Assembly: GCA_016176525.1 (NCBI GenBank) | Contig: JACOWZ010000003.1 | Location: 128,001-192,000, forward strand | Direction of reading: 5' to 3' | From: Candidatus Colwellbacteria bacterium | GTDB lineage: Bacteria; Patescibacteriota; Minisyncoccia; UBA6257; Colwellbacteraceae | DNA: 64,000 nucleotides | Shown: piece by piece, positions 1-64,000 of the stretch | How positions within the stretch are numbered: the stretch's first letter is position 1 | How the letters are laid out: each line of letters opens with the position of its first letter | Made by a program: the position numbers and the translations under genes | Notes under the pieces: model-generated | What the model was told of the DNA's origin: nothing | Databases searched by the model: none | The model's input: the letters and a program-made list of their open reading frames with translations, nothing else

Positions 1-1
1 G

Positions 2-463
2 GTAACATTTTCTCCAAAAACAAAAGGCGGAACAACTGCTTTTGATAAAAGAATGATTGCTCGGGCTGCAAAAATAGCCGAATCCAGCTCCGACTGGTGG
101 AGGCAAGTCGGGGCACTTATCGTAAAAAATGGAAAGGTGATATTAGAATCTTTTAACAAACATGTGCCGTCTCAAGATATGCCGTATATAGACGGAGACC
201 CGCGGGATTTCATAGAAGCGGGCAAATCAACCGACATTACAACTGTACTGCACGCCGAGCAGGGCCTTGTTTCGGAGGCGGCAAACCGCGGAATAAGCCT
301 TAAAGGCGCGTCGCTCTATATAACAACATTCCCGTGCGCACTTTGCGCAAAAGCTATAGCTTACGCTGGCGTAAAAAAGTGCTACTTCCGCGAGGGCTGG
401 GCAAACCTAGACGGCGAGAGAATTTTAAAATTAAAGGGCGTAGAAATTATACAAGTAAAATAA
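2..463 (+). CDS. comEB: dCMP deaminase (cytidine/deoxycytidylate deaminase family); 5' end probably outside the window
   Basis: Zinc-binding motifs HAEQ and PCALCA. The frame is open back to position 2. M53 aligns with an internal Met of homologs. Confidence 0.7.
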   Translation, partial: VTFSPKTKGGTTAFDKRMIARAAKIAESSSDWWRQVGALIVKNGKVILESFNKHVPSQDMPYIDGDPRDFIEAGKSTDITTVLHAEQGLVSEAANRGISLKGASLYITTFPCALCAKAIAYAGVKKCYFREGWANLDGERILKLKGVEIIQVK

Positions 464-465
464 AA

Positions 466-494
466 GGCCTCTCGTTTGAGAGGCTTGCCATTTT
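466..494. terminator. Bidirectional intrinsic terminator between convergent genes
   Basis: A-run, 7-bp stem GGCCTCTC/GAGAGGC with GTTT loop, then TTTT. Confidence 0.5.
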
Positions 495-495
495 A

Positions 496-1002
496 CTACC
501 CAATCGGGAAGTAGACAGCAGCTGGGTAGAACTTTCGTCTGCTACCGTCTACATCAACAAGCAGTGTTGGCTTTTCGTCTTCCCCCGGAATGCGCGGCAC
601 GATTAAATGCACGTGAGGGTGCATAATTGTGGCGCCGGAGAGTCTTGGATCACCAAAGCGCATACACAAGCCCCCGCCGGTTATATTTAATTTCTCGCGT
701 AGCGCACCGGCAACGCCGAACATATCCAACACATCCCTTTCCTGTATGTCACCCGTCGCATGCCAACGCGGCATAATAAGGAAATGATACTGCGGCGAAT
801 TACCACTCCAGTCCTTTGTCGGGTACTGGTTTTGTACTGCGATCCAACCACCGTGTTCTGCAATAACACGTTCTGGAGCTTGAAACTCCGGCTTACAGAA
901 TGGGCACTCGCCTGTTTTTTGCGCTTCCTGAAGCTTCTCGGCGTACTCTCCGCCGTACTGAACGTTGGCAACTACTGGTTCGTCTCCCGTGTTTATTCCT
1001 CC
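496..1002 (-). CDS. HIT-family (histidine triad) protein, GalT-like with CPFC zinc motif; paralog 1 lacks a canonical start codon
   Basis: C-terminal 92 aa (MPRWH...HPHVHLIVP...VYFPIG) are in the ORF track. Hand translation of 775-1002 in the same frame continues the homology to the neighbouring paralog (CPFCKPEF...GGWIAVQNQYP...YHFLIM). There is no ATG/GTG/TTG in that stretch. A GGAGGA Shine-Dalgarno sits right after the upstream stop. Confidence 0.5.
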   Translation of the reverse strand, partial: GGINTGDEPVVANVQYGGEYAEKLQEAQKTGECPFCKPEFQAPERVIAEHGGWIAVQNQYPTKDWSGNSPQYHFLIMPRWHATGDIQERDVLDMFGVAGALREKLNITGGGLCMRFGDPRLSGATIMHPHVHLIVPRIPGEDEKPTLLVDVDGSRRKFYPAAVYFPIG

Positions 1003-1170
1003 TTATATAGAGCTGCTAACAAAATACTAATTATTATGTTAGAATTCAAGTAGATCTTGCATGCAGGTTGTACAACAAATAGCAATGGTGGAGTGCCCGA
1101 CCTGTAGAGACCTTGTCTGTAAGCCGCCGGAGGGGCAAACCGAATGCAATCGTTGTCTCTCACGGAACAA

Positions 1171-1207
1171 GGGGCGATGAATCGTAAGATTCCGCCCCAT
1201 TTTTTTA
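1171..1207. terminator. Hairpin GGGGCG..CGCCCC followed by ATTTTTTTATCC
   Basis: GC stem plus T-run seen in sequence. The same TTTTTTTATCC tail recurs at 16202 and 17149. Confidence 0.45.
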
Positions 1208-1642
1208 TCCTATCGGGAAATATACTGCTTTAGCTCTGCCGCGCGAAACTTTTGGCACAATTAAGTGAGCGTGGAGATGGCGAACGGTAGCGCCTGTGTG
1301 TGTTGAGTCCCCAAAGCGCATAATAAACCCCCCGCCTTTAATCGAAAATTCTTTTATAACCCACTTAACTAAATAAGAAATATACCGCCAATCATTCGCA
1401 GTCACCTCTTTAAATTGCTCCTTATGTTTCGGCGCAACCATAATAAAGTGATATTTGCTATTTTTATATGGTTGCATGCTCTCGGTAATAATCCAGCCGC
1501 CGCGCACGCGCAATATCGGCTTTTTATGCCACTTAAAATGTTTTGGACAAAAAGGGCAAACACGAGATTCATTAATCTCTGTTAGTACTTCTTTGTAATA
1601 TTCGCTTTTTGCGTAACGCTTGTCTATAAACTTGTTGGCCAT
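1205..1642 (-). CDS. HIT-family protein paralog 2 (CPFCP zinc motif, HLHAHLIVP triad)
   Basis: HxHxHxx motif; ends VYFPIG like paralog 1. Confidence 0.8.
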   Translation of the reverse strand: MANKFIDKRYAKSEYYKEVLTEINESRVCPFCPKHFKWHKKPILRVRGGWIITESMQPYKNSKYHFIMVAPKHKEQFKEVTANDWRYISYLVKWVIKEFSIKGGGFIMRFGDSTHTGATVRHLHAHLIVPKVSRGRAKAVYFPIG

Positions 1643-1653
1643 CAGCTATTAAA

Positions 1654-2481
1654 TTATAGCGCAACCGGAATTTTTATAGGCGGGTGCGGGTCGTAGTCTA
1701 AAAGCTCAAAGTCTTCAAATTTAAAGTCAAAAATATTTTTAACGTCGGGGTTAATCTTTACGCGCGGCAGTTTGCGGGGCTCGCGTGTAAGCAACTGCTT
1801 AACTGGTTCAATTTGGTCCAAATATATATGCGTATCGGACAATGTATGAATAAATTCTTTTGGTTTTAGACCCGTAGCCTGCGCTACCATCATCAAAAGA
1901 AGCGTATACTCTGCAATATTAAATGGCACGCCTATAGGCACATCTGCTGATCTCTGGAAAAGATGCAGGCTCAAATTGCCGTTTGAGTGGAAAAACTGGA
2001 AAAAGCAGTGGCATGGTGCGACAAAAACTTTCTCTACATCCACAGGGTTCCAAGAGCTTACAATCCATCTGCGAGAATCCGGATTTTTCTTGAGCCCATC
2101 TATAACCAAAGAGATTTGGTCAATAGGTTTATCTCCCCCGCCATCAAATGCCCTCCACTGTTTGCCGTAAATCGGCCCAAGTTCGCCGGGCGGTAGCCCC
2201 ATTTGTTTGCAAATCTCCGGGGTTGCCCATATGTCCCAAAGTTTTACACCGTGTTTGTTTAAATCTGCCACCTTAGTGGAACCGGATAAAAACCAAAGGA
2301 GCTCATAAACCATCGCTTTCCAAGAACCCTTCATAGAGCGCGTTGTAATTAATGGAAAACCATCATCTAAATTAAAGCGCATCTGGTAGCCACATACACC
2401 GATGTTACCCACACCCTGTGGGTCGGTTTTCTTAGTGCCGTTTTTTAGAACATGCTCAACTAAATCTAAGTATTGCCGCAT
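1654..2481 (-). CDS. thyA: Thymidylate synthase ThyA
   Basis: Full-length similarity including the PCHxxFQF active-site region and DxxxGxPFN. Confidence 0.9.
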
Positions 2482-2483
2482 AA

Positions 2484-2858
2484 TTAATTAATACCCAACA
2501 ACGTTTTAACTTTTGAGACAACCTCTTCAAGCTTCCAATTTGTTTTTACCAAAAAGGTAAATACACCATGCCTAATGCCTTCGTCCACACTTGTCGCAGA
2601 AGAAAGGTTAGTAAGAATCACCACTTTAGCGCTTTTACCCCATTCATCTTTTCTTAGTTCCCTTAGCATTGTTATGCCGTCCATTTTTGGCATTATAATA
2701 TCTAAAAGTATTAGATCTGGCTTATTTGACAGCGCATTTTTTAAACCCTCTTCGCCGTTTACGGCCTTTAGCACATTAAAGCCCTCTCGTCCAAACTTCT
2801 CGTATAAAACGTTTAAAAGAGGTAGCTCGTCTTCTACTATTAAAATAGTTTTGTTCAT
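2484..2858 (-). CDS. Single-domain response regulator (CheY-like receiver)
   Basis: IVEDE...[10 protein letters not shown]...K pattern. Confidence 0.8.
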
Positions 2859-2870
2859 AAGTTAATTATA

Positions 2871-4283
2871 TCAAACCCCCCCCTCCGGCGAAAGTTTTCT
2901 GGTGCCAGATTTTTTCTCCATCCAGTTGACCGGCGCAGATATATAAAATGTAGTGCCTTTGTTTTCGACAGACTCAAACCAAATTCTGCCGGTGGTTTGG
3001 TCAAGAACTGATTTTATTATATACAAACCCAAGCCAGTTCCGCCAGAGTCAATAACACGTGCATTGTCCGCTCTAAAAAGTTTTTGAAATATTTTATTTT
3101 TTTGAGCCTCTGGAATGCCTATGCCCGTGTCCGATACCTTTATTAAAAGTTCTTTTTTGCCGCTCAAAGAAATATCAATATTAACTTTACCGCCTTCTGG
3201 AGTGTATTTAACGGCGTTAGATAATAGGTTTTGTAAGATTATGAGCACTAAATCTTTGTCTGCGGTAATCTTAGGAATCTTTGCACCATAATTTTCTATA
3301 AGCTCAATATTTTTCTTCTTCGCATCTATTCTTATTCCACTGCAAACACCTTTTGCAAAATCTTTAATATCTAATTGTTCCGGCTCCACAGTAAAAGAAC
3401 CTACTTCCAACCGCGACACATTTAGAAGTGCGTTTACAAGCTCAATCATGCGCCTGTTGCCTTCATTTACTTCTTCTAGATATTTCTTCTGGCTGATTGT
3501 TATTTTGCCAACGTCGCCGGAGAGAAGCATTTCTGTATACCAGCTTATTGCCGTAAGCGGGGTCCTTAATTGATGCGATGCTATAGCTATAAAATCTGCC
3601 TTTACTTTCTCAAGCTGAAGTTCTTCTGTAATATCTCTAAATACCAAGACAGCTCCTATTATTTTGCCGCTTAGAAATATCGGCGATACGGCCATATATA
3701 CGGGAAACTTATCTCCATTTCTCTTTTTTAAATATAAAGTGGTTTTTACCGAAACTGGGCCAGAAGAAACCATTTTTTTTAAACTAAAGGCCTTGCTGAT
3801 TAGCCTCTCTTTTTTGGGTAATTCTTTACCGTCTGCATTATATATATTTGTTATAGATAGCCAATTTTTGCCAATCATCTCATTATGCATAAAACCCAAC
3901 AATGTTTCAGCTGTCTCATTTACTTCAATCACATTATTATTTTCATCTATTGCAACAACGCCTTCTCCTATACTCGCCAAGATTGATTTTATTCTGGTGT
4001 TAATTGTTTCCAGCTCAACTTTCGTGATGTCTAGATCTTCTAAAATATTTAAAGCTGCAACTTTCGTATCTTCTAAATCTTTGTTTGCGCTAATCAGAGC
4101 TTGATTTCTTTCGTAGACTGCCTGTCTCGCCTCTTTAATTTCTGCCATAGACTTTTCAAAAGTTCTTGCTTCAGCGCCCAACCTCTCTAGCTTTTCTTTT
4201 AGCTTATTTCTACTTCTCCAAAAAAAGGATAAAATCCCCGCAAAAGCGGCTAAATTAAGCAATACAAATAGCAAAATTTGCAT
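2871..4283 (-). CDS. Sensor histidine kinase: N-terminal TM helix, coiled coil, PAS, HisKA, HATPase_c
   Basis: H-box ASHQLRTPL; G1/G2 boxes DTGIGIP and GTGLGL. Confidence 0.85.
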   Translation of the reverse strand: MQILLFVLLNLAAFAGILSFFWRSRNKLKEKLERLGAEARTFEKSMAEIKEARQAVYERNQALISANKDLEDTKVAALNILEDLDITKVELETINTRIKSILASIGEGVVAIDENNNVIEVNETAETLLGFMHNEMIGKNWLSITNIYNADGKELPKKERLISKAFSLKKMVSSGPVSVKTTLYLKKRNGDKFPVYMAVSPIFLSGKIIGAVLVFRDITEELQLEKVKADFIAIASHQLRTPLTAISWYTEMLLSGDVGKITISQKKYLEEVNEGNRRMIELVNALLNVSRLEVGSFTVEPEQLDIKDFAKGVCSGIRIDAKKKNIELIENYGAKIPKITADKDLVLIILQNLLSNAVKYTPEGGKVNIDISLSGKKELLIKVSDTGIGIPEAQKNKIFQKLFRADNARVIDSGGTGLGLYIIKSVLDQTTGRIWFESVENKGTTFYISAPVNWMEKKSGTRKLSPEGGV

Positions 4284-4289
4284 ATTCCT

Positions 4290-4661
4290 CTATTTTGCTT
4301 TTAAAAGCTGTGTTTTTACCTTTTCTATAACTTCTTTCAGCGGGTGGTTAGACTTTACAAAATAGTCCGCTGCACCAAGAGCCATTGATTTTTTAATATC
4401 TTCGTCGGTATCTAAGTTTGAAAGTATTATAACCGGCACCGATTTTAACTCTTCATCGTCTTTTATTTCTTTTAACACTTCGTACCCTCCTTTTTTGGGG
4501 AGTAAAAGATCTAAGAGCACGATATCCGGCTTAAATTCTTTGGCAGCTTTAAACGCAGAGCCTCCTTCGTAGACAACTTTTGTCTGATAACCTTCGTGCT
4601 TAAACTTATCGTCTAAGGCATCGGCTAAAGCCGCCTCATCTTCAACTATAAATATCTTCAT
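4290..4661 (-). CDS. Single-domain response regulator
   Basis: Receiver-domain motifs. C-terminal DYFVKSNHPLKEV is shared with the receiver of 4683-6746. Confidence 0.8.
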   Translation of the reverse strand: MKIFIVEDEAALADALDDKFKHEGYQTKVVYEGGSAFKAAKEFKPDIVLLDLLLPKKGGYEVLKEIKDDEELKSVPVIILSNLDTDEDIKKSMALGAADYFVKSNHPLKEVIEKVKTQLLKAK

Positions 4662-4682
4662 GGGGTTTATTATAGCACGCGC

Positions 4683-6746
4683 CTAAACGTCTGTCTGCCG
4701 CCGTATTTTTTTGATAATATCTTTAGTAATTTGGTCTCTAGCTTTAGTTCGCTCTTCTGTGATTTTTTGCGCTGCCTTTTTACGCTCTGCTTTAAATATC
4801 TTTTCTTTCTCGGCTCTAAGTTTCGCTTGATCGCGCACTTCATCTTCAGCAAGTATTGCCCGCGTTTTTGTGCGTTCTACACGAAGAGCCGCAGACGCCT
4901 TTGCGCGTTCTTTTGCAACCGCAGATGCAACACGGATTTTCGCCGCATGCACTGCCTCATGCGCCCTCTCGCGTACACTCCTTAAAAGTTTTTCTGTTTT
5001 TCGTGCGCGTGCGAGTGCAGCCTTTGCTCTTTCTTTCTCTGCTTTAATTTCGCCTTCGGCCTTGCTCTTTACAGCTTTTAGGCGCGCTTCTTCTAACTTC
5101 TTGTGAGCAGCTATACGCTTTGCTTTTTGATTCTTTAGGCGGGTTAATTCCAGTTTAACTTTTGCGAGCTCTTTTAAGATATCTCTTTCTTTCTTTTTCT
5201 CTTCCATTAAAGCGAATTTGGTTGCTTTATTTACTCCGCTTAGTTTGATTTTTTTCTTTAGCGCAGCAATTTTTGTCTTGGCTCTCTCTTTTTGGCTTGC
5301 AATCAACTTTGACTCTTTCTCTAGCGTTTTAATCGCCTCCCTCGCGCGCTCGCGCGCATCTCTAATCGCGGCTTTTGCTTTATGCCTTGCCTCTGCAATA
5401 CTTTTTTGCTTTTCTTTGGTTTTTTCCGCGAGAAGTTTTTTAACCCTTTCATGCTCTTTTGCAAGCGCAAGTTCCGCCTCTTCTTTCTCTTTCTCTGCCT
5501 GCTCGGCAGCTTTTTTAGCTTCAATAAGCGAAGAGTCGCGCAGGTCGCGCTCAACATGCGTAGATTCGGCAAGTTTTTCTTCTGCAGAAAGCGCTGCCGC
5601 TTCCGCTTTTCTCTTCTCTTCAAATATTGCCTCTTCTGCATCTTTCTTTAGTTTTGCAAGCGTCTCTTCTGCGCGCCTTCTTTCGTCTGCGAGCGCGGTT
5701 TCTGCGCGTTCGCGTTCAATTGCAAGCTTTTCTTCAGCTACCTTTTTCTCAACAAGCGCCGCCTCTGCCATTTGCTTTGCACGCTCTGCCTCCTCTGCTT
5801 TCTTTTTAGCCTCCACTAGGGCCTTGCGAGCTTTTTCTATCTCTGCAGCCGCGGCTTTGGATTTTTTCTTCTCGCGTAAAAGCGCTTCTTGAAGTTTAAC
5901 CTTTTCCCCAAGCACTTCTTCGGTCGAAGTTGCCTTTACCGCTTTCTCCTCTGCGCGCTTTTTCTCAATGGCAATAGAAGCAGTAGTTCTTTTTCTCTCT
6001 TCAACAAGCGCCGCTTCAGCCCGTCTGCGCTCTTCTTTAAGGGCTTCTTCTGCGCGCTTATGCTCTTTTTCAAGCGCTTCTTCTTTGCGCTTAGCTTCTT
6101 CTTCTATTTTTTTGTGTTCTACTTCTCTCTCTGCTTCTGCTCTCTCGCGCTCTTTTGCTGAAGCCTCGGCCGCCCTTGCCCTCTCGGCTTCATGTGCTGC
6201 TTCTCTCTTTCTTCTCTCTTCTGCAAGCGCCTTTGCTGCATGCTTTCGCTCTGCATCAAGTGCTTCGCGAGCTTGGGCCTTTTCTTTTTCGTGCGCAGCT
6301 TCTTCCTCTTTATGGCGTTTTACCTCTAGCGCAGTTTTCGCATCTTCAATATCGGCAGTAGTTGGCAGCTGCACCCCGGCGCGCTCCATTATTTCACTAG
6401 CTTTCTCTACAACTTCTTTCAACGGATGGCTAGCTTTAACAAAATAATCCACAGCGCCCAACCGCAAGGCGCGTTTAATATCTTCATCGTTGCCGAGGTT
6501 TGAGAGCATTATTACATCGGCTTTCTTAAGCTCGTTGTCTCTTTTTAGTTCTTGTAAAACTTCAAAACCGTCTTTTATCGGCAACAGAATATCCAGCAAT
6601 ATAACATCTGGCAAAAAACGCCTTGCAATATCTACAGCCTCGCCGCCATTTTGCGCAATTTCAGCCTCAAAACCACTTGTTATAAATTTATCGCGTAAAG
6701 CTTCGGCGAGCGCAACCTCATCTTCTACAATAAGAACTTTCGCCAT
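4683..6746 (-). CDS. Response-regulator receiver domain fused to a ~550-aa highly charged E/K/R/A-rich helical (coiled-coil or single alpha-helix) region
   Basis: N-terminal 125 aa is a CheY-like receiver (VEDE...LLDILLP). The rest is low-complexity AEEKR repeats. Long + strand S/A/F-rich ORFs are mirror-image artifacts. Confidence 0.75.
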   Translation of the reverse strand: MAKVLIVEDEVALAEALRDKFITSGFEAEIAQNGGEAVDIARRFLPDVILLDILLPIKDGFEVLQELKRDNELKKADVIMLSNLGNDEDIKRALRLGAVDYFVKASHPLKEVVEKASEIMERAGVQLPTTADIEDAKTALEVKRHKEEEAAHEKEKAQAREALDAERKHAAKALAEERRKREAAHEAERARAAEASAKERERAEAEREVEHKKIEEEAKRKEEALEKEHKRAEEALKEERRRAEAALVEERKRTTASIAIEKKRAEEKAVKATSTEEVLGEKVKLQEALLREKKKSKAAAAEIEKARKALVEAKKKAEEAERAKQMAEAALVEKKVAEEKLAIERERAETALADERRRAEETLAKLKKDAEEAIFEEKRKAEAAALSAEEKLAESTHVERDLRDSSLIEAKKAAEQAEKEKEEAELALAKEHERVKKLLAEKTKEKQKSIAEARHKAKAAIRDARERAREAIKTLEKESKLIASQKERAKTKIAALKKKIKLSGVNKATKFALMEEKKKERDILKELAKVKLELTRLKNQKAKRIAAHKKLEEARLKAVKSKAEGEIKAEKERAKAALARARKTEKLLRSVRERAHEAVHAAKIRVASAVAKERAKASAALRVERTKTRAILAEDEVRDQAKLRAEKEKIFKAERKKAAQKITEERTKARDQITKDIIKKIRRQTDV

Positions 6747-6767
6747 ATTTAGATTTTAATTTTACTT

Positions 6768-8504
6768 TTACTTTTCAATTTCACCAATTTGTTCGCCTAT
6801 ATATTTGGCAGAATTTGCCGTGTTTTCTTTAAGGCGCAAAAGCATGGTTTTAATTTCGCGTGCTTCGCGCTCGTCAATCTTTTGGTCGGCATATTTTACC
6901 ATAATAGCGTCAATTTCTTTTTCAACATTCTTAAAGGCATTTACCACATCGCGGCGGGTAATAAACAAATCTCTTGATCTTTTTTCAGAGAGCTTTTTTT
7001 CAAACCAAAAGCCGCCTGCAAATGCCCCAGCAAGGAAAATTATAGCAAGAACAAAAAACCAAGTTTTTGAAATGTCTATGCCAAAGAGAGATAAGAGAGG
7101 CTTGTCTTTAACAGTTATCTTACTTGTTTCTGCAGGCAAGCTCTGCGCACCGCGGGAATCAACTGTGGTTGCAAGTATCACATAATTGCCGCGCCTAATT
7201 GAGGCCTCGCTAAATTCGCCGCTCCAATTTCCGAGCGGGTCAACAGCTACATCTTTTTGCGCCGCTACATCTCCGCGTTCCGAGCGCAGGACAAGGCGCA
7301 CTTTCTCTTCGGCAAGCGCAGTGCCAGCAATGCTAATATTCTGCTCATCTAAAATTACTCTCTCACTAAAAAACGTAATAACAGGAGACTCAATCGGCAA
7401 AATTTCTATATCCAAACTTGCTTCTGTTCTATTGCCTGCGTTATCAACCGCGGCAACAACTATCGTGTGCGCCCCGGGCGGAAGAGGTTTAATTTTATAA
7501 GTTGTTTCGTTGGTGTATTCCACTTCGCCGCCTATCGCACGGATTGCATAGTGTTCTAATCCCGACAAATCGTCGCCAGATTGATAAGTGAGTGTTGGCG
7601 ATGGGTTGTCTGTTACACCATCGACATCTGAACTAATATTGAATTCTACAGGTGGTGCCGTATCTATTGCTATTCTATAGTGTGTTGTGGGGCCCCAGCC
7701 AATATTATTGCGAAAGCGCACATGGAGATACCAAATGCCGTCATCAAGCGGCACAAATTCGCGCGCTTCAAAAAGGCCTTCGGAGGTTACAGGGCTTGAT
7801 GTAGGTATTTTGTTTATCAGCGTATCTACATTTGTTACATCATCTGGTAAGCTCCAAATTGCGGAAAACTTTGATTTTATATTAAACCAGCCCTCGGGGT
7901 CGGGATAAAGCGGCACCTGAACTTCCGGTTTAACAGGCAGATTGCCTGTTGGCACAGCGGGGCGCTCAATTTGCACAGGCGGAGCAACCGGAGAGGGTGT
8001 TACGCCCGGCACAACTTGTGAACCGGCTAAAATATTAACTGTTACACCCTGAAATTCGCGGAGCACATTGGTGCCACTGCCATCCGAGGCAGTTACGGCA
8101 CCATCTAGAAAGGTAATATTGCCTTCTCCGCCGCCCTTAACCCTAAATGTAATATTTAAAACCTGAAGTGACTGGCCGGATTTGCCAGAAGTTGCCCCGC
8201 CAACGAAAGTGACTCTGCCTTCAGTGTTATCAAATGCAGGCTCCTCTAACCAAAAATTAAAAATAGAATCGGTTTTACTCAGACTTGTTACCTCTAAAAT
8301 ACTCGTAGGAAAACTTATTGCAGCTTCGGCAGCGTTCACGCCAATCCCTTCTGAATTTATCTGGACATCAACTGTTATTGTATCCCCAATAGCTGCTGTT
8401 TCTTTGTCAGATGAAAGCTTTAAAATAGCCGCGCTTGCAGTATTTACTCCAAAAAACACTGTAAACGTTGCCGCTACCAAAACTAGTCTTAAAAATTTAT
8501 TCAT
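6768..8504 (-). CDS. Cell-surface protein: signal peptide, cohesin-like domain, Ig/FN-like beta domains, C-terminal TM anchor and charged cytoplasmic tail
   Basis: N-terminal MNKFLRLVLVAATFTVFFGVNTASA. Cohesin-like segment (ITVDVQIN...ISFPTSILEV...ITFRVKG). TM helix WFFVLAIIFLAGAFAGGFWF near the C-terminus. Confidence 0.6.
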   Translation of the reverse strand: MNKFLRLVLVAATFTVFFGVNTASAAILKLSSDKETAAIGDTITVDVQINSEGIGVNAAEAAISFPTSILEVTSLSKTDSIFNFWLEEPAFDNTEGRVTFVGGATSGKSGQSLQVLNITFRVKGGGEGNITFLDGAVTASDGSGTNVLREFQGVTVNILAGSQVVPGVTPSPVAPPVQIERPAVPTGNLPVKPEVQVPLYPDPEGWFNIKSKFSAIWSLPDDVTNVDTLINKIPTSSPVTSEGLFEAREFVPLDDGIWYLHVRFRNNIGWGPTTHYRIAIDTAPPVEFNISSDVDGVTDNPSPTLTYQSGDDLSGLEHYAIRAIGGEVEYTNETTYKIKPLPPGAHTIVVAAVDNAGNRTEASLDIEILPIESPVITFFSERVILDEQNISIAGTALAEEKVRLVLRSERGDVAAQKDVAVDPLGNWSGEFSEASIRRGNYVILATTVDSRGAQSLPAETSKITVKDKPLLSLFGIDISKTWFFVLAIIFLAGAFAGGFWFEKKLSEKRSRDLFITRRDVVNAFKNVEKEIDAIMVKYADQKIDEREAREIKTMLLRLKENTANSAKYIGEQIGEIEK

Positions 8505-8523
8505 AATTCTAATATTAAGTATA

Positions 8524-11370
8524 TCATCTTCTTAATCCTCGTATAAATATGGAAAAGTCCGAAATGTCGGTTTTGCCGTCTTGGTTGAGATCTAGCGTAC
8601 CGCGCAAAGAGGTGTCGGTTGATGCCCAACGGAACAAAAATATGCTCCAATCGCTGATATTGGCTTTGCCGTCGCCGTTTAAGTCGGTTGCCGGCACTAG
8701 TAAAGTGGAGATAATAAAACTCTTAACAATGGATTTAGGCGATCTGGGTCCGAGATTTCTGTCTTGTTGCCAAACGCTTATAGCGTGGGTGCCAACGCCC
8801 AGATCTGCAGTATTCACCAGCAGTTTATACGAGCCAGTATCCGGATATTCCGGATCTACACCACCCTCCACGCCGTCAATTTCGTATTTAATGCTTGAAG
8901 TTACAAATTTAGAGCCGCTAACCGCCAAGAAATCTCCCTTGCGCACAGTAGCCCGCGAGAGCAATATTGTTGGAGGTAAAAATATGTTTTCTACCGATGT
9001 TAAACCTCTTTGAATGTTTACTTCATAAAAAGTGGACTGTGCAGATGCCCCAAACTTGTCTGTGGCCCTAATTGCGTAATAAAAAACATCCGGCTGGGTG
9101 CTCGTAAATTCAATATAGAAAAAGCCCGAAGTTTGCACCGGAATATTGCTATCAACTTCGTAAGTCGGAGCAAAAGTACTTCCGCCGCGAGCAAGCAACG
9201 ATAGCGAGGCGTCTGGATATGCTTTGCCATGAAAATAAAGTCTGCCGATAGGAGTCGCCCCGCCTGGCGGAGGTGGTGGCGGAGGCGGAGGCGGTGGTGG
9301 CGGAGGTGGCGGTCCTGGAGGCGGAGGTGGAGGTGGCGGAGAGGTATTAGTAGTTCCGCTCGGCACATTTGAAATAGCGGAAACATTCGGCACTTCATCT
9401 GAAGTTTTAAGCGCAAAAAAGTATGTAGTGCTCTCGGAAAGCCCTGTAACAGTCATAGACTCGGAACTGCCAGCTACAGATGGCGTAGGCTCGCCGCTTA
9501 CAGCAGTTGCGGAAGAAAAATTGCCGTCAGTTATGGTAGAGGTTGAATACCTTATATCATAACTTGTGGCAGTCCCCGTACTTCCATCGTCCCCCGGCGC
9601 AGTCCAGTCGAGATCAAGTGTAGATGACGACGGGTTTGAAGCCGCTAGATCGCTTACTGCCGCAGGCGCGGTTGTGTCGGCAGATGCGGAAGTGGTGCCA
9701 CTTGGAATATTGGAAATAGCAGAAGTATTTGGCACTTCGTCAGATGTTTTGAGCGCAAAGAAGTATGTGGTACTCGCAGAGAGCCCCGTCACTGTTTTTG
9801 ATTCTGACGAACCAGCGACAGAAGGAGTAGGTTCTCCAGAAACTTGTGTAGCAGAAGAAAAATTGCCGTCGGTTATAGTTGAAGTAGAATAACGCAAATC
9901 ATAAGTAGTGGCAGTTCCCGTGTTTCCGTCGTCCCCTGGAGCCGTCCATGTAACTACAATAGACGAAGACGTAACCGAGCCGGTGGCTAAATCACTTACT
10001 GCTGCCGGCGCGGTAGTGTCCCCCGCTGCAGCAGGTGTAAATGGGCTTCCAGTCGGTACAACGCCGGTAGCGGAATAGTTCACATCATCGTCGCGGGTGT
10101 AGATGCGGTAATGGTACGCGGTGCCGTTTGTAAGGCCTGTATCCGTGCACGATGTAGACGATGTCACGCAGGCAACAGTTGAGGAACCGATGGTATTGCC
10201 GACTACATATGTTGTCCCCTCGGTTGGAGTATCGGAGGTGGCGGCGCCGGCTCTGCGCAAGATAATCGTGCTTGTATAGTCGGAATCGGCCGGGTTAGTC
10301 CAAGAAAGAGAAACCTGCGCGTCACCTGCCGTGCCAGTTGCGCCCGTGACATTTGCCGGCGACTCGTTGTCGATTGTGACTGTGGCGGAGTTGGTGTCGG
10401 TTCCTGCTTGTGTGTTGGTGCTTGTGAAAGCGGTAATTGTGCCGGTCACAGAATAAGTTGAGCCAGAAGGCGCGGGCATGTCGGCGTGTGATTTTGGAGT
10501 GATACGAATTTTGAATGAGGTGAGAGTTGTTGTGACAGGAATCCCGCAGCTTGTAAGCGAGACGGTGCTTGAGGCTGGGTCGACCTGCGAACAATACGTA
10601 GTAGAACCAGCGTTATTTGTTATCTCAACAAGCGAGAGACCGCCGGAAACGCCTGATGCTAAGGTTGCAGTCGCCGCTGTAACTGTGTCTGTGCCGGTTG
10701 AAGTTTGGAGAGTAAATGTATCAAGTTCGGTGGCAGAAGCGCCTGGGGCGATAGAGGAATTTGAGGGATTCGTGCCGTTGCCGATGGTCGTTGTCGCCGC
10801 GGGAGGAGTATATGTAACTGTTATCCATAAGTAATCAAAATGAATGGCGTCGGCTGCTCCGCCGTCGTTCGAGGTAAACTCAATATCAATATTTTGTATT
10901 TCGCTCAAGGTATCAACACCAGCCGAGAAAAGATTGTAGCTCTGCTCCGCGCTAAAACCAGTGATGTCGGTTGGAGTAATTGTTGTGTTTGTTAGCCCTC
11001 CGCCGTTGTCATAACGCACAGAATTTGTGCCGTTATACCCATCTTCAGCGCCGAACTGCAAACGGAGAGACACAGCAGTAATAGTAGAGCCAACTGGAAT
11101 CGACGAAACATCAAAAGTTATAAACTGCATAACAGCGCCTTTATCTACAGTGTAAACCCCATCGCTTGCAACAACCGCAGAAAGTGTGTCTGGGTCTACA
11201 GATGAATTATCGGTTGTAATTTCACTAAGCGCTTCGCCTGTGTTGTCGTTGGCATGCTTTGCATTAGGCACAGCGTTTAGCGTGTCTGCCAAAACCAGAG
11301 ATGTGCCATCAAAAAACCCAAACAAAACAACAATAGCAATAATAAATATAAAAAACTTAATTAACTTCAC
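8524..11370 (-). CDS. Large secreted protein: signal peptide, beta-rich domains, two tandem FN3-like repeats, poly-proline linker, C-terminal type-I dockerin
   Basis: Dockerin Ca-binding repeats DLNGDGKANISD and DLNQDGKTDISD. PPPPPPPPGPPPPP... tract. Two 114-aa near-identical repeats. Confidence 0.7.
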   Translation of the reverse strand: MKLIKFFIFIIAIVVLFGFFDGTSLVLADTLNAVPNAKHANDNTGEALSEITTDNSSVDPDTLSAVVASDGVYTVDKGAVMQFITFDVSSIPVGSTITAVSLRLQFGAEDGYNGTNSVRYDNGGGLTNTTITPTDITGFSAEQSYNLFSAGVDTLSEIQNIDIEFTSNDGGAADAIHFDYLWITVTYTPPAATTTIGNGTNPSNSSIAPGASATELDTFTLQTSTGTDTVTAATATLASGVSGGLSLVEITNNAGSTTYCSQVDPASSTVSLTSCGIPVTTTLTSFKIRITPKSHADMPAPSGSTYSVTGTITAFTSTNTQAGTDTNSATVTIDNESPANVTGATGTAGDAQVSLSWTNPADSDYTSTIILRRAGAATSDTPTEGTTYVVGNTIGSSTVACVTSSTSCTDTGLTNGTAYHYRIYTRDDDVNYSATGVVPTGSPFTPAAAGDTTAPAAVSDLATGSVTSSSIVVTWTAPGDDGNTGTATTYDLRYSTSTITDGNFSSATQVSGEPTPSVAGSSESKTVTGLSASTTYFFALKTSDEVPNTSAISNIPSGTTSASADTTAPAAVSDLAASNPSSSTLDLDWTAPGDDGSTGTATSYDIRYSTSTITDGNFSSATAVSGEPTPSVAGSSESMTVTGLSESTTYFFALKTSDEVPNVSAISNVPSGTTNTSPPPPPPPPGPPPPPPPPPPPPPPPPGGATPIGRLYFHGKAYPDASLSLLARGGSTFAPTYEVDSNIPVQTSGFFYIEFTSTQPDVFYYAIRATDKFGASAQSTFYEVNIQRGLTSVENIFLPPTILLSRATVRKGDFLAVSGSKFVTSSIKYEIDGVEGGVDPEYPDTGSYKLLVNTADLGVGTHAISVWQQDRNLGPRSPKSIVKSFIISTLLVPATDLNGDGKANISDWSIFLFRWASTDTSLRGTLDLNQDGKTDISDFSIFIRGLRR
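9266..9340. repeat. (GGN)n tract encoding the poly-Pro linker on the minus strand
   Basis: ggcggaggtggtggcggaggcggagg... seen in sequence. Confidence 0.8.
9345..10030. repeat. Tandem direct repeat, ~342 bp x 2 (FN3-like modules of the dockerin protein)
   Basis: cacttcatctgaagtttt at 9391 and cacttcgtcagatgtttt at 9733. Long near-identical blocks by eye. Confidence 0.7.
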
Positions 11371-11400
11371 GTTAGAGTAATTTTAGCACATCTAATACCC

Positions 11401-11922
11401 TTACTTTAAGCTCTTTATCTTTTTTTTCAGCTCAACCATCTTGAGCTCTCTGCCAACCATAAATTTATTCATTCTCTCAATCTCTTTTGTGTGACGCTCG
11501 GCTTCTTTCTGACTTTCCACCTCTTTTGTTATGTCTCTAAAAATCTCTATAGAGCCAATTGGCTTATTATCTAAAATAATCGGCGAGGCGGTTATAAAGA
11601 CCGGGAAAACACTGCCGTCTTTTCTAACATAGTTTGATGTGCCGCTTACAGACTCCCCCGTTTGCAAAGATTTAGTAACCAATCTATCTGTAGCCGGCAC
11701 CGGTCTGCCGTCATTATCTATATCTTTAACCACATCCGGAAACCACTTGCCTAAAAGGTCGCTTTCTTCGCATCCAAGGAAACTAAGGGCGGGTTTATTT
11801 ACTTTATTAATTTTCCCGCTCTCGTCTATTGCAATAAAGCCGTCGCCAATACTTTCTATTGTCGCCTCAAGACGCAAACGCTCTTCTGTAATTTTCGCGT
11901 TCTCATCTGTATTTTTAACCAT
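11401..11922 (-). CDS. PAS-domain sensor protein with C-terminal helix ending in MNKFMVGRELKMVELKKKI motif
   Basis: PAS signature (GDGFIAIDESGKI...N.A...LG). No output enzyme domain. Confidence 0.7.
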   Translation of the reverse strand: MVKNTDENAKITEERLRLEATIESIGDGFIAIDESGKINKVNKPALSFLGCEESDLLGKWFPDVVKDIDNDGRPVPATDRLVTKSLQTGESVSGTSNYVRKDGSVFPVFITASPIILDNKPIGSIEIFRDITKEVESQKEAERHTKEIERMNKFMVGRELKMVELKKKIKSLK

Positions 11923-11928
11923 TTTTTA

Positions 11929-12171
11929 TCAACGAGTAAGGCTTATAAGTCTGGAGGTGAATTTATTTACTACCTCTGGGTCATTAGTAAGCAAAGCAAC
12001 CGAAACTTTCATCCAATCTATAAGTTTTAATAAATCTTCTGTTGTCATCTCCGACGGAGCTTTATGCAAATGGGTTCTAATTTGCCTGTCTATAAACCTG
12101 CCAGAGGCAGGGCCCAAGAAGTCATCGGCAACTTTTACAACTTCATCATATAACATAACTGTTGAAACCAT
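11929..12171 (-). CDS. Hypothetical small protein (80 aa), probably co-transcribed with the PAS protein
   Basis: 6-nt spacing to the downstream gene. No recognizable motif. Confidence 0.4.
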   Translation of the reverse strand: MVSTVMLYDEVVKVADDFLGPASGRFIDRQIRTHLHKAPSEMTTEDLLKLIDWMKVSVALLTNDPEVVNKFTSRLISLTR

Positions 12172-12179
12172 GATTTGTA

Positions 12180-13133
12180 TTATACTGACTCAATTTTTGT
12201 TAGCTTTCTAACGCCAATTGCAAGTGATATGTATGCGACTGCAATAATAAATATTAAAATGTAAATAAGGGCCAGAATCTGCCATAAGCCAAGTTGCAAA
12301 ATAGCTGCTGAACCTATCGACCTTAATCCTTCCAAGAAAATCGACAAAAATACAAGAAAAACTATTCCTAAAGAGATCCAATTAAACATACTTTTGTAAA
12401 TTATTCCTGTAGCTTCTTTAACATACCTGGAGAAACCTTGAATTGAAGCAATACCCAAAAACCACGCAATAAAAGTTGGCACAATAAGAGTTAGTGTCGC
12501 CGCAGCTGGACCTATATAATATGTCGGCCTAATATCTCCAACTTGTTGAAAAGAAGCTTCGTGCGAGAAAATTAAAGTAAGAAAAATATAACCCAGAAGA
12601 CTAATGAATACTGATGCAGCAATGATAAATTTCTTGGTAAACTTCAACGTTTTACCATGCAGGTTAAAAAAACGCATCGATGAACGCAGAAAATAACTAA
12701 ACCCTATAAGATAAGGTATAACAAAGAAATATTGGCTTAAAGTTGAGGTAATTGGTCTCCAAGAAAAATCAGAAGCACCTTGGGCAAAATAAGAACTTGT
12801 TGTTGAAATAATAGAAGATAATATTCCCAACCAAACAATAAAACCAACACCTTTTAGCATATCGCGGAATGCTGGTTCTTCTTTGGTGTCACGTATTAAA
12901 TTTACATAACGCTTTAAAGCTGAAAAAGCGAAAACCCCAGCGAACCAGATAATAAACATTGGTATTGCGAGGGTAACTCTTATTATAAATAACCCTTGTT
13001 CGGAAATATTGTACAAAGCCGCGGATTGCGGGTTTACAGGTGTGTTAAGTATAAGTGTTGAATAGACCAGTATCCAGAGAACAAGTATCGTGTAATATAT
13101 ATTCCACCCCTTAGTTTTTGCGGGCATAGCCAT
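12180..13133 (-). CDS. Hypothetical polytopic membrane protein (~8 TM)
   Basis: Hydrophobic segments throughout. Confidence 0.5.
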   Translation of the reverse strand: MAMPAKTKGWNIYYTILVLWILVYSTLILNTPVNPQSAALYNISEQGLFIIRVTLAIPMFIIWFAGVFAFSALKRYVNLIRDTKEEPAFRDMLKGVGFIVWLGILSSIISTTSSYFAQGASDFSWRPITSTLSQYFFVIPYLIGFSYFLRSSMRFFNLHGKTLKFTKKFIIAASVFISLLGYIFLTLIFSHEASFQQVGDIRPTYYIGPAAATLTLIVPTFIAWFLGIASIQGFSRYVKEATGIIYKSMFNWISLGIVFLVFLSIFLEGLRSIGSAAILQLGLWQILALIYILIFIIAVAYISLAIGVRKLTKIESV

Positions 13134-13166
13134 ATTATTATAGATTATAGCACATCTATTTTAGTT

Positions 13167-13240
13167 TGGTCGGGCTGCTGGGAATTGAACCCAGTCTTTA
13201 CGCACCCGAAGCGCACGTACTACCGGTATACTACAGCCCG
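13167..13240 (-). tRNA. tRNA-Pro (anticodon CGG), CCA encoded
   Basis: Cloverleaf folded by hand. Anticodon loop UUCGGGU. T-loop TTCAATT. Confidence 0.65.
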
Positions 13241-13251
13241 TGGCTCAAATA

Positions 13252-13653
13252 TTATGCTCGATCCTTCTTTTTGTGAAGCTCTTTTGATTTTTGAGTAATC
13301 GCAAAAAGCGTCAGCACGCCTAAGTAGACACCGACAATTACATCGGATGGAATATGATAATCCTCGCCTAAGATAAAGGCAGCGGCAAGAATAGCAACCA
13401 TCACAACGGTCCAGAGTATCACGAATAACTCTCCCGGATGGCGCGATTCATGATGTTCATACCACCTTTCAAACTCTTTTGTCGTAACATACAAACCTAA
13501 TACGCCGGTATATAGCATACTAAGCGGCACAACTAAAAAGTTGTATGCGTTGTGGTTTATAAAATTCCACACGATAAAGCTGAGCATAACGAAAGTCCAA
13601 AAATTGGTAAGCCGCCTCCAGAATCTTCCTTGGTTAAGAATAATGTCTGCCAT
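13252..13653 (-). CDS. Hypothetical small membrane protein
   Basis: 3-4 hydrophobic helices. Confidence 0.45.
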   Translation of the reverse strand: MADIILNQGRFWRRLTNFWTFVMLSFIVWNFINHNAYNFLVVPLSMLYTGVLGLYVTTKEFERWYEHHESRHPGELFVILWTVVMVAILAAAFILGEDYHIPSDVIVGVYLGVLTLFAITQKSKELHKKKDRA

Positions 13654-15152
13654 TACTTAATAAAATATTTCGTTTTTATTTCCTCGTCAATTCTGTTTTG
13701 CGCCTCTTCGGCACTTTTCTTTGCGCCCGCTGAAAGTTTGTTTAATTCCTTATCGCTTAACTTGTTTAGTTCCGCAGCTTTTTCTAAAAGCTTTGTTTTA
13801 GTGTTTTCCTTGGGCTCTGCTAAAACTTCTTCTAAGAGAATAGTGATAATTTGGCCTAGCCGCGGTCCTGCCTCAATTTTAATTTCTTTTATTAAATCGT
13901 TGCCGTTAATTTTTAGCATCTTAGGGCTAATCGGGTCGGACTTAACTTTCTCTATCATTGCTTGGAGCGCACGCAATCTGTATGGCTGGGCTTTTGGAAC
14001 GCCGGAACCAATGCGGTCTGCCTCGCGCACTTTTATTAAATCGCCTACATTTTCTTCGCCAACACGCTTTATAAGTCTGCGCACTCCAGCCGGAGTTACA
14101 ACCTCTGGGTCGTAAACAAACATATGCTCGCGCACCAATAAAGACACTTTATCTACAATCTCGCGCGAAAATTTTAGGCGCTCCAAGATTTTCTTCGCCA
14201 TTCGCTCACCCACAACCTGGTGGCCGTAAAAAGTGCAGTCTGGCCCCTCGCCTCTTTTACTCTTGGGCTTGCCAACATCGTGTAACAGCGAAGCAATTCG
14301 GACTTCCAACGAATAGCCCTTTTTTGCAGAATACTCTAGCGACTTAACATTGTGCTCGAAAACCGTATAGATATGGTGTTTGTTCTGCCCAACGCCAATT
14401 CCATCTCGAAGTTCCGGAATAATGTGTTTCAAAAGTCCGGAGACCTCTAATAATTCAACTCCCGCACGAGCATTTTCTGCCATAATAAGTTTTGCAAACT
14501 CATCTCTAATACGCTCTTTGGCAATTTTCTCTAATAAATCAGAATTATTGTTTATAGCAAACTGTGTTTGGGACTCTATACTAAAACTAAATTGAGTAGC
14601 AAAACGTACCGCACGCATCAGCCGCAGTGCGTCTTCGCTAAACCGTTCTTCTGCATTGCCCACAGCACGGATTATTTTATCTTTGAGGTCTTTCAAGCCA
14701 TTATATGGATCAACCAAAATTAGCCCTTTAACGGTGTTATGATGTGTCATAACACCGTTTAACTCGTTAGATAAGTTAAAAGCTATGGCATTGATTGTAA
14801 AATCTCTGCGAGAAAGATCTTCTTCTATAGTCTTGGCAAACTCAACTTTGTCTGGATGGCGCGCATCAGAATAGCTGCTTTCTTTGCGAAAGGTTGTAAC
14901 TTCTACAACTTTAAGTATTTCGTCATCGGAGTCGGTTTTTATGCCAACTGTGCCGAACTTGTTTTCGTAAACGCTATCTGAAAAAACTTTTTGTATTTCT
15001 TCCGGCCTAGCATCCGTAGCTATGTCCCAATCACTGGGAGTGCGGTTAATTAGTAAGTCGCGCAAACAACCGCCTACTAAATATGCCGAAAAATTATTTT
15101 TCGCGAGCTTTTCTGCAATTACTGAAACTTCTTTTGGAATGTTGAATTTCAT
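13653..15152 (-). CDS. cca: CCA-adding tRNA nucleotidyltransferase with HD domain
   Basis: Polymerase-beta-type motif GGCLRDLL...DWDIAT, RRDFTINAIA, HD motif HDVGK. Confidence 0.8.
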   Translation of the reverse strand: MKFNIPKEVSVIAEKLAKNNFSAYLVGGCLRDLLINRTPSDWDIATDARPEEIQKVFSDSVYENKFGTVGIKTDSDDEILKVVEVTTFRKESSYSDARHPDKVEFAKTIEEDLSRRDFTINAIAFNLSNELNGVMTHHNTVKGLILVDPYNGLKDLKDKIIRAVGNAEERFSEDALRLMRAVRFATQFSFSIESQTQFAINNNSDLLEKIAKERIRDEFAKLIMAENARAGVELLEVSGLLKHIIPELRDGIGVGQNKHHIYTVFEHNVKSLEYSAKKGYSLEVRIASLLHDVGKPKSKRGEGPDCTFYGHQVVGERMAKKILERLKFSREIVDKVSLLVREHMFVYDPEVVTPAGVRRLIKRVGEENVGDLIKVREADRIGSGVPKAQPYRLRALQAMIEKVKSDPISPKMLKINGNDLIKEIKIEAGPRLGQIITILLEEVLAEPKENTKTKLLEKAAELNKLSDKELNKLSAGAKKSAEEAQNRIDEEIKTKYFIK

Positions 15153-15191
15153 GTGTTTTAATTATAACCTGTTCTTGAAAGTAAAAAACTT

Positions 15192-15263
15192 GCCCCTGTC
15201 GTTCAACGGATAGGATAACTGGCTTCGAACCAGTGGATGGGAGTTCGATTCTCTCCGGGGGCA
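15192..15263 (+). tRNA. tRNA-Arg (anticodon UCG), no encoded CCA
   Basis: Hand fold: acceptor GCCCCTG/CGGGGGC, anticodon loop CTTCGAA, T-loop TTCGATT. Sister tRNA at 54612 has near-identical arms with anticodon CCT. Confidence 0.7.
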
Positions 15264-15266
15264 CAC
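15246..15266 (+). repeat. Direct repeat copy 1 (3' end of tRNA-Arg): CGATTCTCTCCGGGGGCACAC
   Basis: Identical 21-mer recurs at 15413-15433. Confidence 0.85.
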
Positions 15267-15273
15267 AAACAAA

Positions 15274-15306
15274 AACAAACCCAATAAAAGTGGGTTTGTC
15301 TTTGTT
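15274..15306 (+). terminator. Intrinsic terminator after tRNA-Arg
   Basis: Perfect 9-bp stem ACAAACCCA/TGGGTTTGT with 7-nt loop, then CTTTGTTTG. Confidence 0.7.
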
Positions 15307-15412
15307 TGATATGTTTTAGCGAATCGAAGACCGCAGCCGATTTTTAAGCTTCAAAAATCGGCGAGGGGCGGCCTGCGAGCGCGACGAGCGACGGCGAGGA
15401 GCGACTTGTAGG

Positions 15413-15433
15413 CGATTCTCTCCGGGGGCACAC
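15413..15433 (+). repeat. Direct repeat copy 2 of the tRNA-Arg 3' end (att-like remnant)
   Basis: Exact 21/21 match to 15246-15266, immediately upstream of the GC-rich genes. Confidence 0.85.
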
Positions 15434-15463
15434 TTGACAATTTAGGTTAAATATGCCATACTA
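15434..15463 (+). promoter_or_regulatory. Candidate sigma70-type promoter (TTGACA, ~17-18 nt spacer ending tatgc, weak -10)
   Basis: Same TTGACA-N17(..ttatgc)-TAnnAT architecture recurs at 16225 and 17174. Confidence 0.4.
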
Positions 15464-15545
15464 GTGGCAGTCCCTTTAATTAAAGGAGGAATGTTGTACG
15501 AACCAAACAGTAGAGAAAACCAACCAGCTTGGTCCTGCAGTACGA

Positions 15546-16151
15546 ATGGCTCTCGTGCAGATGGATTTTACTAATGAGGAGCTTGTGCCTCTCATTATTA
15601 AAAAACTCCAGCGCGAGAAGAAGCAACAGTTCGCAACCCGTAAAAGCAGACGAAGCGGCGCGCAACTCGTAGACATCCGGGATATTCTGGTGTCGGCAGA
15701 AACTCTCGCCGAAGGCCTGAAAAACGCCGGCTACGAGCTAACAGACGCGCACTACGAACCCCGGCAAGACCAGCGCAACCAAAACCGAACCTACCACATG
15801 GTGCGGTTCTGGTTTACGAGGAGTGAGCATGCAAAACCCTCCACAGACTTTCTGTCTGTGCGAGAGGGTGTGCTCTCCGAACTTGAGCGAATGCTTACAA
15901 CCAACTTCTGGAAGCAGTTGCGGGTATACCGCAACCCCTTCTACAGTCCGGAAACGGGCGAAGAAGTTGAAGAAGCGCGCACAATGTCGGTGAACCTCGG
16001 CGTGCCGGAACGGATCTTCGATGAAAAGAACGTCCGCCGCGAAGTATGGGTTCGGGACCAAAACGGGCTAAAAACCCACAAAACCGCGATCTCCCACGAT
16101 CTTAGCATCTACGCGGACAAAACCGCGATACATGCTGTAGGTCCGAGCTAG
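15546..16151 (+). CDS. Hypothetical protein (201 aa), GC-rich foreign-looking codon usage
   Basis: Long ORF with own promoter and terminator. No recognizable motif. Confidence 0.5.
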   Translation: MALVQMDFTNEELVPLIIKKLQREKKQQFATRKSRRSGAQLVDIRDILVSAETLAEGLKNAGYELTDAHYEPRQDQRNQNRTYHMVRFWFTRSEHAKPSTDFLSVREGVLSELERMLTTNFWKQLRVYRNPFYSPETGEEVEEARTMSVNLGVPERIFDEKNVRREVWVRDQNGLKTHKTAISHDLSIYADKTAIHAVGPS

Positions 16152-16170
16152 CGGTATCTCTCCCCAACTA

Positions 16171-16208
16171 GGGGCACAAAGGCAATCGCCAATGTGCCCC
16201 ATTTTTTT
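16171..16208 (+). terminator. Intrinsic terminator GGGGCACA..TGTGCCCC then ATTTTTTTATCC
   Basis: 8-bp GC stem plus T7. Confidence 0.65.
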
Positions 16209-16224
16209 ATCCACATATGGTGAC

Positions 16225-16253
16225 TTGACATAGAACAAGCTTTATGCTAACAT
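16225..16253 (+). promoter_or_regulatory. Promoter: TTGACA, 17-nt spacer, TAACAT
   Basis: Seen in sequence; conserved module. Confidence 0.5.
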
Positions 16254-16348
16254 TAGAAGCAGAGTTGGAAGAGGGTCTTCCAACTAACAGTACCTAGACA
16301 AAAGAAAAAGAGACCGGTAAAGCCGGAAAAATGAAGGAGAGAAGGGAA

Positions 16349-17089
16349 ATGCAAAAACTGCAAAACGGAATAACCGTAAAGAACGACGACCAGCGAACGA
16401 AGGAAGCTCTGGAGCGGGCGGAAGCAAAGAAGGCGAGCGTGATGCCGTGCATCACGGTACGCCTTGCGAAGAGTTCCGCAAGGCTTCTCGATGAGCTCAA
16501 GGAGAAGGGCATCAAACTGATCCCCGACCTTGAAAGCGACGGGCATGTGCTCGCTGCGTTCAAGGATGGAGAGAAAGTTCCCCTCGTCCTGGAGAGCGCG
16601 GTTGCAACCGGAGGAGCTCGCCCCACGATCCTTGAGTTCATGGGGCCGAAAGAACTCCGAAGCACCTACACTCGCTTCGCCGTGTCGCAGAGGGACTTCA
16701 GGGAGAAGACCTTTGCTCCGACCAAGCGCACGCGCTACAACAACTCCGCTGGTGAAGACGAGGTGCGGTGCATGTCGGAAGGACATGGCAAGGTTCAGGC
16801 GCCAGCGAAAACCGAGCTTGTCGTGTCCGAGGTCAACACCGATGGAGGGTGTATCATCACGGAGTACACCTTCACCGTCTCCACGAAGGACGGCGCGGTC
16901 AGCATCACGGCTCGCAAACTCGCCCAGTTCCAGATGGTTCCCCGAGAACTTCTGGGTCTGAAGCCTGCCATGGACCACGCATACGACGAAGCAACGCGTG
17001 ACGTGGAATTCTGGCAAGAGCGAGACAGGCAGAACAGGATCGGCCGGAACGGGAGCAACCACTTCCGCAACGGCCACCAGCACCGCTAA
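16349..17089 (+). CDS. Hypothetical protein (~246 aa), strongly GC3-biased (foreign) codon usage; start moved to the Met preceded by AAGGAGA
   Basis: Third-codon positions mostly G/C in contrast to native genes such as recA. The antisense 302-aa ORF 16253-17161 is a GC artifact. Confidence 0.55.
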   Translation: MQKLQNGITVKNDDQRTKEALERAEAKKASVMPCITVRLAKSSARLLDELKEKGIKLIPDLESDGHVLAAFKDGEKVPLVLESAVATGGARPTILEFMGPKELRSTYTRFAVSQRDFREKTFAPTKRTRYNNSAGEDEVRCMSEGHGKVQAPAKTELVVSEVNTDGGCIITEYTFTVSTKDGAVSITARKLAQFQMVPRELLGLKPAMDHAYDEATRDVEFWQERDRQNRIGRNGSNHFRNGHQHR

Positions 17090-17120
17090 GACCTTCGAAC
17101 TCTCTACCCACTCTTTTCCC

Positions 17121-17155
17121 GCCCAAACAGATTCGTCTGTTTGGGCACTTTTTTT
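17121..17155 (+). terminator. Intrinsic terminator GCCCAAACAG..CTGTTTGGGC then ACTTTTTTTATCC
   Basis: 10-bp stem plus T7. Confidence 0.7.
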
Positions 17156-17173
17156 ATCCAAATATTATATATA

Positions 17174-17202
17174 TTGACAATATAATATATTTATGCTAAA
17201 AA
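17174..17202 (+). promoter_or_regulatory. Promoter: TTGACA, 17-nt spacer, TAAAAA
   Basis: Same architecture as 16225. Confidence 0.5.
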
Positions 17203-17239
17203 ATAAGCAGTACTCCAAAAGATAGGGAGTCTGTTGTAG

Positions 17240-17881
17240 ATGAATGGAATGGAACTCGTGAGAACACTGCCGGTTTTAAAGCCGGTTGGAGTGCAGTTCC
17301 AAAAAGACACACTTGGGCAAGAAGAACTGCACCAAAACCTAAGGCATCTAGAAGATGCCGGTGTACCAGATACCGCCGTTAAAGTTGCCGAAACCAAAAA
17401 AGGCAGAGCTATAAGAGTTACGCTCTTAAACGGCATAGATGCACATGGATTGCAGAAAGACAATTCGTGGAAGCTGGGCGTAATCTTAGAGCTAGTGAGA
17501 AGCAAAGACCCGGACGAAAATTACGGAATCGGCCTTGCAGCCGTATACAGGATTCCGTTTGAGTATATCCAGGCACTTTGTTTACACCACAACGGAACCC
17601 GCAAATGGATAGCGCAGCTTAAGCGCAGCAACGCTTATGTTGTGCGAGCAAAAAAAGACGGCACATTAAACTTCTTCCACATTGATGCAAACTTTCCAGA
17701 TGGAAAGGTAAACGCTTTTTTGGAAGAAGACGAAGAACGCAGCCGAACTGATTATGCAGAAAGGCCACAACTCTTTACTGCTTTCGGCTTCGCTTTTCAG
17801 AACATGCAAACGAGACTGCCGGAACAATGGCAGCAATTTAGCCGCAACGGGCAGGCAAAAAGCTCTAGTGAAATTCACTAG
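17240..17881 (+). CDS. Hypothetical protein (213 aa), native-like codon usage
   Basis: ORF with promoter. No motif recognized. Confidence 0.5.
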   Translation: MNGMELVRTLPVLKPVGVQFQKDTLGQEELHQNLRHLEDAGVPDTAVKVAETKKGRAIRVTLLNGIDAHGLQKDNSWKLGVILELVRSKDPDENYGIGLAAVYRIPFEYIQALCLHHNGTRKWIAQLKRSNAYVVRAKKDGTLNFFHIDANFPDGKVNAFLEEDEERSRTDYAERPQLFTAFGFAFQNMQTRLPEQWQQFSRNGQAKSSSEIH

Positions 17882-17927
17882 AGCAATTTTTGTTTTGTAT
17901 TTGATGAAATATTCTAAATAGATAACG

Positions 17928-18527
17928 TTATAGACTAGATTGTTTATCTGCGATTCTCTTTTTAAGATCCGCTATTCTCAACTCCCTGGTGATCATATTT
18001 TTATTGAACTCCTTCAACTTGCTATTTTTCATAGAAATTTCCTTATAAACAGTCTCTAAAGATAAGGTTTCTGTGACTAATTCTTTTTCTATTTTCTTAA
18101 CGCCATCAACTTGCCTAGAAAGCTCTTTGTTTATTTCTCTGAGTTTTGTAGGACTAATTAGTTTTAACATAGAAGGAACGGCAACCGCATATGCGACAAA
18201 TGATGCAAAAGATATAAGACCCGTGCCGAGATCAATCGTACCGGCGAGATAATACGCCGGATAAAAAAATACTAAGGCGTTAATAAAATGGCTGGTGCTG
18301 CACCAAACCCCAAAGACGGTAATAACCAAAAAGACCCATCTAAAAGAGAAATCCTTCCTTTTGATATAGATATAAAAAAGCTCGGCTGGAATAACAAGAT
18401 AAGTGATGCCGATTAAAATATTGGCAATTATAAGCGTCCACATCAGCCCGATATTATTTGGAATAAAATGCGCACTGTGAGGCTCGAACCCGCCGGAGTT
18501 TAATATTAGATTAATAAAATCAAGCAT
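17928..18527 (-). CDS. Ethylene-binding-domain (ETR1 N-terminal)-like membrane sensor with C-terminal coiled coil; no kinase domain
   Basis: IPAELFYIYIKRK...FRWVFLVITVFGVWCSTSHFINAL aligns with ETR1 IPLELIYFVKK...[23 protein letters not shown]. C-x3-H copper ligands conserved. Confidence 0.65.
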   Translation of the reverse strand: MLDFINLILNSGGFEPHSAHFIPNNIGLMWTLIIANILIGITYLVIPAELFYIYIKRKDFSFRWVFLVITVFGVWCSTSHFINALVFFYPAYYLAGTIDLGTGLISFASFVAYAVAVPSMLKLISPTKLREINKELSRQVDGVKKIEKELVTETLSLETVYKEISMKNSKLKEFNKNMITRELRIADLKKRIADKQSSL

Positions 18528-19116
18528 GTTTGTTGTCTATATCAACCAATTGGGCTTCTAATTCTTTGACGGCGCTATCGCGATTCGCCATGATTCTATT
18601 AAAATTTTCCAATTCCTCGTTTTTCAATATCAAATTCTCGCTGGCTTTTTTGAGCTCTTCTTTCTTTACCGCAAGTTCTCCTAATTTAGACTCTCGACTT
18701 TTAATTTCATCAGAGAGAGATTTGTTGGCTTGCTGCATTTGTTCCGGGCTTACCAAACTAACAATGATAGGCAAGAAGTAAAGCATAGCTACCGCGGTCG
18801 CGGCCGAAACCAAAAAAGTTACGACGCTGATTATCGCCTGCAGATAATATGCCGGATACCAGAAGATAAGAACATGCATTAAATGGGTAAGGCCGCATAA
18901 GAAGATAAAAGCCCCGAAAAGCAAAACCATCCAGTTCAGATACAAATCCCTTCTTTTTCTAACGAAATATATGATTACAACCGGGATTAAGAGATAAGCC
19001 AAGAAACTGAAGGCATTCCCATACACCGACAGATCCATTGCAATCGGAGTATCAAAAAAGTGTGCTCTATGAGGTTCAAAAACAGAACCATCAAAAATTA
19101 ATTTAAGAAAGTCCAT
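18520..19116 (-). CDS. Ethylene-binding-domain-like membrane sensor, paralog 2. Start moved to the Met matching the paralog's N-terminus; the track's start at 19173 is GTG.
   Basis: IPVVIIYFVRKRR...NWMVLLFGAFIFLCGLTHLMHVL; Cys/His spacing as in ETR1. Extended -10 TGgTATAAT upstream. Confidence 0.65.
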   Translation of the reverse strand: MDFLKLIFDGSVFEPHRAHFFDTPIAMDLSVYGNAFSFLAYLLIPVVIIYFVRKRRDLYLNWMVLLFGAFIFLCGLTHLMHVLIFWYPAYYLQAIISVVTFLVSAATAVAMLYFLPIIVSLVSPEQMQQANKSLSDEIKSRESKLGELAVKKEELKKASENLILKNEELENFNRIMANRDSAVKELEAQLVDIDNKHA

Positions 19117-19278
19117 AGTAGAATACACAAAAAAATTATACCACGCGCTATTTAATAACAATCTAAAAAACACAACAGAAATCCGGTTTTGAATAATTTC
19201 CTATTCACCCCGACGCTACGTCGGGGCAAGCGGGAAACTCCCGTTTCCCGATCCCTTCCCAGTTCGATTCCCTATAAA

Positions 19279-19312
19279 TATAGAAACTTCACAATTATGT
19301 GAAGTTTCTATA
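19279..19312. terminator. Strong palindromic hairpin (13-14-bp perfect stem) downstream of tRNA-Glu
   Basis: TAGAAACTTCACA att ATGTGAAGTTTCTA. Confidence 0.6.
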
Positions 19313-19318
19313 TTTCAG

Positions 19319-19390
19319 TAGTCCCAAGGGGAATCGAACCCCTATTTGCGCCGTGAAAGGGCGCTGTCCTAGCCGTTAGACGATGAGACC
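19319..19390 (-). tRNA. tRNA-Glu (anticodon UUC)
   Basis: Hand fold: anticodon stem GCGCC/GGCGC, loop CTTTCAC, T-loop TTCGATT. Confidence 0.65.
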
Positions 19391-19440
19391 TTACGCATTG
19401 AATCGTATATAAAAATATTTTGTTTGTCTATTATAAAAAT

Positions 19441-20094
19441 AATAGCCGGGTAGGATGCGCGCAAAGCTCTCCTCCCGGCTTTTGTGATAGGGATGCACTC
19501 ATCTTGCGGTTGCAAGACCCTCATAGTTCGCCCAAGATTCTATCGGAGCATGTACACGTTGCCGATTACTCTGTCATCTCCGAAGAGACGACGGTGGTAG
19601 CTCTTGGTTTTTATTTTTGAGGTGTCCAGCGTGTTGTGCTGGATTTAAGGCCCTGTGATTCCGGCTCGGATTAATCCTGTTGCTACTCCCTTCGGATTTA
19701 CAACAAGATTCACACCAAGCATTTGCCCTTGCTCCGCTGCTGACGGATGGGCCGCCTTTATCTTGATCTGCGATTGGGTAATTCTGCTAGCATGCTTCCT
19801 TTTACCCTATTTCGCACGTCGCTTCCAAAGCTGCTTCAAGGTTTAACCCGGAGGGTTGCTCCTTGGAGCCGCATAGCGTGGCGCTTTTAGCTTTAGCCTT
19901 TCGGCTTTGGCTTTTGGGCGTTGTTGCGCTATGGGTAGCGGCGCTTAATCAAGATTCAGCCAGGTTCGGACCTTAGACCTATCGGTCGGGTTCTTGCCTG
20001 GGTTCCCGTTCTTCTAAGTATTTTTTAGGTACTTAGGAAACGGGTTAGGCTACGGATGTCACTGTGATGTTAGGTGCTTTCGCTCTCTATCGGT
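19441..20094 (-). ncRNA. Putative large structured noncoding RNA (~650 nt), identity unknown
   Basis: No ORF >66 aa on either strand. Minus-strand promoter (TTGACA-16-TAATAT) at 20102-20121. Hairpin plus U-run terminator at 19454-19492 read on the minus strand. Several GNRA (GCGAAAGC, GCCGAAAGGC) and UUCG (UCUCUUCGGAGA) tetraloop hairpins. Confidence 0.3.
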
Positions 20095-20101
20095 ACTCAC
20101 T

Positions 20102-20121
20102 ATATTACTCTCGCTAAAAAA
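20102..20121 (-). promoter_or_regulatory. Near-consensus promoter on the minus strand driving the ORF-free region
   Basis: The reverse complement reads TTGACAgcttttttagcgagagTAATAT. Confidence 0.5.
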
Positions 20122-20267
20122 GCTGTCAATACCCCCAAAATCGCGAAAAATAGGGCTTTTTACCCTATAAAATGAATAACTTGTTTAGAACCCTGTGGAA
20201 AATTTGTGGAAAAATCGGCACTTTTTGGCTTTGCTTTCCATGAGAATCCAATTAACATATAGCTACT

Positions 20268-21296
20268 ATGCGGATTTTAGCAATAGAAACATCTTGCGAC
20301 GAGAGTGCAATAGCGTTGGTTGAGGCGACTGGAACTCTAATCAGGAATCCCCGCTTCAACGTGCTCGCTAACCTAATATCGTCTCAAGTAAAAGTACATC
20401 GCCCATTCGGCGGCGTAGTGCCAAACTTAGCAAAAAGAGAACATATTAAAAATTTGCCTCTGCTTCTACAGCAACTAGAAACTAAAAACTTAAAACTAGA
20501 AACCATTGACTTAATCGTAGTCACTGTAGGCCCTGGGCTTGAACCGGCGCTTTGGACAGGAATAAACTTTGCCGAAGATTTAGCTAAGAAACTAGAGAAA
20601 TCCATCTTGGGAGTAAATCACCTAGAAGGACACCTCTACAGCTTTTTATTGGAGCAAAAAGCTGGCTTACAGTTTCCGGCAATGGTGTTGTCTGTAAGTG
20701 GAGGACACACTATGTTAATTCATTTGGAAAAGCTCGGGCAAGCTAAAAAAATAGGCGAAACGCGCGACGACGCCGCAGGCGAGGCGTTTGATAAAGTTGC
20801 CCGCCTTCTTGGTTTGCCCTACCCCGGCGGGCCGGAGATTGAAAAATTAGCTAAAAAAGGCGACGAAAACGCAATAGATTTTCCGCGCCCGATGATACAC
20901 CAAAAGAACTTTGACTTTAGCTTCTCCGGCATAAAAACATCTGTTCTTTATTATATTAGAGACTTAAAACTGAAAACTTTAAACTTAAAACAAAAGGCGG
21001 ATATAGCCGCGAGCTTTCAGAAAGCGGTTTCAGAAACGCTTGTTGCAAAAACAATACGCGCTGCAGAAGAATTTGGAGTAAAATCAATTGCCCTTGTGGG
21101 AGGCGTTTCGGCAAATAAATATTTAACTAAAAAAATGGAAAAGGCAGCCAAGAATATTGGACTCGCATTTACCTCGCCACAGCTCCAATTCAATACCGAC
21201 AACGCCGCAATGATAGCCGCAGCGGCCTACATTAATACTTTAAAAAAGAAAAAAATAAAAAATAAAATTGAGGCAAATTCTAATTTAAATTTGTAA
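20268..21296 (+). CDS. tsaD: tRNA N6-adenosine threonylcarbamoyltransferase TsaD (Kae1/YgjD family)
   Basis: ETSCDE..., GVNHLEGH, VSGGHT motifs. Confidence 0.85.
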   Translation: MRILAIETSCDESAIALVEATGTLIRNPRFNVLANLISSQVKVHRPFGGVVPNLAKREHIKNLPLLLQQLETKNLKLETIDLIVVTVGPGLEPALWTGINFAEDLAKKLEKSILGVNHLEGHLYSFLLEQKAGLQFPAMVLSVSGGHTMLIHLEKLGQAKKIGETRDDAAGEAFDKVARLLGLPYPGGPEIEKLAKKGDENAIDFPRPMIHQKNFDFSFSGIKTSVLYYIRDLKLKTLNLKQKADIAASFQKAVSETLVAKTIRAAEEFGVKSIALVGGVSANKYLTKKMEKAAKNIGLAFTSPQLQFNTDNAAMIAAAAYINTLKKKKIKNKIEANSNLNL

Positions 21297-21313
21297 TAAA
21301 AAACCCAACTATT

Positions 21314-21952
21314 TTAGTTAGGTTTGGCGATTACTACAGTTCCCTCGACGCGAAGCTGCTGCTCCGGTATCACAAAGGCATTTATGTAGACTGGGCCTTG
21401 AATTACCTGAATCGTAGGAAGTGGTATCACCCAGAGCCACGAAGTCTCGTTTCTGCCTATCGGCTGCACTGGACCAATAAGCGCGAGAGGCGAACGACCC
21501 TTGGGCCAATCAGAGATCAATCTCCAGTCGGTCGAACCATCGGTCGCATTAATAGACTTGGCCCAAATACTTAGACCAAATCGTTCCGTGGTTGGAGAAA
21601 CCGCGCTCCATGTCATTGTAAAGTTCGCCTGGGTTATGTTCCCTAAAGGAAGCTCCAGTGACGGATTGGCGGTTTGCCCAAAAACGCTGCTGGTGCTAAA
21701 ACACTCGACCACCAAACAGCCAGCCACATAGGTCTGCATTTTTGCATCCCAGGGCCCAACCTCAATTGTTTTAGTCGAAGTTTCATTATCCTTGGTTGTT
21801 GAGTCTGCGTTAGCCGTGGCCGACACCGAAGTTACAGCCGCAACAACATTTTCCGAGCCGTTTTCTGAGCCGGAGAATTCATCATTGCCGCCTACGCACC
21901 CGGAAAGAGAAAGCGCAGCTGCGATAACTACGGTCACTGCTTGTTTTGTCAT
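21314..21952 (-). CDS. Hypothetical lipoprotein
   Basis: Signal peptide with lipobox LSLSGC. Confidence 0.55.
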   Translation of the reverse strand: MTKQAVTVVIAAALSLSGCVGGNDEFSGSENGSENVVAAVTSVSATANADSTTKDNETSTKTIEVGPWDAKMQTYVAGCLVVECFSTSSVFGQTANPSLELPLGNITQANFTMTWSAVSPTTERFGLSIWAKSINATDGSTDWRLISDWPKGRSPLALIGPVQPIGRNETSWLWVIPLPTIQVIQGPVYINAFVIPEQQLRVEGTVVIAKPN

Positions 21953-22057
21953 TTTTCATCGTATCCTTGTTCTAAAAGAGCTGAAATTAGGGTATTAAAC
22001 CGACTGGCGCGTGTCAACCCCTGAAGATTTTGATTTTTAATTTTTAAACCTTACACT

Positions 22058-24181
22058 TTGTATACAGATAAAGATATGGAATCCCGCTACGATTTTAAAG
22101 TAATAGAAGAGAAAAATTACAAACTTTGGGAAAAGTCGGGTTTTTTTAATCCGGATAAACTCCCCGCTTCGCACAAAAAACCCTTCACAATAATAATGCC
22201 TCCGCCAAATGCAAATGGGCGGCTCCATGCCGGGCACGCACTCTTTATTACGCTTCAAGACATTGTCACCCGCTATAAACGTATGCGCGGTTATAAAGCC
22301 CTATGGGCTCCGGGCGCAGACCATGCAGGCTTTGAAACGCAAATTGTTTATGAAAAGAAATTAGAAAAAGAGGGGCGCTCTCGTTTTAAAATGACTCCGG
22401 ACGAACTCTTTAAAGAAATTATGGCCTTTACGCTTGAAAACAAAAAATATATGGAGGAAGACGTCCGTAAGCTTGGAGCCTCCTGCGACTGGTCAAGAGA
22501 AAAATTCACTCTTGATAAAGATGTGATTAAAGAAACTCAAAATACATTTAAGAAGATGTATGACGACGGATTGGTCTACCGCGGCAACCGCATTGTTAAT
22601 TGGTGCCCAAAACACCAAACATCACTATCTGACGTAGAAACCGAAAGCGTTGAAGAAAAATCTAAGCTTTATTACCTAAAATACGGCCCATTTACAATAG
22701 CAACCGCAAGGCCAGAGACAAAATTTGCAGATAAATATGTAGTAATGCACCCTAGCGACGCGCGTTACAAAAAATGGAAAGACGGCGACAAAATTGAAGT
22801 TAACTGGTTGAACGGCAAGGTAACAGCAACTATTATCAAAGATCCGGTTATAGATATGGACTTCGGAACCGGGGTTATGACTATGACACCATGGCACTCG
22901 CAAGTTGACTTTGATATAGCAGAAAAACACAAACTTGATATAGAACAAATTATAGACTGGAGAGGTAAACTACTGCCTATAGCCCACGAATTTGAAGGAA
23001 TGAAAATCGGCGAGGCGCGAGAGAAAATTGTAGAAAAACTAGAAAAGATGGGGCTAGTAGAGAAGATAGATGAAAATTACAGCAACGTTCTAAAAAAATG
23101 CTACAAGTGCTTAAACCCAATAGAGCCGCAGGTTCGCCCGCAATGGTTTGTAAAAATGAAGCCGCTCGCAGAGCTTGCCATAAAGGCAGTGAAATCAGGA
23201 GAGGTTAAATTTATCCCAGAAAACTACGAGAAAATTTTCTTGTACTGGATGGAAAACACAATTGACTGGAATATATCTCGTCAAATTGTGTGGGGTATAA
23301 AAATTCCTGCGAAGATTTGCGACAAATGCGGCAACGGAATTCCTGATTTAGAAGATAAATTATCTCAATGTGAAAATTGCAGCGGTGAACTGCGCGAAGA
23401 CAGCGACACATTTGACACCTGGTTTTCGTCCGGGCAATGGCCACTACTCGTTTTAGGCTACCCGAATGGAAAAGACTTTAAAAAATATTATCCAACTGAT
23501 GTTATGGAAACCGGGCACGATTTGATATTTAAATGGGTTCCGCGAATGGTAATATTCGGGCTCTATCTTACAAAAAAAGTTCCATTCCACACAGTTTATC
23601 TGCATGGACTTGTAAATGACGCCCAGGGCAGAAAAATGAGCAAGAGTAAAGGGAATGTTATAAATCCAATTGAACTTACGGAAAAATATGGAGTAGACGC
23701 GCTGCGTATGGCGCTTATCGTTGGCAACACCCCGGGAACTGATTTAGCTCTTTCAGAAGATAAAATCCGCGGTTACAGAAACTTTGGTACAAAAATTTGG
23801 AATATAGCACGGTTTATAATATCAAACCTAAAAGATAGTGATATAAAACCGAAGCTTTCCCAAGAAGACAAAAAGAATTTAAAAGAGCTGGAAGATGTAA
23901 AAGCTAAAATAACAAAATTAATTGATAAATATGACTTTAATCAGTCTTCTTATGAGATTTACCACTATGTCTGGCACACTTTTGCGGACAAAATTATTGA
24001 AAGTTATAAGCCGAGGCTTGCCGCAGAAGAGAGTGCAGGCCGCGCAGCAGCCCAAGAAACACTGTTAAAAATACTGGAGGGCTCTTTAAAAATGCTCCAC
24101 CCGTTTGTGCCGTTTGTTACAGAAGAAATCTGGAGCAAGCTGCCTGATAGGAAAAACCCTATTATAATAGAAAGGTGGTAA
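22058..24181 (+). CDS. valS: Valyl-tRNA synthetase (short form, no C-terminal coiled coil)
   Basis: PPPNANGRLHAGHA (HIGH), KMSKS, DTWFSSGQWP motifs. Confidence 0.75.
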   Translation: MYTDKDMESRYDFKVIEEKNYKLWEKSGFFNPDKLPASHKKPFTIIMPPPNANGRLHAGHALFITLQDIVTRYKRMRGYKALWAPGADHAGFETQIVYEKKLEKEGRSRFKMTPDELFKEIMAFTLENKKYMEEDVRKLGASCDWSREKFTLDKDVIKETQNTFKKMYDDGLVYRGNRIVNWCPKHQTSLSDVETESVEEKSKLYYLKYGPFTIATARPETKFADKYVVMHPSDARYKKWKDGDKIEVNWLNGKVTATIIKDPVIDMDFGTGVMTMTPWHSQVDFDIAEKHKLDIEQIIDWRGKLLPIAHEFEGMKIGEAREKIVEKLEKMGLVEKIDENYSNVLKKCYKCLNPIEPQVRPQWFVKMKPLAELAIKAVKSGEVKFIPENYEKIFLYWMENTIDWNISRQIVWGIKIPAKICDKCGNGIPDLEDKLSQCENCSGELREDSDTFDTWFSSGQWPLLVLGYPNGKDFKKYYPTDVMETGHDLIFKWVPRMVIFGLYLTKKVPFHTVYLHGLVNDAQGRKMSKSKGNVINPIELTEKYGVDALRMALIVGNTPGTDLALSEDKIRGYRNFGTKIWNIARFIISNLKDSDIKPKLSQEDKKNLKELEDVKAKITKLIDKYDFNQSSYEIYHYVWHTFADKIIESYKPRLAAEESAGRAAAQETLLKILEGSLKMLHPFVPFVTEEIWSKLPDRKNPIIIERW

Positions 24182-24846
24182 ACGCTTATACAATTTGGGT
24201 TGCAATATTCGCGGTTATACCGCCTATACTTTGGCTCTTATTCTTTTTGCGGCAAGATAAGCTAAAACCCGAACCGCCGTGGGTACTCTCTAGAGTTTTT
24301 ATTGCAGGCGCAGTTTCCGCTTGGCTTGCCGGAATTCTGCAACTATATCTTATTGCCCGCTACCCGCAATTTAATGGGCTTCTCTCTGCAAGCTTATTCA
24401 CACTCCAACCTATAATTTTGGTTGGGCTTATAGGCCTTGCTTTTATTGAAGAGGTATTTAAATTCGTAGCAGTGTATATCACTGCCTCAAAAAGCAAATA
24501 CTTTGATGAATCAATAGACAGAATGATTTATATGATAACCGGCTCTTTGGGGTTTGCCGCGTTTGAGAATATTTTATATCTGCTCTCCGCAGGCGAGAGC
24601 TTTGTAAGCGTAAACATTTTTAGGGCAATCGGGGCAATACTCTTGCACGCCGTGGCCGGTGGATTTATCGGCTACTACTGGTCAAAAGGCAAAATAATTT
24701 TAGGCATAGTGCTTGCTGTTATAATCCATGCACTTTTCAATTATCTGCTGATTTATTCCGGCAACACGCTATATGCCGTAATGGCACTCACAATCTTTGC
24801 GCTTTTACTCTTTAAGGATTTTGCTATAATTAGAAGAAATGTATAA
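24175..24846 (+). CDS. PrsW/CPBP-like intramembrane metalloprotease
   Basis: EE..K, FEN..Y and H...N motifs in a polytopic membrane protein. Confidence 0.5.
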   Translation: MVNAYTIWVAIFAVIPPILWLLFFLRQDKLKPEPPWVLSRVFIAGAVSAWLAGILQLYLIARYPQFNGLLSASLFTLQPIILVGLIGLAFIEEVFKFVAVYITASKSKYFDESIDRMIYMITGSLGFAAFENILYLLSAGESFVSVNIFRAIGAILLHAVAGGFIGYYWSKGKIILGIVLAVIIHALFNYLLIYSGNTLYAVMALTIFALLLFKDFAIIRRNV

Positions 24847-25210
24847 CGAAGAGAGTTTAGAGAAAATAACTGATGAAGGCGAGGGCCAGTTGGCGGTTGA
24901 TGTCTACCAAACGCCAAATGAAATTATAATTGAGTCCACTATTGCAGGCGTAAAGCCGGACGACATAGAAGTTGATGTAACAGGAGAGTCTGTAACAATA
25001 CGCGGGGAGCGCCACCAAGAAGACACAATAGACGAGAGTGACTATTTCTACCGCGAGTGTTTTTGGGGCAGGTTTTCGCGCTCAATAATACTGCCGCAAG
25101 AGGTAGACCCAGAAAAAGCGCATTCAACTCTAAAAAATGGCGTGCTTACAATTAAGCTGCCAAAAATCTATAGGGGTTCTTCGCGCAAAATCAAAGTAAA
25201 AGCTGAATAA
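24839..25210 (+). CDS. Hsp20 / alpha-crystallin small heat-shock protein
   Basis: ACD core (...VTIRGER...GRFSRSIILP...GVLTIKLPK). Confidence 0.8.
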   Translation: MYNEESLEKITDEGEGQLAVDVYQTPNEIIIESTIAGVKPDDIEVDVTGESVTIRGERHQEDTIDESDYFYRECFWGRFSRSIILPQEVDPEKAHSTLKNGVLTIKLPKIYRGSSRKIKVKAE

Positions 25211-25218
25211 AAAACGAA

Positions 25219-25815
25219 TTAATCGGCAATACTAAACTCAATACTCGGATTGAGGGTTTTAATCTTTTCTACCGGAATTACATAAGCGGACTCAGGCTGG
25301 GTGATTAAAACAGACAATCCATCCATCTTTTCTCCCAGATTCATAAGCTTAGAAAGAAAATCAGTAATTCTTTTTTCTTCGTTATACAGCAAAAAAGCCA
25401 TTACAGAGTCAACAAACAAAAACTTTTTCTCGGATTTTATATTATTTATAGCTTCGGTGGCGCATTTATAGATATCATCCAGAGAAAACGGCCCTTCAAC
25501 AAAATCAACCCCATTTATATTGGTAACACCCTTTTCTGCAACTCCGTATGACACGGAAATTGCGTCAATTACCATAATATTGTCCGCCCAATGGATGCCG
25601 CGATCTTTTATCTGTTGCATAAACTCCGTGGCGCTTTTGAACGCGCTTAATAAAACACCTTTATAGCCCATAGAGATAAGTTCGGAGAGAACCCTGGAGG
25701 TTATTTCAAAATCGTCTCGGAGCGCGGCCTTTATAGTAATGATTCTTGGATTTTGAACCAAGGCTTTTTGAAGCTCAGACTCTATTTCCTTCTTTTTAAT
25801 TGCCTTCTGTAACAT
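25219..25815 (-). CDS. Hypothetical protein with degenerate RecA/KaiC-like fold lacking a P-loop; downstream partner of the KaiC-like ATPase
   Basis: hhhhDS segment (FLFVDSVMAFLL) and overall pattern resemble a KaiC domain. No GxxGxGKT. Confidence 0.4.
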   Translation of the reverse strand: MLQKAIKKKEIESELQKALVQNPRIITIKAALRDDFEITSRVLSELISMGYKGVLLSAFKSATEFMQQIKDRGIHWADNIMVIDAISVSYGVAEKGVTNINGVDFVEGPFSLDDIYKCATEAINNIKSEKKFLFVDSVMAFLLYNEEKRITDFLSKLMNLGEKMDGLSVLITQPESAYVIPVEKIKTLNPSIEFSIAD

Positions 25816-25834
25816 TAATACTCTTATTTGCCGC

Positions 25835-27310
25835 TTATTTATTTAACGGCCCTGTAATACTGATTCCTTTTTTATTGATTTCATATTCTATAATTTCTTT
25901 TTCATGCCATGAGCCGCGAAGTTTTAAAATATTAAGAACGTTTATAATCTTTTTTTCGCGCTCTATATAGCGGGCTAGAATTACGCCGTCAACGAGCGAG
26001 CTTAGGCGAAGCGCTGTTGCGGATGTGGGCCCGAAGGTCTGTGGCGGAACAGATACGAATAAACTTGGCTCTAAGTGATTCACATACGCCGTGATGCCCT
26101 CGCTCTTTAAAAAGAAGTTTAGCTGGACTAAAAATTCGCGAACAAGTTCAAGAGGAATTTTACGCGATTCAATTGAAGATATTGAGTCAATTAAAATCCG
26201 TTTTGTATCCGGCTTATTTTTGGCTGCATTCACTATTTTATAGAGCAGCTTATCAAGATTGGTGTCTAGAAGACTCTCGCTAACAAATGCAAGTTGGCCG
26301 GATTTCTTAAATTTCTCGAGATCAAAGCCATATTCAGCCGCTGTTTTAACAATCTGTTCTGGCGGCTCTTCCATCGTCAGATAAATAACATCTTCTCCTT
26401 TTAGCAAGCCGTCCATAAGAAAATGCAGGCCAAAGGTTGTCTTGCCGGTGCCGGTGTTTCCGCTTATTAGCATTAAGTGCCCATAAGGAACTCCGCCACC
26501 CAGCATCTTGTCTAAAGCGGGCAGGCCGCTTGAGAGCCTTTCTGTAATATCAGTTTTAAAAGTGGAGCTGTAAGATGGAATTTTGGGGTAAATAATAACT
26601 CCATCGCCTGTGATATCAAAAATAACCTGACCGCTTCTGTAAGATACGCCGCGCATCTTTTCTACGTTCAACCTGCGGATCATAGACTGTTCCCCAAGAG
26701 TGTAGTTCAGCACAATAATTCCATCCGCCACAGAGTCTTCTACTCCGAATACCGACAAGCCCTGGTTATTTCTTTCAGCTATTAATAAGAGAGTCGCATT
26801 TCTAATTGACATAGCCCTTATAAGCCTTGAGAGAAATACCCTTGCCGTGGCCACATCTGTAAGCCTATATAAAAATCCTGTAATGTTGTCAAAAACCACT
26901 CGTTTTGAGCCAAGTTTATCAACTAAATTGGTAATAGCTTGAACAACTGCATTTATATCTTTTGAATCCAACTTTTTTTCCTCAAGATTCCGGCCTTTTA
27001 CCAAAATTTCTAAGTCAGAAAAATAAACTCCTGCTTCATCCACCGCGCTCTGGCTATAAAACCCAAGGGTTCTAGTATTTTTTATAGCCGAAGCAATAGG
27101 CTCCGTTGTGCTTATGTATACTCCCGGCTCTTTAAACTTTGTATAACCGGTAAATAGCCACTGCAAGCCAATAACAGTTTTTCCCGTACCGGGCTGACCA
27201 GAAAGTATAACAGAAGAACCTTCCACCAACCCGCCATTTAAAACCGAATCCAGGCCGGGAATTCCCATGGGCTGAATTTGCAATTTTTCCTCTACAAGCG
27301 GTTTTTTCAT
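25835..27310 (-). CDS. KaiC-like double RecA-domain ATPase
   Basis: Two Walker A motifs (SGQPGTGKT, SGNTGTGKT), each preceded by G.P.LD..L.GG. Confidence 0.8.
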   Translation of the reverse strand: MKKPLVEEKLQIQPMGIPGLDSVLNGGLVEGSSVILSGQPGTGKTVIGLQWLFTGYTKFKEPGVYISTTEPIASAIKNTRTLGFYSQSAVDEAGVYFSDLEILVKGRNLEEKKLDSKDINAVVQAITNLVDKLGSKRVVFDNITGFLYRLTDVATARVFLSRLIRAMSIRNATLLLIAERNNQGLSVFGVEDSVADGIIVLNYTLGEQSMIRRLNVEKMRGVSYRSGQVIFDITGDGVIIYPKIPSYSSTFKTDITERLSSGLPALDKMLGGGVPYGHLMLISGNTGTGKTTFGLHFLMDGLLKGEDVIYLTMEEPPEQIVKTAAEYGFDLEKFKKSGQLAFVSESLLDTNLDKLLYKIVNAAKNKPDTKRILIDSISSIESRKIPLELVREFLVQLNFFLKSEGITAYVNHLEPSLFVSVPPQTFGPTSATALRLSSLVDGVILARYIEREKKIINVLNILKLRGSWHEKEIIEYEINKKGISITGPLNK

Positions 27311-27339
27311 TATTTGTCTTAGTCTTTTAGTTTATTATA

Positions 27340-27380
27340 CAAAATCCAATATGCCAACCAGCTGGCGTATTGGATTTTGT
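27340..27380. terminator. Perfect 12-bp inverted repeat CAAAATCCAATA..TATTGGATTTTG between tRNA-Leu and the KaiC-like gene
   Basis: Seen in sequence. Weak U-tract, so function uncertain. Confidence 0.35.
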
Positions 27381-27382
27381 TT

Positions 27383-27469
27383 TGGTGCCCGGGGTGGGAT
27401 TTGAACCCACAACCCAAAATTTGGGCAAGGATTTTAAGTCCTCTGCGTAAACCATTCCGCCACCCGGGC
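27383..27469 (-). tRNA. tRNA-Leu (anticodon UAA), long variable arm, CCA encoded
   Basis: Hand fold: loop CTTAAAA, variable arm, T-loop TTCAAAT. Confidence 0.65.
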
Positions 27470-27529
27470 GTATTCGCACTCAAAAGTCTAAATCAGACTA
27501 AAAAAAATTTCAACAAAAAAGCCGCGTGC

Positions 27530-28063
27530 CTAATTGGCAAGCGGTGATTCGGTTTCGATAATCTCCTTTTTGAGAGAAAGCTGCAGCTTAAACTTCCCAT
27601 TGGTCGGGAAATTCCTGCGGATGATCTTTTCTTCGTCGGGAGTGAGAGACCAGACGAAATTGGAAAGCCTGGTTTTTTGTCCCGCGAAGCGCAGACCCAT
27701 ATGATCATGGGATTGATCTGCACTCATCAGTAGAATAGGGTGTCGCTCATCATCAATCTCAAGCGCGATCAATGTTAGAACGACGTCTTCAGGATTTCGC
27801 GCCTCCTTCATCATCAAGACGCTGGAGTCCAGAGTGCAAACGAGCGTGTGGCGCTCCGGGAAAAATTCGGTCGGTATCTTGGCTCGCTGACTGAAAAAGT
27901 GTTGGCTGACCATGATAAACTCTTCGCTGAATTCAATCCCATTGGGAAGGTTCAGTTCGCCCGGAATGTCCTGAGATTGGAAAATTATTTTCCGAAGACC
28001 ATCTCCGGTCAAGACTACTTCTCTCACTTCAAGTTCCTTCGTAATTTTTACCACAAAAACCAT
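27530..28063 (-). CDS. Hypothetical protein (177 aa) between two tRNA genes; GC slightly above local background
   Basis: ORF only. No motif recognized. Confidence 0.45.
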   Translation of the reverse strand: MVFVVKITKELEVREVVLTGDGLRKIIFQSQDIPGELNLPNGIEFSEEFIMVSQHFFSQRAKIPTEFFPERHTLVCTLDSSVLMMKEARNPEDVVLTLIALEIDDERHPILLMSADQSHDHMGLRFAGQKTRLSNFVWSLTPDEEKIIRRNFPTNGKFKLQLSLKKEIIETESPLAN

Positions 28064-28128
28064 CTCCTTTGATGGTAAAGTGCTGAAATTAATATGCTGT
28101 TATTCGCGATAAATGTCAACTTTATTTG

Positions 28129-28200
28129 AGGCCGCAGTCGGAATTGAACCGACGCATAGGGGATTTGCAGTCCCCTGCCTTACCACTTGGCTATGCGGCC
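28129..28200 (-). tRNA. tRNA-Cys (anticodon GCA), U73 discriminator
   Basis: Hand fold: anticodon stem GGGGA/TCCCC, loop CTGCAAA. Confidence 0.7.
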
Positions 28201-28213
28201 AAACATATAGATA

Positions 28214-28546
28214 TTACTCATCCATTAGCTTTTTTTCAATCTTCGCCGCATGCTCCACACCCTCATCTATAACAAAATTCAGTTGGGGCACTGTGCGTAT
28301 ATTTAATATTCTAATAAGTTTGTAATGCAAGCCGCCTGAAGATTTTTTCAGCTGATCAACTATTTCTACAGCTTTTCCGTCTGGAAATACGCTTACGCCA
28401 ATTTTTGCAGAGTTTAAGTCACTGGAGAGCTCAACACTCGTTAAGCTAACCAAAACTCCAGAGGGAAGATCAAGTTCGCGCGCAATAAGCTTGCTAAGCT
28501 CTTGCTCAATCAGGCTCTCCAACTTAGGCTGGCGTTTAATGTCCAT
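28214..28546 (-). CDS. rbfA: Ribosome-binding factor A
   Basis: Size, position next to infB, and KH-like sequence pattern. Confidence 0.7.
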   Translation of the reverse strand: MDIKRQPKLESLIEQELSKLIARELDLPSGVLVSLTSVELSSDLNSAKIGVSVFPDGKAVEIVDQLKKSSGGLHYKLIRILNIRTVPQLNFVIDEGVEHAAKIEKKLMDE

Positions 28547-29964
28547 TAATAAACTTTAATTATATCTCCCGGCTGCACCATAAAAACCGAATCCAGCATT
28601 ATTCCACACTCACCCTCACTTACTTCTCGCCTATCCTCTTTACCTTGCTGAAGGTTAACAATTCTTCCTTCGCCTACTTTTTCGCTACCCCGATGAATAT
28701 CTGCATCCGAATTATTCTGCACAACACCAGAGGCAACCTTACACCCTACAACTTGCTTTTTGCCCTTAACGCTAAATACTTTTAGAACCTCCAATTGCCC
28801 CCTGGCTTGCGAGCCAGACTCGCCCTTTATATAACTCTCTAAATCTTCTAAAAGCTTGTATATAATATCGTGTTTAATTATCTGAATATTCTGGACTCTG
28901 GCCAAGCTTTCGGCGCCCTTATCGGGCTCTACACCAAACCCCAAAATAACACTGCCGGTGTTTTTAGCCATATTTACATCATTGGATGTAATCTCTCCAA
29001 CCGATGCGTCCAACACCTGCACTTTTGCCCCAACTAGTTCGCGCAAGGCTTCTAAAGATCCTGCAACATCGGCTTTAAGCACTGCCTTTATTCTTTCTTC
29101 ACCTTCGCCACTCGGAGCAACTGCCGATGCTTCTTTTTGCAAACCTGGTTCTTTGCCAACCCCCCAAATTTCGCCAACTTTAGGAATAGCCTCCCAGCCA
29201 AGAATTCTAATGGGCATTGATGGTATAGCGTATTTAATTCTCTTGCCGAGAAAGTCTTCCATAATTTTTACTTTGCATGCTGCAGAGTCCGTGCCAATTT
29301 CGTCTCCTATTTTTAGTTCGCCGTCTTTTATAATACAGCTCGCTACAATCCCTCTGCGGCTGTCTTTGTGCGCTTCAATAATAAAGCCTTTACCTTTTGC
29401 TGCAGTATCATATTTTAATTCTTCAAGCTCGCCTAAAAGAACAATTAAACTTAAAAGCTCTTCAATCCCCTCGCCGCTAACAGTTGATGTGCCATGCCAG
29501 CTAACATCGCCCCCATATTTTTCTAGCATAACACCCATATGCCCTAGCTCGCGCGCAGCGCGCTCAATATCCGCATTGTTTTTATCTATTTTAGTGAGTG
29601 CAACTATAAAAGGCGTTTCAGTTTTTTTTAGAATCTCTATCGCTTCTTTTGTCTGCGGCTTTACGCCATCATCTGCGGCAACAACAAGTATTGCAACATC
29701 TGCCACAGCCGCACCGCGCCTGCGCATTGCAGAGAATGCCTCGTGGCCCGGGGTGTCAATAAATGTAATTTTTTTGCCGTCTTTTTCTACCTCATATGCG
29801 CCTGTTGCCTGCGTTATGCCGCCGGCTTCACGCGCAGCAATGTTGGTCTTGCGAATATAGTCCAGCAAACTAGTCTTGCCATGGTCAACATGGCCGACAA
29901 CAACGACCACGGGGGGCCTTGTAAGTAATGTTTCTTTAGTTTTAGTAGCAGTTTTTGAGGCCAT
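28546..29964 (-). CDS. infB: Translation initiation factor IF-2 (short form: G domain to C-terminus)
   Basis: GHVDHGKT, DTPGH, NKID motifs. Confidence 0.85.
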   Translation of the reverse strand: MASKTATKTKETLLTRPPVVVVVGHVDHGKTSLLDYIRKTNIAAREAGGITQATGAYEVEKDGKKITFIDTPGHEAFSAMRRRGAAVADVAILVVAADDGVKPQTKEAIEILKKTETPFIVALTKIDKNNADIERAARELGHMGVMLEKYGGDVSWHGTSTVSGEGIEELLSLIVLLGELEELKYDTAAKGKGFIIEAHKDSRRGIVASCIIKDGELKIGDEIGTDSAACKVKIMEDFLGKRIKYAIPSMPIRILGWEAIPKVGEIWGVGKEPGLQKEASAVAPSGEGEERIKAVLKADVAGSLEALRELVGAKVQVLDASVGEITSNDVNMAKNTGSVILGFGVEPDKGAESLARVQNIQIIKHDIIYKLLEDLESYIKGESGSQARGQLEVLKVFSVKGKKQVVGCKVASGVVQNNSDADIHRGSEKVGEGRIVNLQQGKEDRREVSEGECGIMLDSVFMVQPGDIIKVY

Positions 29965-30033
29965 AAGTTTCTACAAGATAGCAGAATAAATTGATTATTA
30001 CAATCGTTTACGATATTCTGTAATAAGAAATTT

Positions 30034-30122
30034 GGAGGGGACGCATAGCGGCTAGTGCAAAAGTTTGCTAAACTTTGGCCCCGGAAGGGACCAGGTGGGT
30101 TCGACTCCCACTCCCTCCGCCA
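30034..30122 (+). tRNA. tRNA-Ser (anticodon GCU), long variable arm, CCA encoded
   Basis: Hand fold: loop TTGCTAA, T-loop TTCGACT. Confidence 0.65.
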
Positions 30123-30125
30123 GCA

Positions 30126-30419
30126 ATGTTTAAGCTAATTGTAACAATTATGGGAGCCTTAATGTCTATCGGATATCTCCCACAGGCATATAAGATTATA
30201 AAGACGAAATCAGCTGAAGATGTCTCTGTTATTACTTATCTAATTTTAAGCATAGGTACACTTGTTTGGACAATATATGGTATACAAATTAGAGACCTGC
30301 CAATTATAATAGGATTCTCTATAGGGGTTTTTGGTTCCTGGCTTGTGTTAGGCGCAACACTATATTACAACTATAAAAATGGCAAAAAAGGTATCATTCA
30401 AGAGAAACCAAAGCCTTAG
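30126..30419 (+). CDS. SemiSWEET / PQ-loop small sugar transporter
   Basis: Three TM helices with LPQ motif (IGYLPQAYKIIKTKS). Start taken at the Met after the tRNA. Confidence 0.55.
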   Translation: MFKLIVTIMGALMSIGYLPQAYKIIKTKSAEDVSVITYLILSIGTLVWTIYGIQIRDLPIIIGFSIGVFGSWLVLGATLYYNYKNGKKGIIQEKPKP

Positions 30420-31080
30420 GGAATTTCAGCGAATAAACGGAGAGATTTATAACGAGAACGACGATCGTCTGTATTCCCTGCCAGATATAATGGCTAACCA
30501 GCTGCGCTTTACAATGCGCGCCATAAAAGGCGTTCGCAAGAAAAATAAAAGCAGATTAGAAAATAATCTTCTTATTGCATTTTCATGGCTTATGACGCTT
30601 GCAAGTCGACTGCATATCGACGTTGAAGATTCTATTTGGAAAAGATTCCCGGGATATTGCCCATATTGCGGAGGATGCCCTTGCAAATGCCGCTTTAGAA
30701 AGGTTAAGCCGAAGAAAATGGTGCGCCTTGTGCGAAAAGATTCTAAGCGTCCAAAATCATTGGCCGAATTTCAAGAAATGGTTGAGTCAATATACCCACA
30801 AGGCGAAAAAACATTAATTGACTCTACAATTCACTTAGCGGAAGAAGCTGGAGAAGTGAGCGAGGCAATACAAATATATTACGGAGAGCATAAAGATAGC
30901 CAGTTTAAGGATGTAGCTAAAGAGATTGCCGATTTTGCCTGCCATTTTTTTAATGTTGCAAGCGCTGCAGGAATTGATATAGCAAGGGGGCTCGCAAAAC
31001 AATATAAAAATAATTGCCATGTTTGCCACAAGGCACCGTGTATATGCAAGTTTTCGTACGTAGCTAAATTTAAATCCTAA
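30379..31080 (+). CDS. MazG-like nucleotide pyrophosphohydrolase domain protein with two Cys clusters
   Basis: AEEAGEVSEA and EIADFACHFF helices (MazG-like). CPYCGGCPCKC and CHVCHKAPCIC. Confidence 0.45.
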   Translation: MAKKVSFKRNQSLREFQRINGEIYNENDDRLYSLPDIMANQLRFTMRAIKGVRKKNKSRLENNLLIAFSWLMTLASRLHIDVEDSIWKRFPGYCPYCGGCPCKCRFRKVKPKKMVRLVRKDSKRPKSLAEFQEMVESIYPQGEKTLIDSTIHLAEEAGEVSEAIQIYYGEHKDSQFKDVAKEIADFACHFFNVASAAGIDIARGLAKQYKNNCHVCHKAPCICKFSYVAKFKS

Positions 31081-31926
31081 ATGAAATTCTCTATCGGCCT
31101 ACTTGGGCTTTCACTCGCGATTATTGGGCTTTTTACACTTACAATTTTTACTCCGACAGAAAAAATAAACATTAAAACATCCGCCTCTGCAAACAAAACA
31201 GAACTGGCTATAAAATATGACCCACGCCTACTGCCGGACCTTATACCCTACCCGGCAAAAGATTTAGAGATTCAAGAAGAAGACGACAATATATATCTGC
31301 TCTTTACCACAATGTTTTATAACAATGGCCGCGGGCCATTGGAACTCATTGCAGACCCGGCGACAAAGGGAATAAGAGCCGACATTGAAAGAAATGTCTT
31401 ACAAAGAATATACAACGAAAATGGCACATATGAAGATAAAATAGCCGGCACATTTCTATGGCATCAAGAACATTTACACTACCACTACAAAGATTTTGTA
31501 ATTTATGATCTAGAGCCGATTAAGGCCCTCGGCGCAACTGACCTAGAAGGTAATCGCGTAAAATCTACTTTTTGTATAAGGGATGTAAGCAAAACTGATG
31601 CAATTCTAGAAAATACGCTGGAAAAGGCAAAATATCTAATCTGCGGCAAAGAACTGCAGGGAATATCAGTGGGCTGGGCAGATACATACTTTAACTATTA
31701 CCCCGACCAGCGACTGAACATCACCGATTTGCCAAGCGGCACATATCGCCTTAGTTTTATAGTAAACCCAGAAAGTATCTTAGAAGAGTCTGACAGTACA
31801 AATAACATAAGCAGTATAGAGTTTAGATATAATAAGAATTCAGGTGAAGTAAAAATATTAGATGAATCGCCTGCAGACTTGCCGAACTTTGAACACGTGC
31901 ATATTGACCAACAATTTGAGCAATGA
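31081..31926 (+). CDS. Lysyl-oxidase-like (LOX family copper amine oxidase) domain protein, secreted/anchored
   Basis: WHQEHLHYHYKDF copper site. GWADTYFNYYPDQRLNITDLPSGTYRLSFIVNP matches the LOX C-terminal signature (DTY...IDITD...G.Y.L.V.VNP). N-terminal signal/TM. Confidence 0.55.
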   Translation: MKFSIGLLGLSLAIIGLFTLTIFTPTEKINIKTSASANKTELAIKYDPRLLPDLIPYPAKDLEIQEEDDNIYLLFTTMFYNNGRGPLELIADPATKGIRADIERNVLQRIYNENGTYEDKIAGTFLWHQEHLHYHYKDFVIYDLEPIKALGATDLEGNRVKSTFCIRDVSKTDAILENTLEKAKYLICGKELQGISVGWADTYFNYYPDQRLNITDLPSGTYRLSFIVNPESILEESDSTNNISSIEFRYNKNSGEVKILDESPADLPNFEHVHIDQQFEQ

Positions 31927-33038
31927 GAATAAAAATAATAATTTTAATAATAATTGCAGCTGTAATAGGTGTGTTTCTAATAAACCGCGGTGGGGAGGAT
32001 GAAATAATTGTGGTAACAGGTGAGCCAGCAGAAACCGCAGCAGAATCGGTAAAAGTAATAGCCGAGGGCCTTGAAATACCATGGGATATAGCATTTTTGC
32101 CTTATGGTGATTTACTTGTAACAGAGCGGCCCGGGCGGCTTGTTAGGATCGACGTGGATGGCACACGCACGCAAATTCCTGTTGAATCGGTGCGCCACGC
32201 TGGCGAAGGAGGCCTTTTGGGTTTGGTTCTACATCCAAATTTTACCCAAAATAATTGGCTGTACATTTATCTTTCTTCTCCCGAAGCGGGAGGCGAGACA
32301 ATAAATCGTGTTGAGCAATATAAGCTTGTAAACAATATTTTAACGAAAAAGAAAATAATTATTGATAATATTCCGGGCGCTCCATACCACGACGGCGGGC
32401 GAATTGAGTTTGGCCCTGATGACAAGCTTTATATTTCAACAGGCGACGCAACCCGGCCAGAGATTGCGCAAGACTTAAACTCACTTGGCGGCAAAATACT
32501 GCGCCTAAACGAGAATGGTACAAGCGAAGTTTATTCATACGGCCATAGAAATCCGCAGGGCTTAGCGTGGGACAATAAGGGTAATTTATGGGAAACAGAG
32601 CACGGCCCATCCGCTGTGGTTTTCCCAAATTGCTGCCAAGACGAGCTTAATTTAATTAAGCCTGGCGCAAACTATGGCTGGCCTGATAGCGTTGGCGATA
32701 AAGTGCTTACAGAAACTATAGCTCCAGCGTTACACTCGGGCCGCGACACATGGGCGCCTGCAAGTTTGGTTTATTGGAAGAACCCCGACGCTTCGGTCGG
32801 GGCAGGTAGTTTATTCTTCGGCGGGCTAAAAGGCGAGGCGCTATACGAAGCGGTGTTAGATGGCGACAAAGTTAGAGAACTCAAAACCCATTTTAAGAAT
32901 GAATTCGGCCGCATACGCACTGTGCGCATAGGGCCGGATAATATGCTCTATATTACGACCTCCAACCGCGACGGCCGCGGCGCTGTGCGTACTGGAGACG
33001 ATAAGATAATCAGAATTAACCCTAGATTTCTAGATTAG
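31923..33038 (+). CDS. PQQ-dependent soluble sugar dehydrogenase (YliI-like beta-propeller)
   Basis: GLEIPWDIAFLPYGDLLVTERPGRL. N-terminal TM/signal. ATGA overlap with the upstream gene. Confidence 0.65.
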   Translation: MRIKIIILIIIAAVIGVFLINRGGEDEIIVVTGEPAETAAESVKVIAEGLEIPWDIAFLPYGDLLVTERPGRLVRIDVDGTRTQIPVESVRHAGEGGLLGLVLHPNFTQNNWLYIYLSSPEAGGETINRVEQYKLVNNILTKKKIIIDNIPGAPYHDGGRIEFGPDDKLYISTGDATRPEIAQDLNSLGGKILRLNENGTSEVYSYGHRNPQGLAWDNKGNLWETEHGPSAVVFPNCCQDELNLIKPGANYGWPDSVGDKVLTETIAPALHSGRDTWAPASLVYWKNPDASVGAGSLFFGGLKGEALYEAVLDGDKVRELKTHFKNEFGRIRTVRIGPDNMLYITTSNRDGRGAVRTGDDKIIRINPRFLD

Positions 33039-33055
33039 TGTGCTAGAATTATTCT

Positions 33056-33199
33056 ATGCATAAGTGCTTTCATTGCCATAGACCACTTGTTAAAGAAATA
33101 AAATCTGATAGACCCGTATTTGCAAAATTGTGTTATAACTGCGGCAGAGTGCAGGCTCCGCGCAGATCAGAAAAACCACAAAAACCACGCAGCAAATAG
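33056..33199 (+). CDS. Unannotated 47-aa C4 zinc-ribbon ORF (below the ORF-track size cutoff)
   Basis: Hand translation MHKCFHCHRP...CYNCGRVQAPRRSEKPQKPRSK. CxxC-N17-CxxC with basic tail. No Shine-Dalgarno. Confidence 0.3.
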   Translation: MHKCFHCHRPLVKEIKSDRPVFAKLCYNCGRVQAPRRSEKPQKPRSK

Positions 33200-33201
33200 A
33201 T

Positions 33202-33498
33202 ATGGAGTACTTTTCAGGTATAAATTGGTTTGCTGTTTTCGGAGTGGCCGCAATAGGGCTTGCGATAAGAATTATTTGGAAAAAAGATAATGGTTTAGCC
33301 GCAGCCGCGCTTGCCCTAATTAGCTCGTTTGTACTTGCTACTCTTATTGCAAACCTTGGGGTTGCAAATCCGCTAAAAGGCGCAGCTTTCGGTGCGCTTA
33401 TATGGCTCGGTTTTGTGGCACCAACACGTGCGCAAGACCTTGGGTTGCACCTTACAACGCTTGTGATAATGGGGCTTGCGCTAACTTGGTGGCAATAA
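33202..33498 (+). CDS. Hypothetical small membrane protein (3 TM)
   Basis: Hydrophobic helices. Confidence 0.45.
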   Translation: MEYFSGINWFAVFGVAAIGLAIRIIWKKDNGLAAAALALISSFVLATLIANLGVANPLKGAAFGALIWLGFVAPTRAQDLGLHLTTLVIMGLALTWWQ

Positions 33499-33510
33499 AT
33501 TTTTATAGCG

Positions 33511-34500
33511 TTACTTACGCTTTACAACACGCCTTACTGCAGAGACAATATCTTTTACACCCATACCGTATTTTTCTATAACCTCGTTTGGCGGGCCAGA
33601 TTCACCGAACACTCCCTGCATACCTATAAACTCTTGAGGAGTCGGATAATTCTTAGCTAACACCTCTGCGACTGCAGAACCCATGCCTCCCGCAACTTGG
33701 TGCTCTTCAACAGTTACAACCGCACCGCATTTTTTAGCAACTTCTATAATCTTTCTCTCGTCCATCGGCTTAACAGTATGGTTATTTAAAACGATTGTGC
33801 CTATTTTTATTTTCTCCAGCTCTTTAGCGGCTAAAAGCGCGTTGTACAAAAGCGGGCCGCAGCCAATAATCGCGCACTGCGGCTTTTTAGATTCCCAAAA
33901 AACTTCGGCTTTGCCCGGCGTATAAGGCGTAGATTCGGTTGTAAAAACCGGAGACTTTTCGCGGGCAAAACGTATGTAAATCGGGCCCCAGATTTTGGCT
34001 GCGGCGACGGTCGCCTTTTTGGCCTCAACTGCATCGCAAGGCACAAAAACTTTCATATTTGCCATAACACGCATTGTCGCGATGTCTTCCACTGCTTGGT
34101 GCGTTGCGCCGTCTGGGCCGACCGAGACTCCCGCGTGCGAACCGGCAATTTTAACATTAGAATCATTGTAAGAAATAGTGGTTCTAATTTGCTCCCAATT
34201 TCTGCCTGGAGAAAAAGTTGCATAAGAAGAAATAAATGGAACTTTGCCGGAAATTCCCAAACCAGCTGCAATAGTTGCCATATTTTGTTCGGCAACGCCC
34301 ATTTCTATAAATCTCTCCGGGTATTTTTTAGAAAAAGCTTCTGAACGCGTAGACTCTGTTAAATCTGCGCAGAGCACTACAACGTTTTTGTCTGCCTCGC
34401 CTGCGACAAGTAGGCCTTCACCATAACCATTGCGTGTAGGCGCTTGTTTTATATCATCCTTAAATACTTCCGGGCTCAATTTTGCTTCTTTGTTTATCAT
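33511..34500 (-). CDS. tktB: Transketolase C-terminal subunit (pyrimidine-binding and C-terminal domains)
   Basis: Split transketolase pattern (...GVAEQNM...GPDGATHQ...). Confidence 0.85.
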   Translation of the reverse strand: MINKEAKLSPEVFKDDIKQAPTRNGYGEGLLVAGEADKNVVVLCADLTESTRSEAFSKKYPERFIEMGVAEQNMATIAAGLGISGKVPFISSYATFSPGRNWEQIRTTISYNDSNVKIAGSHAGVSVGPDGATHQAVEDIATMRVMANMKVFVPCDAVEAKKATVAAAKIWGPIYIRFAREKSPVFTTESTPYTPGKAEVFWESKKPQCAIIGCGPLLYNALLAAKELEKIKIGTIVLNNHTVKPMDERKIIEVAKKCGAVVTVEEHQVAGGMGSAVAEVLAKNYPTPQEFIGMQGVFGESGPPNEVIEKYGMGVKDIVSAVRRVVKRK

Positions 34501-35384
34501 TCGTGTTCTGATTTAATTTTACCGCCTAATGTGCGCAGTTCTTTCAGCGCCAACTTTGCCTGCTCGGCTTTCGGCGGCTCGCCAGGCATATCACTTGCTC
34601 CTGGCGGCGTGCCATGCCATTTAAAATCATTTTCCATAAAGCTAACGCCTTTGCCCGGAATAGTATGCGCTATTATCACTGTAGGCTTTTCGTAAATTGC
34701 TTTAGCTTCGTTTACTGCATCAACAATTGCTTGCATGTTGTGGCCATCAATCTCTAGTACATGCCATCCGAAAGATTCATATTTATCGCGCAGAGACTCC
34801 AAAGGCATAACGTTTTCTGTAAAACCATCTATCTGAATATTATTGCGGTCTATTACCGCAGTAAGATTATTCAGTTTGTTGTTCGCTATAAACATTGCGG
34901 ATTCCCAAGTATTGCCGGCATCGTGTTCGCCATCCGACATAAAACAATAGGTTCTATACTTTTTCCCGTCCATCTTCGCAGCAAGGGCAACGCCGGCGGC
35001 TTGCCCTAATCCAGAACCCAAAGGGCCAGAAGTGGTTTCCACACCCGGCAAAGCTGTGCGGTGCGGATGCCCCTGTAGACGAGAGTTGATTTTGCGCAAA
35101 GTCATCAATTCTTTTTTCGGGAAATAGCCGGCCTCTGCCATTGTTACATAGCGCACGGGGCAAATATGGCCGTTGGAGAGAATTAACCTGTCTCTATCTT
35201 CCCAATTAGGGTTCTTAGGGTCATGGTTAAGTATATGGAAATAAAAAGCAGTAAAAATATCTGCCATGCCTAAAGGGCCGGCAGTATGGCCGCTTTTTGC
35301 CTCAACCAGCACCTCAATAATAGTTTTGCGAATCTTATTCGCCGTTTCTTCCAAAAACCTTATTTTAGATTCGTGTAAGTTCAT
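34497..35384 (-). CDS. tktA: Transketolase N-terminal (TPP-binding) subunit. Start moved to the internal Met at 35384; the track's ORF begins at 35471.
   Basis: GH(T/P)...GPLGSGL...SDGE..AG. ATGA overlap with the C-terminal subunit. Confidence 0.8.
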   Translation of the reverse strand: MNLHESKIRFLEETANKIRKTIIEVLVEAKSGHTAGPLGMADIFTAFYFHILNHDPKNPNWEDRDRLILSNGHICPVRYVTMAEAGYFPKKELMTLRKINSRLQGHPHRTALPGVETTSGPLGSGLGQAAGVALAAKMDGKKYRTYCFMSDGEHDAGNTWESAMFIANNKLNNLTAVIDRNNIQIDGFTENVMPLESLRDKYESFGWHVLEIDGHNMQAIVDAVNEAKAIYEKPTVIIAHTIPGKGVSFMENDFKWHGTPPGASDMPGEPPKAEQAKLALKELRTLGGKIKSEHE

Positions 35385-36009
35385 TATATGCTCTTTGTGG
35401 ACTCCTACTTTTAAATATGTAAGATGCCGAGACCGCGATATCTGCGCCGGCGTCTTTCGCGAGTTTTGCAACTTCCGGCTCTACACCACCATCAACTTCA
35501 ATTTTAACATGTCTTTGCTCCCCACGTAAGAATTTAATTTTTTTAAGTGCAGATACATCAAACTTTTGGCCCGCAAAACCGGGCTCAACCGCCAAAAACT
35601 GGAAAGAGTCAAAAATACCAAAATATTTCTTTAGCCACTCTGCCGGAGTACGCACGCCGCAAGCGAGCATTGCCTCAACCCCATGTTTTTTACAAAGCGC
35701 GGCCACACGGACAGGGTCGCGCAAAGATTCTATATGGAATATAAGCCTCTTCGCGCCAGATTTGAGCCAGCTTTTAAGCACGACTTCTGGGTGCGCGACC
35801 ATAAGATGAATTTCAAAATTGATATGGCTGTACTTGTGAGTGAGTTCTATAACTTCACCTGGGCTGCCCCAAGTCACAACATTTGCAAACTCACCATCTA
35901 CAACATCAATATGCACCCAGCCCGACGCGCTAAAAAAACTGTCTGCTTTTTTTATTTGCTTTAATGCAGAGTCTCTATCTTTGCAGTTTATTGCAGGTAT
36001 AACCAACAT
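35365..36009 (-). CDS. rpe: Ribulose-phosphate 3-epimerase
   Basis: HIDVVDG, HLMV, EPGFAGQ, VDGG motifs. Confidence 0.85.
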   Translation of the reverse strand: MLVIPAINCKDRDSALKQIKKADSFFSASGWVHIDVVDGEFANVVTWGSPGEVIELTHKYSHINFEIHLMVAHPEVVLKSWLKSGAKRLIFHIESLRDPVRVAALCKKHGVEAMLACGVRTPAEWLKKYFGIFDSFQFLAVEPGFAGQKFDVSALKKIKFLRGEQRHVKIEVDGGVEPEVAKLAKDAGADIAVSASYIFKSRSPQRAYNELTRI

Positions 36010-36017
36010 AAATCTGA

Positions 36018-36656
36018 TTATACCATTCGCAGAAGCCGATTTAACAGAAAATCACTAAACAAAAATATGCCCAAAATTCCGAAAATCACTTTGCTAAAAT
36101 GCCATATTGGCAAAATTGATACAACCCATAATAACTCTATAGAAATTAGAGCAGTTGCCGCAGGCAAGATCTTGTTTTTTTCATTGCCTAAAATCCAGAA
36201 AAATTCTTTTGATAAGAAAAACACAGCTATAAACAAACCTATTTGTGCAAATATGCTAGAACCTAAACGAATATAAAAATAAAGTGCGCTAAGCGAGCCA
36301 ATGCCGGCGGCATATACAATATAATACAAAACATCTCGCCTTAAAAAGACCAGGTTTTTTACTCCCACTAATAGAGAAAACGCTGCTGCATAAAATACGG
36401 CTATAAAGCCCGATACAAAGCCAGAAATAAACTTTGGGAATAGGATTAGTGAGATAGTAAGCACAAAAAAAGAAGTCAGAAATTTTTGCAAATCCATCGG
36501 GGGCCTAAAATAGAACCACAAAAGCGCACCGGCAAGGAATATCATCCAAAAACCTGATTCCAGACGAGTGTAATATATAATTAAGGCTAGTGTTAGCGCT
36601 TTAAGCGCCAACCTTAACTCCTGATTTTTCCAGACTAATTTTAACTTTTCCGCCAT
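36018..36656 (-). CDS. Hypothetical polytopic membrane protein (start may be the internal Met near 36545)
   Basis: Hydrophobic throughout. The track's start overlaps the clpB 3' end. Confidence 0.45.
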   Translation of the reverse strand: MAEKLKLVWKNQELRLALKALTLALIIYYTRLESGFWMIFLAGALLWFYFRPPMDLQKFLTSFFVLTISLILFPKFISGFVSGFIAVFYAAAFSLLVGVKNLVFLRRDVLYYIVYAAGIGSLSALYFYIRLGSSIFAQIGLFIAVFFLSKEFFWILGNEKNKILPAATALISIELLWVVSILPIWHFSKVIFGILGIFLFSDFLLNRLLRMV

Positions 36657-39237
36657 TCTTTATGTCGCCGCTTATTAGCTTGTCTGCTAATTTGTCCAAA
36701 ATAACTTTTTGTATAATGCGCTTAAGCGGCCTTGCGCCATACTCGGGGCTAAACCCATGTTCAATTATATGTTTGCGAACAGACGGGTCTATTTGAAGCT
36801 TTAGATTTTTATTTTTCAGCATTTCAAGGAGCTTCTCAAGCTGAATATCTACAATAGCTTCTATATTTTTGCGCGAGAGCGTGTTGAAAACAATAACATC
36901 ATCAATCCTGTTTAAAAACTCCGGACGGAAATGGTCTTTTAATTCGCTCATAACGCGGGATTTATAATCTTCTGACGTCGCTTCTGTAGATGTTTTATCC
37001 TCTCCGCTAAAACCGAGTTTAGACATTTCTCTTAAGTGTTCGCTGCCCACATTAGAAGTCATAACTATAATTGTATTTTTAAAGTTAACTACCCTGCCTT
37101 TGCCGTCTGTTAACCTGCCGTTGTCTAGCACCTGCAAAAGCACATTAAACACCTCTGGATGGGCTTTCTCAATTTCGTCAAAAAGGATAAGGCTATACGG
37201 CTTGTGGCGCACAATCTCTGTTAGCTGACCGCCTTCTTCGTGCCCAACATAGCCTGGGGGCGAGCCGATAAGCCTAGAAACTGCGTGCTTCTCCATATAC
37301 TCAGACATATCAATGCGGACTAAGAATTTTTCGTCGTTAAACATAAACTCCGCAAGCGCGCGCACAAGCTCCGTTTTGCCGACGCCGGTGGGGCCCAAGA
37401 ACATAAAAGATGCAATGGGCTTATCTTCTGGAGAAAGGCCGGTGCGCGCTCTGCGCAGTGCGCTTGATACCGTCGTTATCGCCTCCTCTTGGCCTACAAC
37501 GCGCCCGCCTAAAACTTTTTCAATTCTTTTTAGCTTGTCCGCTTCGGATTCTAAGATTCTCTGCACAGGAATGCCCGTCCAGCGCGCGATAACAGATGCG
37601 ATGTCTTCCACATCAACTTCTTCTTTTAGAAACTTCCCCTTAGACCCTTTTGGAGAAGTAAAGTATTTTTTCTCATAAGCGTCGTATTCCCTCTGGGCCT
37701 CCGGCAATTCGCCATAAATTATCTTGGCAACGCGCTCAAGCTGGCCTTCGCGCTCGGCAACTTCTTTCTCTCTTTTTAGAGATTCAAGGCGGCCGCGCAA
37801 TGCGTTTAATTTTTCAAAAACCATTTTTTCCGCTTTCCAATCGCCTGAAAGCTCGTCGTTCTTGTTTTTTAACATCTCAATGTTTTTCTCAAGCTCTTGC
37901 AAACGCTTAGTGTTGGACGCAGACTTTCTGGTTTTGCTCTCTAGCGCCGCGCGCTCAATCTCAAGGTTTGTAATTTCTCTGCGAGTTTTATCAATCTCTG
38001 CCGGCAAGCTTTCTGTATCAATTTTTCTGGCTGATGCCGCCTCGTCAACTACATCTACCGCCTTGTCGGGCAAAAATCTGTCTGTTATATAACGCGCAGA
38101 CAAATTAACCGCTGCAGTTAGCGCCTCGTCTGAAATACGCAAACCGTGATGAAGCTCATATTTTTCTTTTAAGCCGCGCAGAATTGTTACAGTGTCTCTT
38201 ATAGAAGGCTCTTCAACCATAACAGGTTGAAACCTGCGTTCCAAGGCCGCGTCACGTTCTATGTGGCGGTTGTACTCTTTTATTGTGGTTGCTCCAACAG
38301 CATGTAGTTCGCCGCGGGCAAGGGCTGGCTTTAAAAGATTAGAGGCATCCACCGCGCCTTCTGCGGCGCCAGCGCCCACAATCATGTGTATTTCGTCTAT
38401 AAACAATATTATCCGCCCCGAAGAATTCTGCACTTCTTTTATAAAAGCTTTAAGTCTGTCTTCAAACTCACCGCGGAATTTCGTGCCGGCTATAAGCGAA
38501 CCTAAATCTAGCGCAATAATTTCTTTGCCTTTTAATATCTCTGGAACATCATTGGATATAATCCTTTGCGCGAGCCCCTCAACAATCGCAGTTTTACCAA
38601 CTCCAGGTTCACCGATTAAAACCGGGTTGTTCTTGGTTCTCCGCGACAAAATCTGGATTACTCTTCTCAACTCTTCTTCACGGCCAACCAAAGGATCTAG
38701 CTTACCCTCTTTTGCACGAGTCGTTAGGTTTATGCCGTATTTCTCTAAAACCTGGAATTTGCTTTCAGGAGTCTCGTCTGTTACGCGCGCACCACCGCGC
38801 AGGCCAGAGAGCGTAGAAAAAGCTATATCTTTTTTAACTCCAAAACTTTCTAATATTTCTTTTGCGGAAGAATCCACTTCTAAAATTCCCAAAAGAAGGT
38901 GTTCGCATGATATAAACTCGTCTTTGTTGGCAAGCGCAGTTTTTGCAGCTCTGTCTAAAACGCGCAGCACTTCGTGCGACAAATAAAGCTGGCCGGTTGA
39001 AGAAGTTGAAAATACCTTTGGTAGTTTCTTTAAATGCAAGTTTATCTCTTTATCTAATTCTTCTAAATTAACTCCGAGTTTCACAATAACCGGCCGCACA
39101 AGCGAATCTGCATCTGCAATTAAGGCAGACAAAAGATGCAAGGTTTTAAACTCGCCATGACCCTGCGCACCGGCCAAATCTTGTGCGTTCTGGAGTGCCT
39201 CCTGCGCCTTTATTGTAAAACGATTAAAGTGGTTCAT
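36601..39237 (-). CDS. clpB: ClpB disaggregase (two AAA+ modules with M-domain coiled coil)
   Basis: Two Walker A motifs ([16 protein letters not shown]), Clp N-domain, coiled-coil insert. Confidence 0.9.
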
Positions 39238-39251
39238 CTTTCACTTATAGA

Positions 39252-40385
39252 CTACTCTGATTCCGGCCTTTCTTCAAGAGTTGCGCTTATAAACAAAACC
39301 TGTTCGTCTCTCTGTACTTTTAGAGAAACTCTGTCTCCAACGTTATATTTCTGTATAACAAACGCAAGGCTTCTATTCTCGCTAAGGCGCTCTCCACCCA
39401 TTTCTAATATTATGTCTCCGTCTTTAAGGCCCGCCCGCTCTGCCGGAGAATCCGGAACAATACCAGGGCTATCGCCGCTTACAATCTCTGCGCCGTCTTC
39501 TGTCATTTGATACCTAACCCCTAGGTAGGGCACAGAAATAGTGCCGGTTCGCCGGACAGACTCTATGGCGCGCTTTGCATGATTTATAGGTATTGCAAAG
39601 CCAACATTTTGTGCATCCAAAGCCACTGCGGTATTTATGCCTATTACTTCTCCTTTAAGGTTTAAAAGCGGCCCGCCGGAATTGCCCGGGTTAATTGCCG
39701 AATCTGTTTGTATTAAATCTTCAATAAATTCGCTACCGCCATTGCCGGAAGCCGTAATATTTCTTGAAAGACCCGAAACAACGCCAACAGAAACCGTATT
39801 TCTAAACTCACCTAAGGCATTGCCTATAGCAATAGAGGTTTGCCCTAAGCGGATAGTAGAGGAATCGCCTAATTTAGCTGGTTTTAAATCTTTAGGAGGC
39901 TCAATAAACTTTAAAACAGCTATATCTAAAACAGGATGCTTAGCAAGAACCTGCGCCTCGTATTTTTTACCATCGTTTGTAAGCACGGTGTACTCGGCTT
40001 TAACGTCGGCAACCACATGTTTATTTGTAACTACAAGCCCGTCGGGAGAAACCACGAATCCGCTCCCGCCTCCAACCTCGCGCTTTTCGGTGCCTTTCTC
40101 ACAAGGCACAAAGAAGTTAAAGCCTGGCGCCGGGCTATACGGGCATCGTTCGATAACCGGCAAATCTTTAGAAACTATAACAGAAACAACACTATTCTCC
40201 GCAGACTCAACTGCGCTGATTACAGTTTTTTCATAATCTTCTGTAGAGAGATATACAATCTCCTCACCAGACTCTTGCAGTTGGTTTTCTGGAACAATAC
40301 TTTTAAGCCCAACAACACCGACAAATGCAATAGAAAGCAAAAGTATTCCACCCAATAAAGTAAATACTGAAAGTTTAGCCCTCAT
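39252..40385 (-). CDS. htrA: HtrA/DegP-family serine protease with PDZ domain
   Basis: Catalytic motifs TNKHVV...D...GNSGGPL. PDZ-like C-terminus. Confidence 0.85.
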   Translation of the reverse strand: MRAKLSVFTLLGGILLLSIAFVGVVGLKSIVPENQLQESGEEIVYLSTEDYEKTVISAVESAENSVVSVIVSKDLPVIERCPYSPAPGFNFFVPCEKGTEKREVGGGSGFVVSPDGLVVTNKHVVADVKAEYTVLTNDGKKYEAQVLAKHPVLDIAVLKFIEPPKDLKPAKLGDSSTIRLGQTSIAIGNALGEFRNTVSVGVVSGLSRNITASGNGGSEFIEDLIQTDSAINPGNSGGPLLNLKGEVIGINTAVALDAQNVGFAIPINHAKRAIESVRRTGTISVPYLGVRYQMTEDGAEIVSGDSPGIVPDSPAERAGLKDGDIILEMGGERLSENRSLAFVIQKYNVGDRVSLKVQRDEQVLFISATLEERPESE

Positions 40386-40393
40386 CTTGATGA

Positions 40394-41653
40394 CTATTTT
40401 AAAACCTCGGTTAGAATAGTCAATACTTTATCTAACTCCTTTTTAGTAGTAAGCCTACCTAACGTTATACGCAAACTACTTTTTGCCCTTGCGTTTGGAT
40501 AACCCAATGCATTTAGAACATAAGAAGGCTCTAATGAGCGCGCTGTGCAAGCAGAACCAGCAGAAACTGCAACACCCGCAAGGTCTAGTTTTATAATCAA
40601 CTGCTCTGCGGCAAACCCATTAAAGTAGATGTTGAGATTATTAGGTAATCGATTTTTAGCATCTCCGTTTAGTTCAATTTTTGGATAAGTTTTTCTAAGG
40701 CGACCAAAAAAATAGTCGCGCAAGGCCTGCACTCTTTTAGCTTCCTTATTTCTATTTTGAGCCGCAATTTCTACAGCACTCGCAAACCCTACAATTGCCG
40801 GAACGTTTTCTGTGCCAGAACGCATGCCAAATTCTTGACCGCCACCAGTAAGAATAGTTTTAAGTTCTAAGTTTCTAGTATTTAGATCGCCTTGGCCGCG
40901 AATATATAATGCGCCGGCACCCTTGGGCCCATATATTTTGTGGGAAGATATAGTCATCAAATCCACACCGAGTTTATCTACATTGCAGTCTAAGTATTGA
41001 AAAGCCTGCGTCGCATCCGTGTGTAACAACGGATAGCTCGCGGTGTTATGATTAATCATAACACCGCTTAGCTTGTTAGTGTCTTTGGAATTTCTAATAA
41101 TTTTTGCGATCTTAGGGATATCTTGAATAACACCGATTTCGTTATTCGCATAGATTATAGAGACCAAAACTGTGTTTTTTGTTAAAGATTTCTCCAGTTT
41201 CTTTAAATCAATCAAGCCGTTTTTATCAACTGGAATATAGATTACTTCAACGCCTTGCTTCTCTAGATCTTTTGCAGTTTCTAAAATTGATTCGTGCTCA
41301 ATAGCAGAAACAACTATTCTAGGCACAAGTTTTAAGTTTTTAGTTTTCAGTTGAGATGCAACTCCTCTTAAAGCTAGATTGTTCGCTTCCGTTGCACTAC
41401 TCGTAAAAACTATCTCATCAAACTTTGCGCCGATTGCCTTTGCTATAGTTTCGCGGCTCTTATCAACCGCGGCAATTGCCTCCTGCCCAAAAGAGTGTAT
41501 TGAGCCCGGGTTACCGAATTTTTCCGCAAAATACGGCTGCATAGCCTTGAGAACTCGCGAGTCAACGGGAGTAGTGGAGGCGTAATCCAAATATATTCGC
41601 TTATCGCTCATAATTTTTAATTTAGAATTTTCAATTTTCAATAAATGTATCAA
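40394..41653 (-). CDS. Cysteine desulfurase (class V aminotransferase, NifS/IscS-like); start possibly the internal Met at 41611
   Basis: SSATEANN...SSHKIYGPKG... pattern. Confidence 0.8.
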   Translation of the reverse strand: MIHLLKIENSKLKIMSDKRIYLDYASTTPVDSRVLKAMQPYFAEKFGNPGSIHSFGQEAIAAVDKSRETIAKAIGAKFDEIVFTSSATEANNLALRGVASQLKTKNLKLVPRIVVSAIEHESILETAKDLEKQGVEVIYIPVDKNGLIDLKKLEKSLTKNTVLVSIIYANNEIGVIQDIPKIAKIIRNSKDTNKLSGVMINHNTASYPLLHTDATQAFQYLDCNVDKLGVDLMTISSHKIYGPKGAGALYIRGQGDLNTRNLELKTILTGGGQEFGMRSGTENVPAIVGFASAVEIAAQNRNKEAKRVQALRDYFFGRLRKTYPKIELNGDAKNRLPNNLNIYFNGFAAEQLIIKLDLAGVAVSAGSACTARSLEPSYVLNALGYPNARAKSSLRITLGRLTTKKELDKVLTILTEVLK

Positions 41654-41749
41654 TTTTTAATTACTAAAACAAATAGAATAAAAAAGACCCAGCAGAACGA
41701 ATCTTGCGGGGGGAGTAGTTTTTGAAGAACTGCTCAAATCAGGCTTGAA

Positions 41750-42337
41750 TTAGAATAACGTGCCGTTTTTTATTTCGGCTGGCGCTATAGCGCTTAAATC
41801 TGGAAATTCAAATTCTACTTTCTTTAAGTTGCCGCCCCAGCGCTCTGGCACTATTAAATAACCTTGGCGCTCGGCCAGGTCATACAAATCTTTTGTAACT
41901 TTTACGTCTTGCAAACAATATTTCTCTAGTGCTTCCCAGTCGCCCATCGCGTAATATTTGATGGCATCTAGGCCATGGCCGGTTTTGCCGAACCCTAGAT
42001 TCGTGCGCGCCAGAATATCTAAAGACACGCGCTTGCCTGTAGTCCGCTCTATTTCTTCTAAAATATCAAAACTAGGTAAACTCATTACATCAAAATTAAA
42101 ATGTTTTTTAAGCACCGGCAGGTCAAACCTGTTGCTTGAAAAGCCGATTATAAGCCCGGCGTTTTTGAATTGGTCTGCCAGAGACTCAATATTCCCCTCA
42201 CGTATGGCAAAAAATCTGTCGCTGTTGTAAGAATAAACACCGACTAAAGAAACAGAAAGTTTTTCTAAATTATGCTTGCCGCCAACATCATCAAAAGTGT
42301 TAGACGTTTCTATATCTATTACCAACTTATCTTTCAT
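41750..42337 (-). CDS. DEDD-type 3'-5' exonuclease (RNase H-like fold)
   Basis: VIDIETS Exo I motif, later FD and Y..D motifs. Confidence 0.5.
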   Translation of the reverse strand: MKDKLVIDIETSNTFDDVGGKHNLEKLSVSLVGVYSYNSDRFFAIREGNIESLADQFKNAGLIIGFSSNRFDLPVLKKHFNFDVMSLPSFDILEEIERTTGKRVSLDILARTNLGFGKTGHGLDAIKYYAMGDWEALEKYCLQDVKVTKDLYDLAERQGYLIVPERWGGNLKKVEFEFPDLSAIAPAEIKNGTLF

Positions 42338-42688
42338 AGTAATTATTTATAACAGATCAAAGTCGCTCGGGCAATATATCTTAAACTCACCAAACCCACA
42401 GTATCTCGCGGCACCGCGATAAATCTGCTCCAGCGGCAGATTTTCGCTTCTACTCGGCCAGTGGTCTCCGTAGGACCTTACGGCCTATATAACGGAGTAC
42501 CAAGCTCCACTGGCCTCCGTAAATGCCGCTCGACACAATGGGTTTGGTTCGTGGAAAGTTAATGAAGCCGCCCAGCTATGCTCGTAAAGTCATCTTCGGA
42601 GCGCGACGGCGCGAGAAAAAGGCGAAAATTCAGTAAGAATTTTATGCCGGTGACTTGTAGAGTATGGGTGGGTGGCGAATAAATATAT

Positions 42689-43165
42689 CTAGACGTGCCT
42701 GTCGGCAACTGAAGTTGCTGCGTAGCTTTCTGGTTTTGTGCGCACTTCGTAATTTAGCGAACGGATCATGCCGGTAAGCTCTTGAATCATAGCGCGAGTT
42801 TCACCGTGCTCGCCAATATCTACGTGTATCTCAAAGCTAAAATTAGGAGGGTCTAGTTCTTTTATCGCAGCTAAGGTTTCTTTTGCAACATCAAGCGACA
42901 TTATAACTTCTTTTATTATTCTGTCGCGCAAAGTATGAAAATTTTTTAACTCTGTTCTCCGCCAAAAATAACGCGCCCCGTTGCCAACGCGGTGCACAAC
43001 AATAGCGGTTATAAAATCCGCTTTGCTTTTTTCATATAAAGCGGAGTCTGTGCCGATGGTAACGCGGTACTCGCGGTTTTTGTCTTCGGACATAAAATCA
43101 ACTGTGGCTTTAGCCACGGCGCTTATATCAAACTTCATTCCATATGGGCCGTTAAAACTAGACAT
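42689..43165 (-). CDS. Hypothetical protein (158 aa), possible RNase H-like fold
   Basis: ORF. VTIGTDSA and HVDIGEHGE acidic motifs. Weak assignment. Confidence 0.35.
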   Translation of the reverse strand: MSSFNGPYGMKFDISAVAKATVDFMSEDKNREYRVTIGTDSALYEKSKADFITAIVVHRVGNGARYFWRRTELKNFHTLRDRIIKEVIMSLDVAKETLAAIKELDPPNFSFEIHVDIGEHGETRAMIQELTGMIRSLNYEVRTKPESYAATSVADRHV

Positions 43166-43179
43166 AACTTAAAATTACT

Positions 43180-44103
43180 CTATTTAAACCGCTTTATCAA
43201 GATAATTAGATTTTTCCTAAGTGCAGAGAGTGTTTTTTTGTCTTTAGCCTCGGCGGTAATCCTTATTACAGACTCGGTTTTAGACAAACGAACGTTAAAC
43301 CAATACCCCGGCTCACGTACAGTAATCCCATCCGCCGTTGAAACTTTTTTCCCGCTTCGGCGAAAGTGTTCTATAAGCTTTTTTACAACTACCCCCCTGT
43401 CTTTTGCATTAACTTCACCCCTAAACCTAAAATAGAGTGTTCTAAACTTATTAGCCCACTTTGCGGGCGTTAGACCCCTCTTTTTTATTTCAGAAAAAGC
43501 GTTAATTACAAAAACGGCGGAAAGTATTCCAGAATTTAGATAGATATATTTAGGCTTGCCGCGCAATCTAGGGCACTTTAAATGGAAGTAATAGTGGCCG
43601 GATCTCTCGGATCCATAGGAGGCCCCGCGGGCACGCATTACTCCCACAATATAATAAGGCCCTGGTTTGGAGGCGAATACTTTAATGTCTTTACTAAAAG
43701 CCTTACGCACAACATCGCTAGTGGAGGTGTCTATTACAACCTTTTTTGGTTTTAAATAATTTATAAGAAGGCGGCTTATTATGTCTTGGTCTATAAGCCT
43801 GCCTAAATTATCAACAAAAAGCGCCCTATCGCCATCTCCATCGAAGATGACGCCCAAATCAGCTTTTTGTTTTAAAACTGTTTTTTTAAGCTGTGTTGTA
43901 GAGCCATGGTCCAGAGGGTTGGGGCCGTGTGCCGGAAACCGCCCATCCGGCTTGTCATTTAAAAACTTTAATTCCAGCGCTCTGTGCTTAAAAGCGCCTT
44001 TTGCAAACTCCCCCGTGCTGCCGTTTGAATTGTCTACCACAACCTTAAGCGGTTCCGAAACATCCAAAAAACTGTTTAAAAATTCCGCGTAAACAGATTT
44101 CAT
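43180..44103 (-). CDS. Phosphomannomutase/phosphoglucomutase domains II-IV (second half of a split or frameshifted gene)
   Basis: FDGDGDR Mg loop, GSERSGH sugar-binding loop. Starts with an ATGA overlap on the upstream ORF. Confidence 0.7.
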   Translation of the reverse strand: MKSVYAEFLNSFLDVSEPLKVVVDNSNGSTGEFAKGAFKHRALELKFLNDKPDGRFPAHGPNPLDHGSTTQLKKTVLKQKADLGVIFDGDGDRALFVDNLGRLIDQDIISRLLINYLKPKKVVIDTSTSDVVRKAFSKDIKVFASKPGPYYIVGVMRARGASYGSERSGHYYFHLKCPRLRGKPKYIYLNSGILSAVFVINAFSEIKKRGLTPAKWANKFRTLYFRFRGEVNAKDRGVVVKKLIEHFRRSGKKVSTADGITVREPGYWFNVRLSKTESVIRITAEAKDKKTLSALRKNLIILIKRFK

Positions 44104-44519
44104 TTTAATTGATGCAATGCCTTCAATATTTGCTTGCCGCTTATTGGGTTATTGTCGGCACCCACTACTTTAATGCCGTTGTAATCTTTAGGGCTGTGTG
44201 ATGCAGTTATTGCAACACCTAAATCCGCTCCAAAATAATTGGCTAAGAAATACATCATAGGTGTGGTTATTAAACCTGCAGATATTATGCGTACACGCTT
44301 GCCAAGGGTATGCTCTAAACCCTTTATAAACGAGTGGTAAAGCGCAGGCGAGCTAACCCGAGCATCGTGCCCTACTAAAATAAACGGGCGCGCAGAACCA
44401 GCGATTTTTTTGGCTAAAACTTCTGCAACTAAATGAGCAGTTTTTACATTTAACTCATCTGGGTAGCGGCCGCGGATGTCATAAGCCCTAAATATTGACT
44501 CGTCTATTTGCAAATTCAT
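44100..44519 (-). CDS. Phosphomannomutase/phosphoglucomutase domain I (first half); start moved to internal Met MNLQIDE
   Basis: FRAYDIRG and the TASHSPKDYNGIK active-site serine loop. Confidence 0.7.
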   Translation of the reverse strand: MNLQIDESIFRAYDIRGRYPDELNVKTAHLVAEVLAKKIAGSARPFILVGHDARVSSPALYHSFIKGLEHTLGKRVRIISAGLITTPMMYFLANYFGADLGVAITASHSPKDYNGIKVVGADNNPISGKQILKALHQLK

Positions 44520-44540
44520 GTGATAAGATATTACAAGATA

Positions 44541-46616
44541 ATGACAAAAAAACGAAAATCTAAAAACTCGAATTCGGCGCTTCACCCCGAAACTAAGGCG
44601 AGTATCACCGCCCTTACGCTCACATCAACCGCCATAATACTAATGCTCTCGGCGCTTGGTTGGGCCGGGTCTGTGGGCAAAGTAATATTCGAGATACTTT
44701 ATAAATTTTTTGGTGTTGGATATTACCTACTGCCCTTGGTTTTGGCGGGCGTAAGTTTGGGCCTTGTTTCGGGCAGAAAACAAAAAAGAGTGGGTGTTGC
44801 CGCAATAGGAGGAGGAATATTTCTTATAGCAGCATTGGGAATAATCGAAGTAATAAACCCAGATGGCGGAGGCTTAATTGGAAAAATATTAGGAAGCCTA
44901 AAATTTGTGTTTGGCGCACCGGCAACTGTGGTCTTAGGCGTTACTACGCTAATAATTTCAATTTTAATTGGTTTAAACACATCTCTAAAAATACACCTTA
45001 CAAAAAAGAGGGGTGATTATGCCGAAGAAGAAAAACTAAAAATAACCGGTGCAACGGAAGAATCAGAAGAAGAACAAGAAGATGAGGATAAAAGAAAACC
45101 TGAAGAAGACGAAGAACCCGAGGAAGAAGATGAAAAAGATAAAGAAATAGAAATTAAGATTACCGAAGGACAAAAGAATATGCGCATGCAAGCCGTAGCG
45201 CCTGTAAATTGGGAAAACTATGTTCCCCCGCCGGCCAATCTTTTGCACTCTGCCGTAGAAAAACCAACTGTGGGCGACCTAAGAGCGAATGCAAATATAA
45301 TAAAACGCACACTAGAGGGCTTTGGTATACCGGTTGAAATGGGAGAAATAACAATCGGACCTAAAGTTACCCGCTACACTCTAAAACCGGCAGAGGGTGT
45401 AAAGCTCTCCAAAATAACGGCCTTGAACCAAGATTTGTCCTTAGCTGTAGCGGCCCACCCGATACGCATTGAGGCCCCAATACCCGGAAAGTCCTTGGTA
45501 GGCATTGAGATACCAAACAAAACCGCAAGCTTGGTAAGACTTGGCAGTCTTATAACATATGCAGATTTTGTAAAAGCCCCGAACCTTACATTTGCGCTTG
45601 GCAGGGATGTCGCCGGCGAAGCGGTGCTTGCGAACCTTGCTAAAATGCCGCACCTGCTTATCGCCGGCACAACCGGAAGCGGCAAATCAATAATGATTCA
45701 CAGCCTTTTGATATCTCTAATATACAAAAATTCTCCAGAGACTATGCGGATGTTATTAATTGACCCGAAGCGAGTTGAGCTTTCTATCTACGAAGGAATC
45801 CCGCACTTAATGACGCCTGTTATAACAGAGGGTAAAAAAGTTGTGTCAATCTTGCGGTTTGCAATAGAAGAAATGGAAAGAAGGTACAACACGTTGCTTG
45901 CCGCAGGCAAAAGAGATATAGCTTCTTACAACAGCGGGCGCAAAAACGACATAATGCCATATATTGTAATAGTGGTAGACGAACTTGCAGATTTGATGAT
46001 GTCTTACGGCCGCGAGATAGAAAACTCTATAATACGCCTTGCGCAGATGGCCCGCGCTACCGGCATTCACTTAGTGCTTTCTACCCAGCGGCCCTCGGTT
46101 GAAGTTATAACAGGGCTTATAAAAGCAAACATTACCTCGCGCATAGCCTTGCAAGTTGCCTCGCAAGTTGACTCGCGAACCATATTAGACATGGCCGGGG
46201 CCGAAAAACTTTTGGGCGGCGGAGATTTACTTTTTGTATCATCGGATCTTGGAAAACCTAAAAGGATACAGGGGGCCTATGTTTCTAACGAAGAACTTAA
46301 GAAAGTGGTAGATTTTATAAAAAACAAAAATACATTTGATTCTACCGGTGAACTAGAAACAAAAATACAAGAAAGCTTAGAAAATAAAAATATGAATCTA
46401 GGTGGGGTGGAAGGTGAAGATGAACTCTACGACGAGGCAGTGCAGGTTGTACGCGAATCTAAAAAAGCTTCTGCGTCGCTTCTGCAAAGGCGCTTAAAAG
46501 TAGGATATGCAAGAGCCGCCAGGCTTCTAGACCTTATGGAAGAAGCGGGTATAATAGGCCCGGGAGAGGGCGCAAAACCAAGAGAAGTTTTTCTAAGCGA
46601 AGAAAATGAATCCTAA
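44541..46616 (+). CDS. ftsK: DNA translocase FtsK/SpoIIIE (TM N-terminus, acidic linker, motor, gamma winged helix)
   Basis: LLIAGTTGSGKS Walker A. C-terminal gamma domain. Start moved to the second Met. Confidence 0.85.
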   Translation: MTKKRKSKNSNSALHPETKASITALTLTSTAIILMLSALGWAGSVGKVIFEILYKFFGVGYYLLPLVLAGVSLGLVSGRKQKRVGVAAIGGGIFLIAALGIIEVINPDGGGLIGKILGSLKFVFGAPATVVLGVTTLIISILIGLNTSLKIHLTKKRGDYAEEEKLKITGATEESEEEQEDEDKRKPEEDEEPEEEDEKDKEIEIKITEGQKNMRMQAVAPVNWENYVPPPANLLHSAVEKPTVGDLRANANIIKRTLEGFGIPVEMGEITIGPKVTRYTLKPAEGVKLSKITALNQDLSLAVAAHPIRIEAPIPGKSLVGIEIPNKTASLVRLGSLITYADFVKAPNLTFALGRDVAGEAVLANLAKMPHLLIAGTTGSGKSIMIHSLLISLIYKNSPETMRMLLIDPKRVELSIYEGIPHLMTPVITEGKKVVSILRFAIEEMERRYNTLLAAGKRDIASYNSGRKNDIMPYIVIVVDELADLMMSYGREIENSIIRLAQMARATGIHLVLSTQRPSVEVITGLIKANITSRIALQVASQVDSRTILDMAGAEKLLGGGDLLFVSSDLGKPKRIQGAYVSNEELKKVVDFIKNKNTFDSTGELETKIQESLENKNMNLGGVEGEDELYDEAVQVVRESKKASASLLQRRLKVGYARAARLLDLMEEAGIIGPGEGAKPREVFLSEENES

Positions 46617-47280
46617 TATAAATAAAAACGATTTGGGCGAAGTTTTAGAAGAATTAATGCAAGCCCACGGCACAGATGACGAAAAGCTTGCCCAAATTAC
46701 AGAAATACCCCTGCGCTTTATAAAAGCGCTAAAAACCGGAGATTATAAAATTCTTCCTGCGTCTCCATATGTGCGCGGGTATATTAAAAAAATCGCTATT
46801 GCACTAAAAACTGACCCTGCAGAACTTATCGCTATATATAAAAGCACGGCGCAAATGAAAAAATCCGGCAGTCAGGATTTGCTGCCCAGTAATAGATTCG
46901 CAAGTGTGCCTTTAAGAAGGGGTGTAATAATTTTTATTATCGTGGCATTAGCCGCCGCACTAATAATAGTATTACGGTTTAACCAAGTGTTCGGCCTGCC
47001 AACGCTAAATGTAGAAGTTCCGGGAACTACAGCTCTTAGCACACTAGAGATAAGTGGCAGTATTAACCCGAAAGACAAACTAACCATAAACGAAGAGGCA
47101 ATTTACACGGATGAAAACGGAGTTTTCAATAAACTTGTATTCTTGGAACCAGGCTTAAATATTCTTGAATTTAAAGTTAAAAGGTTTTTGGGTAAAGAAA
47201 AAACTGTTGTAAAACAGGTTTATTACGAACCCTCGGTGGAGAATACTACCATTCCACAATTAGACAACAGCTTATTTTAA
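46606..47280 (+). CDS. RodZ-like protein (N-terminal HTH, single TM, C-terminal domain)
   Basis: HTH_25-like N-terminus then TM IIFIIVALAAALIIV. Confidence 0.45.
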   Translation: MNPNINKNDLGEVLEELMQAHGTDDEKLAQITEIPLRFIKALKTGDYKILPASPYVRGYIKKIAIALKTDPAELIAIYKSTAQMKKSGSQDLLPSNRFASVPLRRGVIIFIIVALAAALIIVLRFNQVFGLPTLNVEVPGTTALSTLEISGSINPKDKLTINEEAIYTDENGVFNKLVFLEPGLNILEFKVKRFLGKEKTVVKQVYYEPSVENTTIPQLDNSLF

Positions 47281-47304
47281 GCTGCGTGGTATCATAACTA
47301 TCAC

Positions 47305-48306
47305 ATGGCTAAGAAAAAAGAACCTCAAAAGAATGGGCAGTTAGACACGCTACTCCAATCTCTTCGCGAGAAATATGGCGAAGAATCAATTATGAAGTTG
47401 GGCGAAGCCCGCAGGGTGGATGTAGATACTGTGCCTTCCGGCTCTTTTTCTCTTGATTTGGCTTTGGGAGTTGGCGGCTTGCCGCGCGGGAGAGTTATAG
47501 AAATATACGGCCCGGAATCCAGCGGCAAAACAACGCTAGCCTTGTCTGTTGTGGCACAAGTTCAAAAACGCGGAGGCAAGGCCGCTTTTATTGATGCAGA
47601 ACACGCTTTAGACCCGGAATATGCCGCAAAAATCGGAGTGCAAACCAAAGATTTGATAATTTCCCAGCCGGATTCCGGCGAAGATGCGCTAAATATACTA
47701 GAGAGCCTGGTACGCTCCGGAATAATAAGCGTTGTTGTAGTAGACTCTGTCGCCGCGCTTACGCCGAAAACAGAAATTGAGGGCGAAATGGGGGCGCAAT
47801 ACGTTGGGTTGCAAGCCCGTATGATGTCTCAAGCACTGCGTAAACTTACAGCAATTACTTCAAAATCAAACACAATGATAATTTTTATAAACCAACTGCG
47901 CGAGAAGGTTGGTATTATGTTCGGCAACCCAGAAACAACTCCGGGAGGCCGCGCCCTAAAATTCTACTCTTCGGTGCGGCTAGATGTGCGGCGAATCGCT
48001 CAAGTTAAGAAGGGAGAGGAAATAGTGGGCAACAGAGTTAAGGTAAAGGTTGTTAAAAATAAGGTTGCTCCGCCGTTCCAAGTTGCAGAATTTGACATAA
48101 TATACGGCGAAGGCATTTCTTACGAAGGCGATGTGCTAAATGCTGCACTCTCTCGCGGAGTTATAACAAAATCCGGCGCCAGCTACAGTTTTGAGAGCGA
48201 AAAATTGGGTGTAGGTTTTGAAAACGTGCGCGAAAAGCTTAAATCGGATTCAAAACTTTTAGATAGAATAAAAAATAAAATAACTGCGGAGGTAGAGTTA
48301 GAATAA
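47305..48306 (+). CDS. recA: Recombinase RecA
   Basis: [16 protein letters not shown] and overall conservation. Confidence 0.95.
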
Positions 48307-48642
48307 ATAAGGCCAGAAGATAATTACTCCGACTATTGCGGCACCAACACTCGCCAAAAGCACAATAAAGGCCATTATATCTTTTACTTCCTTGATAGTT
48401 TGATGGTGCTCCATTTGAATAAAATCCATAATACGCTCAATAACAGAATTAATAAGCTCTAAAGCCAAAAGCATAAAAATCGTAACTATTAAGATTAGTT
48501 TTTCTATTGTTGTAGTCGGAAAATAAACCATTGCCGCTATAACTAATCCGGCTACAACAACAAATATTCTGAAATTTTTCTCATACATGAGCGCATCCTT
48601 TAGGCCATCTAATGCATATTTAATACTTTTAAGAATTCTCAT
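48298..48642 (-). CDS. dgkA: Diacylglycerol/undecaprenol kinase (DgkA family)
   Basis: ELINSVIE motif, three TM helices. Confidence 0.75.
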
Positions 48643-49456
48643 TTAATTTGTAGAAATTTTCAAAGAGTTTTGACACAAGTATAGGGCCTGTTCCGCCGGG
48701 GGTTGGAGTGTAGAAATTAGTTTTAAGTTCTAAGTTCTTAGTTTTAAGTTTCGGCGGAGAAAAATCTCCGAGCATCTTACCATTATGGAAAGAATAGCCG
48801 AAGTCAATAACGCTTGCTCCAGGTTTTAGCATCTCCGGCATAATTATCCCCGCCTTGCCAACGCCGGAGATTACAACATCTGCATCTTTAATATCTTTAA
48901 TATCTCTTTTGGAATCTATAACAATTACCTCTTTTGCCACGCCTAGTAACCAAGTTGCCACTGGCCTGCCAATTAAAAAACCGAACCCAACAACAGCTAC
49001 GATTGAATGCTGCCAGTCAATTTTATAGAGCTTGGCTAGTTCTTCCACAACCCCAATAGCAGGCGGTAAAACTTTGCTTTTCCCAACATAAAACATACCA
49101 AGTGCGTCTCTGCCTAGAACATCAACGTCTTTCTCTTCCGGAACAGCGGTCAAAACCATATGCTTATTAATCTTCTCTGGCAGTGGAAGCTGAATTACTA
49201 TGCCGCCGACATCGTTACTTGCACCCAGACTTGAAACCTCGCTTATTAATTCGTCTTCTGGAATATCAGAGGCAAAATTCATCACCCGGAAAGAAAGGCC
49301 CAACGATTTGGCCACGTTTTCTTTTTCTTTAATAAAATTAAGTGAAATTGGGTAAGTTCCAACTTGGACCACCACAAGTTTTTTGTCTATCGGCACCCGC
49401 TTTTTAAGTTTTGATATTAGCTTTTTAGAAATCTCTTGGCCGGAAACTGCTTGCAT
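48629..49456 (-). CDS. folD: Methylenetetrahydrofolate dehydrogenase/cyclohydrolase FolD
   Basis: VIQLPLP and TPGGTGP motifs. Confidence 0.85.
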   Translation of the reverse strand: MQAVSGQEISKKLISKLKKRVPIDKKLVVVQVGTYPISLNFIKEKENVAKSLGLSFRVMNFASDIPEDELISEVSSLGASNDVGGIVIQLPLPEKINKHMVLTAVPEEKDVDVLGRDALGMFYVGKSKVLPPAIGVVEELAKLYKIDWQHSIVAVVGFGFLIGRPVATWLLGVAKEVIVIDSKRDIKDIKDADVVISGVGKAGIIMPEMLKPGASVIDFGYSFHNGKMLGDFSPPKLKTKNLELKTNFYTPTPGGTGPILVSKLFENFYKLNENS

Positions 49457-50634
49457 AATTTTACAACTCTCGCTTTTATATCTCGACCTAACAGAGCTTG
49501 GTAAATAAAGAATGCTAAAATTTTCATTTCACGTTCTTTCATGCCGCGCGATGTTATAGAAGGTGTGCCAAGCCTTACACCAGACGGCTTAAACGGTGAT
49601 GGATCACCCGGCACGGTGTTGCGGTTGGCAATAATGCCCGATTTTTCTAATCTATTTTGCGCCTCCATACCATCTATTCCTAAGTTTCTAACATCCAACA
49701 AAAGCAAGTGGCTGTCTGTGCCTCCGCTAACAAGCTGGATGCCAAATTGTTTTAACTCTTTTGCAAGCGCACGAGCATTTTTTATAATCTGCGCCGCATA
49801 TTTCTTAAACGGCCTCTGCATAGCCTCGTAGAGCGCAACCGCAATGCCTGCGGTCGTATTGTTGTGCGGCCCGCCCTGCAGACCCGGGAAAACCGCTTTA
49901 TCAATTTTTTCTGAAAGTTCTTTTTTGGAAAATATCATGGCGCCTCGCGGCCCGCGAAGAGTTTTGTGCGTGGTAGTTGTTACAACATCTGCGTATGGAA
50001 ATGGCGTTGGATACACTCCACCGGCAATCAAGCCCGCAATGTGGGCCATATCTACCATATGGTATGCGCCTACTTCGTCGGCAATAGCCTTAAATTTTTT
50101 AAAATCAATTTTGCGAGGGTATGCGCTAAAGCCCGAGATTATAATTTTAGGCTTGTGTTTGTGCGCTAAACGCTTAACTTCTTTGTAGTCAACAATGCCT
50201 TCGCCATCTACGCCATACTGCACCGCCTTCCAATGTTTGCCGGTTATAGAAACTTTGTGCCCGTGGGTTAAGTGCCCGCCAGAAGAGAGTTTTAGCCCCA
50301 TCAACGTATCACCGGGCTCTAAAAGCGCGAAATAAACCGCAAGGTTTGCAGGCGAACCAGAAAGCGGCTGAACATTAACGCTCCACTTTTTAGGATTAAG
50401 TTTAAAAAGCTTAAGTGCGCGCTTACGGGCGAGGTTCTCTACCATGTCGCAATAAACGTTCCCGGGGTAATAACGCTTGCCCGGGTAGCCTTCGGAATAT
50501 TTGTTTGTGAAGGGCGATCCCAGCGCTTCTAAAATATCGTGCGATGCAAAATTCTCGGAGGCTATAAGGTCTAAAGTCTCTGTCTGCCTTTTTGATTCTT
50601 TCTTTATTAAATTAGAAATAGCCTTATCTTTCAT
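49417..50634 (-). CDS. glyA: Serine hydroxymethyltransferase
   Basis: LIASENF, HLTHGH and the PLP lysine region TTTTHKTLRGPRG. Confidence 0.9.
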   Translation of the reverse strand: MKDKAISNLIKKESKRQTETLDLIASENFASHDILEALGSPFTNKYSEGYPGKRYYPGNVYCDMVENLARKRALKLFKLNPKKWSVNVQPLSGSPANLAVYFALLEPGDTLMGLKLSSGGHLTHGHKVSITGKHWKAVQYGVDGEGIVDYKEVKRLAHKHKPKIIISGFSAYPRKIDFKKFKAIADEVGAYHMVDMAHIAGLIAGGVYPTPFPYADVVTTTTHKTLRGPRGAMIFSKKELSEKIDKAVFPGLQGGPHNNTTAGIAVALYEAMQRPFKKYAAQIIKNARALAKELKQFGIQLVSGGTDSHLLLLDVRNLGIDGMEAQNRLEKSGIIANRNTVPGDPSPFKPSGVRLGTPSITSRGMKEREMKILAFFIYQALLGRDIKARVVKLCKQFPAKRFLKS

Positions 50635-50667
50635 AGGCTAGATTATAGCATAATTCACACCCTTGAC

Positions 50668-50696
50668 TTGACATAAAGTTTGTTGTGTGCTATACT
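50668..50696 (+). promoter_or_regulatory. Near-consensus sigma70 promoter (TTGACA, 17-nt spacer, TATACT)
   Basis: Seen in sequence. No annotated gene downstream except tiny ORFs. Confidence 0.55.
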
Positions 50697-50744
50697 TACC
50701 AAAGGACGATAAGGTATCGTCCATACAGTACCCCAAGGAGGGAT

Positions 50745-50780
50745 ATGAAGTGGAGAACAAGCAAGCACAACGTGGGATGA
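50745..50780 (+). CDS. Tiny ORF (11 aa, MKWRTSKHNVG) behind a strong Shine-Dalgarno AAGGAGG
   Basis: Hand translation. SD 3-4 nt upstream. Overlaps the next small ORF by ATGA. Confidence 0.25.
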   Translation: MKWRTSKHNVG

Positions 50781-50854
50781 CTATGGAGGAAACGAGACAG
50801 AGACTGAAAGATTTGGGCTTCCCATACTGGAAGAAGCCACAACCATCTGACTAA
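50777..50854 (+). CDS. Small ORF (25 aa, MTMEETRQRLKDLGFPYWKKPQPSD)
   Basis: Hand translation. Sits between the promoter and the terminator. Confidence 0.25.
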   Translation: MTMEETRQRLKDLGFPYWKKPQPSD

Positions 50855-50865
50855 CCTCTCTACCC

Positions 50866-50898
50866 AACCCTACCAGGCGAGCCGCAATTGCGACTCGC
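50866..50898 (+). terminator. Intrinsic terminator GGCGAG..CTCGCC then TCTTTTTTT
   Basis: Stem with palindromic loop plus T7. Confidence 0.65.
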
Positions 50899-50906
50899 CT
50901 CTTTTT

Positions 50907-51572
50907 TTACCACGGCATCCGTTCACTCTTAAACCAAAAACCGCCAGTTTCCGGGTTTGAAAACGCGAATTTATAAATATCGTCGGCGACCTCCTTGCAT
51001 GTATATGTCGCTTCCATTCCGCCAATGTCAGTTTGCACCCAACCCGGGTGCACAGAAGAAACAACAATACCTTTAAGTCTCTTAGAAAGAGTGGCCGTGT
51101 ACATATTAAGCGCGGCTTTAGACATTTTATAACTCGGGTAATACCCGGGGAAGTGGCTCTCGCCTTTTATTGTTTTATCCAACGAGCCTGCCCGCGAAGT
51201 TATATTTATTATGTGCCCGCCGCGCGCTATAAGCGGAATAAGCCGTTCGGTAAAATCAATGGTTCCGATAAGATTTACTTCCAATGTCGCTCTTAATTTT
51301 TCCACAATTACTGTAGCGTCATATTCGTCTAAAAGCACGCCGGCGTTGTTTATAAGAATATCTATTTTCTTACCTAGACTCTTAATTTTATCTACACAAT
51401 CGCTAATACTTTGCGGATTATTTAGATCTAACGACAGCGCAACCAAATTCTCGTCTTTAAAATCTATAGACTTATGGTATGTTCCGATTACAAAATCGCC
51501 TTCTTTCAAAAATTTTTCTGCAAGGGCTTTGCCAATACCTTTGTCTATGCCGGTTATTACAACAACGCGCAT
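50907..51572 (-). CDS. Short-chain dehydrogenase/reductase (SDR)
   Basis: TGIDKGIG cofactor motif, NAG, YxxxK (YPSYKMSK). Confidence 0.8.
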   Translation of the reverse strand: MRVVVITGIDKGIGKALAEKFLKEGDFVIGTYHKSIDFKDENLVALSLDLNNPQSISDCVDKIKSLGKKIDILINNAGVLLDEYDATVIVEKLRATLEVNLIGTIDFTERLIPLIARGGHIINITSRAGSLDKTIKGESHFPGYYPSYKMSKAALNMYTATLSKRLKGIVVSSVHPGWVQTDIGGMEATYTCKEVADDIYKFAFSNPETGGFWFKSERMPW

Positions 51573-51616
51573 AGAGAAAGTATATCAAATGGGTCGGATT
51601 GTGGAGAATATTAGAA

Positions 51617-52156
51617 CTATATTTGCTTCTCTTTCTTATCAGTCGTAACACGCCCTCCCTGCCATTGCCCCCGATACTTACTCCCACCGCCATCTACTCT
51701 ATAAAACTGCGCATGCACAATTCTAGCTCCTAATTCCAACGTCACAGGCACAGGACCTTCGTTCTTCAGTGCAAACGTAAAGTTACCTTTATATCCAGGC
51801 GCAGCATTCCCCATTCGTATATAGAGACCGCTTCTATATGTTGTTGAGCGCGGCTCAAGATTAACAGTGATGTCTTTCGGGAGATTCACTTCTTCTATGG
51901 TTGTAATTAAATAAAAATCACCTGGATTGATAGTAAATTTTTCACGAACCCCCTTTTTATATGAAGCAACTAACTTGGTTTTAGGAGTCTCCCGATAATC
52001 TATCCCTAAAAATGCTTCACCCTCAATGGAATAAATTTCTTTTAATCTCAAATCGAACCCCGCGCCCTCTGGGTTTGTCAACTCACGCTCACTCAAATTT
52101 TTAACAAGTCCCTTTTCCTTTACTAATCTTAATAACTCATCTGTGCCGATAATCAT
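51617..52156 (-). CDS. dcd: dCTP deaminase-like (dUTPase superfamily)
   Basis: AGFDLRL, PRSTTYRSGL, jelly-roll pattern. Confidence 0.6.
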   Translation of the reverse strand: MIIGTDELLRLVKEKGLVKNLSERELTNPEGAGFDLRLKEIYSIEGEAFLGIDYRETPKTKLVASYKKGVREKFTINPGDFYLITTIEEVNLPKDITVNLEPRSTTYRSGLYIRMGNAAPGYKGNFTFALKNEGPVPVTLELGARIVHAQFYRVDGGGSKYRGQWQGGRVTTDKKEKQI

Positions 52157-52185
52157 AAAAGAATTATATCAAACCCGACATTAGT

Positions 52186-52734
52186 TTAACTTATCAGTTT
52201 CCTTGCTCGCAGAGCAGAAAACAGTTTATTATATTCATCTTTATGTGGGACGAAAACAGATTTCTTATCGCAGTCCTTTAGTAACTCATCTAAACTAACG
52301 AACTTAACTTTCTGCACTTCTTCTTTTTGTAGTTTTAGTTTAGATAAGTCCAGGTCTTTTCTAACTAAGAAAATATCGTGAAACTCCCTTTCAATATATG
52401 TTCCGTTGTTTAATACTACATCGGTGGTAGTTACAAAAAGGTGTTCGAACTCATTCTTGCTTAACTTAATCCCAAGTTCTTCCTTGGCTTCCCTTATACC
52501 CCCTTCAATTGATGTCTCACCAGTAAATATATGCCCCGCAGCTGAGATATCCCATAGATCAGGGTAATTGACTTTTATTTTAGACCTTTTTTGGACAAGA
52601 ATCTTACCGTCAGAATTAATAATCCAAATATGCGTGCTTTTATGCCAGTCTCCATCCTTATGAACGTTGTCCCTTAGTTTACTTTCTCCAGTTGGATTGC
52701 CTAGTTCGTCCAATATATCTATGTATTCCATCAC
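52186..52734 (-). CDS. Nudix hydrolase
   Basis: Nudix box GETSIEGGIREAKEELGI. Confidence 0.8.
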   Translation of the reverse strand: MMEYIDILDELGNPTGESKLRDNVHKDGDWHKSTHIWIINSDGKILVQKRSKIKVNYPDLWDISAAGHIFTGETSIEGGIREAKEELGIKLSKNEFEHLFVTTTDVVLNNGTYIEREFHDIFLVRKDLDLSKLKLQKEEVQKVKFVSLDELLKDCDKKSVFVPHKDEYNKLFSALRARKLIS

Positions 52735-52860
52735 AAAATACTACCAAAGCTGGCATAAAAAATCACACGACCAAAAACTTTTCTAAAATCTTTAATAGTA
52801 GGTCGGAACCATTATAGCAAGGCAGGATGGGTATATTTATGTGCCTGACCTTGGAAATAT

Positions 52861-53403
52861 TTAGTCGGCGTTATTTGTTAAATCGTAAGTAAATAATTGT
52901 ACGGGTATCCCTTTCTGATGTGCCTTTTCAACGGTATCTTCTGTCCCTAAACTCTCACTCATTTCAGTTTTAACTCGGAACGCGACTAACTCATCTGAAG
53001 CATTTACCACCTTTGCGTTCCTTTCATAGTATCTTGCTTTTTTGTTTTCCTCATTAAAATCTGTATCTGGATTTTCCATAAGACTACTTGAATTTGTGTT
53101 CTTTAATTTATTGAGTTGGTTTATTAAGTTCTCTGCCTGTTCTTTTGTGATATTTCCTAAGCTAGCGTGCTTGCGATAATGTTCTGAATATTTCTCTAAT
53201 GTTGTAGGTAAAAAAATTCTAATTTGAGTTGCTTCTGGATTATGTTTAAGTGCTTCATCGGTTGCTATAAAGTCAACTCCCAATGCACCGCCAGAGACAA
53301 CACCATCTCCTCTTTGAATAATGTCCTTAACTATTCCTCTTAATTTCTCTTCAATTTCTTGGTTAATTTTTCTCCAACTGCCACTAATTCCAATCCATTT
53401 CAT
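52861..53403 (-). CDS. SLOG-superfamily DprA-like Rossmann domain protein (standalone)
   Basis: VVSGGALGVDFIATDEAL resembles DprA GxARGID..AH..AL. ...ERNAKVVNASDELVAF...GT.DTVEKAHQKGIPV resembles the DprA C-terminal strand/helix pattern. Confidence 0.5.
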   Translation of the reverse strand: MKWIGISGSWRKINQEIEEKLRGIVKDIIQRGDGVVSGGALGVDFIATDEALKHNPEATQIRIFLPTTLEKYSEHYRKHASLGNITKEQAENLINQLNKLKNTNSSSLMENPDTDFNEENKKARYYERNAKVVNASDELVAFRVKTEMSESLGTEDTVEKAHQKGIPVQLFTYDLTNNAD

Positions 53404-53448
53404 AGTTAAAATTATATCACCCCGCCCCGCTGCTCACTATTTCTGTAT

Positions 53449-53859
53449 CTACTTTTTTAGAAATGCTATCAACTCTTCTGGGTCTTCAAACACTTTGGTA
53501 TAAATTGACTCGATCCAATCTTGAACTTTCTGGCCAAAATCAAGCAATCTCGGAGTCCGAACTCCATAAAGCGGCTTGCCGATACCATTGGCGTAGCCAC
53601 TCTCTGCATATATTCCGGGAGTGTTGCCCATCAGCACAATAACACCCTTTGCATCTTTAATGAGTTGAAACTCCTTTTCTCTCAGCCAAGCTCCGCTTTT
53701 TTTCTGTGGCAAATCTCTAAAAGCAACCACTATTTTCAAACCAGAGCTCTCTAATTTCTTCACGACGCTCTCCCAACCTTTATGCATCTCCTCATCCCAA
53801 ACCAGTTTACTGCCATTCCAAGAATAAAGTGGAGTGCATAGAAAATAATAATCCTTCAT
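53449..53859 (-). CDS. Nucleoside 2-deoxyribosyltransferase-like protein (SLOG superfamily)
   Basis: YFLCTP...VIVLMGNTPGIYAESGYANGIGKPLYG matches the NDT family core. Confidence 0.6.
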   Translation of the reverse strand: MKDYYFLCTPLYSWNGSKLVWDEEMHKGWESVVKKLESSGLKIVVAFRDLPQKKSGAWLREKEFQLIKDAKGVIVLMGNTPGIYAESGYANGIGKPLYGVRTPRLLDFGQKVQDWIESIYTKVFEDPEELIAFLKK

Positions 53860-53896
53860 AAATTAAATTTTACTACAGTTCTAATGTCATCTACTT

Positions 53897-53970
53897 TGGG
53901 TGCCTAACGGGAGTCGAACCCGTATCAAAAGCTCCACAAGCTTCTGTGTTGCCGCTACACCATAGGCACC
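53897..53970 (-). tRNA. tRNA-His (anticodon GUG) with G-1
   Basis: Hand fold: loop TTGTGGA, extra 5' G pairing C73. Confidence 0.6.
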
Positions 53971-54042
53971 ATAAAAACCCTAAAAACTATACCTACCTTT
54001 CCGGATTTTGCCAAGTAAACAGGTTTATAGTAGGATGACTAT

Positions 54043-54423
54043 ATGAGAGAAAAAATTAAGTTCCCCACAGAGGGCGAAAACAAAAAAGAGGAAGAGATTA
54101 AGATAAATCCAAAAAATCCAGAAGACAAAAAGCTTATGGAAAACGCTGATAAGCTTATTAAGGAAGCTGAAGCCGAGCAAGAGGTTCTAAATGAAATATT
54201 AGAGTTAGATCCAAAAACACGAGTTGATGATGCCGAGAGCCTTGTTACAGAAAGGTGGGCTAAGGGTTTGTATAAACAACTAGGCGGTAATGTAAAAGAT
54301 TTTAGCTGGGAGAATTTTAAGAAGACTTGGAAAAAAGTTAAAAAAGAAGCTCCGGAAAGACGAAAAGTATTGGCAGATCTGCGAAAAAACGTAGACGAAA
54401 CCAGCTGGAAATCTTATACATAA
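54043..54423 (+). CDS. Hypothetical charged protein (126 aa)
   Basis: ORF followed by a strong terminator. Confidence 0.45.
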   Translation: MREKIKFPTEGENKKEEEIKINPKNPEDKKLMENADKLIKEAEAEQEVLNEILELDPKTRVDDAESLVTERWAKGLYKQLGGNVKDFSWENFKKTWKKVKKEAPERRKVLADLRKNVDETSWKSYT

Positions 54424-54430
54424 GCACAAT

Positions 54431-54460
54431 AAAAAAATCCCCGGAGGGGGATTTTTTTAT
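54431..54460. terminator. Bidirectional intrinsic terminator (AAAAAAATCCCC gga GGGGGATTTTTTT)
   Basis: Seen in sequence. Serves the + strand ORF and minus-strand tRNA-Phe. Confidence 0.7.
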
Positions 54461-54462
54461 TG

Positions 54463-54534
54463 TGCCGCGGGGGTGAATCGAACACCCGACGCCAGCCTCT
54501 TCAGGGCTGCGCTCTACCACTGAGCTACCACGGC
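54463..54534 (-). tRNA. tRNA-Phe (anticodon GAA)
   Basis: Hand fold: GCCGTGGTAGCTCAGTGGTAGAGC..., loop CTGAAGA. Confidence 0.7.
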
Positions 54535-54611
54535 ATTTAAAGAATATAAACATCTTAAACTTTAAGTTTTAAAATTGCAATTAGAAAAAACACAATGTAT
54601 TCTCTCTGTAA

Positions 54612-54686
54612 GCCCCTGTCGTTCAATGGATAGGACGGAGGTTTCCTAAACCTCAAATCCAAGTTCGATTCTTGGTGGGGGCACCA
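54612..54686 (+). tRNA. tRNA-Arg (anticodon CCU), CCA encoded
   Basis: Hand fold: loop TTCCTAA. Arms near-identical to tRNA-Arg at 15192. Confidence 0.7.
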
Positions 54687-54691
54687 GAATT

Positions 54692-55639
54692 TTACCTAAG
54701 CGCTCCTTCAATTTGAAGTTCCCGCTTTGATAGGTAGAAGAAAAGCCCCACAACCAGAAATGTTATTAGCGGCGCCGTTAAGGATGATATATGTATTCCC
54801 AAGCTTTCACCTGTCATTATAAGCCCCAGAAATCCCACAGAATACATCGCTCCATTCTTAAGATAACGGTATTTCTTCACGGTTTTAATGCCATGGATGG
54901 TGAACCACCTTACAACAAAAGCGCCTAGCCCGTTTCCGAGAAGTATTAGCGGCACCGATATAGTAAATGCGAAAGCGCCAAGCACACCGTCAATTGAAAA
55001 AGTTGTGTCAATAACTTCCAAATACATAATTTTGCTTACGTCAGAAAAGTGGGCGTGCTTAAGCTCTCTTTCTTTCTGCTCTGCATTCTCTTTAAAGCCA
55101 GTGGTTATGAAAAACGCGGTTGAGCCGATAACTGCACCTAGCGCGATGAGTGGATTTATATAAATTGTTGTCCACACAACTGTAAGAAGTATTATTGATG
55201 CAAGAGCATAGAACCAAAACGAGTAATTCTTGTGTATGTGTTTTTCTAAAAAAAATGCATACTCTTTTGTTTGTAAGAAAAGCCAGTGTAGAAACAAAAA
55301 TATAAGATATATTCCCCCTCCGGCCAAAAGTATGGGCTTAGACCGCTCGATACTCTCCATTACTGCCGGGTCGGAACTGAACATTGCGGTAAATGCGCCC
55401 CAAATCCCCAAAGATGGGTTCGCTGCATAAACTATGGCAAGAGGCAAAAGGCCGCGAACAACTACAACCGCTATTATTATTCCATATAAAAGAAACCAGC
55501 GCCTCGCACGCTCCGACATAGTGGACAGTACATCTGCGTTGATTACCGCGTTGTCAACGCTTGAAATTGTTTCAAAGAGAACAAGCCCGACAACAATCAA
55601 TATAATCTCTAAAATGTCCATTGTAGGAGTATTAAACAA
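54692..55639 (-). CDS. TerC/DUF475-like integral membrane protein (two internal repeats)
   Basis: Repeats ETISSVDNAVI and EVIDTTFSIDGVLGAFA. Many TM helices. Confidence 0.5.
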   Translation of the reverse strand: MFNTPTMDILEIILIVVGLVLFETISSVDNAVINADVLSTMSERARRWFLLYGIIIAVVVVRGLLPLAIVYAANPSLGIWGAFTAMFSSDPAVMESIERSKPILLAGGGIYLIFLFLHWLFLQTKEYAFFLEKHIHKNYSFWFYALASIILLTVVWTTIYINPLIALGAVIGSTAFFITTGFKENAEQKERELKHAHFSDVSKIMYLEVIDTTFSIDGVLGAFAFTISVPLILLGNGLGAFVVRWFTIHGIKTVKKYRYLKNGAMYSVGFLGLIMTGESLGIHISSLTAPLITFLVVGLFFYLSKRELQIEGALR

Positions 55640-55685
55640 TAATTATACAAAATAGAAAATTTGTTTTAAACTTCTAAAAGTTTAT

Positions 55686-55757
55686 GCTCCTGTAGTTCAA
55701 TGGACAGAACAGAAGGTTTCTAACCTTTTAATGGGGGTTCGATTCCCTCCGGGAGCA
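55686..55757 (+). tRNA. tRNA-Arg (anticodon UCU)
   Basis: Hand fold: D-stem GTTC/GAAC, loop TTTCTAA. Confidence 0.65.
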
Positions 55758-55764
55758 CAAGCTA

Positions 55765-55835
55765 CGGGCTGTCGTATAATGGCAGTATACGTGTTTTGGG
55801 AACACGCGGCCTGGGTTCGATTCCCAGCAGCCCGA
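55765..55835 (+). tRNA. tRNA-Pro (anticodon UGG)
   Basis: Hand fold: loop TTTGGGA. Arms near-identical to tRNA-Pro at 13167. Confidence 0.6.
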
Positions 55836-55888
55836 CAAAAATAAAATATCTCGAGCGAGCAGTGAGAAGCGCAGCGTCCCAGCAGACC

Positions 55889-55915
55889 GACCAAAAGCGA
55901 AACCCCCTATTCGGG
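55889..55915. terminator. Bidirectional terminator GCGAAACCCCC tatt CGGGGGTTTCGC
   Basis: 11-bp perfect stem followed by an A/T-rich run. Confidence 0.65.
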
Positions 55916-55933
55916 GGTTTCGCATATAAATTT

Positions 55934-56332
55934 TTACATCTGACCTCCTTGTCGCGAAGGTGGGGTCTGCATTGGCATAGCTCCACTTTTTCTGCCTGCA
56001 AAACCTGCCCACAAAAGGACAACTGCTACAACAAGCTGCAACCAACTTGAGGCCGCGTTTGTAGCGACTAGCCCCAAAATTTTACCGTCTTGCGCAAAGA
56101 ATCCTAAAACTGCCAAAATCACGTAAATTACGCCCAAGGCCTTAAGGTACATCGCACCGGACGCGCCGCCTTTAGCAGCCCACAAAACCACGATGCCTGT
56201 GGCAAGAAGCAGTATTCCATGTGTGGCGTCTGCCGCGAAAAATGCTCCTTCTCCAACTATCGGGTTGCCTATAAAACTAAGAAGCCCCAAAAGCGCAAGT
56301 ATAGCGCCTGTTGCCATTACTACATTCTTCAT
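55934..56332 (-). CDS. Hypothetical small membrane protein (4 TM)
   Basis: Hydrophobic helices. Confidence 0.45.
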   Translation of the reverse strand: MKNVVMATGAILALLGLLSFIGNPIVGEGAFFAADATHGILLLATGIVVLWAAKGGASGAMYLKALGVIYVILAVLGFFAQDGKILGLVATNAASSWLQLVVAVVLLWAGFAGRKSGAMPMQTPPSRQGGQM

Positions 56333-56416
56333 GATGATTGAATTGTTAAAAGAAGTAATAAATCGACCTTTACATTGTAAATTATAACAAATTAGGTAAA
56401 ATCAAAACTATTGCTA

Positions 56417-56487
56417 CCCCCCATAGCTTAGTGGTAAAGCTACGGACTCTTAATCCGCAGATCAAGGTTCGATTCCTTGTGGGGGGA
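56417..56487 (+). tRNA. tRNA-Lys (anticodon CUU) with unusual C1:G72 acceptor end
   Basis: Hand fold: GACTCTTAATC anticodon arm, T-loop TTCGATT, acceptor CCCCCCA/TGGGGGG. Confidence 0.55.
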
Positions 56488-56489
56488 CA

Positions 56490-56828
56490 ATGAATTTAGT
56501 AAATAAAAAATGTGTGCCGTGCAAGGGGGGAACACCTCCGATAGAATACGGTGAGGCAAAAAAACTGCACGAACAAATACCTTCTTGGCAATTAATAGAA
56601 GAATACAAAATTTGGCGGCTAAAGAAGACTTACAAATTCAAAGAATTTGCGCAAGCGATGCAATTTGTAAATAAAGTTGCCGATATCGCAGAGCGCGAGG
56701 GGCACCACCCAAACATCAATATACATGATTGGAATAGAGTGGATTTAGAAATCTATACACATAAAATAAAGGGCTTGCACGAAAACGACTTTATACTGGC
56801 GGCAAAAATTGAACAGCTGGCTCTATAA
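56490..56828 (+). CDS. Pterin-4a-carbinolamine dehydratase (PCD/DCoH)
   Basis: EREGHHPNI signature. Confidence 0.8.
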   Translation: MNLVNKKCVPCKGGTPPIEYGEAKKLHEQIPSWQLIEEYKIWRLKKTYKFKEFAQAMQFVNKVADIAEREGHHPNINIHDWNRVDLEIYTHKIKGLHENDFILAAKIEQLAL

Positions 56829-56835
56829 TTAAGAT

Positions 56836-58983
56836 ATGCTTGTAAAGCTGGAGACTCCATTAGGCGAAATTCGCGGTATTGGGCCACATTTTTTGCCTCG
56901 CCTGAAAAAGCTAGGGATTTTAACAGCGCGTGACCTTTTGTACCATTTTCCTTCCCGCTACGAAGACTGGAGTGAAATTGTTAATATTGCGGAATTAAAA
57001 TCAGAGACAGCCTCCTCCGCTAAAGCTACGGGCGGCCAAAGTAAAACAATACGCGCAAGGGTTATAAAAATTGAATCCCGCAGAGCTTGGACAAGGCGAA
57101 AAATGCTAATTATTGAAGGCCTTCTCGCAGACGACTCTGGCGAAATACAAGCAGTTTGGTTTAACCAGCCATATATAAAAAATATATTAAAACCCGGTAC
57201 ACTTGCGAACTTTGCGGGAAAAATCTCGGCGCGCAACAGCAAATTAATTCTCTCAAATCCGACTTATGAATTGGTTGGCAAAACAGAGGCAAAACACACC
57301 GGCCGGCTTGTGCCAATTTATCCAGAAACTAAAGGACTAACATCCAAAGGATTAAGATTTGTTATAAAAGGCGTGTTGGATCACCTAGAAGAAATAGGCG
57401 ACTTTATCCCACCAGAAATTCTTAAATCGGAGAAGATTCCAGAGATAAATAAAGCTCTGCAAAACATACATTTCCCAAAAACTTCTAAAAGCGCGGGAGA
57501 TGCAAAAAACAGGTTCGCATTTGAAGAGCTCTTTTTATTGCAGCTGCGCAACTTACGCGAAAAACTTGCTATTCGCCGCGAGCGCGCACATAAGATAGCA
57601 CACACAAACGATGAAATTAAAGATATATTAAAGGGACTGCCGTTTGAGCTTACAATATCGCAAAAGAAAGCTCTTGTAGAAATATTAAAAGATTTAGACC
57701 AAAACCACCCAATGAACCGCCTGCTCCAAGGCGACGTGGGTTCCGGCAAAACAGTTGTGGCGGGTATTGCTGCGCTTATTGCCGGCAAAGTTGGGCAGGT
57801 TGCAATTATGGCCCCAACCGAAATTTTAGCCCGCCAGCACTACAAAACACTTGTCAAACTCTTTGGTGACGCACACACAAATATCGCACTCTTAATTGGA
57901 AAAGAAGCACGCATACATTACGGCAAAGAACTAGAGACAGCATCAACAAAATCAGATTTAATAAAAAAAATTGCCTCCGGCGAGATAAAAATAGTCGTTG
58001 GCACGCATGCTTTAATACAAAAGAATGTAAAGTTCAAGAATCTCGGCTTAGTTGTTATTGACGAACAGCATAGATTTGGAGTTAGCCAAAGAGCACAGCT
58101 TACCCATTCGACAAGCTCAGGGCAAACTATGCCGCATTTTTTAAGTATGTCTGCAACACCAATACCTAGAACACTAATGCTCTCTATATTCGGCGATTTA
58201 GACTTATCAATAATAGATGAGCTCCCAAAAGGAAGAAAGACAATTTTAACTAAAGTCGTATCCCCTCATAACCGCGACAAAGCATACGCTTTTATACGCG
58301 GACAAGTGCGCCGCGGCAGGCAGGTATTTGTGGTATGCCCACGAATAACAATAAATAATCAAGAACAAGTAACCAAGAATAAATTAGAATTACAGGACAT
58401 AAAAAATGTTGAAGAAGAATATAAAAAGCTGTCTAAAAATGTATTCCCAGACCTAATGGTTCAAATGCTGCACGGTAAGTTAAAAAGTGAAGAAAAGAAA
58501 AAAGTAATGTCTGATTTTACAGATGGCAAAATTGACATACTTGTAACAACTTCTGTTATTGAAGTTGGCGTTGATGTGCCCAATGCCACAATTATGATGA
58601 TAGAAGGGGCAGAAAGGTTCGGACTCGCACAACTTTACCAATTTCGTGGGCGCGTTGGCCGAGGCGAGCACCAATCTTTTTGTTTTTTGTTTACAGAGGC
58701 GGAGTCTAAAACTGCAGAAAAACGCCTTGAGGCAATTGCAAAGGCGAAAAATGGATTTGAATTAGCAGAAGTTGACTTAAAAATACGCGGGCCGGGAGAA
58801 TTTTTGGGCCAATCTCAAACCGGAATACCGGATATCGCCATGGAATCCTTAAAAAATCCGGAGTTACTTGGGCGCGTCCGCACTACAGCGCTAGAAATAA
58901 TTGCGAAAGACCCAGACCTTAAAACACACACCGCCTTATTAGAAAAACTGCGAGAATTCAAACAAAGAGTGCACTTAGAATAA
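56836..58983 (+). CDS. recG: ATP-dependent DNA helicase RecG
   Basis: Wedge domain, GDVGSGKT, DEQH, QLRGRVGRG motifs. Confidence 0.9.
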   Translation: MLVKLETPLGEIRGIGPHFLPRLKKLGILTARDLLYHFPSRYEDWSEIVNIAELKSETASSAKATGGQSKTIRARVIKIESRRAWTRRKMLIIEGLLADDSGEIQAVWFNQPYIKNILKPGTLANFAGKISARNSKLILSNPTYELVGKTEAKHTGRLVPIYPETKGLTSKGLRFVIKGVLDHLEEIGDFIPPEILKSEKIPEINKALQNIHFPKTSKSAGDAKNRFAFEELFLLQLRNLREKLAIRRERAHKIAHTNDEIKDILKGLPFELTISQKKALVEILKDLDQNHPMNRLLQGDVGSGKTVVAGIAALIAGKVGQVAIMAPTEILARQHYKTLVKLFGDAHTNIALLIGKEARIHYGKELETASTKSDLIKKIASGEIKIVVGTHALIQKNVKFKNLGLVVIDEQHRFGVSQRAQLTHSTSSGQTMPHFLSMSATPIPRTLMLSIFGDLDLSIIDELPKGRKTILTKVVSPHNRDKAYAFIRGQVRRGRQVFVVCPRITINNQEQVTKNKLELQDIKNVEEEYKKLSKNVFPDLMVQMLHGKLKSEEKKKVMSDFTDGKIDILVTTSVIEVGVDVPNATIMMIEGAERFGLAQLYQFRGRVGRGEHQSFCFLFTEAESKTAEKRLEAIAKAKNGFELAEVDLKIRGPGEFLGQSQTGIPDIAMESLKNPELLGRVRTTALEIIAKDPDLKTHTALLEKLREFKQRVHLE

Positions 58984-58984
58984 G

Positions 58985-60532
58985 CTAACGTTCTTCACTC
59001 TGGTAATCTTGGTACTGTTGATCCTGGTATTGTTGGTCTTGATATTGCTGATCATATTCCTCTTGATGCTGTTCATCGTAATACTGCTGAGACTGCTCCT
59101 CGTATTGCCTTTGATATTCTTCGCGCTTCGGGAAAACACACTGGCCTTCCTGCCAATATCCCCCTTGTTCAGCGCAGACTCTGGCAGCTTCGTCCTCGCG
59201 CCCTCCGCGCTCTTCACTATTGCCATAACCTCCACAGTCTTGTGGGTTTGCCTCACAATAAGCACGACATTCTTCCTGAGTACTACACCCGCCAGGCCCA
59301 GAAGATTCAAAACCTCCACCCTCTCGCTGAGCTCCGCTTTCATTTGAGCCAGGGCCAAAACCACGGCATTCTTCTGGGTTTTCCTTACAATAAGCCATAC
59401 ATTCCTCTTCGGTTTGGCAACCTCCAGGTCCAGAAAAACCGCCCTCGTGATCTCCAAACCCCTCTGGACCGGGCTGGAAACTTTGGAAACACGCCTCCAT
59501 TTTTTCACCCAATTGCGGAGTTGGGAAACCCTCGCCATTCAACAGCCGGTTAAACTCCGCCTCACCTATACTTTGTTTCAAGCACTCTATAACTTCGGGC
59601 GGAGCTTGCTCCAAACCGCGAGAAAATTCTTGTAAGCCCTCTTTCATACGAGCCTTATCTTCGTCGGATATAAAGCCAGCTTCTTCTGCAAAACGGAAAC
59701 ACTCTTCTACATTATTCTCGTCGTTGCAATACGCCTCGCACTGCTCTTTAGTTCTACAGCCACCCGGCATCTTGCCTTCTTTCATAAAAGTAAGCATCTT
59801 GCGAGCTTGCGATGCCTCCTCCTCATTCATAAGTCCCATCTTTAAACCAAACTCCATACATTCCTCTATGTTTTCGCCCTCAAAACAATACGCTTCACAT
59901 TCTCTTTGCGTACGACATCCACCAGGGGTTTCGCCGTTTCTCATAAGCTCCATAGCGCGCTTTGCGGTTTCCAGTTCGCCCTTATCCATAAAGCCGGCTT
60001 CTTCGGCAAAGGCCAAACATTCTTCCATATTGTCCGGGTTCATGCAGTATTCTTCGCAAGCTTCTTTGTTTGTGCAGCCTGCTGGAATTTGCACACCGCG
60101 CTTGATAGCCGACCGGATTTTTTTAGCTTCGTCTAAATCTTCATTGTCAATAAACCCGTGACGTTCTGCAAACTCTATGCACTCATCTAAGTTTTGGACA
60201 TTATTGCAGTAAGCCTCACAAGAAACATGACTTGTGCAACCTCCAGGACCACCCTCTTTCATCGCACTAGCAAACTTATCTAGGTCTTCTTCTTTTTGCT
60301 CTGCAATAGGCCCTTCAACTAAATTGTGCTTTTTAGCAAAAGCAAAACATGCGCGGAAATTATCCGGATTGTCGCAATACGAGCGGCACTCCTCCTCGCT
60401 TGTGCAACCACCAAGTTCTTCAACTGGGAATACAATATCATCTTTGGAGGCGGCATCTGCAATAGACACGAGAGATGCAACAAAGAGCGGTAAAAAAGCT
60501 AGCGCTAAAACAAGTGTAATGCGTTTATTCAT
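58985..60532 (-). CDS. Secreted Cys-rich repeat protein: signal peptide, seven ~40-aa 4-Cys repeats (GGC.S.EEC.AYC..P.N.EEC..FA...GF), Q/Y-rich acidic tail
   Basis: Repeats read directly from the translation. Opposite-strand ORFs are artifacts of the repeats. Confidence 0.65.
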   Translation of the reverse strand: MNKRITLVLALAFLPLFVASLVSIADAASKDDIVFPVEELGGCTSEEECRSYCDNPDNFRACFAFAKKHNLVEGPIAEQKEEDLDKFASAMKEGGPGGCTSHVSCEAYCNNVQNLDECIEFAERHGFIDNEDLDEAKKIRSAIKRGVQIPAGCTNKEACEEYCMNPDNMEECLAFAEEAGFMDKGELETAKRAMELMRNGETPGGCRTQRECEAYCFEGENIEECMEFGLKMGLMNEEEASQARKMLTFMKEGKMPGGCRTKEQCEAYCNDENNVEECFRFAEEAGFISDEDKARMKEGLQEFSRGLEQAPPEVIECLKQSIGEAEFNRLLNGEGFPTPQLGEKMEACFQSFQPGPEGFGDHEGGFSGPGGCQTEEECMAYCKENPEECRGFGPGSNESGAQREGGGFESSGPGGCSTQEECRAYCEANPQDCGGYGNSEERGGREDEAARVCAEQGGYWQEGQCVFPKREEYQRQYEEQSQQYYDEQHQEEYDQQYQDQQYQDQQYQDYQSEER

Positions 60533-60755
60533 TAAAAGGATTTTGATATGTTTGGGTAAAGGGATTAGTTTCTCTAAGCGGGTTGGTATCTGGCAAATCG
60601 GAAGCTGGGTTTTGTTCTATAGGGGCAAGGATAGACGGGGTTGTTAAATCTTCCAGCGTTGCAGGCGCGCTTTGTTTTTTGAAGAAAAATAAATAATAAA
60701 TGGCCGCAGCTACAAGCACCAATATGGCAATTAGAACAATAGTGTTCTTCTGCAT
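60525..60755 (-). CDS. Small single-pass membrane protein (76 aa) overlapping the start of the Cys-rich protein gene
   Basis: TM IVLIAILVLVAAAIYYLFFF. 8-nt overlap suggests coupling. Confidence 0.4.
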   Translation of the reverse strand: MQKNTIVLIAILVLVAAAIYYLFFFKKQSAPATLEDLTTPSILAPIEQNPASDLPDTNPLRETNPFTQTYQNPFNE

Positions 60756-60813
60756 GTTATAGAAATTATATCATAATTGATTTTTATTACAGAGTGGATA
60801 TTATTATATGTAC

Positions 60814-60885
60814 GCGGGTATCGTATAGTGGCTATTATACCTCGTTGCCAACGAGGAGATGGCGGTTCGATTCCGCTTACCCGCT
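60814..60885 (+). tRNA. tRNA-Gly (anticodon GCC)
   Basis: Hand fold: anticodon stem CCTCG/CGAGG, loop TTGCCAA. Confidence 0.7.
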
Positions 60886-61971
60886 CTGTTTGTTTTTGAG
60901 TTTTTCTAACTCTTCTTTTAGCTTTATCATCTTTAGTTCTCTTCCTATCATTAGTTTGTTCATTGTTTCTAACTCATTGATTTTTTCTTGTAGTTCCTGT
61001 GTTCGCTCTTTTACTTGTTTTTCTAATTGTATTTTTAAAGAAGCCAATATCTCTTTTTTTTCTCTTTCAGTCTGCTCCGCTTCTTTTAAAACTGCTTTTT
61101 CTCTTTCGCGCCGTTTAACCTCTTCGGTGCGATCGTTTACAAAAAATGCAATTCCAATTTGCCTGTTATGGCCGTTTTGCACCGGCGAGAGTGCAGTAGA
61201 AATTATTAAATCTTCTCCTTTACGGTTTTTGGTTTTAACCTCCAAAGCGGTAGTTGATTTGTTTTTTATGGCTTCTTTAAAAAGACCGAGTAATTTATCT
61301 TTAAACTCGCCAACCGCTTTATCAAAAATTAATTTTCCAGAAACATCAACTTCGCTCAAGCCAAAAAGTTTTTGCGCACTCACGTTCCACTGAGTAATTC
61401 TTCCATCCAAATCTGTGATAAATATAGCCTCTCCGGCGTTGTCTAAAACATTTTTAAAATAACGCGATGAGAGCAAAAGACGGCGATATTCGGGTACGTC
61501 AAGCGGCGGGTCTGTACGTATTTGTTCGCGCACCGCGCCGATTGTAGTGCGCATTCTTCTTTTCTGTTTTATGCCTTGAATAAGCTCTAAAACTCGGTTT
61601 TTAAAATCGAAAATGGAATTTATATCTATAACAAGCCAAGAATCGCCTACTCGCGCGGCATATTTAAAATCTCGCTCCATATCTTCTTTTCTTTTTTTAT
61701 TTTCTGTTAAAAATATATAAACCATATCTGGTTCAAGCGAATAAAAATAACGTGCCAATTCAAGTGAAGCAGCCAAATCTTGCTCAAAAATAACTATGAG
61801 GGGGTGCCTCCGCTCATCAAAAAGTTGCTTAAATATTTCTTTAGCTTTATCCCTCTTTGCTATTACACAATCTAAGCTTTCTACAAATAAATCTTTAAAA
61901 AGAATGCGTTCTTTATCCGAAATTTTTCCGGATTCGTTTACATATAAATAACAATCACTTTTAGTCTGCAT
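60877..61971 (-). CDS. Signalling protein: degenerate receiver-like N-domain, PAS domain, ERT-containing coiled coil, C-terminal MNKLMIGRELKMIKLKEEL motif
   Basis: PAS core (AIFITDLDGRITQWN). S-helix-like KERTQEL. No enzymatic output. Confidence 0.6.
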   Translation of the reverse strand: MQTKSDCYLYVNESGKISDKERILFKDLFVESLDCVIAKRDKAKEIFKQLFDERRHPLIVIFEQDLAASLELARYFYSLEPDMVYIFLTENKKRKEDMERDFKYAARVGDSWLVIDINSIFDFKNRVLELIQGIKQKRRMRTTIGAVREQIRTDPPLDVPEYRRLLLSSRYFKNVLDNAGEAIFITDLDGRITQWNVSAQKLFGLSEVDVSGKLIFDKAVGEFKDKLLGLFKEAIKNKSTTALEVKTKNRKGEDLIISTALSPVQNGHNRQIGIAFFVNDRTEEVKRREREKAVLKEAEQTEREKKEILASLKIQLEKQVKERTQELQEKINELETMNKLMIGRELKMIKLKEELEKLKNKQSG

Positions 61972-61977
61972 AATTTA

Positions 61978-63150
61978 TTACAATAACGGTAAACCCAAAA
62001 GATATCTTCCAAGCCATTCTTTTAAAATCTGTGTTGTGGGGGCCATAACATGACTCGCACGCACGTCCCTTAATAATCGCGAGAGATATGAATTCTGGGC
62101 ATAAGCCCTGCCGCCGGCAAGCGACATTGCTTCGTTTACAACATACACTGCCATATCGGCAACATCTGCCTTACAGCCAAGGATAGAAGAAAGCGCGCCG
62201 GGGTCTGCGACATCTCCTCTTTGTCCTGCATCATAAATAAGGCCGCGAGTTTTCTCTACCTGAATCCAAAGATCTGCTAAAGAAATCTGGAGCGCCTGCA
62301 CATTTGAAAGCGAAGTGCCAGAGTGGCTATAGCGGCGAGCTTTAAGATGTTCTTTTACATAATCCAGCGCACCTTGAGCGGCGCCCAAATAACTGCCGGA
62401 CATAGAGAGTAAAAAATAAGGCGCGACTACTTCAAAGACATACCATGTTTGGTCACCTTCTTCGCCTAAAAGATTTTCAACAGGAATTTCTGTATTTTTT
62501 AGCATCATACCGCGCGATGAGTTGCCGCGCATACCAAAACCGTTCCATGCCGGCCCCCATTCAATACCACGCGCACGCTTATCTAAAATAAGCATATTGA
62601 ATTTGCCTTCTCCAGCTTCGCCCTGCAATTCTTCGCTAATATGTGTAGATACAACGTACGAATCGGCGTACCCGCCGTTGGTAATAAAATCTTTCTCCCC
62701 ATTCGCCAAAAATTTTTTGCCGGATTTTGTAAGTTTAGTTTCTGGAAAATAAAAGTGCGCTCCGGAACCGGACTCGGACAAAGCAAGCGTGGTAATATGC
62801 TTGCCTTCGGCTATTGGTTTTAAATAATTCTCCTCTTGGTACGGAGTTGCCTTTGCCGCGATAACTGCAGTACCTACGCAATGCATACCAAAGCAAAGCG
62901 CACAAGAAGGGTCAACCTTACCAATTTCTTCGGAAATTACAGCCAAGGCCTGCAAGCCTTGTTCGTGCCCGCCAAAACGTTTGGGCACATTTAAGCCTAA
63001 GAGGCCTGCATCGCCTAAAGCACGCATGCCCTCTTCGGGCCACCGCGCTTCGCGGTCGTTGCGCTCGGAGTGCGGCCGAATATATTTTTCGCTAACTTCT
63101 CGTGCAACGTCGCGCAAATCTAATATTGTTTTAGATAAAAAGCCCTCCAT
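61978..63150 (-). CDS. Acyl-CoA dehydrogenase family protein. Start moved to MEGFLS; the track's N-terminal extension to 63381 looks spurious.
   Basis: ACAD N-terminal, middle and C-terminal pattern. GC noticeably above window average. Confidence 0.65.
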   Translation of the reverse strand: MEGFLSKTILDLRDVAREVSEKYIRPHSERNDREARWPEEGMRALGDAGLLGLNVPKRFGGHEQGLQALAVISEEIGKVDPSCALCFGMHCVGTAVIAAKATPYQEENYLKPIAEGKHITTLALSESGSGAHFYFPETKLTKSGKKFLANGEKDFITNGGYADSYVVSTHISEELQGEAGEGKFNMLILDKRARGIEWGPAWNGFGMRGNSSRGMMLKNTEIPVENLLGEEGDQTWYVFEVVAPYFLLSMSGSYLGAAQGALDYVKEHLKARRYSHSGTSLSNVQALQISLADLWIQVEKTRGLIYDAGQRGDVADPGALSSILGCKADVADMAVYVVNEAMSLAGGRAYAQNSYLSRLLRDVRASHVMAPTTQILKEWLGRYLLGLPLL

Positions 63151-63220
63151 ATTACAACTATAAGTATACAATATCAGCACAAAAAGAAGCTCCGACCCAA
63201 ATCGGAGCTTATGCGCTTTA

Positions 63221-63685
63221 TTAGTGCCTGTGCGCAATGGGTAGAGGGGGGAGCGTTGCCGCAACGTCGGCATGGCGGTGCTCGAGTTGCGCAAAGCTCC
63301 TTTTGAGTTCTTCGCTCTGCGGATGTTCGCGGCGCGAAGCAGTGTTCTCCTGCATCGCGGCAGTGTAGAACGAGACTTCACGTTCTTTCGGCCCCATCAA
63401 CTCATCGGGGCCGTGGTGATGGTCTCGAACCTGCTCAACCAAGAGCTTTGCCAAGAGTTCGCCAGGATCAAGCTCCAAGCTCATCTCTCCGTACCGGAGT
63501 GCAGCGTGGTCTGTCTTCTCGCCACCGGTGACGTACACGTGCCAACCCTTAAGGGCGAAGAGCGTAGATCGGGTGCTAACGATGATATCTGGCGGCAACC
63601 CTAACGCTTCCTCCAGCTCTTCTCTGGCTTCGTGGAACCGGCCGTTTTCCATCAGCATACGTACCTTCTCTGCATACGTTGGCAT
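63221..63685 (-). CDS. Hypothetical protein (~155 aa), GC-rich; start taken at MPTYAEK behind a GAGGAGG Shine-Dalgarno
   Basis: ORF plus SD. No motif. Confidence 0.4.
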   Translation of the reverse strand: MPTYAEKVRMLMENGRFHEAREELEEALGLPPDIIVSTRSTLFALKGWHVYVTGGEKTDHAALRYGEMSLELDPGELLAKLLVEQVRDHHHGPDELMGPKEREVSFYTAAMQENTASRREHPQSEELKRSFAQLEHRHADVAATLPPLPIAHRH

Positions 63686-63826
63686 TTTTTCTTCCTCCTC
63701 TTCTTTTTTTAACCTAGCCAACCACCTTAGTTGGCCTGCTGCTTTGCAGCTTAGCAGATTTTTAACGCTTTGTCAAGATTGGCGTTTGATTTTATACAAA
63801 TTCCGTAGTAATTTTTCAGAGTACAA

Positions 63827-63897
63827 GGGCCCATAGTTCAATGGCAGAATGACGGTCTCCAAAACCGTTGATCTAGGTTCAAATCCTGGTGGGCCCG
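63827..63897 (+). tRNA. tRNA-Trp (anticodon CCA)
   Basis: Hand fold: acceptor GGGCCCA/TGGGCCC, loop CTCCAAA. Confidence 0.7.
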
Positions 63898-63926
63898 CCG
63901 ACTGCTGCACATTAAAAGGTGAATAC

Positions 63927-64000
63927 ATGGACAACAACAAAATCTTAGAAGTAATAGCTAAATACCGAGAAATGTTTGAGCGGAAAAATATCCCTAAAAA
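63927..64000 (+). CDS. 5' fragment of an unidentified gene (MDNNKILEVIAKYREMF...)
   Basis: ATG preceded by AAAGGTG. Runs off the window. Confidence 0.35.
   Translation, partial: MDNNKILEVIAKYREMFERKNIPK

Follow-up and report, generated by a model that had tools for sequence, protein, structure and literature searches.

Does the duplicated 3' end of a tRNA-Arg gene in a genome of Candidatus Colwellbacteria mark an island that delivered the GC-rich open reading frames beside it, or do a small insertion and a group of foreign genes lie next to each other? Duplicated tRNA ends are routinely taken as the footprints of integrase-borne islands, and the ultra-small CPR bacteria are regarded as having streamlined genomes with little mobile DNA. 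We analyzed the locus in a window of 64,000 nucleotides (the whole stretch of DNA under study, to which all positions refer). A sequence-only reading of this window had seen a GC-rich island flanked by tRNA repeats. The repeats turned out to bracket a segment of 146 bp only, and the reading frames lie to the right of the second repeat copy. We regard it as probable that the locus combines two unrelated neighbours, namely a folded tRNA-directed insertion of ~150 nt and separate orphan genes of foreign composition.

The duplicated tRNA end and the segment it encloses

The gene of tRNA-Arg(TCG) occupies positions 15192 to 15264 of the + strand (ARAGORN; Rfam RF00005, 57.4 bits) and does not encode CCA. 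An exact direct repeat of 21 nt, CGATTCTCTCCGGGGGCACAC, is found at 15246 to 15266 (DR1) and, as a displaced copy of the tRNA end, at 15413 to 15433 (DR2), both on the + strand with a spacing of 167. The claim that the last 21 nt of the tRNA recur exactly 167 bp downstream is thereby confirmed; such a repeat is not expected by chance (0 expected), and none of 100 shuffled sequences contained one. DR1 comprises the T-loop from C56 onwards, the 3' strands of the T-stem and the acceptor stem, the discriminator and three further nucleotides. In this extent it corresponds to the direct repeats from a tRNA 3' segment by which tRNA islands are recognized. Of the tRNA-targeted integration that had been proposed, the position and the length of the repeat fit a tRNA-directed insertion, whereas nothing ties the reading frames to such an event. 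An empty or excised allele of the window locus, with tRNA-Arg directly joined to TTGACAATTT, was not seen.

The 146 bp between DR1 and DR2 are without coding capacity and consist of a terminator and a core of 93 nt (GAAGACCGCAGC...CTGCGA...TTGTAGG). The terminator, a symmetric arrangement of A-run, hairpin and T-run, directly follows the tRNA (15266 to 15308, no strand assigned). It contains an inverted repeat with arms of 18 nt that are 94% complementary, and the terminator scan matched the hairpin at 15275 to 15299, followed by the T-run, in agreement with the terminator noted earlier between the repeat copies. Within the insertion it takes the place of the variable “spacer”.

The core (15320 to 15412, + strand) is defined by its alignment with 83 other copies and by covariation, both described below. 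The 5' strand of its helix P1 is GCGAATCG, which pairs with the start of DR2. The junction reads AAGA, P2 is formed by CCGC with GCGG, P3 is the hairpin at 15336 to 15362, and P4 is formed by CCTGCGA...TTGTAGG, the latter being joined precisely to DR2. The hairpin HP0, which is usual on the 5' side, is missing from the window copy. Folded as a single sequence, the window core reaches -47.4 kcal/mol (z = -2.3). The “perfect 25-bp palindrome” of the sequence-only reading is in fact a stem of 10 bp (15336 to 15345 with 15353 to 15362) closed by the 7-nt loop AAGCTTC, so that the HindIII site sits in the loop of P3, a helix of the conserved element.

A family of folded elements at tRNA genes

A search of metagenome contigs with a pattern derived from the window core, for which approximately one chance match was estimated, returned matches in 101 contigs. 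In all 101 of them TTGTAGG directly abuts C56 and the remaining 3' part of a tRNA or tmRNA. Of the 102 copies, 64 have the cognate tRNA on the same strand at a distance of 14-180 nt upstream, and these 64 cover 26 anticodons and 16 amino acids; a tmRNA lies upstream in three further copies, and in 15 of the 102 the contig end cuts this region off. Every copy found beside a tRNA shares the orientation of the tRNA. From the 101 contigs we aligned 84 copies, the window core included. The junction TTGTAGG/C56 is invariant, the 5' spacer varies between 14 and ~180 nt, and HP0 is absent in about 10 of the 84 copies. The length of the repeat, counted from C56, peaks at 19-20 nt, with 24 out of 32 repeats between 18 and 20 nt and a tail to 61 nt. 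The family thereby shows the combination of a precise 3' junction, a variable 5' side and a duplication of variable length that characterizes target-primed (SINE-like) retro-elements. Tandem arrays are present, and some copies have decayed or carry internal deletions. A promoter belonging to the element itself is missing, and tRNA and core are separated by a strong terminator in several copies, that of the window among them. A second family, type A, yielded nine significant covariance-model matches, all directly 3' of a tRNA; the window copy and its relatives are called type B.

The structure drawn over the 84 copies of type B comprises 38 pairs. Paired nucleotides occupy 93.4% of the cells compared to 32-47% in slid controls, and double-sided changes number 615 compared to 72-205; the observed values were reached in none of 500 shuffles. 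Such double-sided changes were found in 25 of the 38 pairs, so that the helices are maintained by compensatory changes. Two G-U pairs occur in 84 out of 84 copies, both of them within motifs that the search pattern fixed, and P2 shows further G-U pairs. Taken together, these G-U pairs assign the fold to the tRNA strand. The left arm of the element is complementary to the tRNA end in DR1 as well as in DR2, and its bases covary with those at the variable T-loop positions of the repeat (column pair 107/233: UA 35, AU 19, GC 11, CG 8). The target sequence is therefore present in direct, inverted and direct orientation, as DR1, as the left arm complementary to the repeat, and as DR2.

Comparison of the tRNA-Arg locus with related genomes, which the sequence-only reading had suggested, gave a partial answer. 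Most tRNA-Arg(tcg) sites are empty, with an element at 6 out of 55 related loci, and the relatives are distant (at most 65% identity). The same site is empty in one relative (locus L064), holds a B-like element in another (L074) and an element of type A' in a third (L015). That it is empty or otherwise occupied in relatives indicates that the elements are insertions. The nearest relative shows 65% identity in the flanking CCA enzyme, which makes the resolution of synteny coarse.

Several searches remained without result. Among the covariance models of Rfam 15, only tRNA matched, whether in the window element (at E values up to 10), the type A loci or nine canonical type B loci. Clustering of the reading frames around the 101 loci yielded housekeeping genes only, besides a small GIY-YIG protein in five loci, and neither a reverse transcriptase nor a recombinase or nuclease recurs there. 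In the window itself no such enzyme was identified among the 25 of 104 Pfam families listed for its reading frames. The full type-B pattern had no match in 2.9 million viral contigs, and scans of viral contigs with 16-mers and 14-mers gave only matches that we judged to be chance. In the literature that we searched no description of such elements was found. At 54 other loci there was no tendency towards GC-rich DNA downstream of the element (mean difference -0.003).

The GC-rich reading frames

To the right of DR2 follow three short genes on the + strand. A promoter at 15434 to 15462 (TTGACA, 17-nt spacer, TG-extended -10) precedes orfA (15546 to 16151, 201 aa, HYS87_00845, GC 0.54), and a terminator read from the sequence, GGGGCACA...TGTGCCCC with a T-run, follows it at 16170 to 16209. 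A promoter of the same type (16225 to 16253) stands before orfB (16349 to 17089, 246 aa, GC 0.59), the terminator of which was located by the terminator scan at 17121 to 17156. The third gene, orfC (17240 to 17881, 213 aa, HYS87_00855), again has a promoter of this type (17173 to 17198) and a native-like third-position GC (GC3) of 0.46. The corresponding values of 0.63 for orfA (z = 3.8) and 0.73 for orfB (z = 5.5) both exceed the maximum of 60 native reading frames (mean 0.40, sd 0.06, max 0.57), and the elevated GC3 that the sequence-only reading had reported is thus borne out by calculation. All three genes are orphan, single-gene transcription units outside the repeat pair, and orfA and orfB, and perhaps orfC, are of foreign composition. 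They directly adjoin DR2 and may have a historical link to the element.

Homologues of the three proteins are almost absent among billions of proteins. Three word-indexed homology searches matched only the query sequences themselves, tblastn against phages gave nothing, and none of 80 related loci encodes a counterpart of orfA, orfB or orfC, which agrees with the expectation that these genes are not syntenic in relatives. An exhaustive HMMER search with orfB found one real, distant homologue (P0004; E = 1.7e-17, 35% identity over 198 aa), and orfA and orfC are orphans. The homologue is likewise GC-rich inside an AT-rich genome, and it adjoins a recG-like gene on a contig of 1.5 kb without a tRNA. 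This raises the question why one small protein family should be GC-rich in two different AT-rich genomes. Paralogy among the three genes was considered and rejected. AlphaFold models from single sequences reached a pLDDT of 35 and 43, which does not suffice for fold searches.

No Pfam, PHROG, PADLOC or NCBIfam domain was detected in orfA, orfB or orfC, as the sequence-only reading had it for the first two. Its notion of candidate defence functions found no signal (PADLOC: 0 families for the three proteins and P0004), and its statement that an integrase is absent holds, with no Pfam, PHROG or NCBIfam match in the three proteins and a non-coding inter-repeat segment. The alleged third tRNA copy at 17094 did not stand up; its match to the tRNA tail is no better than in shuffled controls, and it overlaps a 16-nt motif, ACTCTCTACCCACTCT, 3' of the orfB stop (17099 to 17114, + strand). 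The identical motif follows the stop codon of the sole orfB homologue, which makes it a part of the orfB unit and not a remnant of an att site. Further copies of the tail to the right of DR2 (15434 to 19300; regular expressions allowing at most 6 edits, and local alignment) were no better than shuffles either. A split copy after the orfA stop (TCTCTCC..GGGGCACA) was seen by eye and set aside, as it has no statistical support.

Proposed origin and spread of the element

We propose that a non-autonomous, strand-specific, folded element inserted at position 55/56 of the tRNA-Arg T-loop. Since everything from C56 to the 3' end occurs on either side of the inserted DNA, the tRNA gene would have stayed intact. 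The element would belong to a large family of CPR/Patescibacteria for which any tRNA or tmRNA gene may serve as a target, with a layout of tRNA end, variable spacer (often a terminator), left arm, three-way-junction core and second tRNA-end copy. In this layout the left arm is complementary to the T-loop, the T-stem and the acceptor 3' strand, and the three-way-junction core is conserved. We put forward tentatively the wider proposal of a previously undescribed class of protein-less, structured elements of ~150 nt with at least two unrelated cores (A and B), which would home to the T-loop of practically every CPR tRNA or tmRNA gene at position 55/56, spread as a single strand (RNA or DNA) of the tRNA sense and duplicate the last ~19 nt so as to spare the gene.

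How do other explanations compare with this insertion? In a classical tRNA island an integrase-borne element at the T-loop of tRNA-Arg would have delivered orfA to orfC, with integrase and right att site lost later and the 146 bp left by a second event. In position and extent the repeat does match what is usual for att sites of the T-loop type, and the GC-rich reading frames abut DR2 and are missing from relatives. We nevertheless hold this to be quite unlikely. The repeats enclose only the 146 bp and no cargo genes, no right-hand repeat was found between 15434 and 19300, and the alleged third copy is a motif that goes with orfB. There is also no integrase, the 54 other loci carry the element without GC-rich DNA following it, and the orfB homologue has its recG-like neighbour and no tRNA. 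Still less does the repeat look like a chance match or an assembly artefact from a collapsed or chimeric join at the tRNA. Three Logan contigs do start inside the segment, all at 15383, which points to a branch of the assembly graph there. This common start lies exactly 30 nt (k-1) before DR2 and probably reflects a branch at the boundary between core and repeat. With the exact repeat never arising in shuffles, the NCBI contig matching the Logan contigs base for base from 15383 to 19378 and the same architecture in more than 100 independent assemblies, an artefact is extremely improbable.

The covarying fold on the tRNA strand, G-U pairs included, could also belong to a resident cis-acting RNA of the pre-tRNA, in which the left arm pairs with either the real 3' end or DR2 as a decoy, serving as a switch for tRNA maturation or for the release of a tRNA-end-like fragment, with copies arising by local duplication. 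The uniform orientation of tRNA-adjacent copies, the missing promoter, the arm complementary to both tRNA ends and the lack of an associated mobility protein would all suit such an RNA. Against it speak the differences between related genomes at the same tRNA (element present, absent or of another type), the tandem arrays, the use of 26 different tRNAs plus tmRNA, the decayed and internally deleted copies, and the strong terminator between tRNA and core in the window and several other copies, and we consider it rather unlikely.

For the tRNA-directed insertion that we favor, the copying route would involve a single-stranded intermediate of the tRNA strand. The template might be the 3' trailer of a read-through pre-tRNA transcript, the terminal T-loop sequence of which could anneal at a break in the T-loop of the target gene; the element would then be copied into the target, and a second break beyond the tRNA end would give rise to the duplication. 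Efficient co-transcription is made less likely by the terminator that the window copy and several others have between tRNA and core. Integration of a folded single DNA strand in the manner of CTX phage appears to fit the data about as well as such retro-copying. The retro-copy model alone leaves unexplained that the left arm matches the resident tRNA, and the folded-DNA model does not account for a single family that has the fitting 3' end at each of 26 different tRNAs.

Among known systems, Williams in 2002 is said to have given a classification of tRNA- and tmRNA-targeted integrative elements with a T-loop sublocation and P4-type tyrosine integrases. The T-loop elements share with ours a repeat that starts in the T-loop and ends shortly beyond the 3' end, the intact gene, the tmRNA targets and the tandem arrays; the present element differs in its ~150 nt, the missing integrase, one conserved core at 26 tRNAs, the inverted target copy and the RNA-like covarying fold. 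CTX-phage/IMEX and integron attC sites have the same order of direct copy, spacer, inverted copy, body and direct copy, a strand-specific structure tolerating G-T/G-U, a recombination point at the foot of a helix, and non-autonomous units. Here the target is a tRNA T-loop instead of dif or attI, the core is far more constrained in sequence than an attC site, and the likeness is one of architecture, while any dependence on Xer or IntI would be hypothetical. Target-primed retro-insertion of the SINE or R2 kind likewise shows a precise 3' junction with a variable 5' side, a target duplication anchored at one end and variable in length, co-orientation with and dependence on transcription of a host gene, and a transcript that carries target-derived sequence, whereas around our 101 loci no reverse transcriptase or endonuclease partner was identified and the element has no A-tail. 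To our knowledge, such retro-insertion is not known for bacterial elements other than introns. Bacterial MITEs and REP-like repeats are similarly short, multi-copy, intergenic, hairpin-folding and non-coding, but their target duplications are of 2-10 bp instead of at least 19-20 nt; strict position and orientation relative to tRNA genes, and “inverted repeats” that are copies of the target itself, set the present element apart.

Several further candidates were set aside: IS200/IS605 and omega-RNA (no conserved end tetranucleotide, no TnpB), IS110 bridge RNA (no recombinase), retrons (no reverse transcriptase), hammerhead, twister and HDV ribozymes (no Rfam match, cores that do not fit), a T-loop intron, a casposon-like fixed duplication (the lengths vary) and a MITE derived from a DDE transposon (a duplication of 18-61 nt anchored at C56, with the right “inverted repeat” inside it).

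The tRNA-end footprint here is that of a tiny, gene-less, structured element with a wide distribution among CPR bacteria. Should the family be mobile, a partner enzyme recognizing the T-arm of tRNA genes would be needed, and the invariant junction (TTGTAGG/C56) together with the strongly covarying fold makes such a partner directly testable. For annotation it is of importance that scars of this kind can break assemblies and mislead island finders. In the window, 3 out of 14 tRNA genes carry one. Besides tRNA-Arg these are tRNA-Glu (19318 to 19390, - strand), directly 3' of which a type A-like element with a decayed repeat lies at 19201 to 19275 on the - strand (match to covariance model R1: 40 bits, E = 1.3e-7), and tRNA-Pro(TGG) (55765 to 55836). 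The scar 3' of the latter (55837 to 55891, + strand) consists of a 40-nt remnant containing GAGAAGCGCAGCG, followed by 15 nt (55877 to 55891) that repeat the tRNA end with one mismatch.

A duplicated tRNA end and the insertion that it marks

The window (GC content 43%) carries 14 dispersed tRNA genes, and ordinary housekeeping genes (recA, tsaD, SHMT, tRNA synthetases) are among the matches listed, 25 of the 104 Pfam families found for 64 ORFs. At tRNA-Arg(TCG) (15192-15264) the sequence CGATTCTCTCCGGGGGCACAC at 15246-15266 comprises the final 18 nt of the gene and three trailer bases, starting with C56 of the T-loop. The exact second copy at 15413-15433, already reported in the sequence-only reading, is genuine, as no equal match occurred in 100 shuffles. 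Between the tRNA's own 3' end (DR1) and the displaced copy (DR2) we find a symmetric terminator 3' of the gene (15266-15308) and inverted-repeat pairing. The latter had been described as a perfect palindrome; it forms a hairpin whose 10-bp stem closes a loop of 7 nt (15336-15362). The duplicated tRNA end marks a small structured insertion, not the borders of GC-rich genes.

A total of 80 related loci were collected via the neighbouring CCA-adding enzyme (57-65% identity). At approximately 17 of their 277 tRNA genes the gene's own 3' end recurs 60-220 nt downstream. At one locus (L072) a sequence of ~135 nt occurs behind tRNA-Arg and again behind tRNA-Lys(ttt), each copy terminating in the 3' end of its own tRNA. 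The motifs GAAGACCGCAGC, CTGCGA and TTGTAGG are common to this locus and window positions 15326-15412. Used as a search pattern (~1 chance match estimated), they matched 101 metagenome contigs and define the family termed type B. In all 101 contigs TTGTAGG runs straight into C(G/A)AnTCC..., the part of a tRNA-like 3' end that begins at C56. For 64 of 102 copies ARAGORN placed the cognate tRNA, whose 3' end is repeated, on the same strand at a distance of 14-180 nt upstream; these tRNAs cover 26 anticodons and 16 amino acids. A tmRNA precedes three further copies, 15 are truncated at the end of a contig, and most others possess an upstream repeat copy with tmRNA-like ends. Tandem arrays occur at three loci (L217, L303, L262), and none of 2.9 million viral contigs contained the element.

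The comparison with relatives, suggested as a check on whether the tRNA-Arg site is empty elsewhere, supports insertion: most such sites are empty, and an element is present at only 6 of 55 tRNA-Arg(tcg) loci. The site in L064 is empty and tRNA-Lys begins after 9 nt. L074, with a nearly identical tRNA-Arg, carries a B-like element and the same tRNA-Lys 5 nt past DR2, from which it follows that DR2 runs on into the DNA originally downstream. A third such site (L015) holds a type A' element. Counted from C56, repeat length peaks at 19-20 nt (18-20 nt in 24 of 32), with a tail up to 61 nt.

Three independent Logan assemblies from the source samples (L001-L003), otherwise identical to the window, share a start at 15383, k-1 = 30 nt ahead of DR2. 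This would arise from a de Bruijn branch at the boundary between core and DR2 if other tRNA ends adjoin the same core in those samples. L001 terminates within tRNA-Glu, and this end together with the start points suggests assembly-graph branches at tRNA-derived sequence.

Anatomy, fold and relatives of the element

The anatomy of type B was derived from an alignment of 84 copies. In order, it consists of DR1 (the end of the tRNA), a variable spacer of 14 to ~180 nt often containing a terminator, a stretch complementary to the cognate tRNA's acceptor 3' strand, the hairpin HP0 (GCAAGCCAA-CTGC-TTGGCTTGC) with heavy covariation, GGGATTCG pairing with CGAATCCC at the start of DR2 as helix P1, the junction AAGA, helices P2, P3 and then P4 (CCUGCGA...UUGUAGG), and finally DR2. 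At least six contiguous pairs with the acceptor strand occur in 26% of cognate compared to 5.4% of non-cognate comparisons. The window copy has P1-P4 intact and, like ~10 of the 84 copies, is devoid of HP0 and the acceptor-complementary segment.

RNAalifold yielded 38 pairs for the 84 copies, 25 of them with double-sided changes. Cells are paired in 93.4%, compared to 32-47% if the partner columns are slid, and compensatory cells number 615 compared to 72-205; the observed values were reached by none of 500 shuffles. Two G-U pairs in P4 are found in 84 of 84 copies and G-U pairs in P2 in nine sequences. As the opposite strand would have A-C mismatches in their place, the fold is that of the tRNA strand; both P4 pairs lie inside motifs fixed by the search pattern, which makes them weaker as independent evidence. 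The boundary between element and DR2 is the exact meeting point of P4 and P1, a three-way junction. The family matches nothing in Rfam 15: tRNA was the sole family returned for the copy in the window, for the type A loci and for nine canonical type B loci.

A second family, type A, is built on another core (GGGGTCGGG-hairpin-GCGGA-hairpin-GAG). Its covariance model gave nine significant matches in 1.17 Mb, each of them immediately behind a tRNA. One of these is a type A-like element (GGGAATCGAACTGGGAAGGGATCGGGAAACGGGAGTTTCCCG...) in the window, at 19275-19201 within 19181-19317 on the minus strand, directly 3' of tRNA-Glu and with a decayed tRNA-end copy; it faces the tRNA-Arg element, with five genes between them. 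A third scar at tRNA-Pro(TGG) (55837-55891), a 40-nt remnant with GAGAAGCGCAGCG followed by a 15-nt tRNA-end copy (one mismatch) and a terminator, looks like an internally deleted type B element. Elements or scars of this kind thus follow three of the window's 14 tRNA genes.

Duplications of other kinds, lacking an A or B core, were also observed: the tRNA-Gly 3' end in three tandem copies with 74 nt spacing (L020, 5890-6112, minus) and a 49-nt duplication at tRNA-Ser (L031, 5065-5260). L027 has a short hairpin 38 nt 3' of tRNA-Arg(tcg), and after it GATTCTCTCCGGGGGCAC, which equals the window tRNA-Arg end and differs by three transitions from the resident tRNA end.

Possible routes of insertion

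The anatomy is compatible with retro-copying or with integration of a folded DNA strand. In the former case the 3' trailer of a pre-tRNA would be retro-copied: the T-loop sequence ending the transcript would prime wherever a tRNA gene, of any kind, is broken in its T-loop, and a further break past the gene would create the duplication. This would account for the invariant 3' junction, the constant match of DR2 to the resident tRNA, the RNA-type fold, and repeats that have a minimum length and a long tail, as well as for a 5' side that varies and an orientation strictly shared with the tRNA. It leaves the match of the left arm to the resident tRNA unexplained and requires a reverse transcriptase. 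No protein, and no such enzyme, recurs among the ORFs around the 101 loci. A folded single strand integrating in the manner of CTX phage or attC sites would reproduce the direct-inverted-direct arrangement; each copy would have to carry the correct tRNA end. The elements might also represent a resident cis-acting RNA switch, a possibility weakened by site polymorphism, by decayed copies and by the terminators separating tRNA and core.

A small GIY-YIG nuclease gene lies between tRNA-Gln and the element core in L285 (reverse strand, ~470-1120; 593 nt between the repeats), and similar genes occur near the element at four other loci.

The GC-rich reading frames

Downstream of DR2 lie three plus-strand ORFs, orfA (15546-16151), orfB (16349-17089) and orfC (17240-17881). 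As stated from sequence, the GC3 of orfA (0.63) and orfB (0.73) is raised, exceeding the maximum of 60 native ORFs (0.57; mean 0.40, sd 0.06); that of orfC (0.46) is native-like. The pattern of GC1, GC2 and GC3 speaks for the plus strand rather than for a 302-aa antisense ORF. The two genes had been regarded as cargo of tRNA-targeted integration. DNA 3' of DR2 at 54 other loci shows no GC enrichment, and the small element therefore does not typically bring such ORFs as cargo; orfA and orfB are compositionally foreign orphans whose tie to tRNA-directed integration is not supported.

None of the 80 related loci encodes any of the three. The proposed lack of recognizable domains is borne out by PADLOC, NCBIfam, PHROGs and phage tblastn, all of which returned nothing. 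AlphaFold models were unusable. Word-indexed searches of 5.8 billion proteins matched the ORFs only to themselves; orfA is identical to the NCBI protein HYS87_00845, encoded on a 644,793-bp contig of a metagenome-assembled Candidatus Colwellbacteria (CPR/Parcubacteria) genome. Exhaustive HMMER found one homologue of orfB, P0004 (E = 1.7e-17, 35% identity over 198 aa), on a 1.5 kb contig. Its ORF has a GC content of 0.63 and a GC3 of 0.83, with flanks at 0.40 and 0.26, and it shares with orfB the promoter type and an identical 16-nt motif after the stop codon (ACTCTCTACCCACTCT). The GC-richness therefore travels with the orfB gene unit.

Each of the three ORFs has its own promoter (CTTGACA-N17-TG-extended -10), a long 5' UTR with CAGTAC and its own terminator; three of the five such promoter sites in the window (0.7 expected) precede them. 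The hexamer lies at 15530-15545, 16280-16290 and 17205-17215, and at 400-410 in L213 with the orfB homologue. That the three are mutual paralogues was rejected on comparison. Between 17928 and 19173 (minus) two tandem paralogous membrane proteins with an ETR1_N (ethylene-receptor-like N-terminal) domain and a coiled coil are encoded, which adjoin the CCA-adding enzyme gene in none of the 80 related loci.

Relatives, and the window at 63221-63721, contain comparable single-gene units rich in GC. At the window site, a GC-rich 166-aa ORF (63221-63777, minus; GC3 0.63) with a CTTGACA-N17 promoter adjoins tRNA-Trp and has no family match. Two such units from relatives of higher AT content, each with a consensus promoter, are located at 4907-5743 of L010 and 13732-14460 of L053. 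Their proteins are mutually homologous (E = 5e-8), and both have a basic tail of the form RRGDG...R; the tails of orfB and P0004 are also basic.

Follow-up and report, generated by a model that had tools for sequence, protein, structure and literature searches.

Judged from their sequences, the tandem genes A and B of a Candidatus Colwellbacteria MAG, a CPR genome, encode two genuine members of the ETR1-type ethylene-binding-domain (EBD) family that carry its Cys/His pair and belong to a distinct EBD subfamily. The tail of each protein ends in a helical motif, which we termed motif-1, and most histidine kinases encoded at motif-1 loci carry a second motif, termed motif-2; both names and both families are defined in this analysis. 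The likely output of A and B is a kinase acting in trans, because the motif-1 module is genomically coupled to kinases with the cognate motif.

The A/B gene pair and its ethylene-binding domains

Two minus-strand ORFs lie exactly where the earlier note had placed a tandem pair in the window, the whole 64-kb stretch of DNA that was analysed (Table 1). They share an 8-nt overlap that holds the B ATG and the A stop, and their products are paralogues by their 32% identity across 193 aa (E = 1e-38), as that note had called them; its 'CPR-like' genome is a CPR genome indeed. We counted A from its ATG (198 aa). An alternative, longer reading from a GTG at 19173 is unlikely, because homologues begin M-x-D-F/L-L and an extended -10 sequence, TGGTATAAT, lies at 19143-19135. 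This element is a candidate promoter of the A-B operon; a sigma-70 consensus scan near A/B gave 6 sites against 4.4 expected, which is not above chance. The hairpin between B and the convergent ORF 17240-17881 is a candidate bidirectional terminator. The three ORFs adjoining A/B (15546-17881) had no Pfam or PHROGs match, and three further unannotated ORFs had no PHROGs match.

Table 1 Features of the window (positions counted along the 64-kb stretch; residue equivalents refer to ETR1)
Feature	Position	Strand	Details
Gene A, HYS87_00865 (NCBI, hypothetical protein)	18520..19116	(-)	198 aa, EBD and long helix
Gene B, HYS87_00860 (NCBI, hypothetical protein)	17928..18527	(-)	199 aa, divergent EBD paralogue
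ETR1_N region of A	18757..19032	(-)	residues 29-120, Pfam
ETR1_N region of B	18159..18446	(-)	residues 28-123, Pfam
ETR1 equivalents in A			N34 (D25), Y41, I44, P45, I71 (I62), C74 (C65), H78 (H69), S97 (K91)
ETR1 equivalents in B			N36 (D25), Y43, I46, P47, G73 (I62), C76 (C65), S77 (G66), H80 (H69), D99 (K91)
C-terminal motif-1 of B (KEISMKNSKLKEFNKNMITRELRIADLKKRIAD)	17946..18044	(-)	independent profile, E 1.1e-7
Degenerate C-terminal motif-1 of A (..EELENFNRIMANRDSAVKELEAQL..)	18541..18621	(-)	within long helix 124-197
Extended -10-like element (TGGTATAAT)	19135..19143	(-)	read from sequence; ends 18 nt upstream of A ATG; candidate promoter
Perfect 10-bp hairpin	17862..17884		T-runs on both strands; candidate terminator
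Histidine kinase	2871..4283	(-)	470 aa; Pfam; sole HK-core HMM match
Motif-2 of the kinase (KDLEDTKVAALNILEDLD)	4029..4082	(-)	coiled coil, residues 68-85
Stand-alone receiver (REC) protein flanking the kinase	2484..2858	(-)	
Second stand-alone REC protein, on the other side of the kinase	4290..4661	(-)	
REC followed by ~580 aa of helical sequence	4683..6746	(-)	Ala/Glu/Lys/Arg-rich
Kinase-less PAS protein with canonical motif-1 at its end (MNKFMVGRELKMVELKKKIKSLK)	11401..11922	(-)	173 aa, E 5e-17
Kinase-less protein with motif-1 (MNKLMIGRELKMIKLKEEL)	60877..61971	(-)	364 aa, E 4e-17

Both proteins matched the Pfam ETR1_N model (PF25487) above its gathering score of 27 bits, A with 93.3 bits (E = 1.1e-26) and B with 72.7 bits (E = 3e-20), which bore out their identification as EBDs. 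AlphaFold2 predicted three transmembrane (TM) helices in A (24-54, 61-83 and 90-120; pLDDT 87), and B aligned with A across the same three-helix span. In line with the earlier note, Pfam and NCBIfam scans of both chains found no kinase, GGDEF or MCP domain and no HisKA/DHp or HATPase match. NCBIfam offered no meaningful family for either protein, and a PDB sequence search returned chance coiled-coil matches only and no solved EBD.

We aligned A and B with an ETR1 reference sequence, which we take to be accurate and which agreed with the known mutant positions. The ETR1 residues Y32, I35, F61, C65, H69 and S98 were invariant, and the Cys-x3-His pair of each protein aligned with C65/H69 as had been claimed; among 168 EBDs, the C65 equivalent is Cys in all 168 and the H69 equivalent is His in 167. 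Of the conserved blocks proposed in the earlier note, the Cys/His block stands, but 'LCG' is missing from B (FGVWCSTSH) and RW from A (NWMVL); of the ETR1 residues that it singled out, the equivalents of Y32, C65 and H69 are kept but that of D25 is Asn in both proteins. A keeps six of the seven ethylene-binding residues of ETR1, all except D25, and B keeps five, with I62 also replaced. Four of these residues, Y32, I35, P36 and I62, were reportedly found by Wang et al. in 2006 to be needed for ethylene binding in ETR1. The other three, D25, C65 and H69, are described as needed in PMC10266040 and PMC11819568. Neither protein has the Asp25-Lys91 polar bridge (N34/S97 in A, N36/D99 in B), which according to PMC10266040 couples the binding site to helix III and is a proposed route of signal transmission. 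High-affinity ethylene binding cannot be assumed, because D25 is replaced by Asn, Lys91 is missing and B has Gly at I62.

The subfamily to which we assign A and B is marked by an N-terminal FEPH..HF that replaces PHG.C, by Asn at ETR1 Asp25 and by the lack of Lys91; I62G and G66S (ETR1 numbering) are specific to B. The FEPH(S/R)AHF segment, described in the earlier note as extra, instead takes the place, in this subfamily, of the N-terminal PHG.C(Y/F).W that most bacterial EBD proteins carry. D25 and K91 occur together in 139 of 168 EBDs, and D, S, E or L occupies position 91 in 22 of 24 EBDs with N25. The N terminus follows the same division: N25 is accompanied by FEPH..H in 20 of 22 sequences and D25 by PH..C in 132 of 140. 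Members of the FEPH..HF/N25 subfamily are also found fused to a HisKA/HATPase kinase (L002 and P0118). Kinase-less EBD proteins with a motif-1 tail, of which we found approximately 29, about half with the canonical D25/K91, are not unique to CPR.

The A+B pair is also present in two other CPR lineages, and full-length A and B in unchanged gene order are kept in three lineages at 40–50% identity. An A-type and a B-type gene stand in tandem in Colwellbacteria RIFCSPLOWO2_01_FULL_48_10 (L001), where the products score 93.8 and 80.2 bits against ETR1_N, and in L176/L177, where the 8-nt overlap recurs. The L001 pair lies approximately 4 kb from a motif-2 kinase, and the gene that directly follows the L176 pair encodes a product with an N terminus 49% identical to the motif-2 kinase of L087. 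A literature search found no paper describing EBD proteins in CPR or this kinase-less EBD architecture, which agrees with the 'possibly undescribed' of the earlier note, and no survey of EBD proteins without an output domain.

C-terminal motif-1 and its genomic coupling to kinases with motif-2

The tails that follow the EBDs are approximately 75–78 aa long rather than the approximately 90 aa given in the earlier note, and AlphaFold2 modelled that of A as one unbroken 74-residue helix (residues 124-197, pLDDT ~90). The same note had seen in them a coiled coil only: an enzyme domain is indeed lacking, but the tail ends in the kinase-coupled motif-1. The GRELKM-type motif that it held to be shared was recovered in B by a profile built from eight non-window sequences (E = 1.1e-7) but proved degenerate in A, which scored E = 0.07 with the same profile as the fourth-best ORF in the window; the literal GRELKM is absent from both, B having NKNMITRELRIADLKKRI and A having NRIMANRDSAVKELEAQL. 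Orthologues of A (L001A, L176A, P0002 and P0004) carry a clear motif-1. In exact copies of the two proteins (P0001 and P0013), the chain ends 1 residue (A) and 0 residues (B) past the motif-1 match.

The motif-1 consensus, ..ERT.EL..KI.ELE.(F/M)NK.(M/A)VGRELKM(I/V)ELKKEI.., was found, in kinase-less sensors, in 30 small proteins of a 5.8-billion-protein database and in no fewer than 455 metagenome stretches. Among 64 database proteins and 101 metagenome ORFs, motif-1 lay no more than 30 residues from the C terminus and was never found on a kinase. Its N-terminal partners were PAS (30), HAMP (21), dCache (6), flavodoxin (6), GAF (5), CHASE and others, the classical input domains of kinases. The window itself encodes two more kinase-less proteins with motif-1, the longer of which consists of an unknown N-terminal region, PAS, an S-helix (VKERTQEL) and motif-1. 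In L002 (Kaiserbacteria), a Cache-HAMP protein with a motif-1 end is encoded directly upstream of the EBD-fused kinase. Pfam scans matched no model to the VGRELKM core, and a literature search for the motif-1 and motif-2 strings found no relevant paper. As a candidate identity for motif-1, we considered a degenerate H-box (HisKA SHELR or HisKA_3 ARELHD, a truncated pseudo-DHp) and rejected it, as hhalign comparison of 84 motif-1 sequences with 39 DHp regions gave a probability of 0.1%.

The window, taken from a genome that measures 645 kb or more and may hold further kinases, contains one histidine kinase, which is encoded on the same strand as A/B but 14 kb away, outside their operon. It is composed of an N-terminal TM anchor, a cytoplasmic coiled coil with motif-2, PAS, HisKA and HATPase. 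The motif-2 consensus is ..ELE(D/E)(S/T)(K/R).A.(L/M)N(I/V/M)LED(L/V)EE.., with the core A.LN[IV]LED. Both motifs are preceded, in the same register, by an ERT.EL..KI.ELE lead-in; homology of the two along their full length was rejected, since only the ERT.EL..ELE lead-in aligns (hhalign probability 12%).

A kinase gene lies downstream on the same strand in 27 of 33 informative motif-1 loci (those with at least 2.5 kb of downstream sequence), and 26 of these kinases carry motif-2. Overall, motif-2 was present in 35 of 41 kinases of motif-1 loci versus 0 of 101 control-locus kinases, and a looser single pattern gave 32 of 41 versus 0 of 101 (Fisher p ~5e-24), an association that, like the covariation of motif subtypes between neighbouring sensor and kinase genes, is partly confounded by phylogeny because the control kinases are mostly cyanobacterial. 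Motif-1 might instead recruit a partner other than the motif-2 helix of the kinase, such as a receiver or an unrecognised effector, or stabilise sensor oligomers, in which case the neighbouring kinases would reflect the ordinary clustering of signalling genes. This would fit the receiver genes that also accompany motif-1 loci, an archaeal locus (L090) in which motif-1 occurs with a STAS/SpoIIAA-like gene and no kinase, and a kinase adjoining a motif-1 gene that lacks motif-2 (L091); motif-1 genes have no nearby kinase in 6 of the 33 informative metagenome loci. We nevertheless consider such a partner unlikely, given the contrast with the control kinases, the subtype covariation and two loci in which motif-2 tracks adjacency: in L081, only the kinase whose gene comes directly after the EBD-motif-1 gene has it and the other two kinases lack it, and in L152, it is confined to the kinase adjoining the motif-1 gene.

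A proposed sensor pair acting in trans

We lean, slightly beyond an even balance, towards A and B being trans-acting, copper-based sensors of a gas or small molecule that dock onto a separately encoded kinase through motif-1 and motif-2. Each would consist of a FEPH..HF segment that faces the periplasm, three TM helices with a Cys/His Cu(I) site and a long cytoplasmic helix, and would have no enzymatic output of its own. The two would be co-translated from the overlapping genes and would probably form a heterodimer, because EBDs work as dimers. Motif-1 would then make physical contact with the motif-2 helix in the cytoplasmic coiled coil of the kinase, the proposed partner being the kinase at 2871-4283 with its flanking receiver proteins, and a ligand at the membrane domain would thereby tune the activity of this separate kinase. 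Input from the two PAS-motif-1 proteins of the window would reach the same kinase.

The conserved Cys/His pair suggests that A and B would bind copper, and their ligand may be ethylene or some other small molecule that is unsaturated or gaseous. Their affinity is probably lower than that of ETR1, because both have Asn25 and lack Lys91, and ethylene is perhaps not the ligand at all, because Asn at D25 lowers the affinity of ETR1 and B has Gly at I62. Retention of Cys/His while D25, K91 and, in B, I62 have changed, together with two extra His in the external FEPH..HF that could bind metal, would also suit proteins that bind or handle copper (sequestration, delivery, or Cu or redox sensing) and have no gas or alkene role, their tails serving only for oligomerization. 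We regard this as improbable: the subfamily is a signalling input where it is fused to HisKA/HATPase, the tail module is common to PAS, HAMP and Cache sensors, and the genes around A/B include none for copper transport or resistance. By analogy with the Ca2+ currents reported for ETR1, ERS1 and plant and algal homologues (preprint, bioRxiv 10.1101/2025.10.20.683334), the three-helix domain might conduct ions and need no kinase, but those currents come from plant-lineage receptors only, and the conserved motif-1 tail and the kinase coupling would be left unexplained, which makes this reading very doubtful. It is hardly credible that A and B are decaying EBD histidine kinases, left without function after loss of the kinase half, even with EBD-kinase fusions in the same subfamily and a degenerate motif-1 in A, given the intact pair in three lineages, the approximately 29 EBD proteins that end cleanly in motif-1, and the retained gene overlap and invariant Cys/His.

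Returning to docking of A and B onto a kinase in trans, we suggest, with a little less than even confidence, that motif-1 and motif-2 each form one half of an undescribed, widespread plug-in system that links many inputs to one hub kinase and includes the Asn25/FEPH..HF EBD heterodimer. The inputs would be PAS, HAMP, Cache, GAF, flavodoxin, CHASE and the copper-type EBD pair, all sharing a common C-terminal helix. If so, a single kinase could let a small CPR genome combine several signals, one of them a gas or alkene. The A/B tails led us to a strictly C-terminal motif that hundreds of kinase-less sensors share, and to its cognate motif in kinases; if the helices dock, this would represent a modular wiring of many inputs to one kinase and would account for the many metagenomic PAS, HAMP and Cache proteins that seem 'output-less', and the motif pair could be reused in sensor engineering. 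The pair also extends EBD proteins to the CPR/Patescibacteria of groundwater and sediment, far from plants. In this natural EBD subfamily, three positions change together: His replaces the external Cys, Asn replaces Asp25, and Asp or another residue replaces Lys91. In a recently proposed model, the Asp25 and Lys91 pair sets ethylene affinity and relays the signal, and the FEPH..HF/Asn25 EBDs are ready-made natural variants for testing it.

Comparison with known systems

A and B resemble Arabidopsis ETR1, Synechocystis SynEtr1 (slr1212) and Azospirillum AzoEtr1, the fused-kinase receptors described in PMC10266040, PMC11819568 and PMC6682694, in the three-helix PF25487 domain with Cys65/His69, in the conservation of Y32, I35, P36, F61 and S98, and in the predicted N-out/C-in topology, in which a helix runs on from TM3 into the cytoplasm. 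Unlike these receptors, they carry no GAF, PAS, HisKA or HATPase on the chain, have Asn for Asp25 and no Lys91, hence no D25-K91 bridge, show an external FEPH..HF where the others have a Cys-containing N terminus, and come as a pair of paralogues, of which B also differs by I62G and G66S. Asn at the Asp25 position is shared with the natural Asp25Asn variants, which make up 3.67% of 1,221 EBDs in the data of PMC10266040 and PMC11971883. The same two sources describe ETR1-D25N as having an approximately 100-fold lower ethylene affinity while keeping copper binding and function. In the A/B subfamily, Asn25 comes with the loss of Lys91 (mostly to Asp) and with the replacement of the N-terminal Cys by His, a linkage that is not reported in the consulted sections of PMC10266040 and PMC11971883. 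The Asn25 FEPH..HF subfamily is found in CPR bacteria.

Outside the EBD family, stand-alone H-NOX proteins are metal-cofactor gas sensors that lack an output domain and regulate a separate signalling enzyme, usually encoded in the same operon. They are encoded beside histidine kinases or diguanylate cyclases (PMC12329717). A and B would likewise combine an output-less, metal-cofactor gas sensor with a separately encoded signalling enzyme. H-NOX is, however, a soluble haem protein of a different fold that is not known to have a dedicated C-terminal docking helix, whereas A and B have a copper-type membrane domain and would act by helix-to-helix contact.

The proposal also recalls split histidine kinases, in which sensor-kinase functions are spread over associating polypeptides. 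The known examples divide the catalytic core into DHp and CA (PMC3591291; Hik36-Hik43, PMC7656254). In A and B, by contrast, the split would fall between input and kinase, with a single tail common to many inputs and a specific pair of motifs, one on each side. Both motif-1 and motif-2 are predicted continuous helices that follow an ..ERT.EL.. helix and in this respect resemble the S-helix. The latter, reportedly recognised by its ERT signature by Anantharaman, Balaji and Aravind in 2006, is said to link input and output domains. It joins domains within one chain, whereas motif-1 terminates the chain.

Identity and predicted ligand site of the gene pair

The tandem pair that the earlier note had placed here corresponds to two minus-strand ORFs, A and B, in which the ATG of B overlaps the stop of A by 8 nt. 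They are identical to the NCBI hypothetical proteins HYS87_00865 (A) and HYS87_00860 (B), encoded on a 644,793-bp contig of a MAG of Candidatus Colwellbacteria, which belongs to the Parcubacteria/Patescibacteria group. An alternative GTG start of A at 19173, giving a longer form, is unlikely, because the homologues open with M-x-D-(F/L)-L and an extended -10-like element lies near the ATG. A and B each match Pfam PF25487 (ETR1_N, 'Ethylene receptor 1-like, N-terminal domain') above its gathering score, with 93.3 bits (E 1.1e-26) for A and 72.7 bits (E 3e-20) for B; an NCBIfam search added nothing. They share 32% identity over 193 residues (E 1e-38). We aligned them to ETR1 residues 1-184, in a numbering consistent with the well-known positions D25, A31, Y32, I62, C65, H69, K91 and A102; in this alignment Y32, I35, F61, C65, H69 and S98 are invariant. 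Since the profile is matched and the Cys/His pair aligns with ETR1 C65/H69, A and B are, by sequence, members of the ETR1_N family of ethylene-binding domains (EBDs), as first proposed, and they are also, as proposed, not histidine kinases. An AlphaFold2 model (9-sequence alignment input, pLDDT 87) revealed helices 24-54, 61-83 and 90-120 followed by a single unbroken helix 124-197; helix 1 leads into a basic loop, VRKRRD, from which we infer an N-out/C-in topology.

The four ligand-site residues whose presence the earlier note had wished to see checked are only partly retained: Y32, C65 and H69 are conserved, but D25 is Asn in both proteins (N34 in A, N36 in B). Position 91 is S97 in A and D99 in B. 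In B (FGVWCSTSH) I62 is further replaced by Gly and G66 by Ser, substitutions shared by its orthologues L001B, P0048 and P0050. Of seven residues on which ethylene binding is said to depend, four of them reportedly so in Wang et al. 2006, A keeps six and B five, so high-affinity ethylene binding is not assured; copper binding is plausible. Lacking both Asp25 and Lys91, A and B, whose ethylene binding is putative, do not belong among the proven high-affinity ethylene receptors.

Searching exhaustively with HMMER and a short-family profile, we obtained 11,030 representative proteins (E <= 1e-3), 4,281 of them at E <= 1e-30, and the best 150, together with earlier matches, were aligned to the EBD (168 sequences). 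Asp25 occurs together with Lys91 in 139 of these; in the Asn25 members position 91 is Asp, Ser, Glu or Leu, with Lys in just 2. Among 140 Asp25 proteins the external N-terminal segment takes the form [F].PH..C in 132; among 22 Asn25 proteins it is FEPH..H in 20. PMC10266040 and PMC11819568 name D25, C65 and H69 among the residues required for ethylene binding. The former, covering 1,221 EBDs, gives Asp at position 25 for 93.55% of them and Asn for 3.67%, describes ETR1 D25N as keeping copper binding and function with lowered ethylene affinity, and proposes the Asp25-Lys91 bridge as a route of signal transmission; PMC11971883 puts the D25N affinity loss at about 100-fold. Many Asn25-clade EBDs (P0004, P0044, P0045, P0049, P0054, P0111 and the L002 kinase) have His in place of Thr68, giving C-G-x-H-H with a second His beside the Cu ligand; P0044 reads C-G-L-H-Y, His69 itself being missing.

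The surroundings of the pair include a tRNA-Glu gene (19318-19390, minus), which shares the strand of A and lies about 200 nt upstream of it, one of fourteen tRNA genes in the 64 kb. Between tRNA-Arg (15192-15264) and B, three successive plus-strand ORFs (15546-17881; 201, 252 and 213 aa), which matched nothing in Pfam or PHROG, lie in the highest-GC stretch of the window (0.49 versus about 0.42) and may represent a small inserted island next to a tRNA gene. At 25219-27310 (minus), this CPR genome encodes a full-length KaiC-like double-domain ATPase (491 aa, E 6e-96), then a 198-aa KaiC/DUF7090-like protein.

A C-terminal motif and its proposed partner kinases

In short homologues of 170-260 aa the EBD is followed by a helix and a common ending, ..(F/M)N..(M/A)(V/I)(G/D/N)RE..(M/I).ELK.E(I/V).., termed motif-1; we counted 29 EBD proteins with it, about half having canonical D25/K91 and evidently coming from other phyla. 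A motif-1 profile retrieved 30 small proteins or fragments from a 5.8-billion-protein database, many labelled Patescibacteria and some with HAMP or the end of a PAS domain ahead of the motif. Two PAS proteins with motif-1 were found among the window ORFs, and a profile built from non-window sequences only scored both at about 4e-17, B at 1.1e-7 and A at 0.07; the copy in A is degenerate, although the motif is kept in A-type orthologues. Pfam scans gave no model covering motif-1, and in the literature covered we found no paper containing its sequence. Pfam domains in 98 motif-1 proteins were PAS (30), HAMP (21), dCache (6), flavodoxin (6), GAF (5) and REC (2), with CHASE, PocR, 5TMR-LYT and HisKA_7TM as further partners; these are typical inputs of kinases, and the families listed include no output domain. 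The earlier claim that the pair has no output is probably wrong, the tail appearing to be a portable C-terminal module genomically coupled to histidine kinases.

Scanning metagenomes with the motif-1 profile gave at least 600 stretches, at least 455 of them confirmed, from which 80 loci with 101 motif-1 ORFs were kept. None of the 101 is a kinase, and in all of them motif-1 is found no more than 30 residues from the C-terminus. Two or three consecutive motif-1 genes occur in 17 of the 80 loci, and a same-strand kinase follows, often overlapping, in 27 of the 33 with at least 2.5 kb after the last motif-1 gene. In 26 of these 27 the kinase carries motif-2, ..LE(D/E)(T/S)(K/R).A.(L/M)N(I/V/M)LED(L/V/T).., located in the cytoplasmic coiled coil. 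Motif-2 is present in 35 of 41 kinases of motif-1 loci versus 0 of 101 in 78 phylogenetically distant control loci obtained with an EBD query (32 of 41 versus 0 of 101 for one looser pattern, again with distant controls; Fisher p about 5e-24). Within L081 and L152 only the adjacent kinase has motif-2, which speaks against lineage as the sole cause.

Individual loci show the coupling: a Cache-HAMP-motif-1 gene abuts an EBD kinase gene (L002), an EBD-motif-1 gene (P0008) lies 6 nt before a 468-aa kinase (L081), a 755-aa kinase and two receivers come after a 77-aa motif-1 protein (L087), and motif-1 genes stand ahead of kinases and receivers (L091, L093). Motif-2 is common to the kinases of these loci, except that of L091, and the L001 kinase also has it. 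Subtypes covary: sensors with F(N/H/Q)(K/R)L(A/T)VGRELKMIELKEE accompany kinases with SR.ALMN(I/M)LEDVEEAR, and sensors with (M/L)NK.M(V/I)GRELKMVELKKEI accompany kinases with (A/T)K..A.N(V/I)LEDL, the class that the window, L002 and L087 fit. Both motifs have an identical ERT.EL..KI.ELE lead-in at equal spacing.

Features of the window bearing on A, B and the kinase cluster
Feature	Position	Strand	Remarks
A	18520-19116	minus	ORF, 198 aa counted from ATG
B	17928-18527	minus	ORF, 199 aa
TGGTATAAT, extended -10-like element	19143-19135	minus	18 nt from its end to ATG of A
Hairpin after B	17862-17884		10 bp, T-runs on both strands
PAS protein with motif-1	11401-11922	minus	173 aa, ..MNKFMVGRELKMVELKKKIKSLK
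PAS protein with motif-1	60877-61971	minus	364 aa, ..VKERTQELQEKINELETMNKLMIGRELKMIKLKEEL..
Only kinase	2871-4283		TM anchor, coiled coil, PAS, HisKA, HATPase; motif-2 KDLEDTKVAALNILEDLD at residues 68-85
Receiver of kinase cluster	2484-2858
Receiver of kinase cluster	4290-4661
Receiver of kinase cluster	4683-6746	minus	adjoins kinase cluster

The last receiver is an unusual response-regulator output, its receiver domain being joined to about 580 Ala/Glu/Lys/Arg-rich, apparently helical residues. Directly downstream of the 173-aa PAS gene, 6768-11370 (minus) encodes two large secreted-type proteins with cohesin, Big_13, fibronectin-III and dockerin domains. In other loci, kinases with two tandem motif-2 copies (L099 6313-7716, L093 2232-3935; for example ELEESRKALMNMLEDVEGSRKALMNMLEDVEEAR) come after several motif-1 or small accessory genes (in L099, three with motif-1), and the copies may provide one docking site per sensor. 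Paralogues of 195 and 202 aa, sharing a C-terminal C..F.GDK.HQF signature and without a Pfam match in L093, are encoded between a TM-motif-1 gene and the kinase (L093 1043-2241; also L094, L095). A CPR histidine kinase with an N-terminal ferredoxin-reductase-like FAD/NAD-binding domain before PAS and HisKA (L087 6239-8506, L176 4681-4863) is encoded directly after motif-1 genes, in L176 directly after an EBD pair.

A docking model, its rivals and known systems

The simplest account of these sequence patterns is that motif-1 would be a docking helix, joining separately encoded input modules to a kinase that carries motif-2; A and B would supply a copper-type membrane input, with the window's only kinase as partner and the three tabulated receivers beyond it. 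Alternatively, motif-1 may have another partner: an archaeal contig (L090 5630-6291, MCM helicase nearby) is an exception to kinase coupling, the gene for a 96-aa HAMP-motif-1 protein overlapping a STAS/SpoIIAA-like gene with no kinase in view. A and B might instead act in copper handling, or conduct ions by analogy with plant ETR1, for which conduction has been reported (preprint, bioRxiv 10.1101/2025.10.20.683334). A last alternative makes them decay products; the pair recurs, as set out below.

A genome-collection scan found A-type (5995-6600) and B-type (6604-7221) genes in Colwellbacteria RIFCSPLOWO2_01_FULL_48_10 (L001); a distance of about 4 kb separates them from the orthologous cluster of kinase and receivers, and they sit beside thyA, which flanks that cluster in the window too. 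In L176/L177 a 205-aa A-type gene overlaps a 200-aa B-type gene by 8 nt, and in L176 the next gene downstream starts like the L087 kinase (49% identity over 57 residues). The Kaiserbacteria locus L002 has a FEPH..HF/Asn25 EBD fused to HisKA and HATPase, so that such an EBD serves as kinase input. Because EBD receptors act as dimers (PMC10266040), the genes overlap and the A-then-B order is constant, an A/B heterodimer is a reasonable inference.

The literature covered contained no account that we could find of CPR proteins with an EBD, of the three-way covariation of the Asn25 subfamily or of the motif-1/motif-2 pair; 'EBD-only' proteins may nonetheless have been mentioned before. A and B offer a real chance of exposing a general, undescribed way of wiring sensors to kinases. 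H-NOX is a stand-alone gas sensor that regulates a neighbouring kinase, and A and B would resemble it as stand-alone sensors with a neighbouring kinase as target. They are also reminiscent of the 'split' kinases (PMC3591291); however, those are reported to be divided within the catalytic core, whereas the A/B system would be divided between input and kinase.

Follow-up and report, generated by a model that had tools for sequence, protein, structure and literature searches.

Within the 64-kb stretch of Candidatus Colwellbacteria DNA analysed here (the window), the largest non-coding gap, an ORF-free interval of 877 nt at 19391-20267 between a tRNA-Glu gene and tsaD, harbours, on its minus strand, a candidate RNA gene about 650 nt long (19444-20094). 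In our judgement the chances are even that this region is an independently transcribed, non-coding and highly structured RNA gene that belongs to no described family and that, going by public data, is confined to its own lineage. The putative promoter and terminator, the base composition, the size and the predicted fold are all compatible with a stand-alone structured RNA read from the minus strand. The preliminary description of this DNA had proposed a large structured non-coding RNA of unknown class; neither a known family nor a coding gene has been found to occupy the region, as that proposal implied, but an RNA class is not thereby demonstrated. The claim stays that of a plausible candidate because no homologue was found in the collections searched and because the sequence at the equivalent place in the nearest relative cannot be aligned with it.

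The gap is bounded on one side by tsaD (20268-21296, plus strand) and lies in a window with a coding share of about 91%, whose next-largest non-coding gaps measure 404 and 351 nt. Its longest ORFs are 66 and 63 aa, correctly reported at first inspection, and both are on the plus strand; on the minus strand the 575 nt of 19525-20100 contain no ORF of at least 30 aa. Stop codons number 7-18 per frame across the region in all frames, and codon periodicity is absent, the period-3 signal being 1.86 vs 3.6-9.0 in seven neighbouring genes. A six-frame Pfam scan of the region returned no match, none of seven ORFs taken from it was present among 15 billion predicted proteins, and the 63-aa ORF, when used as a phmmer query against 1.84 billion representative proteins, found nothing. 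The region also stands apart in composition, with a G+C content of 0.49-0.53 compared to 0.33-0.43 in the flanks, and the AT skew of the plus strand drops to -0.39 (that is, the minus strand is A-rich). An independent Logan assembly contains the identical sequence of the region, and internal duplications or paralogues of it, sought within the window, were not detected.

The G+C-rich block is framed by putative transcription signals on the minus strand. A sigma-70-like promoter, TTGACA-16-TAATAT, is located at 20129-20102 with 10 of 12 matches, from which transcription would be expected to start near 20094; this promoter had been recognised earlier, but with an incorrect span of 20102-20121. 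Such sites are not rare by themselves, as three with 10/12 matches were observed within 1.5 kb vs 2.3 expected, and the five perfect TTGACA sites in the window all fall either within a non-coding gap or at the boundary of a gene. At the other end, a terminator-like hairpin and U-rich tract (19480-19432; hairpin 19480-19444, tract 19443-19432) would end the transcript before tRNA-Glu. The hairpin has 11 base pairs and a single bulge (-22.7 kcal/mol, z -4.3, pair probability 0.99-1.00), is followed by AUUAUUUUUAU and ends 53 nt from the tRNA gene; the 11-bp hairpin proposed as a terminator about 50 nt before tRNA-Glu is thus real, although it had been placed about 10 nt away from its actual position. 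With a loop of more than 8 nt, this hairpin escaped a simple terminator scan. Directly downstream and on the same strand lies tRNA-Glu(UUC) (19318-19390), which is probably transcribed separately, since it has its own promoter-like site, TAGACA-17-TACGAT at 19402-19430 on the minus strand, with a AAUAGACA motif common to the nearest relative, and its own terminator, a perfect 18-bp hairpin at 19274-19315. A further promoter-like site, TCGGCA-17-TAGAAT, is found inside the candidate unit at 19565-19537.

The minus strand of the whole unit is predicted to fold with a minimum free energy of -229.8 kcal/mol (z -5.5), with pair probabilities above 0.9 for most predicted helices and z-scores of -3.9 to -7.05 for single hairpins. 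In this model the transcript would form a closed structure of several domains, in which one helix brings its 5' and 3' ends together, further long-range helices are nested, and about ten hairpins are stable, GAAA and cUUCGg loops capping two of these. The predicted closing helix pairs 20081-20091 with 19486-19497 (mean probability 0.81 for GAUAG/CUAUC and 0.65 for GCG/UGC), and a 40-nt hairpin of two stacked 7-bp stems would occupy 20005-20044 (probability 0.95-0.98; -14.0 kcal/mol, z -3.9). A central domain at 19760-19955 would be closed by a 9-bp long-range helix between 19947-19955 and 19760-19768 (probability 0.98); its interior is poorly defined (pair probability 0.25-0.55) and includes the GAAA-capped hairpin at 19889-19912 (-7.8 kcal/mol). 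Towards the 3' end the model places an extended hairpin of 57 nt at 19664-19720 (-26.5 kcal/mol, z -7.05; probability 0.96-0.99) and a 3' domain at 19501-19622, which comprises an 8-bp cUUCGg hairpin (19573-19592) and a 7-bp hairpin (19501-19518), the surrounding 300-nt segment of the minus strand, 19441-19740, having a z of -7.1.

With regard to tetraloops, the view of the region as tetraloop-rich was overstated. The robust hairpins are just two in number, one of them the 8-bp cUUCGg hairpin and the other GCC-GAAA-GGC, whose stem has 4 bp. By contrast, GCGAAAGC has a stem of just 2 bp, the loop of AUCCGAAGGGA is GAAG and therefore neither GNRA nor UUCG, and tetraloops are no more than marginally enriched over dinucleotide shuffles (P about 0.03-0.06). 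Both robust loops, GAAA and cUUCGg, sit on the promoter-read strand only. The thermodynamics of the predicted fold, taken alone, is suggestive of a structured RNA but not decisive, because the plus (antisense) strand of the unit folds equally well (z -6.4) and because 4% of 300-nt segments across the 64 kb have z below -4, a heavy-tailed background. Along the unit, 300-nt segments gave z-scores of -7.1, -3.3, -0.06 and -2.9, the middle (-0.06) being unremarkable.

A scan with Rfam 15 and Infernal, displaying matches above roughly 10-25 bits, assigned the region to no family even at E<=10, including ROOL, GOLLD, OLE, HEARO and raiA; within 19441-20100 the matches were weak, at 10-16 bits, and attributable to chance (STnc310, IMES-2, DUF805b and mir-2518), and the sole real match nearby is the flanking tRNA-Glu. 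Rfam and ARAGORN thus bear out the earlier impression, gained by eye, that the unit cannot be placed in RNase P RNA, tmRNA, SRP RNA or 5S RNA. A tmRNA was rejected, ARAGORN having detected none in the window and Rfam having given no match. Homologues of the unit were sought in 84 tsaD loci of relatives (among them 80 from GTDB and those of the three closest relatives from a protein search), and none was found there, the Rfam matches in these loci being tRNAs only. A 21-mer exact scan of JGI metagenomes gave a single chance match inside an ORF, 19-mer exact scans of IMG/VR gave no match to the unit, and blastn searches of phages (50,697 records) and plasmids were equally negative. A single-sequence covariance model of the 3' domain (R2), run against 48 Patescibacteria loci, finds itself only.

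The relatives show that the slot between tRNA-Glu and tsaD is variable, being either empty or filled with unrelated genes. In some of them it holds a gene of 190-280 aa, such genes being mutually unrelated, and tblastn with these slot genes found nothing inside the ~650-nt unit, matches in the surrounding 1 kb falling only on tRNA-Glu. Since related genomes fill the slot with unrelated DNA, the unit is probably accessory, fast-evolving or acquired, rather than a universal housekeeping RNA. The nearest relative (L082; TsaD 71%) carries, in order, a promoter-like site, an ORF-free unit of ~250 nt (L082 5600-5852; z -3.2), a strong terminator, a AAUAGACA-type tRNA promoter and tRNA-Glu. Its unit is 400 nt shorter than the 650-nt unit and not alignable to it, which argues for weak constraint or independent origin. 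Among the seven neighbouring proteins in the window, Pfam recognised only TsaD, class I tRNA-synthetase and ETR1_N domains, and four unannotated ORFs had no match in NCBIfam, PHROGs or PADLOC.

One rival reading takes the unit for a strongly divergent RNase P RNA (rnpB) of the CPR type, concealed from Rfam by long insertions. This lead was followed because CPR bacteria have divergent RNase P RNAs and because likenesses in motifs could be seen by eye, and we now regard it as very improbable. There is a precedent, as RNase P RNAs were missed at Rfam thresholds in 10 of 35 circular CPR genomes, their helices being extended or missing (Lui et al. 2021, PMC8172020). Short collinear likenesses to E. 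coli M1 (the reference sequence was confirmed at 100% identity) comprise AAGGUCCGA (CR-I-like), AGGAUUAAU (CR-IV-like) and ACAGGGCCUUA (CR-V-like), and GGAGCAAGGGCAAAU is identical to M1 243-257 at 14 of 15 positions; moreover, a predicted long-range helix between 39-48 and 438-446 (RNA numbering, with window position 20100 as 1) has a P2-like place, and the 64-kb window contains no other RNase P RNA. Every formal test of similarity failed, however. Rfam was negative both with its gathering cut-offs and with E<=10, also for a 361-nt slice, and nhmmer matched nothing in the region at E<=1000 when given a profile built from E. coli M1 and 43 type-A RNAs taken from IMG/VR contigs. With a covariance model for the 3' catalytic domain (R1; 128 positions, filters off), the expected place scored below 1 bit and the best score, 8.6 bits, fell at a wrong position; the Smith-Waterman score against M1 was below the shuffle mean, and an ordered-block chain scored 122.8 vs 114.1+-7.6 for shuffles (P=0.13), with 6% of genomic windows scoring as high. 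The 14/15 motif, GGAGCAAGGNCAAAU, is a common chance 15-mer (three of its 120 IMG/VR matches are real RNase P), and canonical GAGGAAAGUCC (CR-I) and ACAGAANNCGGCUUA (CR-V) were absent in a regex search with 1-2 mismatches. Nor could P4/P5/P7-P11 be threaded consistently on the predicted fold: GGAGC lacks a properly placed P5 partner, there is no space for P8/P9, the best P4 that could be drawn by eye (AAGG[U]CC with GGCCUU) has just 2 pairs past the bulge, and ~200 nt would trail the P4 3' strand. The candidate shares with the RNase P RNAs of CPR bacteria its predicted structure, the lack of a match at Rfam thresholds, a few motif likenesses and a P2/P3-like arrangement in its model, but it is ~250-300 nt too long, and its 3' end would extend 200 nt beyond the putative P4 strand.

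The remaining alternatives differ in how much of the evidence they could accommodate. The most serious, although in our estimation unlikely, is that the region is a non-functional spacer, DNA left behind in a variable slot by horizontal acquisition or rearrangement and perhaps transcribed by accident, in which case the G+C content and the predicted stems would reflect the origin of the DNA and not selection on RNA structure. The varied content of the slot among relatives, the lack of a homologue in every collection searched, the unalignable unit of L082, the equal folding of the two strands and the heavy-tailed background z all speak for such a spacer; against it stand a 645-kb genome in which no other gap of the largely coding window comes close to 877 nt, a perfect -35 box and a strong terminator that frame exactly the G+C-rich block, the absence of residual coding signal of any kind, and canonical stable tetraloops only on the promoter strand. 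It is less probable again that the region is a structured leader or processed precursor read through into tRNA-Glu, or a set of two or three small RNAs instead of one molecule of 650 nt. The tRNA lies in the same orientation 53 nt downstream, the internal promoter-like site and the uneven structure signal along the unit count in favour, and the unit at this position in L082 is only 250 nt long; yet a strong hairpin and U tract separate the unit from the tRNA, the promoter-like site of the latter has its AAUAGACA motif conserved in L082, and predicted long-range helices with probabilities of 0.8-0.98 join the 5' and 3' parts. A decayed protein-coding gene, which the preliminary description had named as an outcome that would refute its proposal, ranks a shade below even the RNase P reading. 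Some relatives do have a gene in the slot, and 650 nt is about the size of such genes, but these are unrelated to each other and no intact protein-coding homologue of the region was found among the relatives; the pseudogene was rejected on the tblastn result together with the six-frame Pfam scan, the stop codons in all frames, the missing period-3 signal and the searches of protein collections, including that with the 63-aa ORF. The least credible alternative would make the region part of a mobile or defence system, as its guide-RNA gene or array (a TIGR array, omega RNA, bridge RNA or retron). TIGR-Tas systems have been found in CPR bacteria, some of their arrays being series of variable stem-loops (PMC12045711), and the variable slot adjoins a tRNA gene, but the region contains no tandem units, and the seven neighbours carry no Nop, RuvC/HNH, TnpB/IscB, IS110 or reverse-transcriptase domain according to Pfam. 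In addition, the 212-aa neighbour has a positional counterpart in another relative, L084, where the RNA is missing. A TIGR array was rejected for the lack of tandem units and of a Nop domain, with the four unannotated neighbours being blank in the three further databases.

If the reading as a structured RNA gene is retained, the question arises as to what the unit resembles. Large structured RNAs without known function are rare, and OLE, GOLLD, ROOL and raiA have repeatedly revealed unexpected architectures, such as RNA-only nanocages. OLE RNA, of ~610 nt, occurs in Firmicutes extremophiles and has a partner gene, oapA. The candidate is of similar length and, as judged from its sequence, would likewise be a stand-alone structured RNA with a defined promoter and terminator, but it lacks an Rfam match to OLE, belongs to another phylum and has no oapA-like partner gene nearby. 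ROOL and GOLLD are large 'ornate' RNAs of bacteria and phages that form RNA-only nanocages and whose function is unknown (PMC12286853). Like the candidate, they are ORF-free and several hundred nucleotides long, are predicted to be highly structured (the structure of the candidate being a prediction), are accessory rather than universal and are typically encoded beside tRNA genes. The candidate differs in having no Rfam match to either family, even at E<=10, in lying beside a single tRNA and not a tRNA island, and in its neighbours (tsaD, a class I tRNA synthetase and membrane proteins), which offer no phage or prophage context; moreover, ROOL and GOLLD have hundreds of members each, whereas no homologues of the candidate were found. 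In the GC-IGR approach of the Breaker laboratory, G+C-rich intergenic regions in AT-rich genomes nominate structured non-coding RNAs (PMC8632094). The region has the properties of such a nomination, being a long intergenic region with a G+C content well above that of its flanks, although motif calls in that approach require homologues and covariation, and none were obtained here.

The proposed RNA may act in trans in its folded form (as a scaffold, a ribonucleoprotein or an RNA-only particle) instead of serving as a leader, an mRNA or an antisense regulator, and comparison with the relatives suggests that it would be a probably accessory, fast-evolving or acquired occupant of the tRNA-Glu/tsaD slot. 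It is tempting, and we hold this somewhat short of even confidence, to see in it the first representative of a novel class of large structured RNAs (~650 nt) in Patescibacteria, accessory and fast-evolving, situated beside tRNA-Glu, and chromosomal rather than phage-borne; its lifestyle would be like that of ROOL and GOLLD, to which neither its sequence nor its structure would be related. The host is presumably an ultra-small episymbiont among the groundwater Patescibacteria, from an uncultivated lineage with a tiny genome, and to our knowledge almost nothing has been described of the non-coding RNAs of Patescibacteria/CPR beyond divergent RNase P and rRNA insertions. As the genomes of this group are extremely reduced, 650 nt of promoter-driven non-coding sequence would be costly, which suggests a function. 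Should the unit instead be acquired spacer DNA, it would indicate that such DNA can produce strong promoter, terminator and fold signals. If real, the RNA would be a tractable in-vitro target from an uncultivated lineage (by transcription, probing and cryo-EM) and a seed for finding fast-evolving tRNA-linked RNAs.

The candidate lies between the genes for tRNA-Glu(UUC) (19318-19390, minus strand) and TsaD (20268-21296, plus strand) in a genome of the Patescibacteria (CPR; Parcubacteria/Paceibacteria-like). The adjacent TsaD is identical to the NCBI MAG protein MBI2013371.1, and those of the other nearest relatives are only 71%, 67% and 65% identical to it. At 877 nt the interval, which has no credible ORF, is by far the longest non-coding stretch of the window, the runners-up being 404 and 351 nt in a simple gene map that gives a coding fraction of about 91%. 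The G+C content of the candidate block is 49-53%, against 33-43% in its flanks, and the plus-strand AT skew is as low as -0.39, so that the minus strand is strongly A-rich. The identical sequence is present in an independent Logan assembly.

The description of this region as free of ORFs is borne out. The longest ORFs in the interval (66 and 63 aa) are both on the plus strand, there are no minus-strand ORFs of at least 30 aa within 19525-20100, and the six frames contain 7-18 stops each. The period-3 spectral signal is 1.86, compared with 3.6-9.0 in seven neighbouring genes. A six-frame translation matched no Pfam family at E<=1, none of seven ORFs from the region was present among 15 billion predicted proteins, and a phmmer search of 1.84 billion representatives with the 63-aa ORF returned nothing. 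Some relatives do carry a gene between tRNA-Glu and tsaD, but these genes are mutually unrelated and in tblastn searches gave no match within the ~650-nt unit, the sole nearby matches being to tRNA-Glu; the intact coding homologue that the preliminary description had named as grounds for abandoning its view was thus not found. The stop codons, the flat period-3 signal and the failure of the Pfam and tblastn searches likewise make a decayed protein gene very improbable.

A sigma-70-like site, TTGACA-16-TAATAT, faces into the block on the minus strand. It is near-consensus, as had been proposed, although its position is 20129-20102, slightly displaced from that first assigned. Promoter-type matches of at least 10/12 are not rare in this genome (about 20 in 128 kb, both strands of the window), but each of the five with a perfect TTGACA falls either in a non-coding gap or at the boundary of a gene. 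At the other end the proposed terminator was recovered as a bulged hairpin of 11 pairs (19480-19444, minus strand; -22.7 kcal/mol, z -4.3, pair probabilities 0.99-1.0) followed by AUUAUUUUUAU. This hairpin ends 53 nt before the start of tRNA-Glu, which has a separate promoter-like site (TAGACA-17-TACGAT) and its own terminator, a perfect 18-bp hairpin. The simplest reading of these motifs is that the block forms a transcription unit of its own, some 650 nt long, which would extend from about 20094 to about 19440.

The minus-strand 655-nt sequence has a predicted MFE of -229.8 kcal/mol (z -5.5), with pair probabilities above 0.9 in most predicted helices, including long-range pairings at 10-14/611-615, 39-48/438-446 and 146-154/333-341 (RNA numbering, where 1 is window position 20100). 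The plus strand folds equally well (z -6.4), as the U-rich antisense strands of A-rich RNAs commonly do. Several single hairpins are far more stable than their shuffles, above all that at 19664-19720 (-26.5 kcal/mol, z -7.05). When 300-nt windows were folded across the entire 64 kb, the background z averaged -0.67 (sd 1.6) with 4% of windows below -4, and the four minus-strand sub-windows of the candidate scored -7.1, -3.3, -0.06 and -2.9, so that the fold signal, although real, is uneven and has its equals elsewhere in this genome. The term 'tetraloop-rich' proved too strong, as only two canonical tetraloops sit on stems of 4 bp or more (GCC-GAAA-GGC and a cUUCGg hairpin of 8 bp, each on the minus strand); their enrichment over shuffles has P ~0.06 (P ~0.03 with 3-bp stems), and the plus strand has no enrichment.

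With regard to known families, Rfam 15 at the gathering threshold found only tRNAs in the whole window, the candidate region gave only chance-level matches at E<=10, and ARAGORN detected no tmRNA, in agreement with the earlier failure to place the candidate by eye among RNase P, tmRNA, SRP or 5S RNAs. RNase P RNA required formal tests, since divergent RNase P RNAs that escape the Rfam thresholds are reported from 10 of 35 closed CPR genomes (Lui et al. 2021, PMC8172020), and short collinear resemblances to the verified sequence of M1, the RNase P RNA of E. coli, had been noticed. The reference set was drawn from host segments in IMG/VR contigs: 52 harvested RNAs had both conserved regions CR-I and CR-V, and the 43 unique type-A sequences were retained. 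A profile of these 43 and M1 (nhmmer) found nothing in the region at E<=1000, and with filters off a covariance model built on the 3' catalytic domain gave less than 1 bit at the site of resemblance, its top match (8.6 bits) being elsewhere in a structurally implausible place. In an ordered-block chain test (34 conserved sub-blocks, fixed order, free gaps) the candidate reached 122.8 and its dinucleotide shuffles 114.1+-7.6 (P=0.13), and 6% of other genomic windows scored as high. The Smith-Waterman score against M1 was under the shuffle mean, the match that stood out most, GGAGCAAGGNCAAAU, turns up in IMG/VR more than 100 times by chance, and no self-consistent threading of helices P4/P5/P7-P11 was obtained; such a threading would leave about 200 nt after the P4 3' strand. 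RNase P RNA was rejected on these combined grounds, with a small residual probability because the scans covered this window of the genome and Rfam matches above a very low score. As a by-product, IMG/VR 'viral' contigs (L240 and others) turned out to contain ordinary type-A RNase P RNA genes of hosts by the dozen; these are convenient as reference sequences and reveal host DNA in the collection.

Among the Patescibacteria tsaD loci fetched (L001-L025 and L082 included), tRNA-Glu(UUC) mostly adjoins tsaD, in either orientation, and the interval is empty or holds unrelated genes, making this slot a variable hotspot; GIY-YIG-like ORFs occur beside tRNA-Glu in two loci (L008, L009). The comparison with related genomes that had been called for (nhmmer, blastn, Smith-Waterman and a covariance model built from the candidate's 3' domain alone) found candidate-like sequence in none of 84 loci. 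There was no paralogue within the window, no match in phage and plasmid collections and nothing in three 19-mer scans of IMG/VR, and a 21-mer scan of JGI metagenomes (n=1) gave a single chance match, within a coding region. In L082, the locus of the nearest relative (TsaD 71%), the stretch 5570-5852 upstream of tRNA-Glu comprises a promoter-like site, an ORF-free unit (about 250 nt, z -3.2) and a strong intrinsic terminator; next comes a tRNA promoter that shares the motif AAUAGACA with that of the window. The two units are not alignable, and the block of unit and tRNA is inverted relative to tsaD between the two genomes, but the matching layout is suggestive.

That the block encodes a folded, non-coding RNA, transcribed on its own and without detectable kinship to described families, is the reading favoured here, with, in our judgement, about an even chance of being correct. 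The lack of coding signal, the base composition and the motifs at both ends are shown by the sequence, and the fold is a prediction. Such an RNA would presumably act in trans in its folded form, and its gene may be accessory or acquired. The main rival, that the block is non-functional acquired spacer DNA, is rather doubtful: the complete lack of homologues and the unalignable unit in L082 favour it, whereas the genome is compact and the promoter and terminator bracket the G+C-rich block exactly. That the block serves as a leader of tRNA-Glu, or encodes several small RNAs, seems improbable, and a guide-RNA array is scarcely credible. The closest analogues in lifestyle of the proposed RNA are ROOL and GOLLD, which are likewise large, ORF-free, tRNA-adjacent and accessory, but the candidate shows none of their testable membership features. 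As a new large ncRNA it is a genuine, well-delimited candidate, albeit an orphan, and its standing as a functional structured RNA is putative.

Several further features of the window deserve mention. Two tandem genes at 17928-19173 encode ETR1_N (ethylene-receptor-like N-terminal) membrane domains (E 1e-26 and 3e-20), to our knowledge unusual in a CPR bacterium. Between the start of the ETR1_N-domain gene and the tRNA-Glu terminator lie two G+C-rich hairpins, CCCCGACGCUACGUCGGGG and GCGGGAAACUCCCG (19205-19245), and the tRNA T-loop sequence GTTCGATTCCC recurs on the opposite strand in a short stretch at about 19258-19268. A second ORF-free spacer (42338-42690, minus strand; 353 nt, 48% G+C), between two minus-strand genes, has no Rfam match even at E<=10; its predicted fold is very stable (-129.7 kcal/mol, z -6.35 over 100 shuffles) and consists mainly of one long, rod-like hairpin, so the spacer may correspond to an RNA of 6S type or to a structured 5' leader. 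The gene map has no ORF of at least 70 aa in the 404 nt at 44104-44507, but a 161-aa GTG ORF (44100-44585, minus strand) overlaps this stretch; gene calling here is uncertain. Finally, three ORFs of 201-302 aa at 15546-17881 matched nothing in NCBIfam, PHROGs or PADLOC, nor in Pfam for the two scanned (all but the 201-aa ORF); those of 302 and 213 aa have clear codon periodicity, and 300-nt windows over the whole stretch have unusually negative fold z values, from -5 to -6.7.
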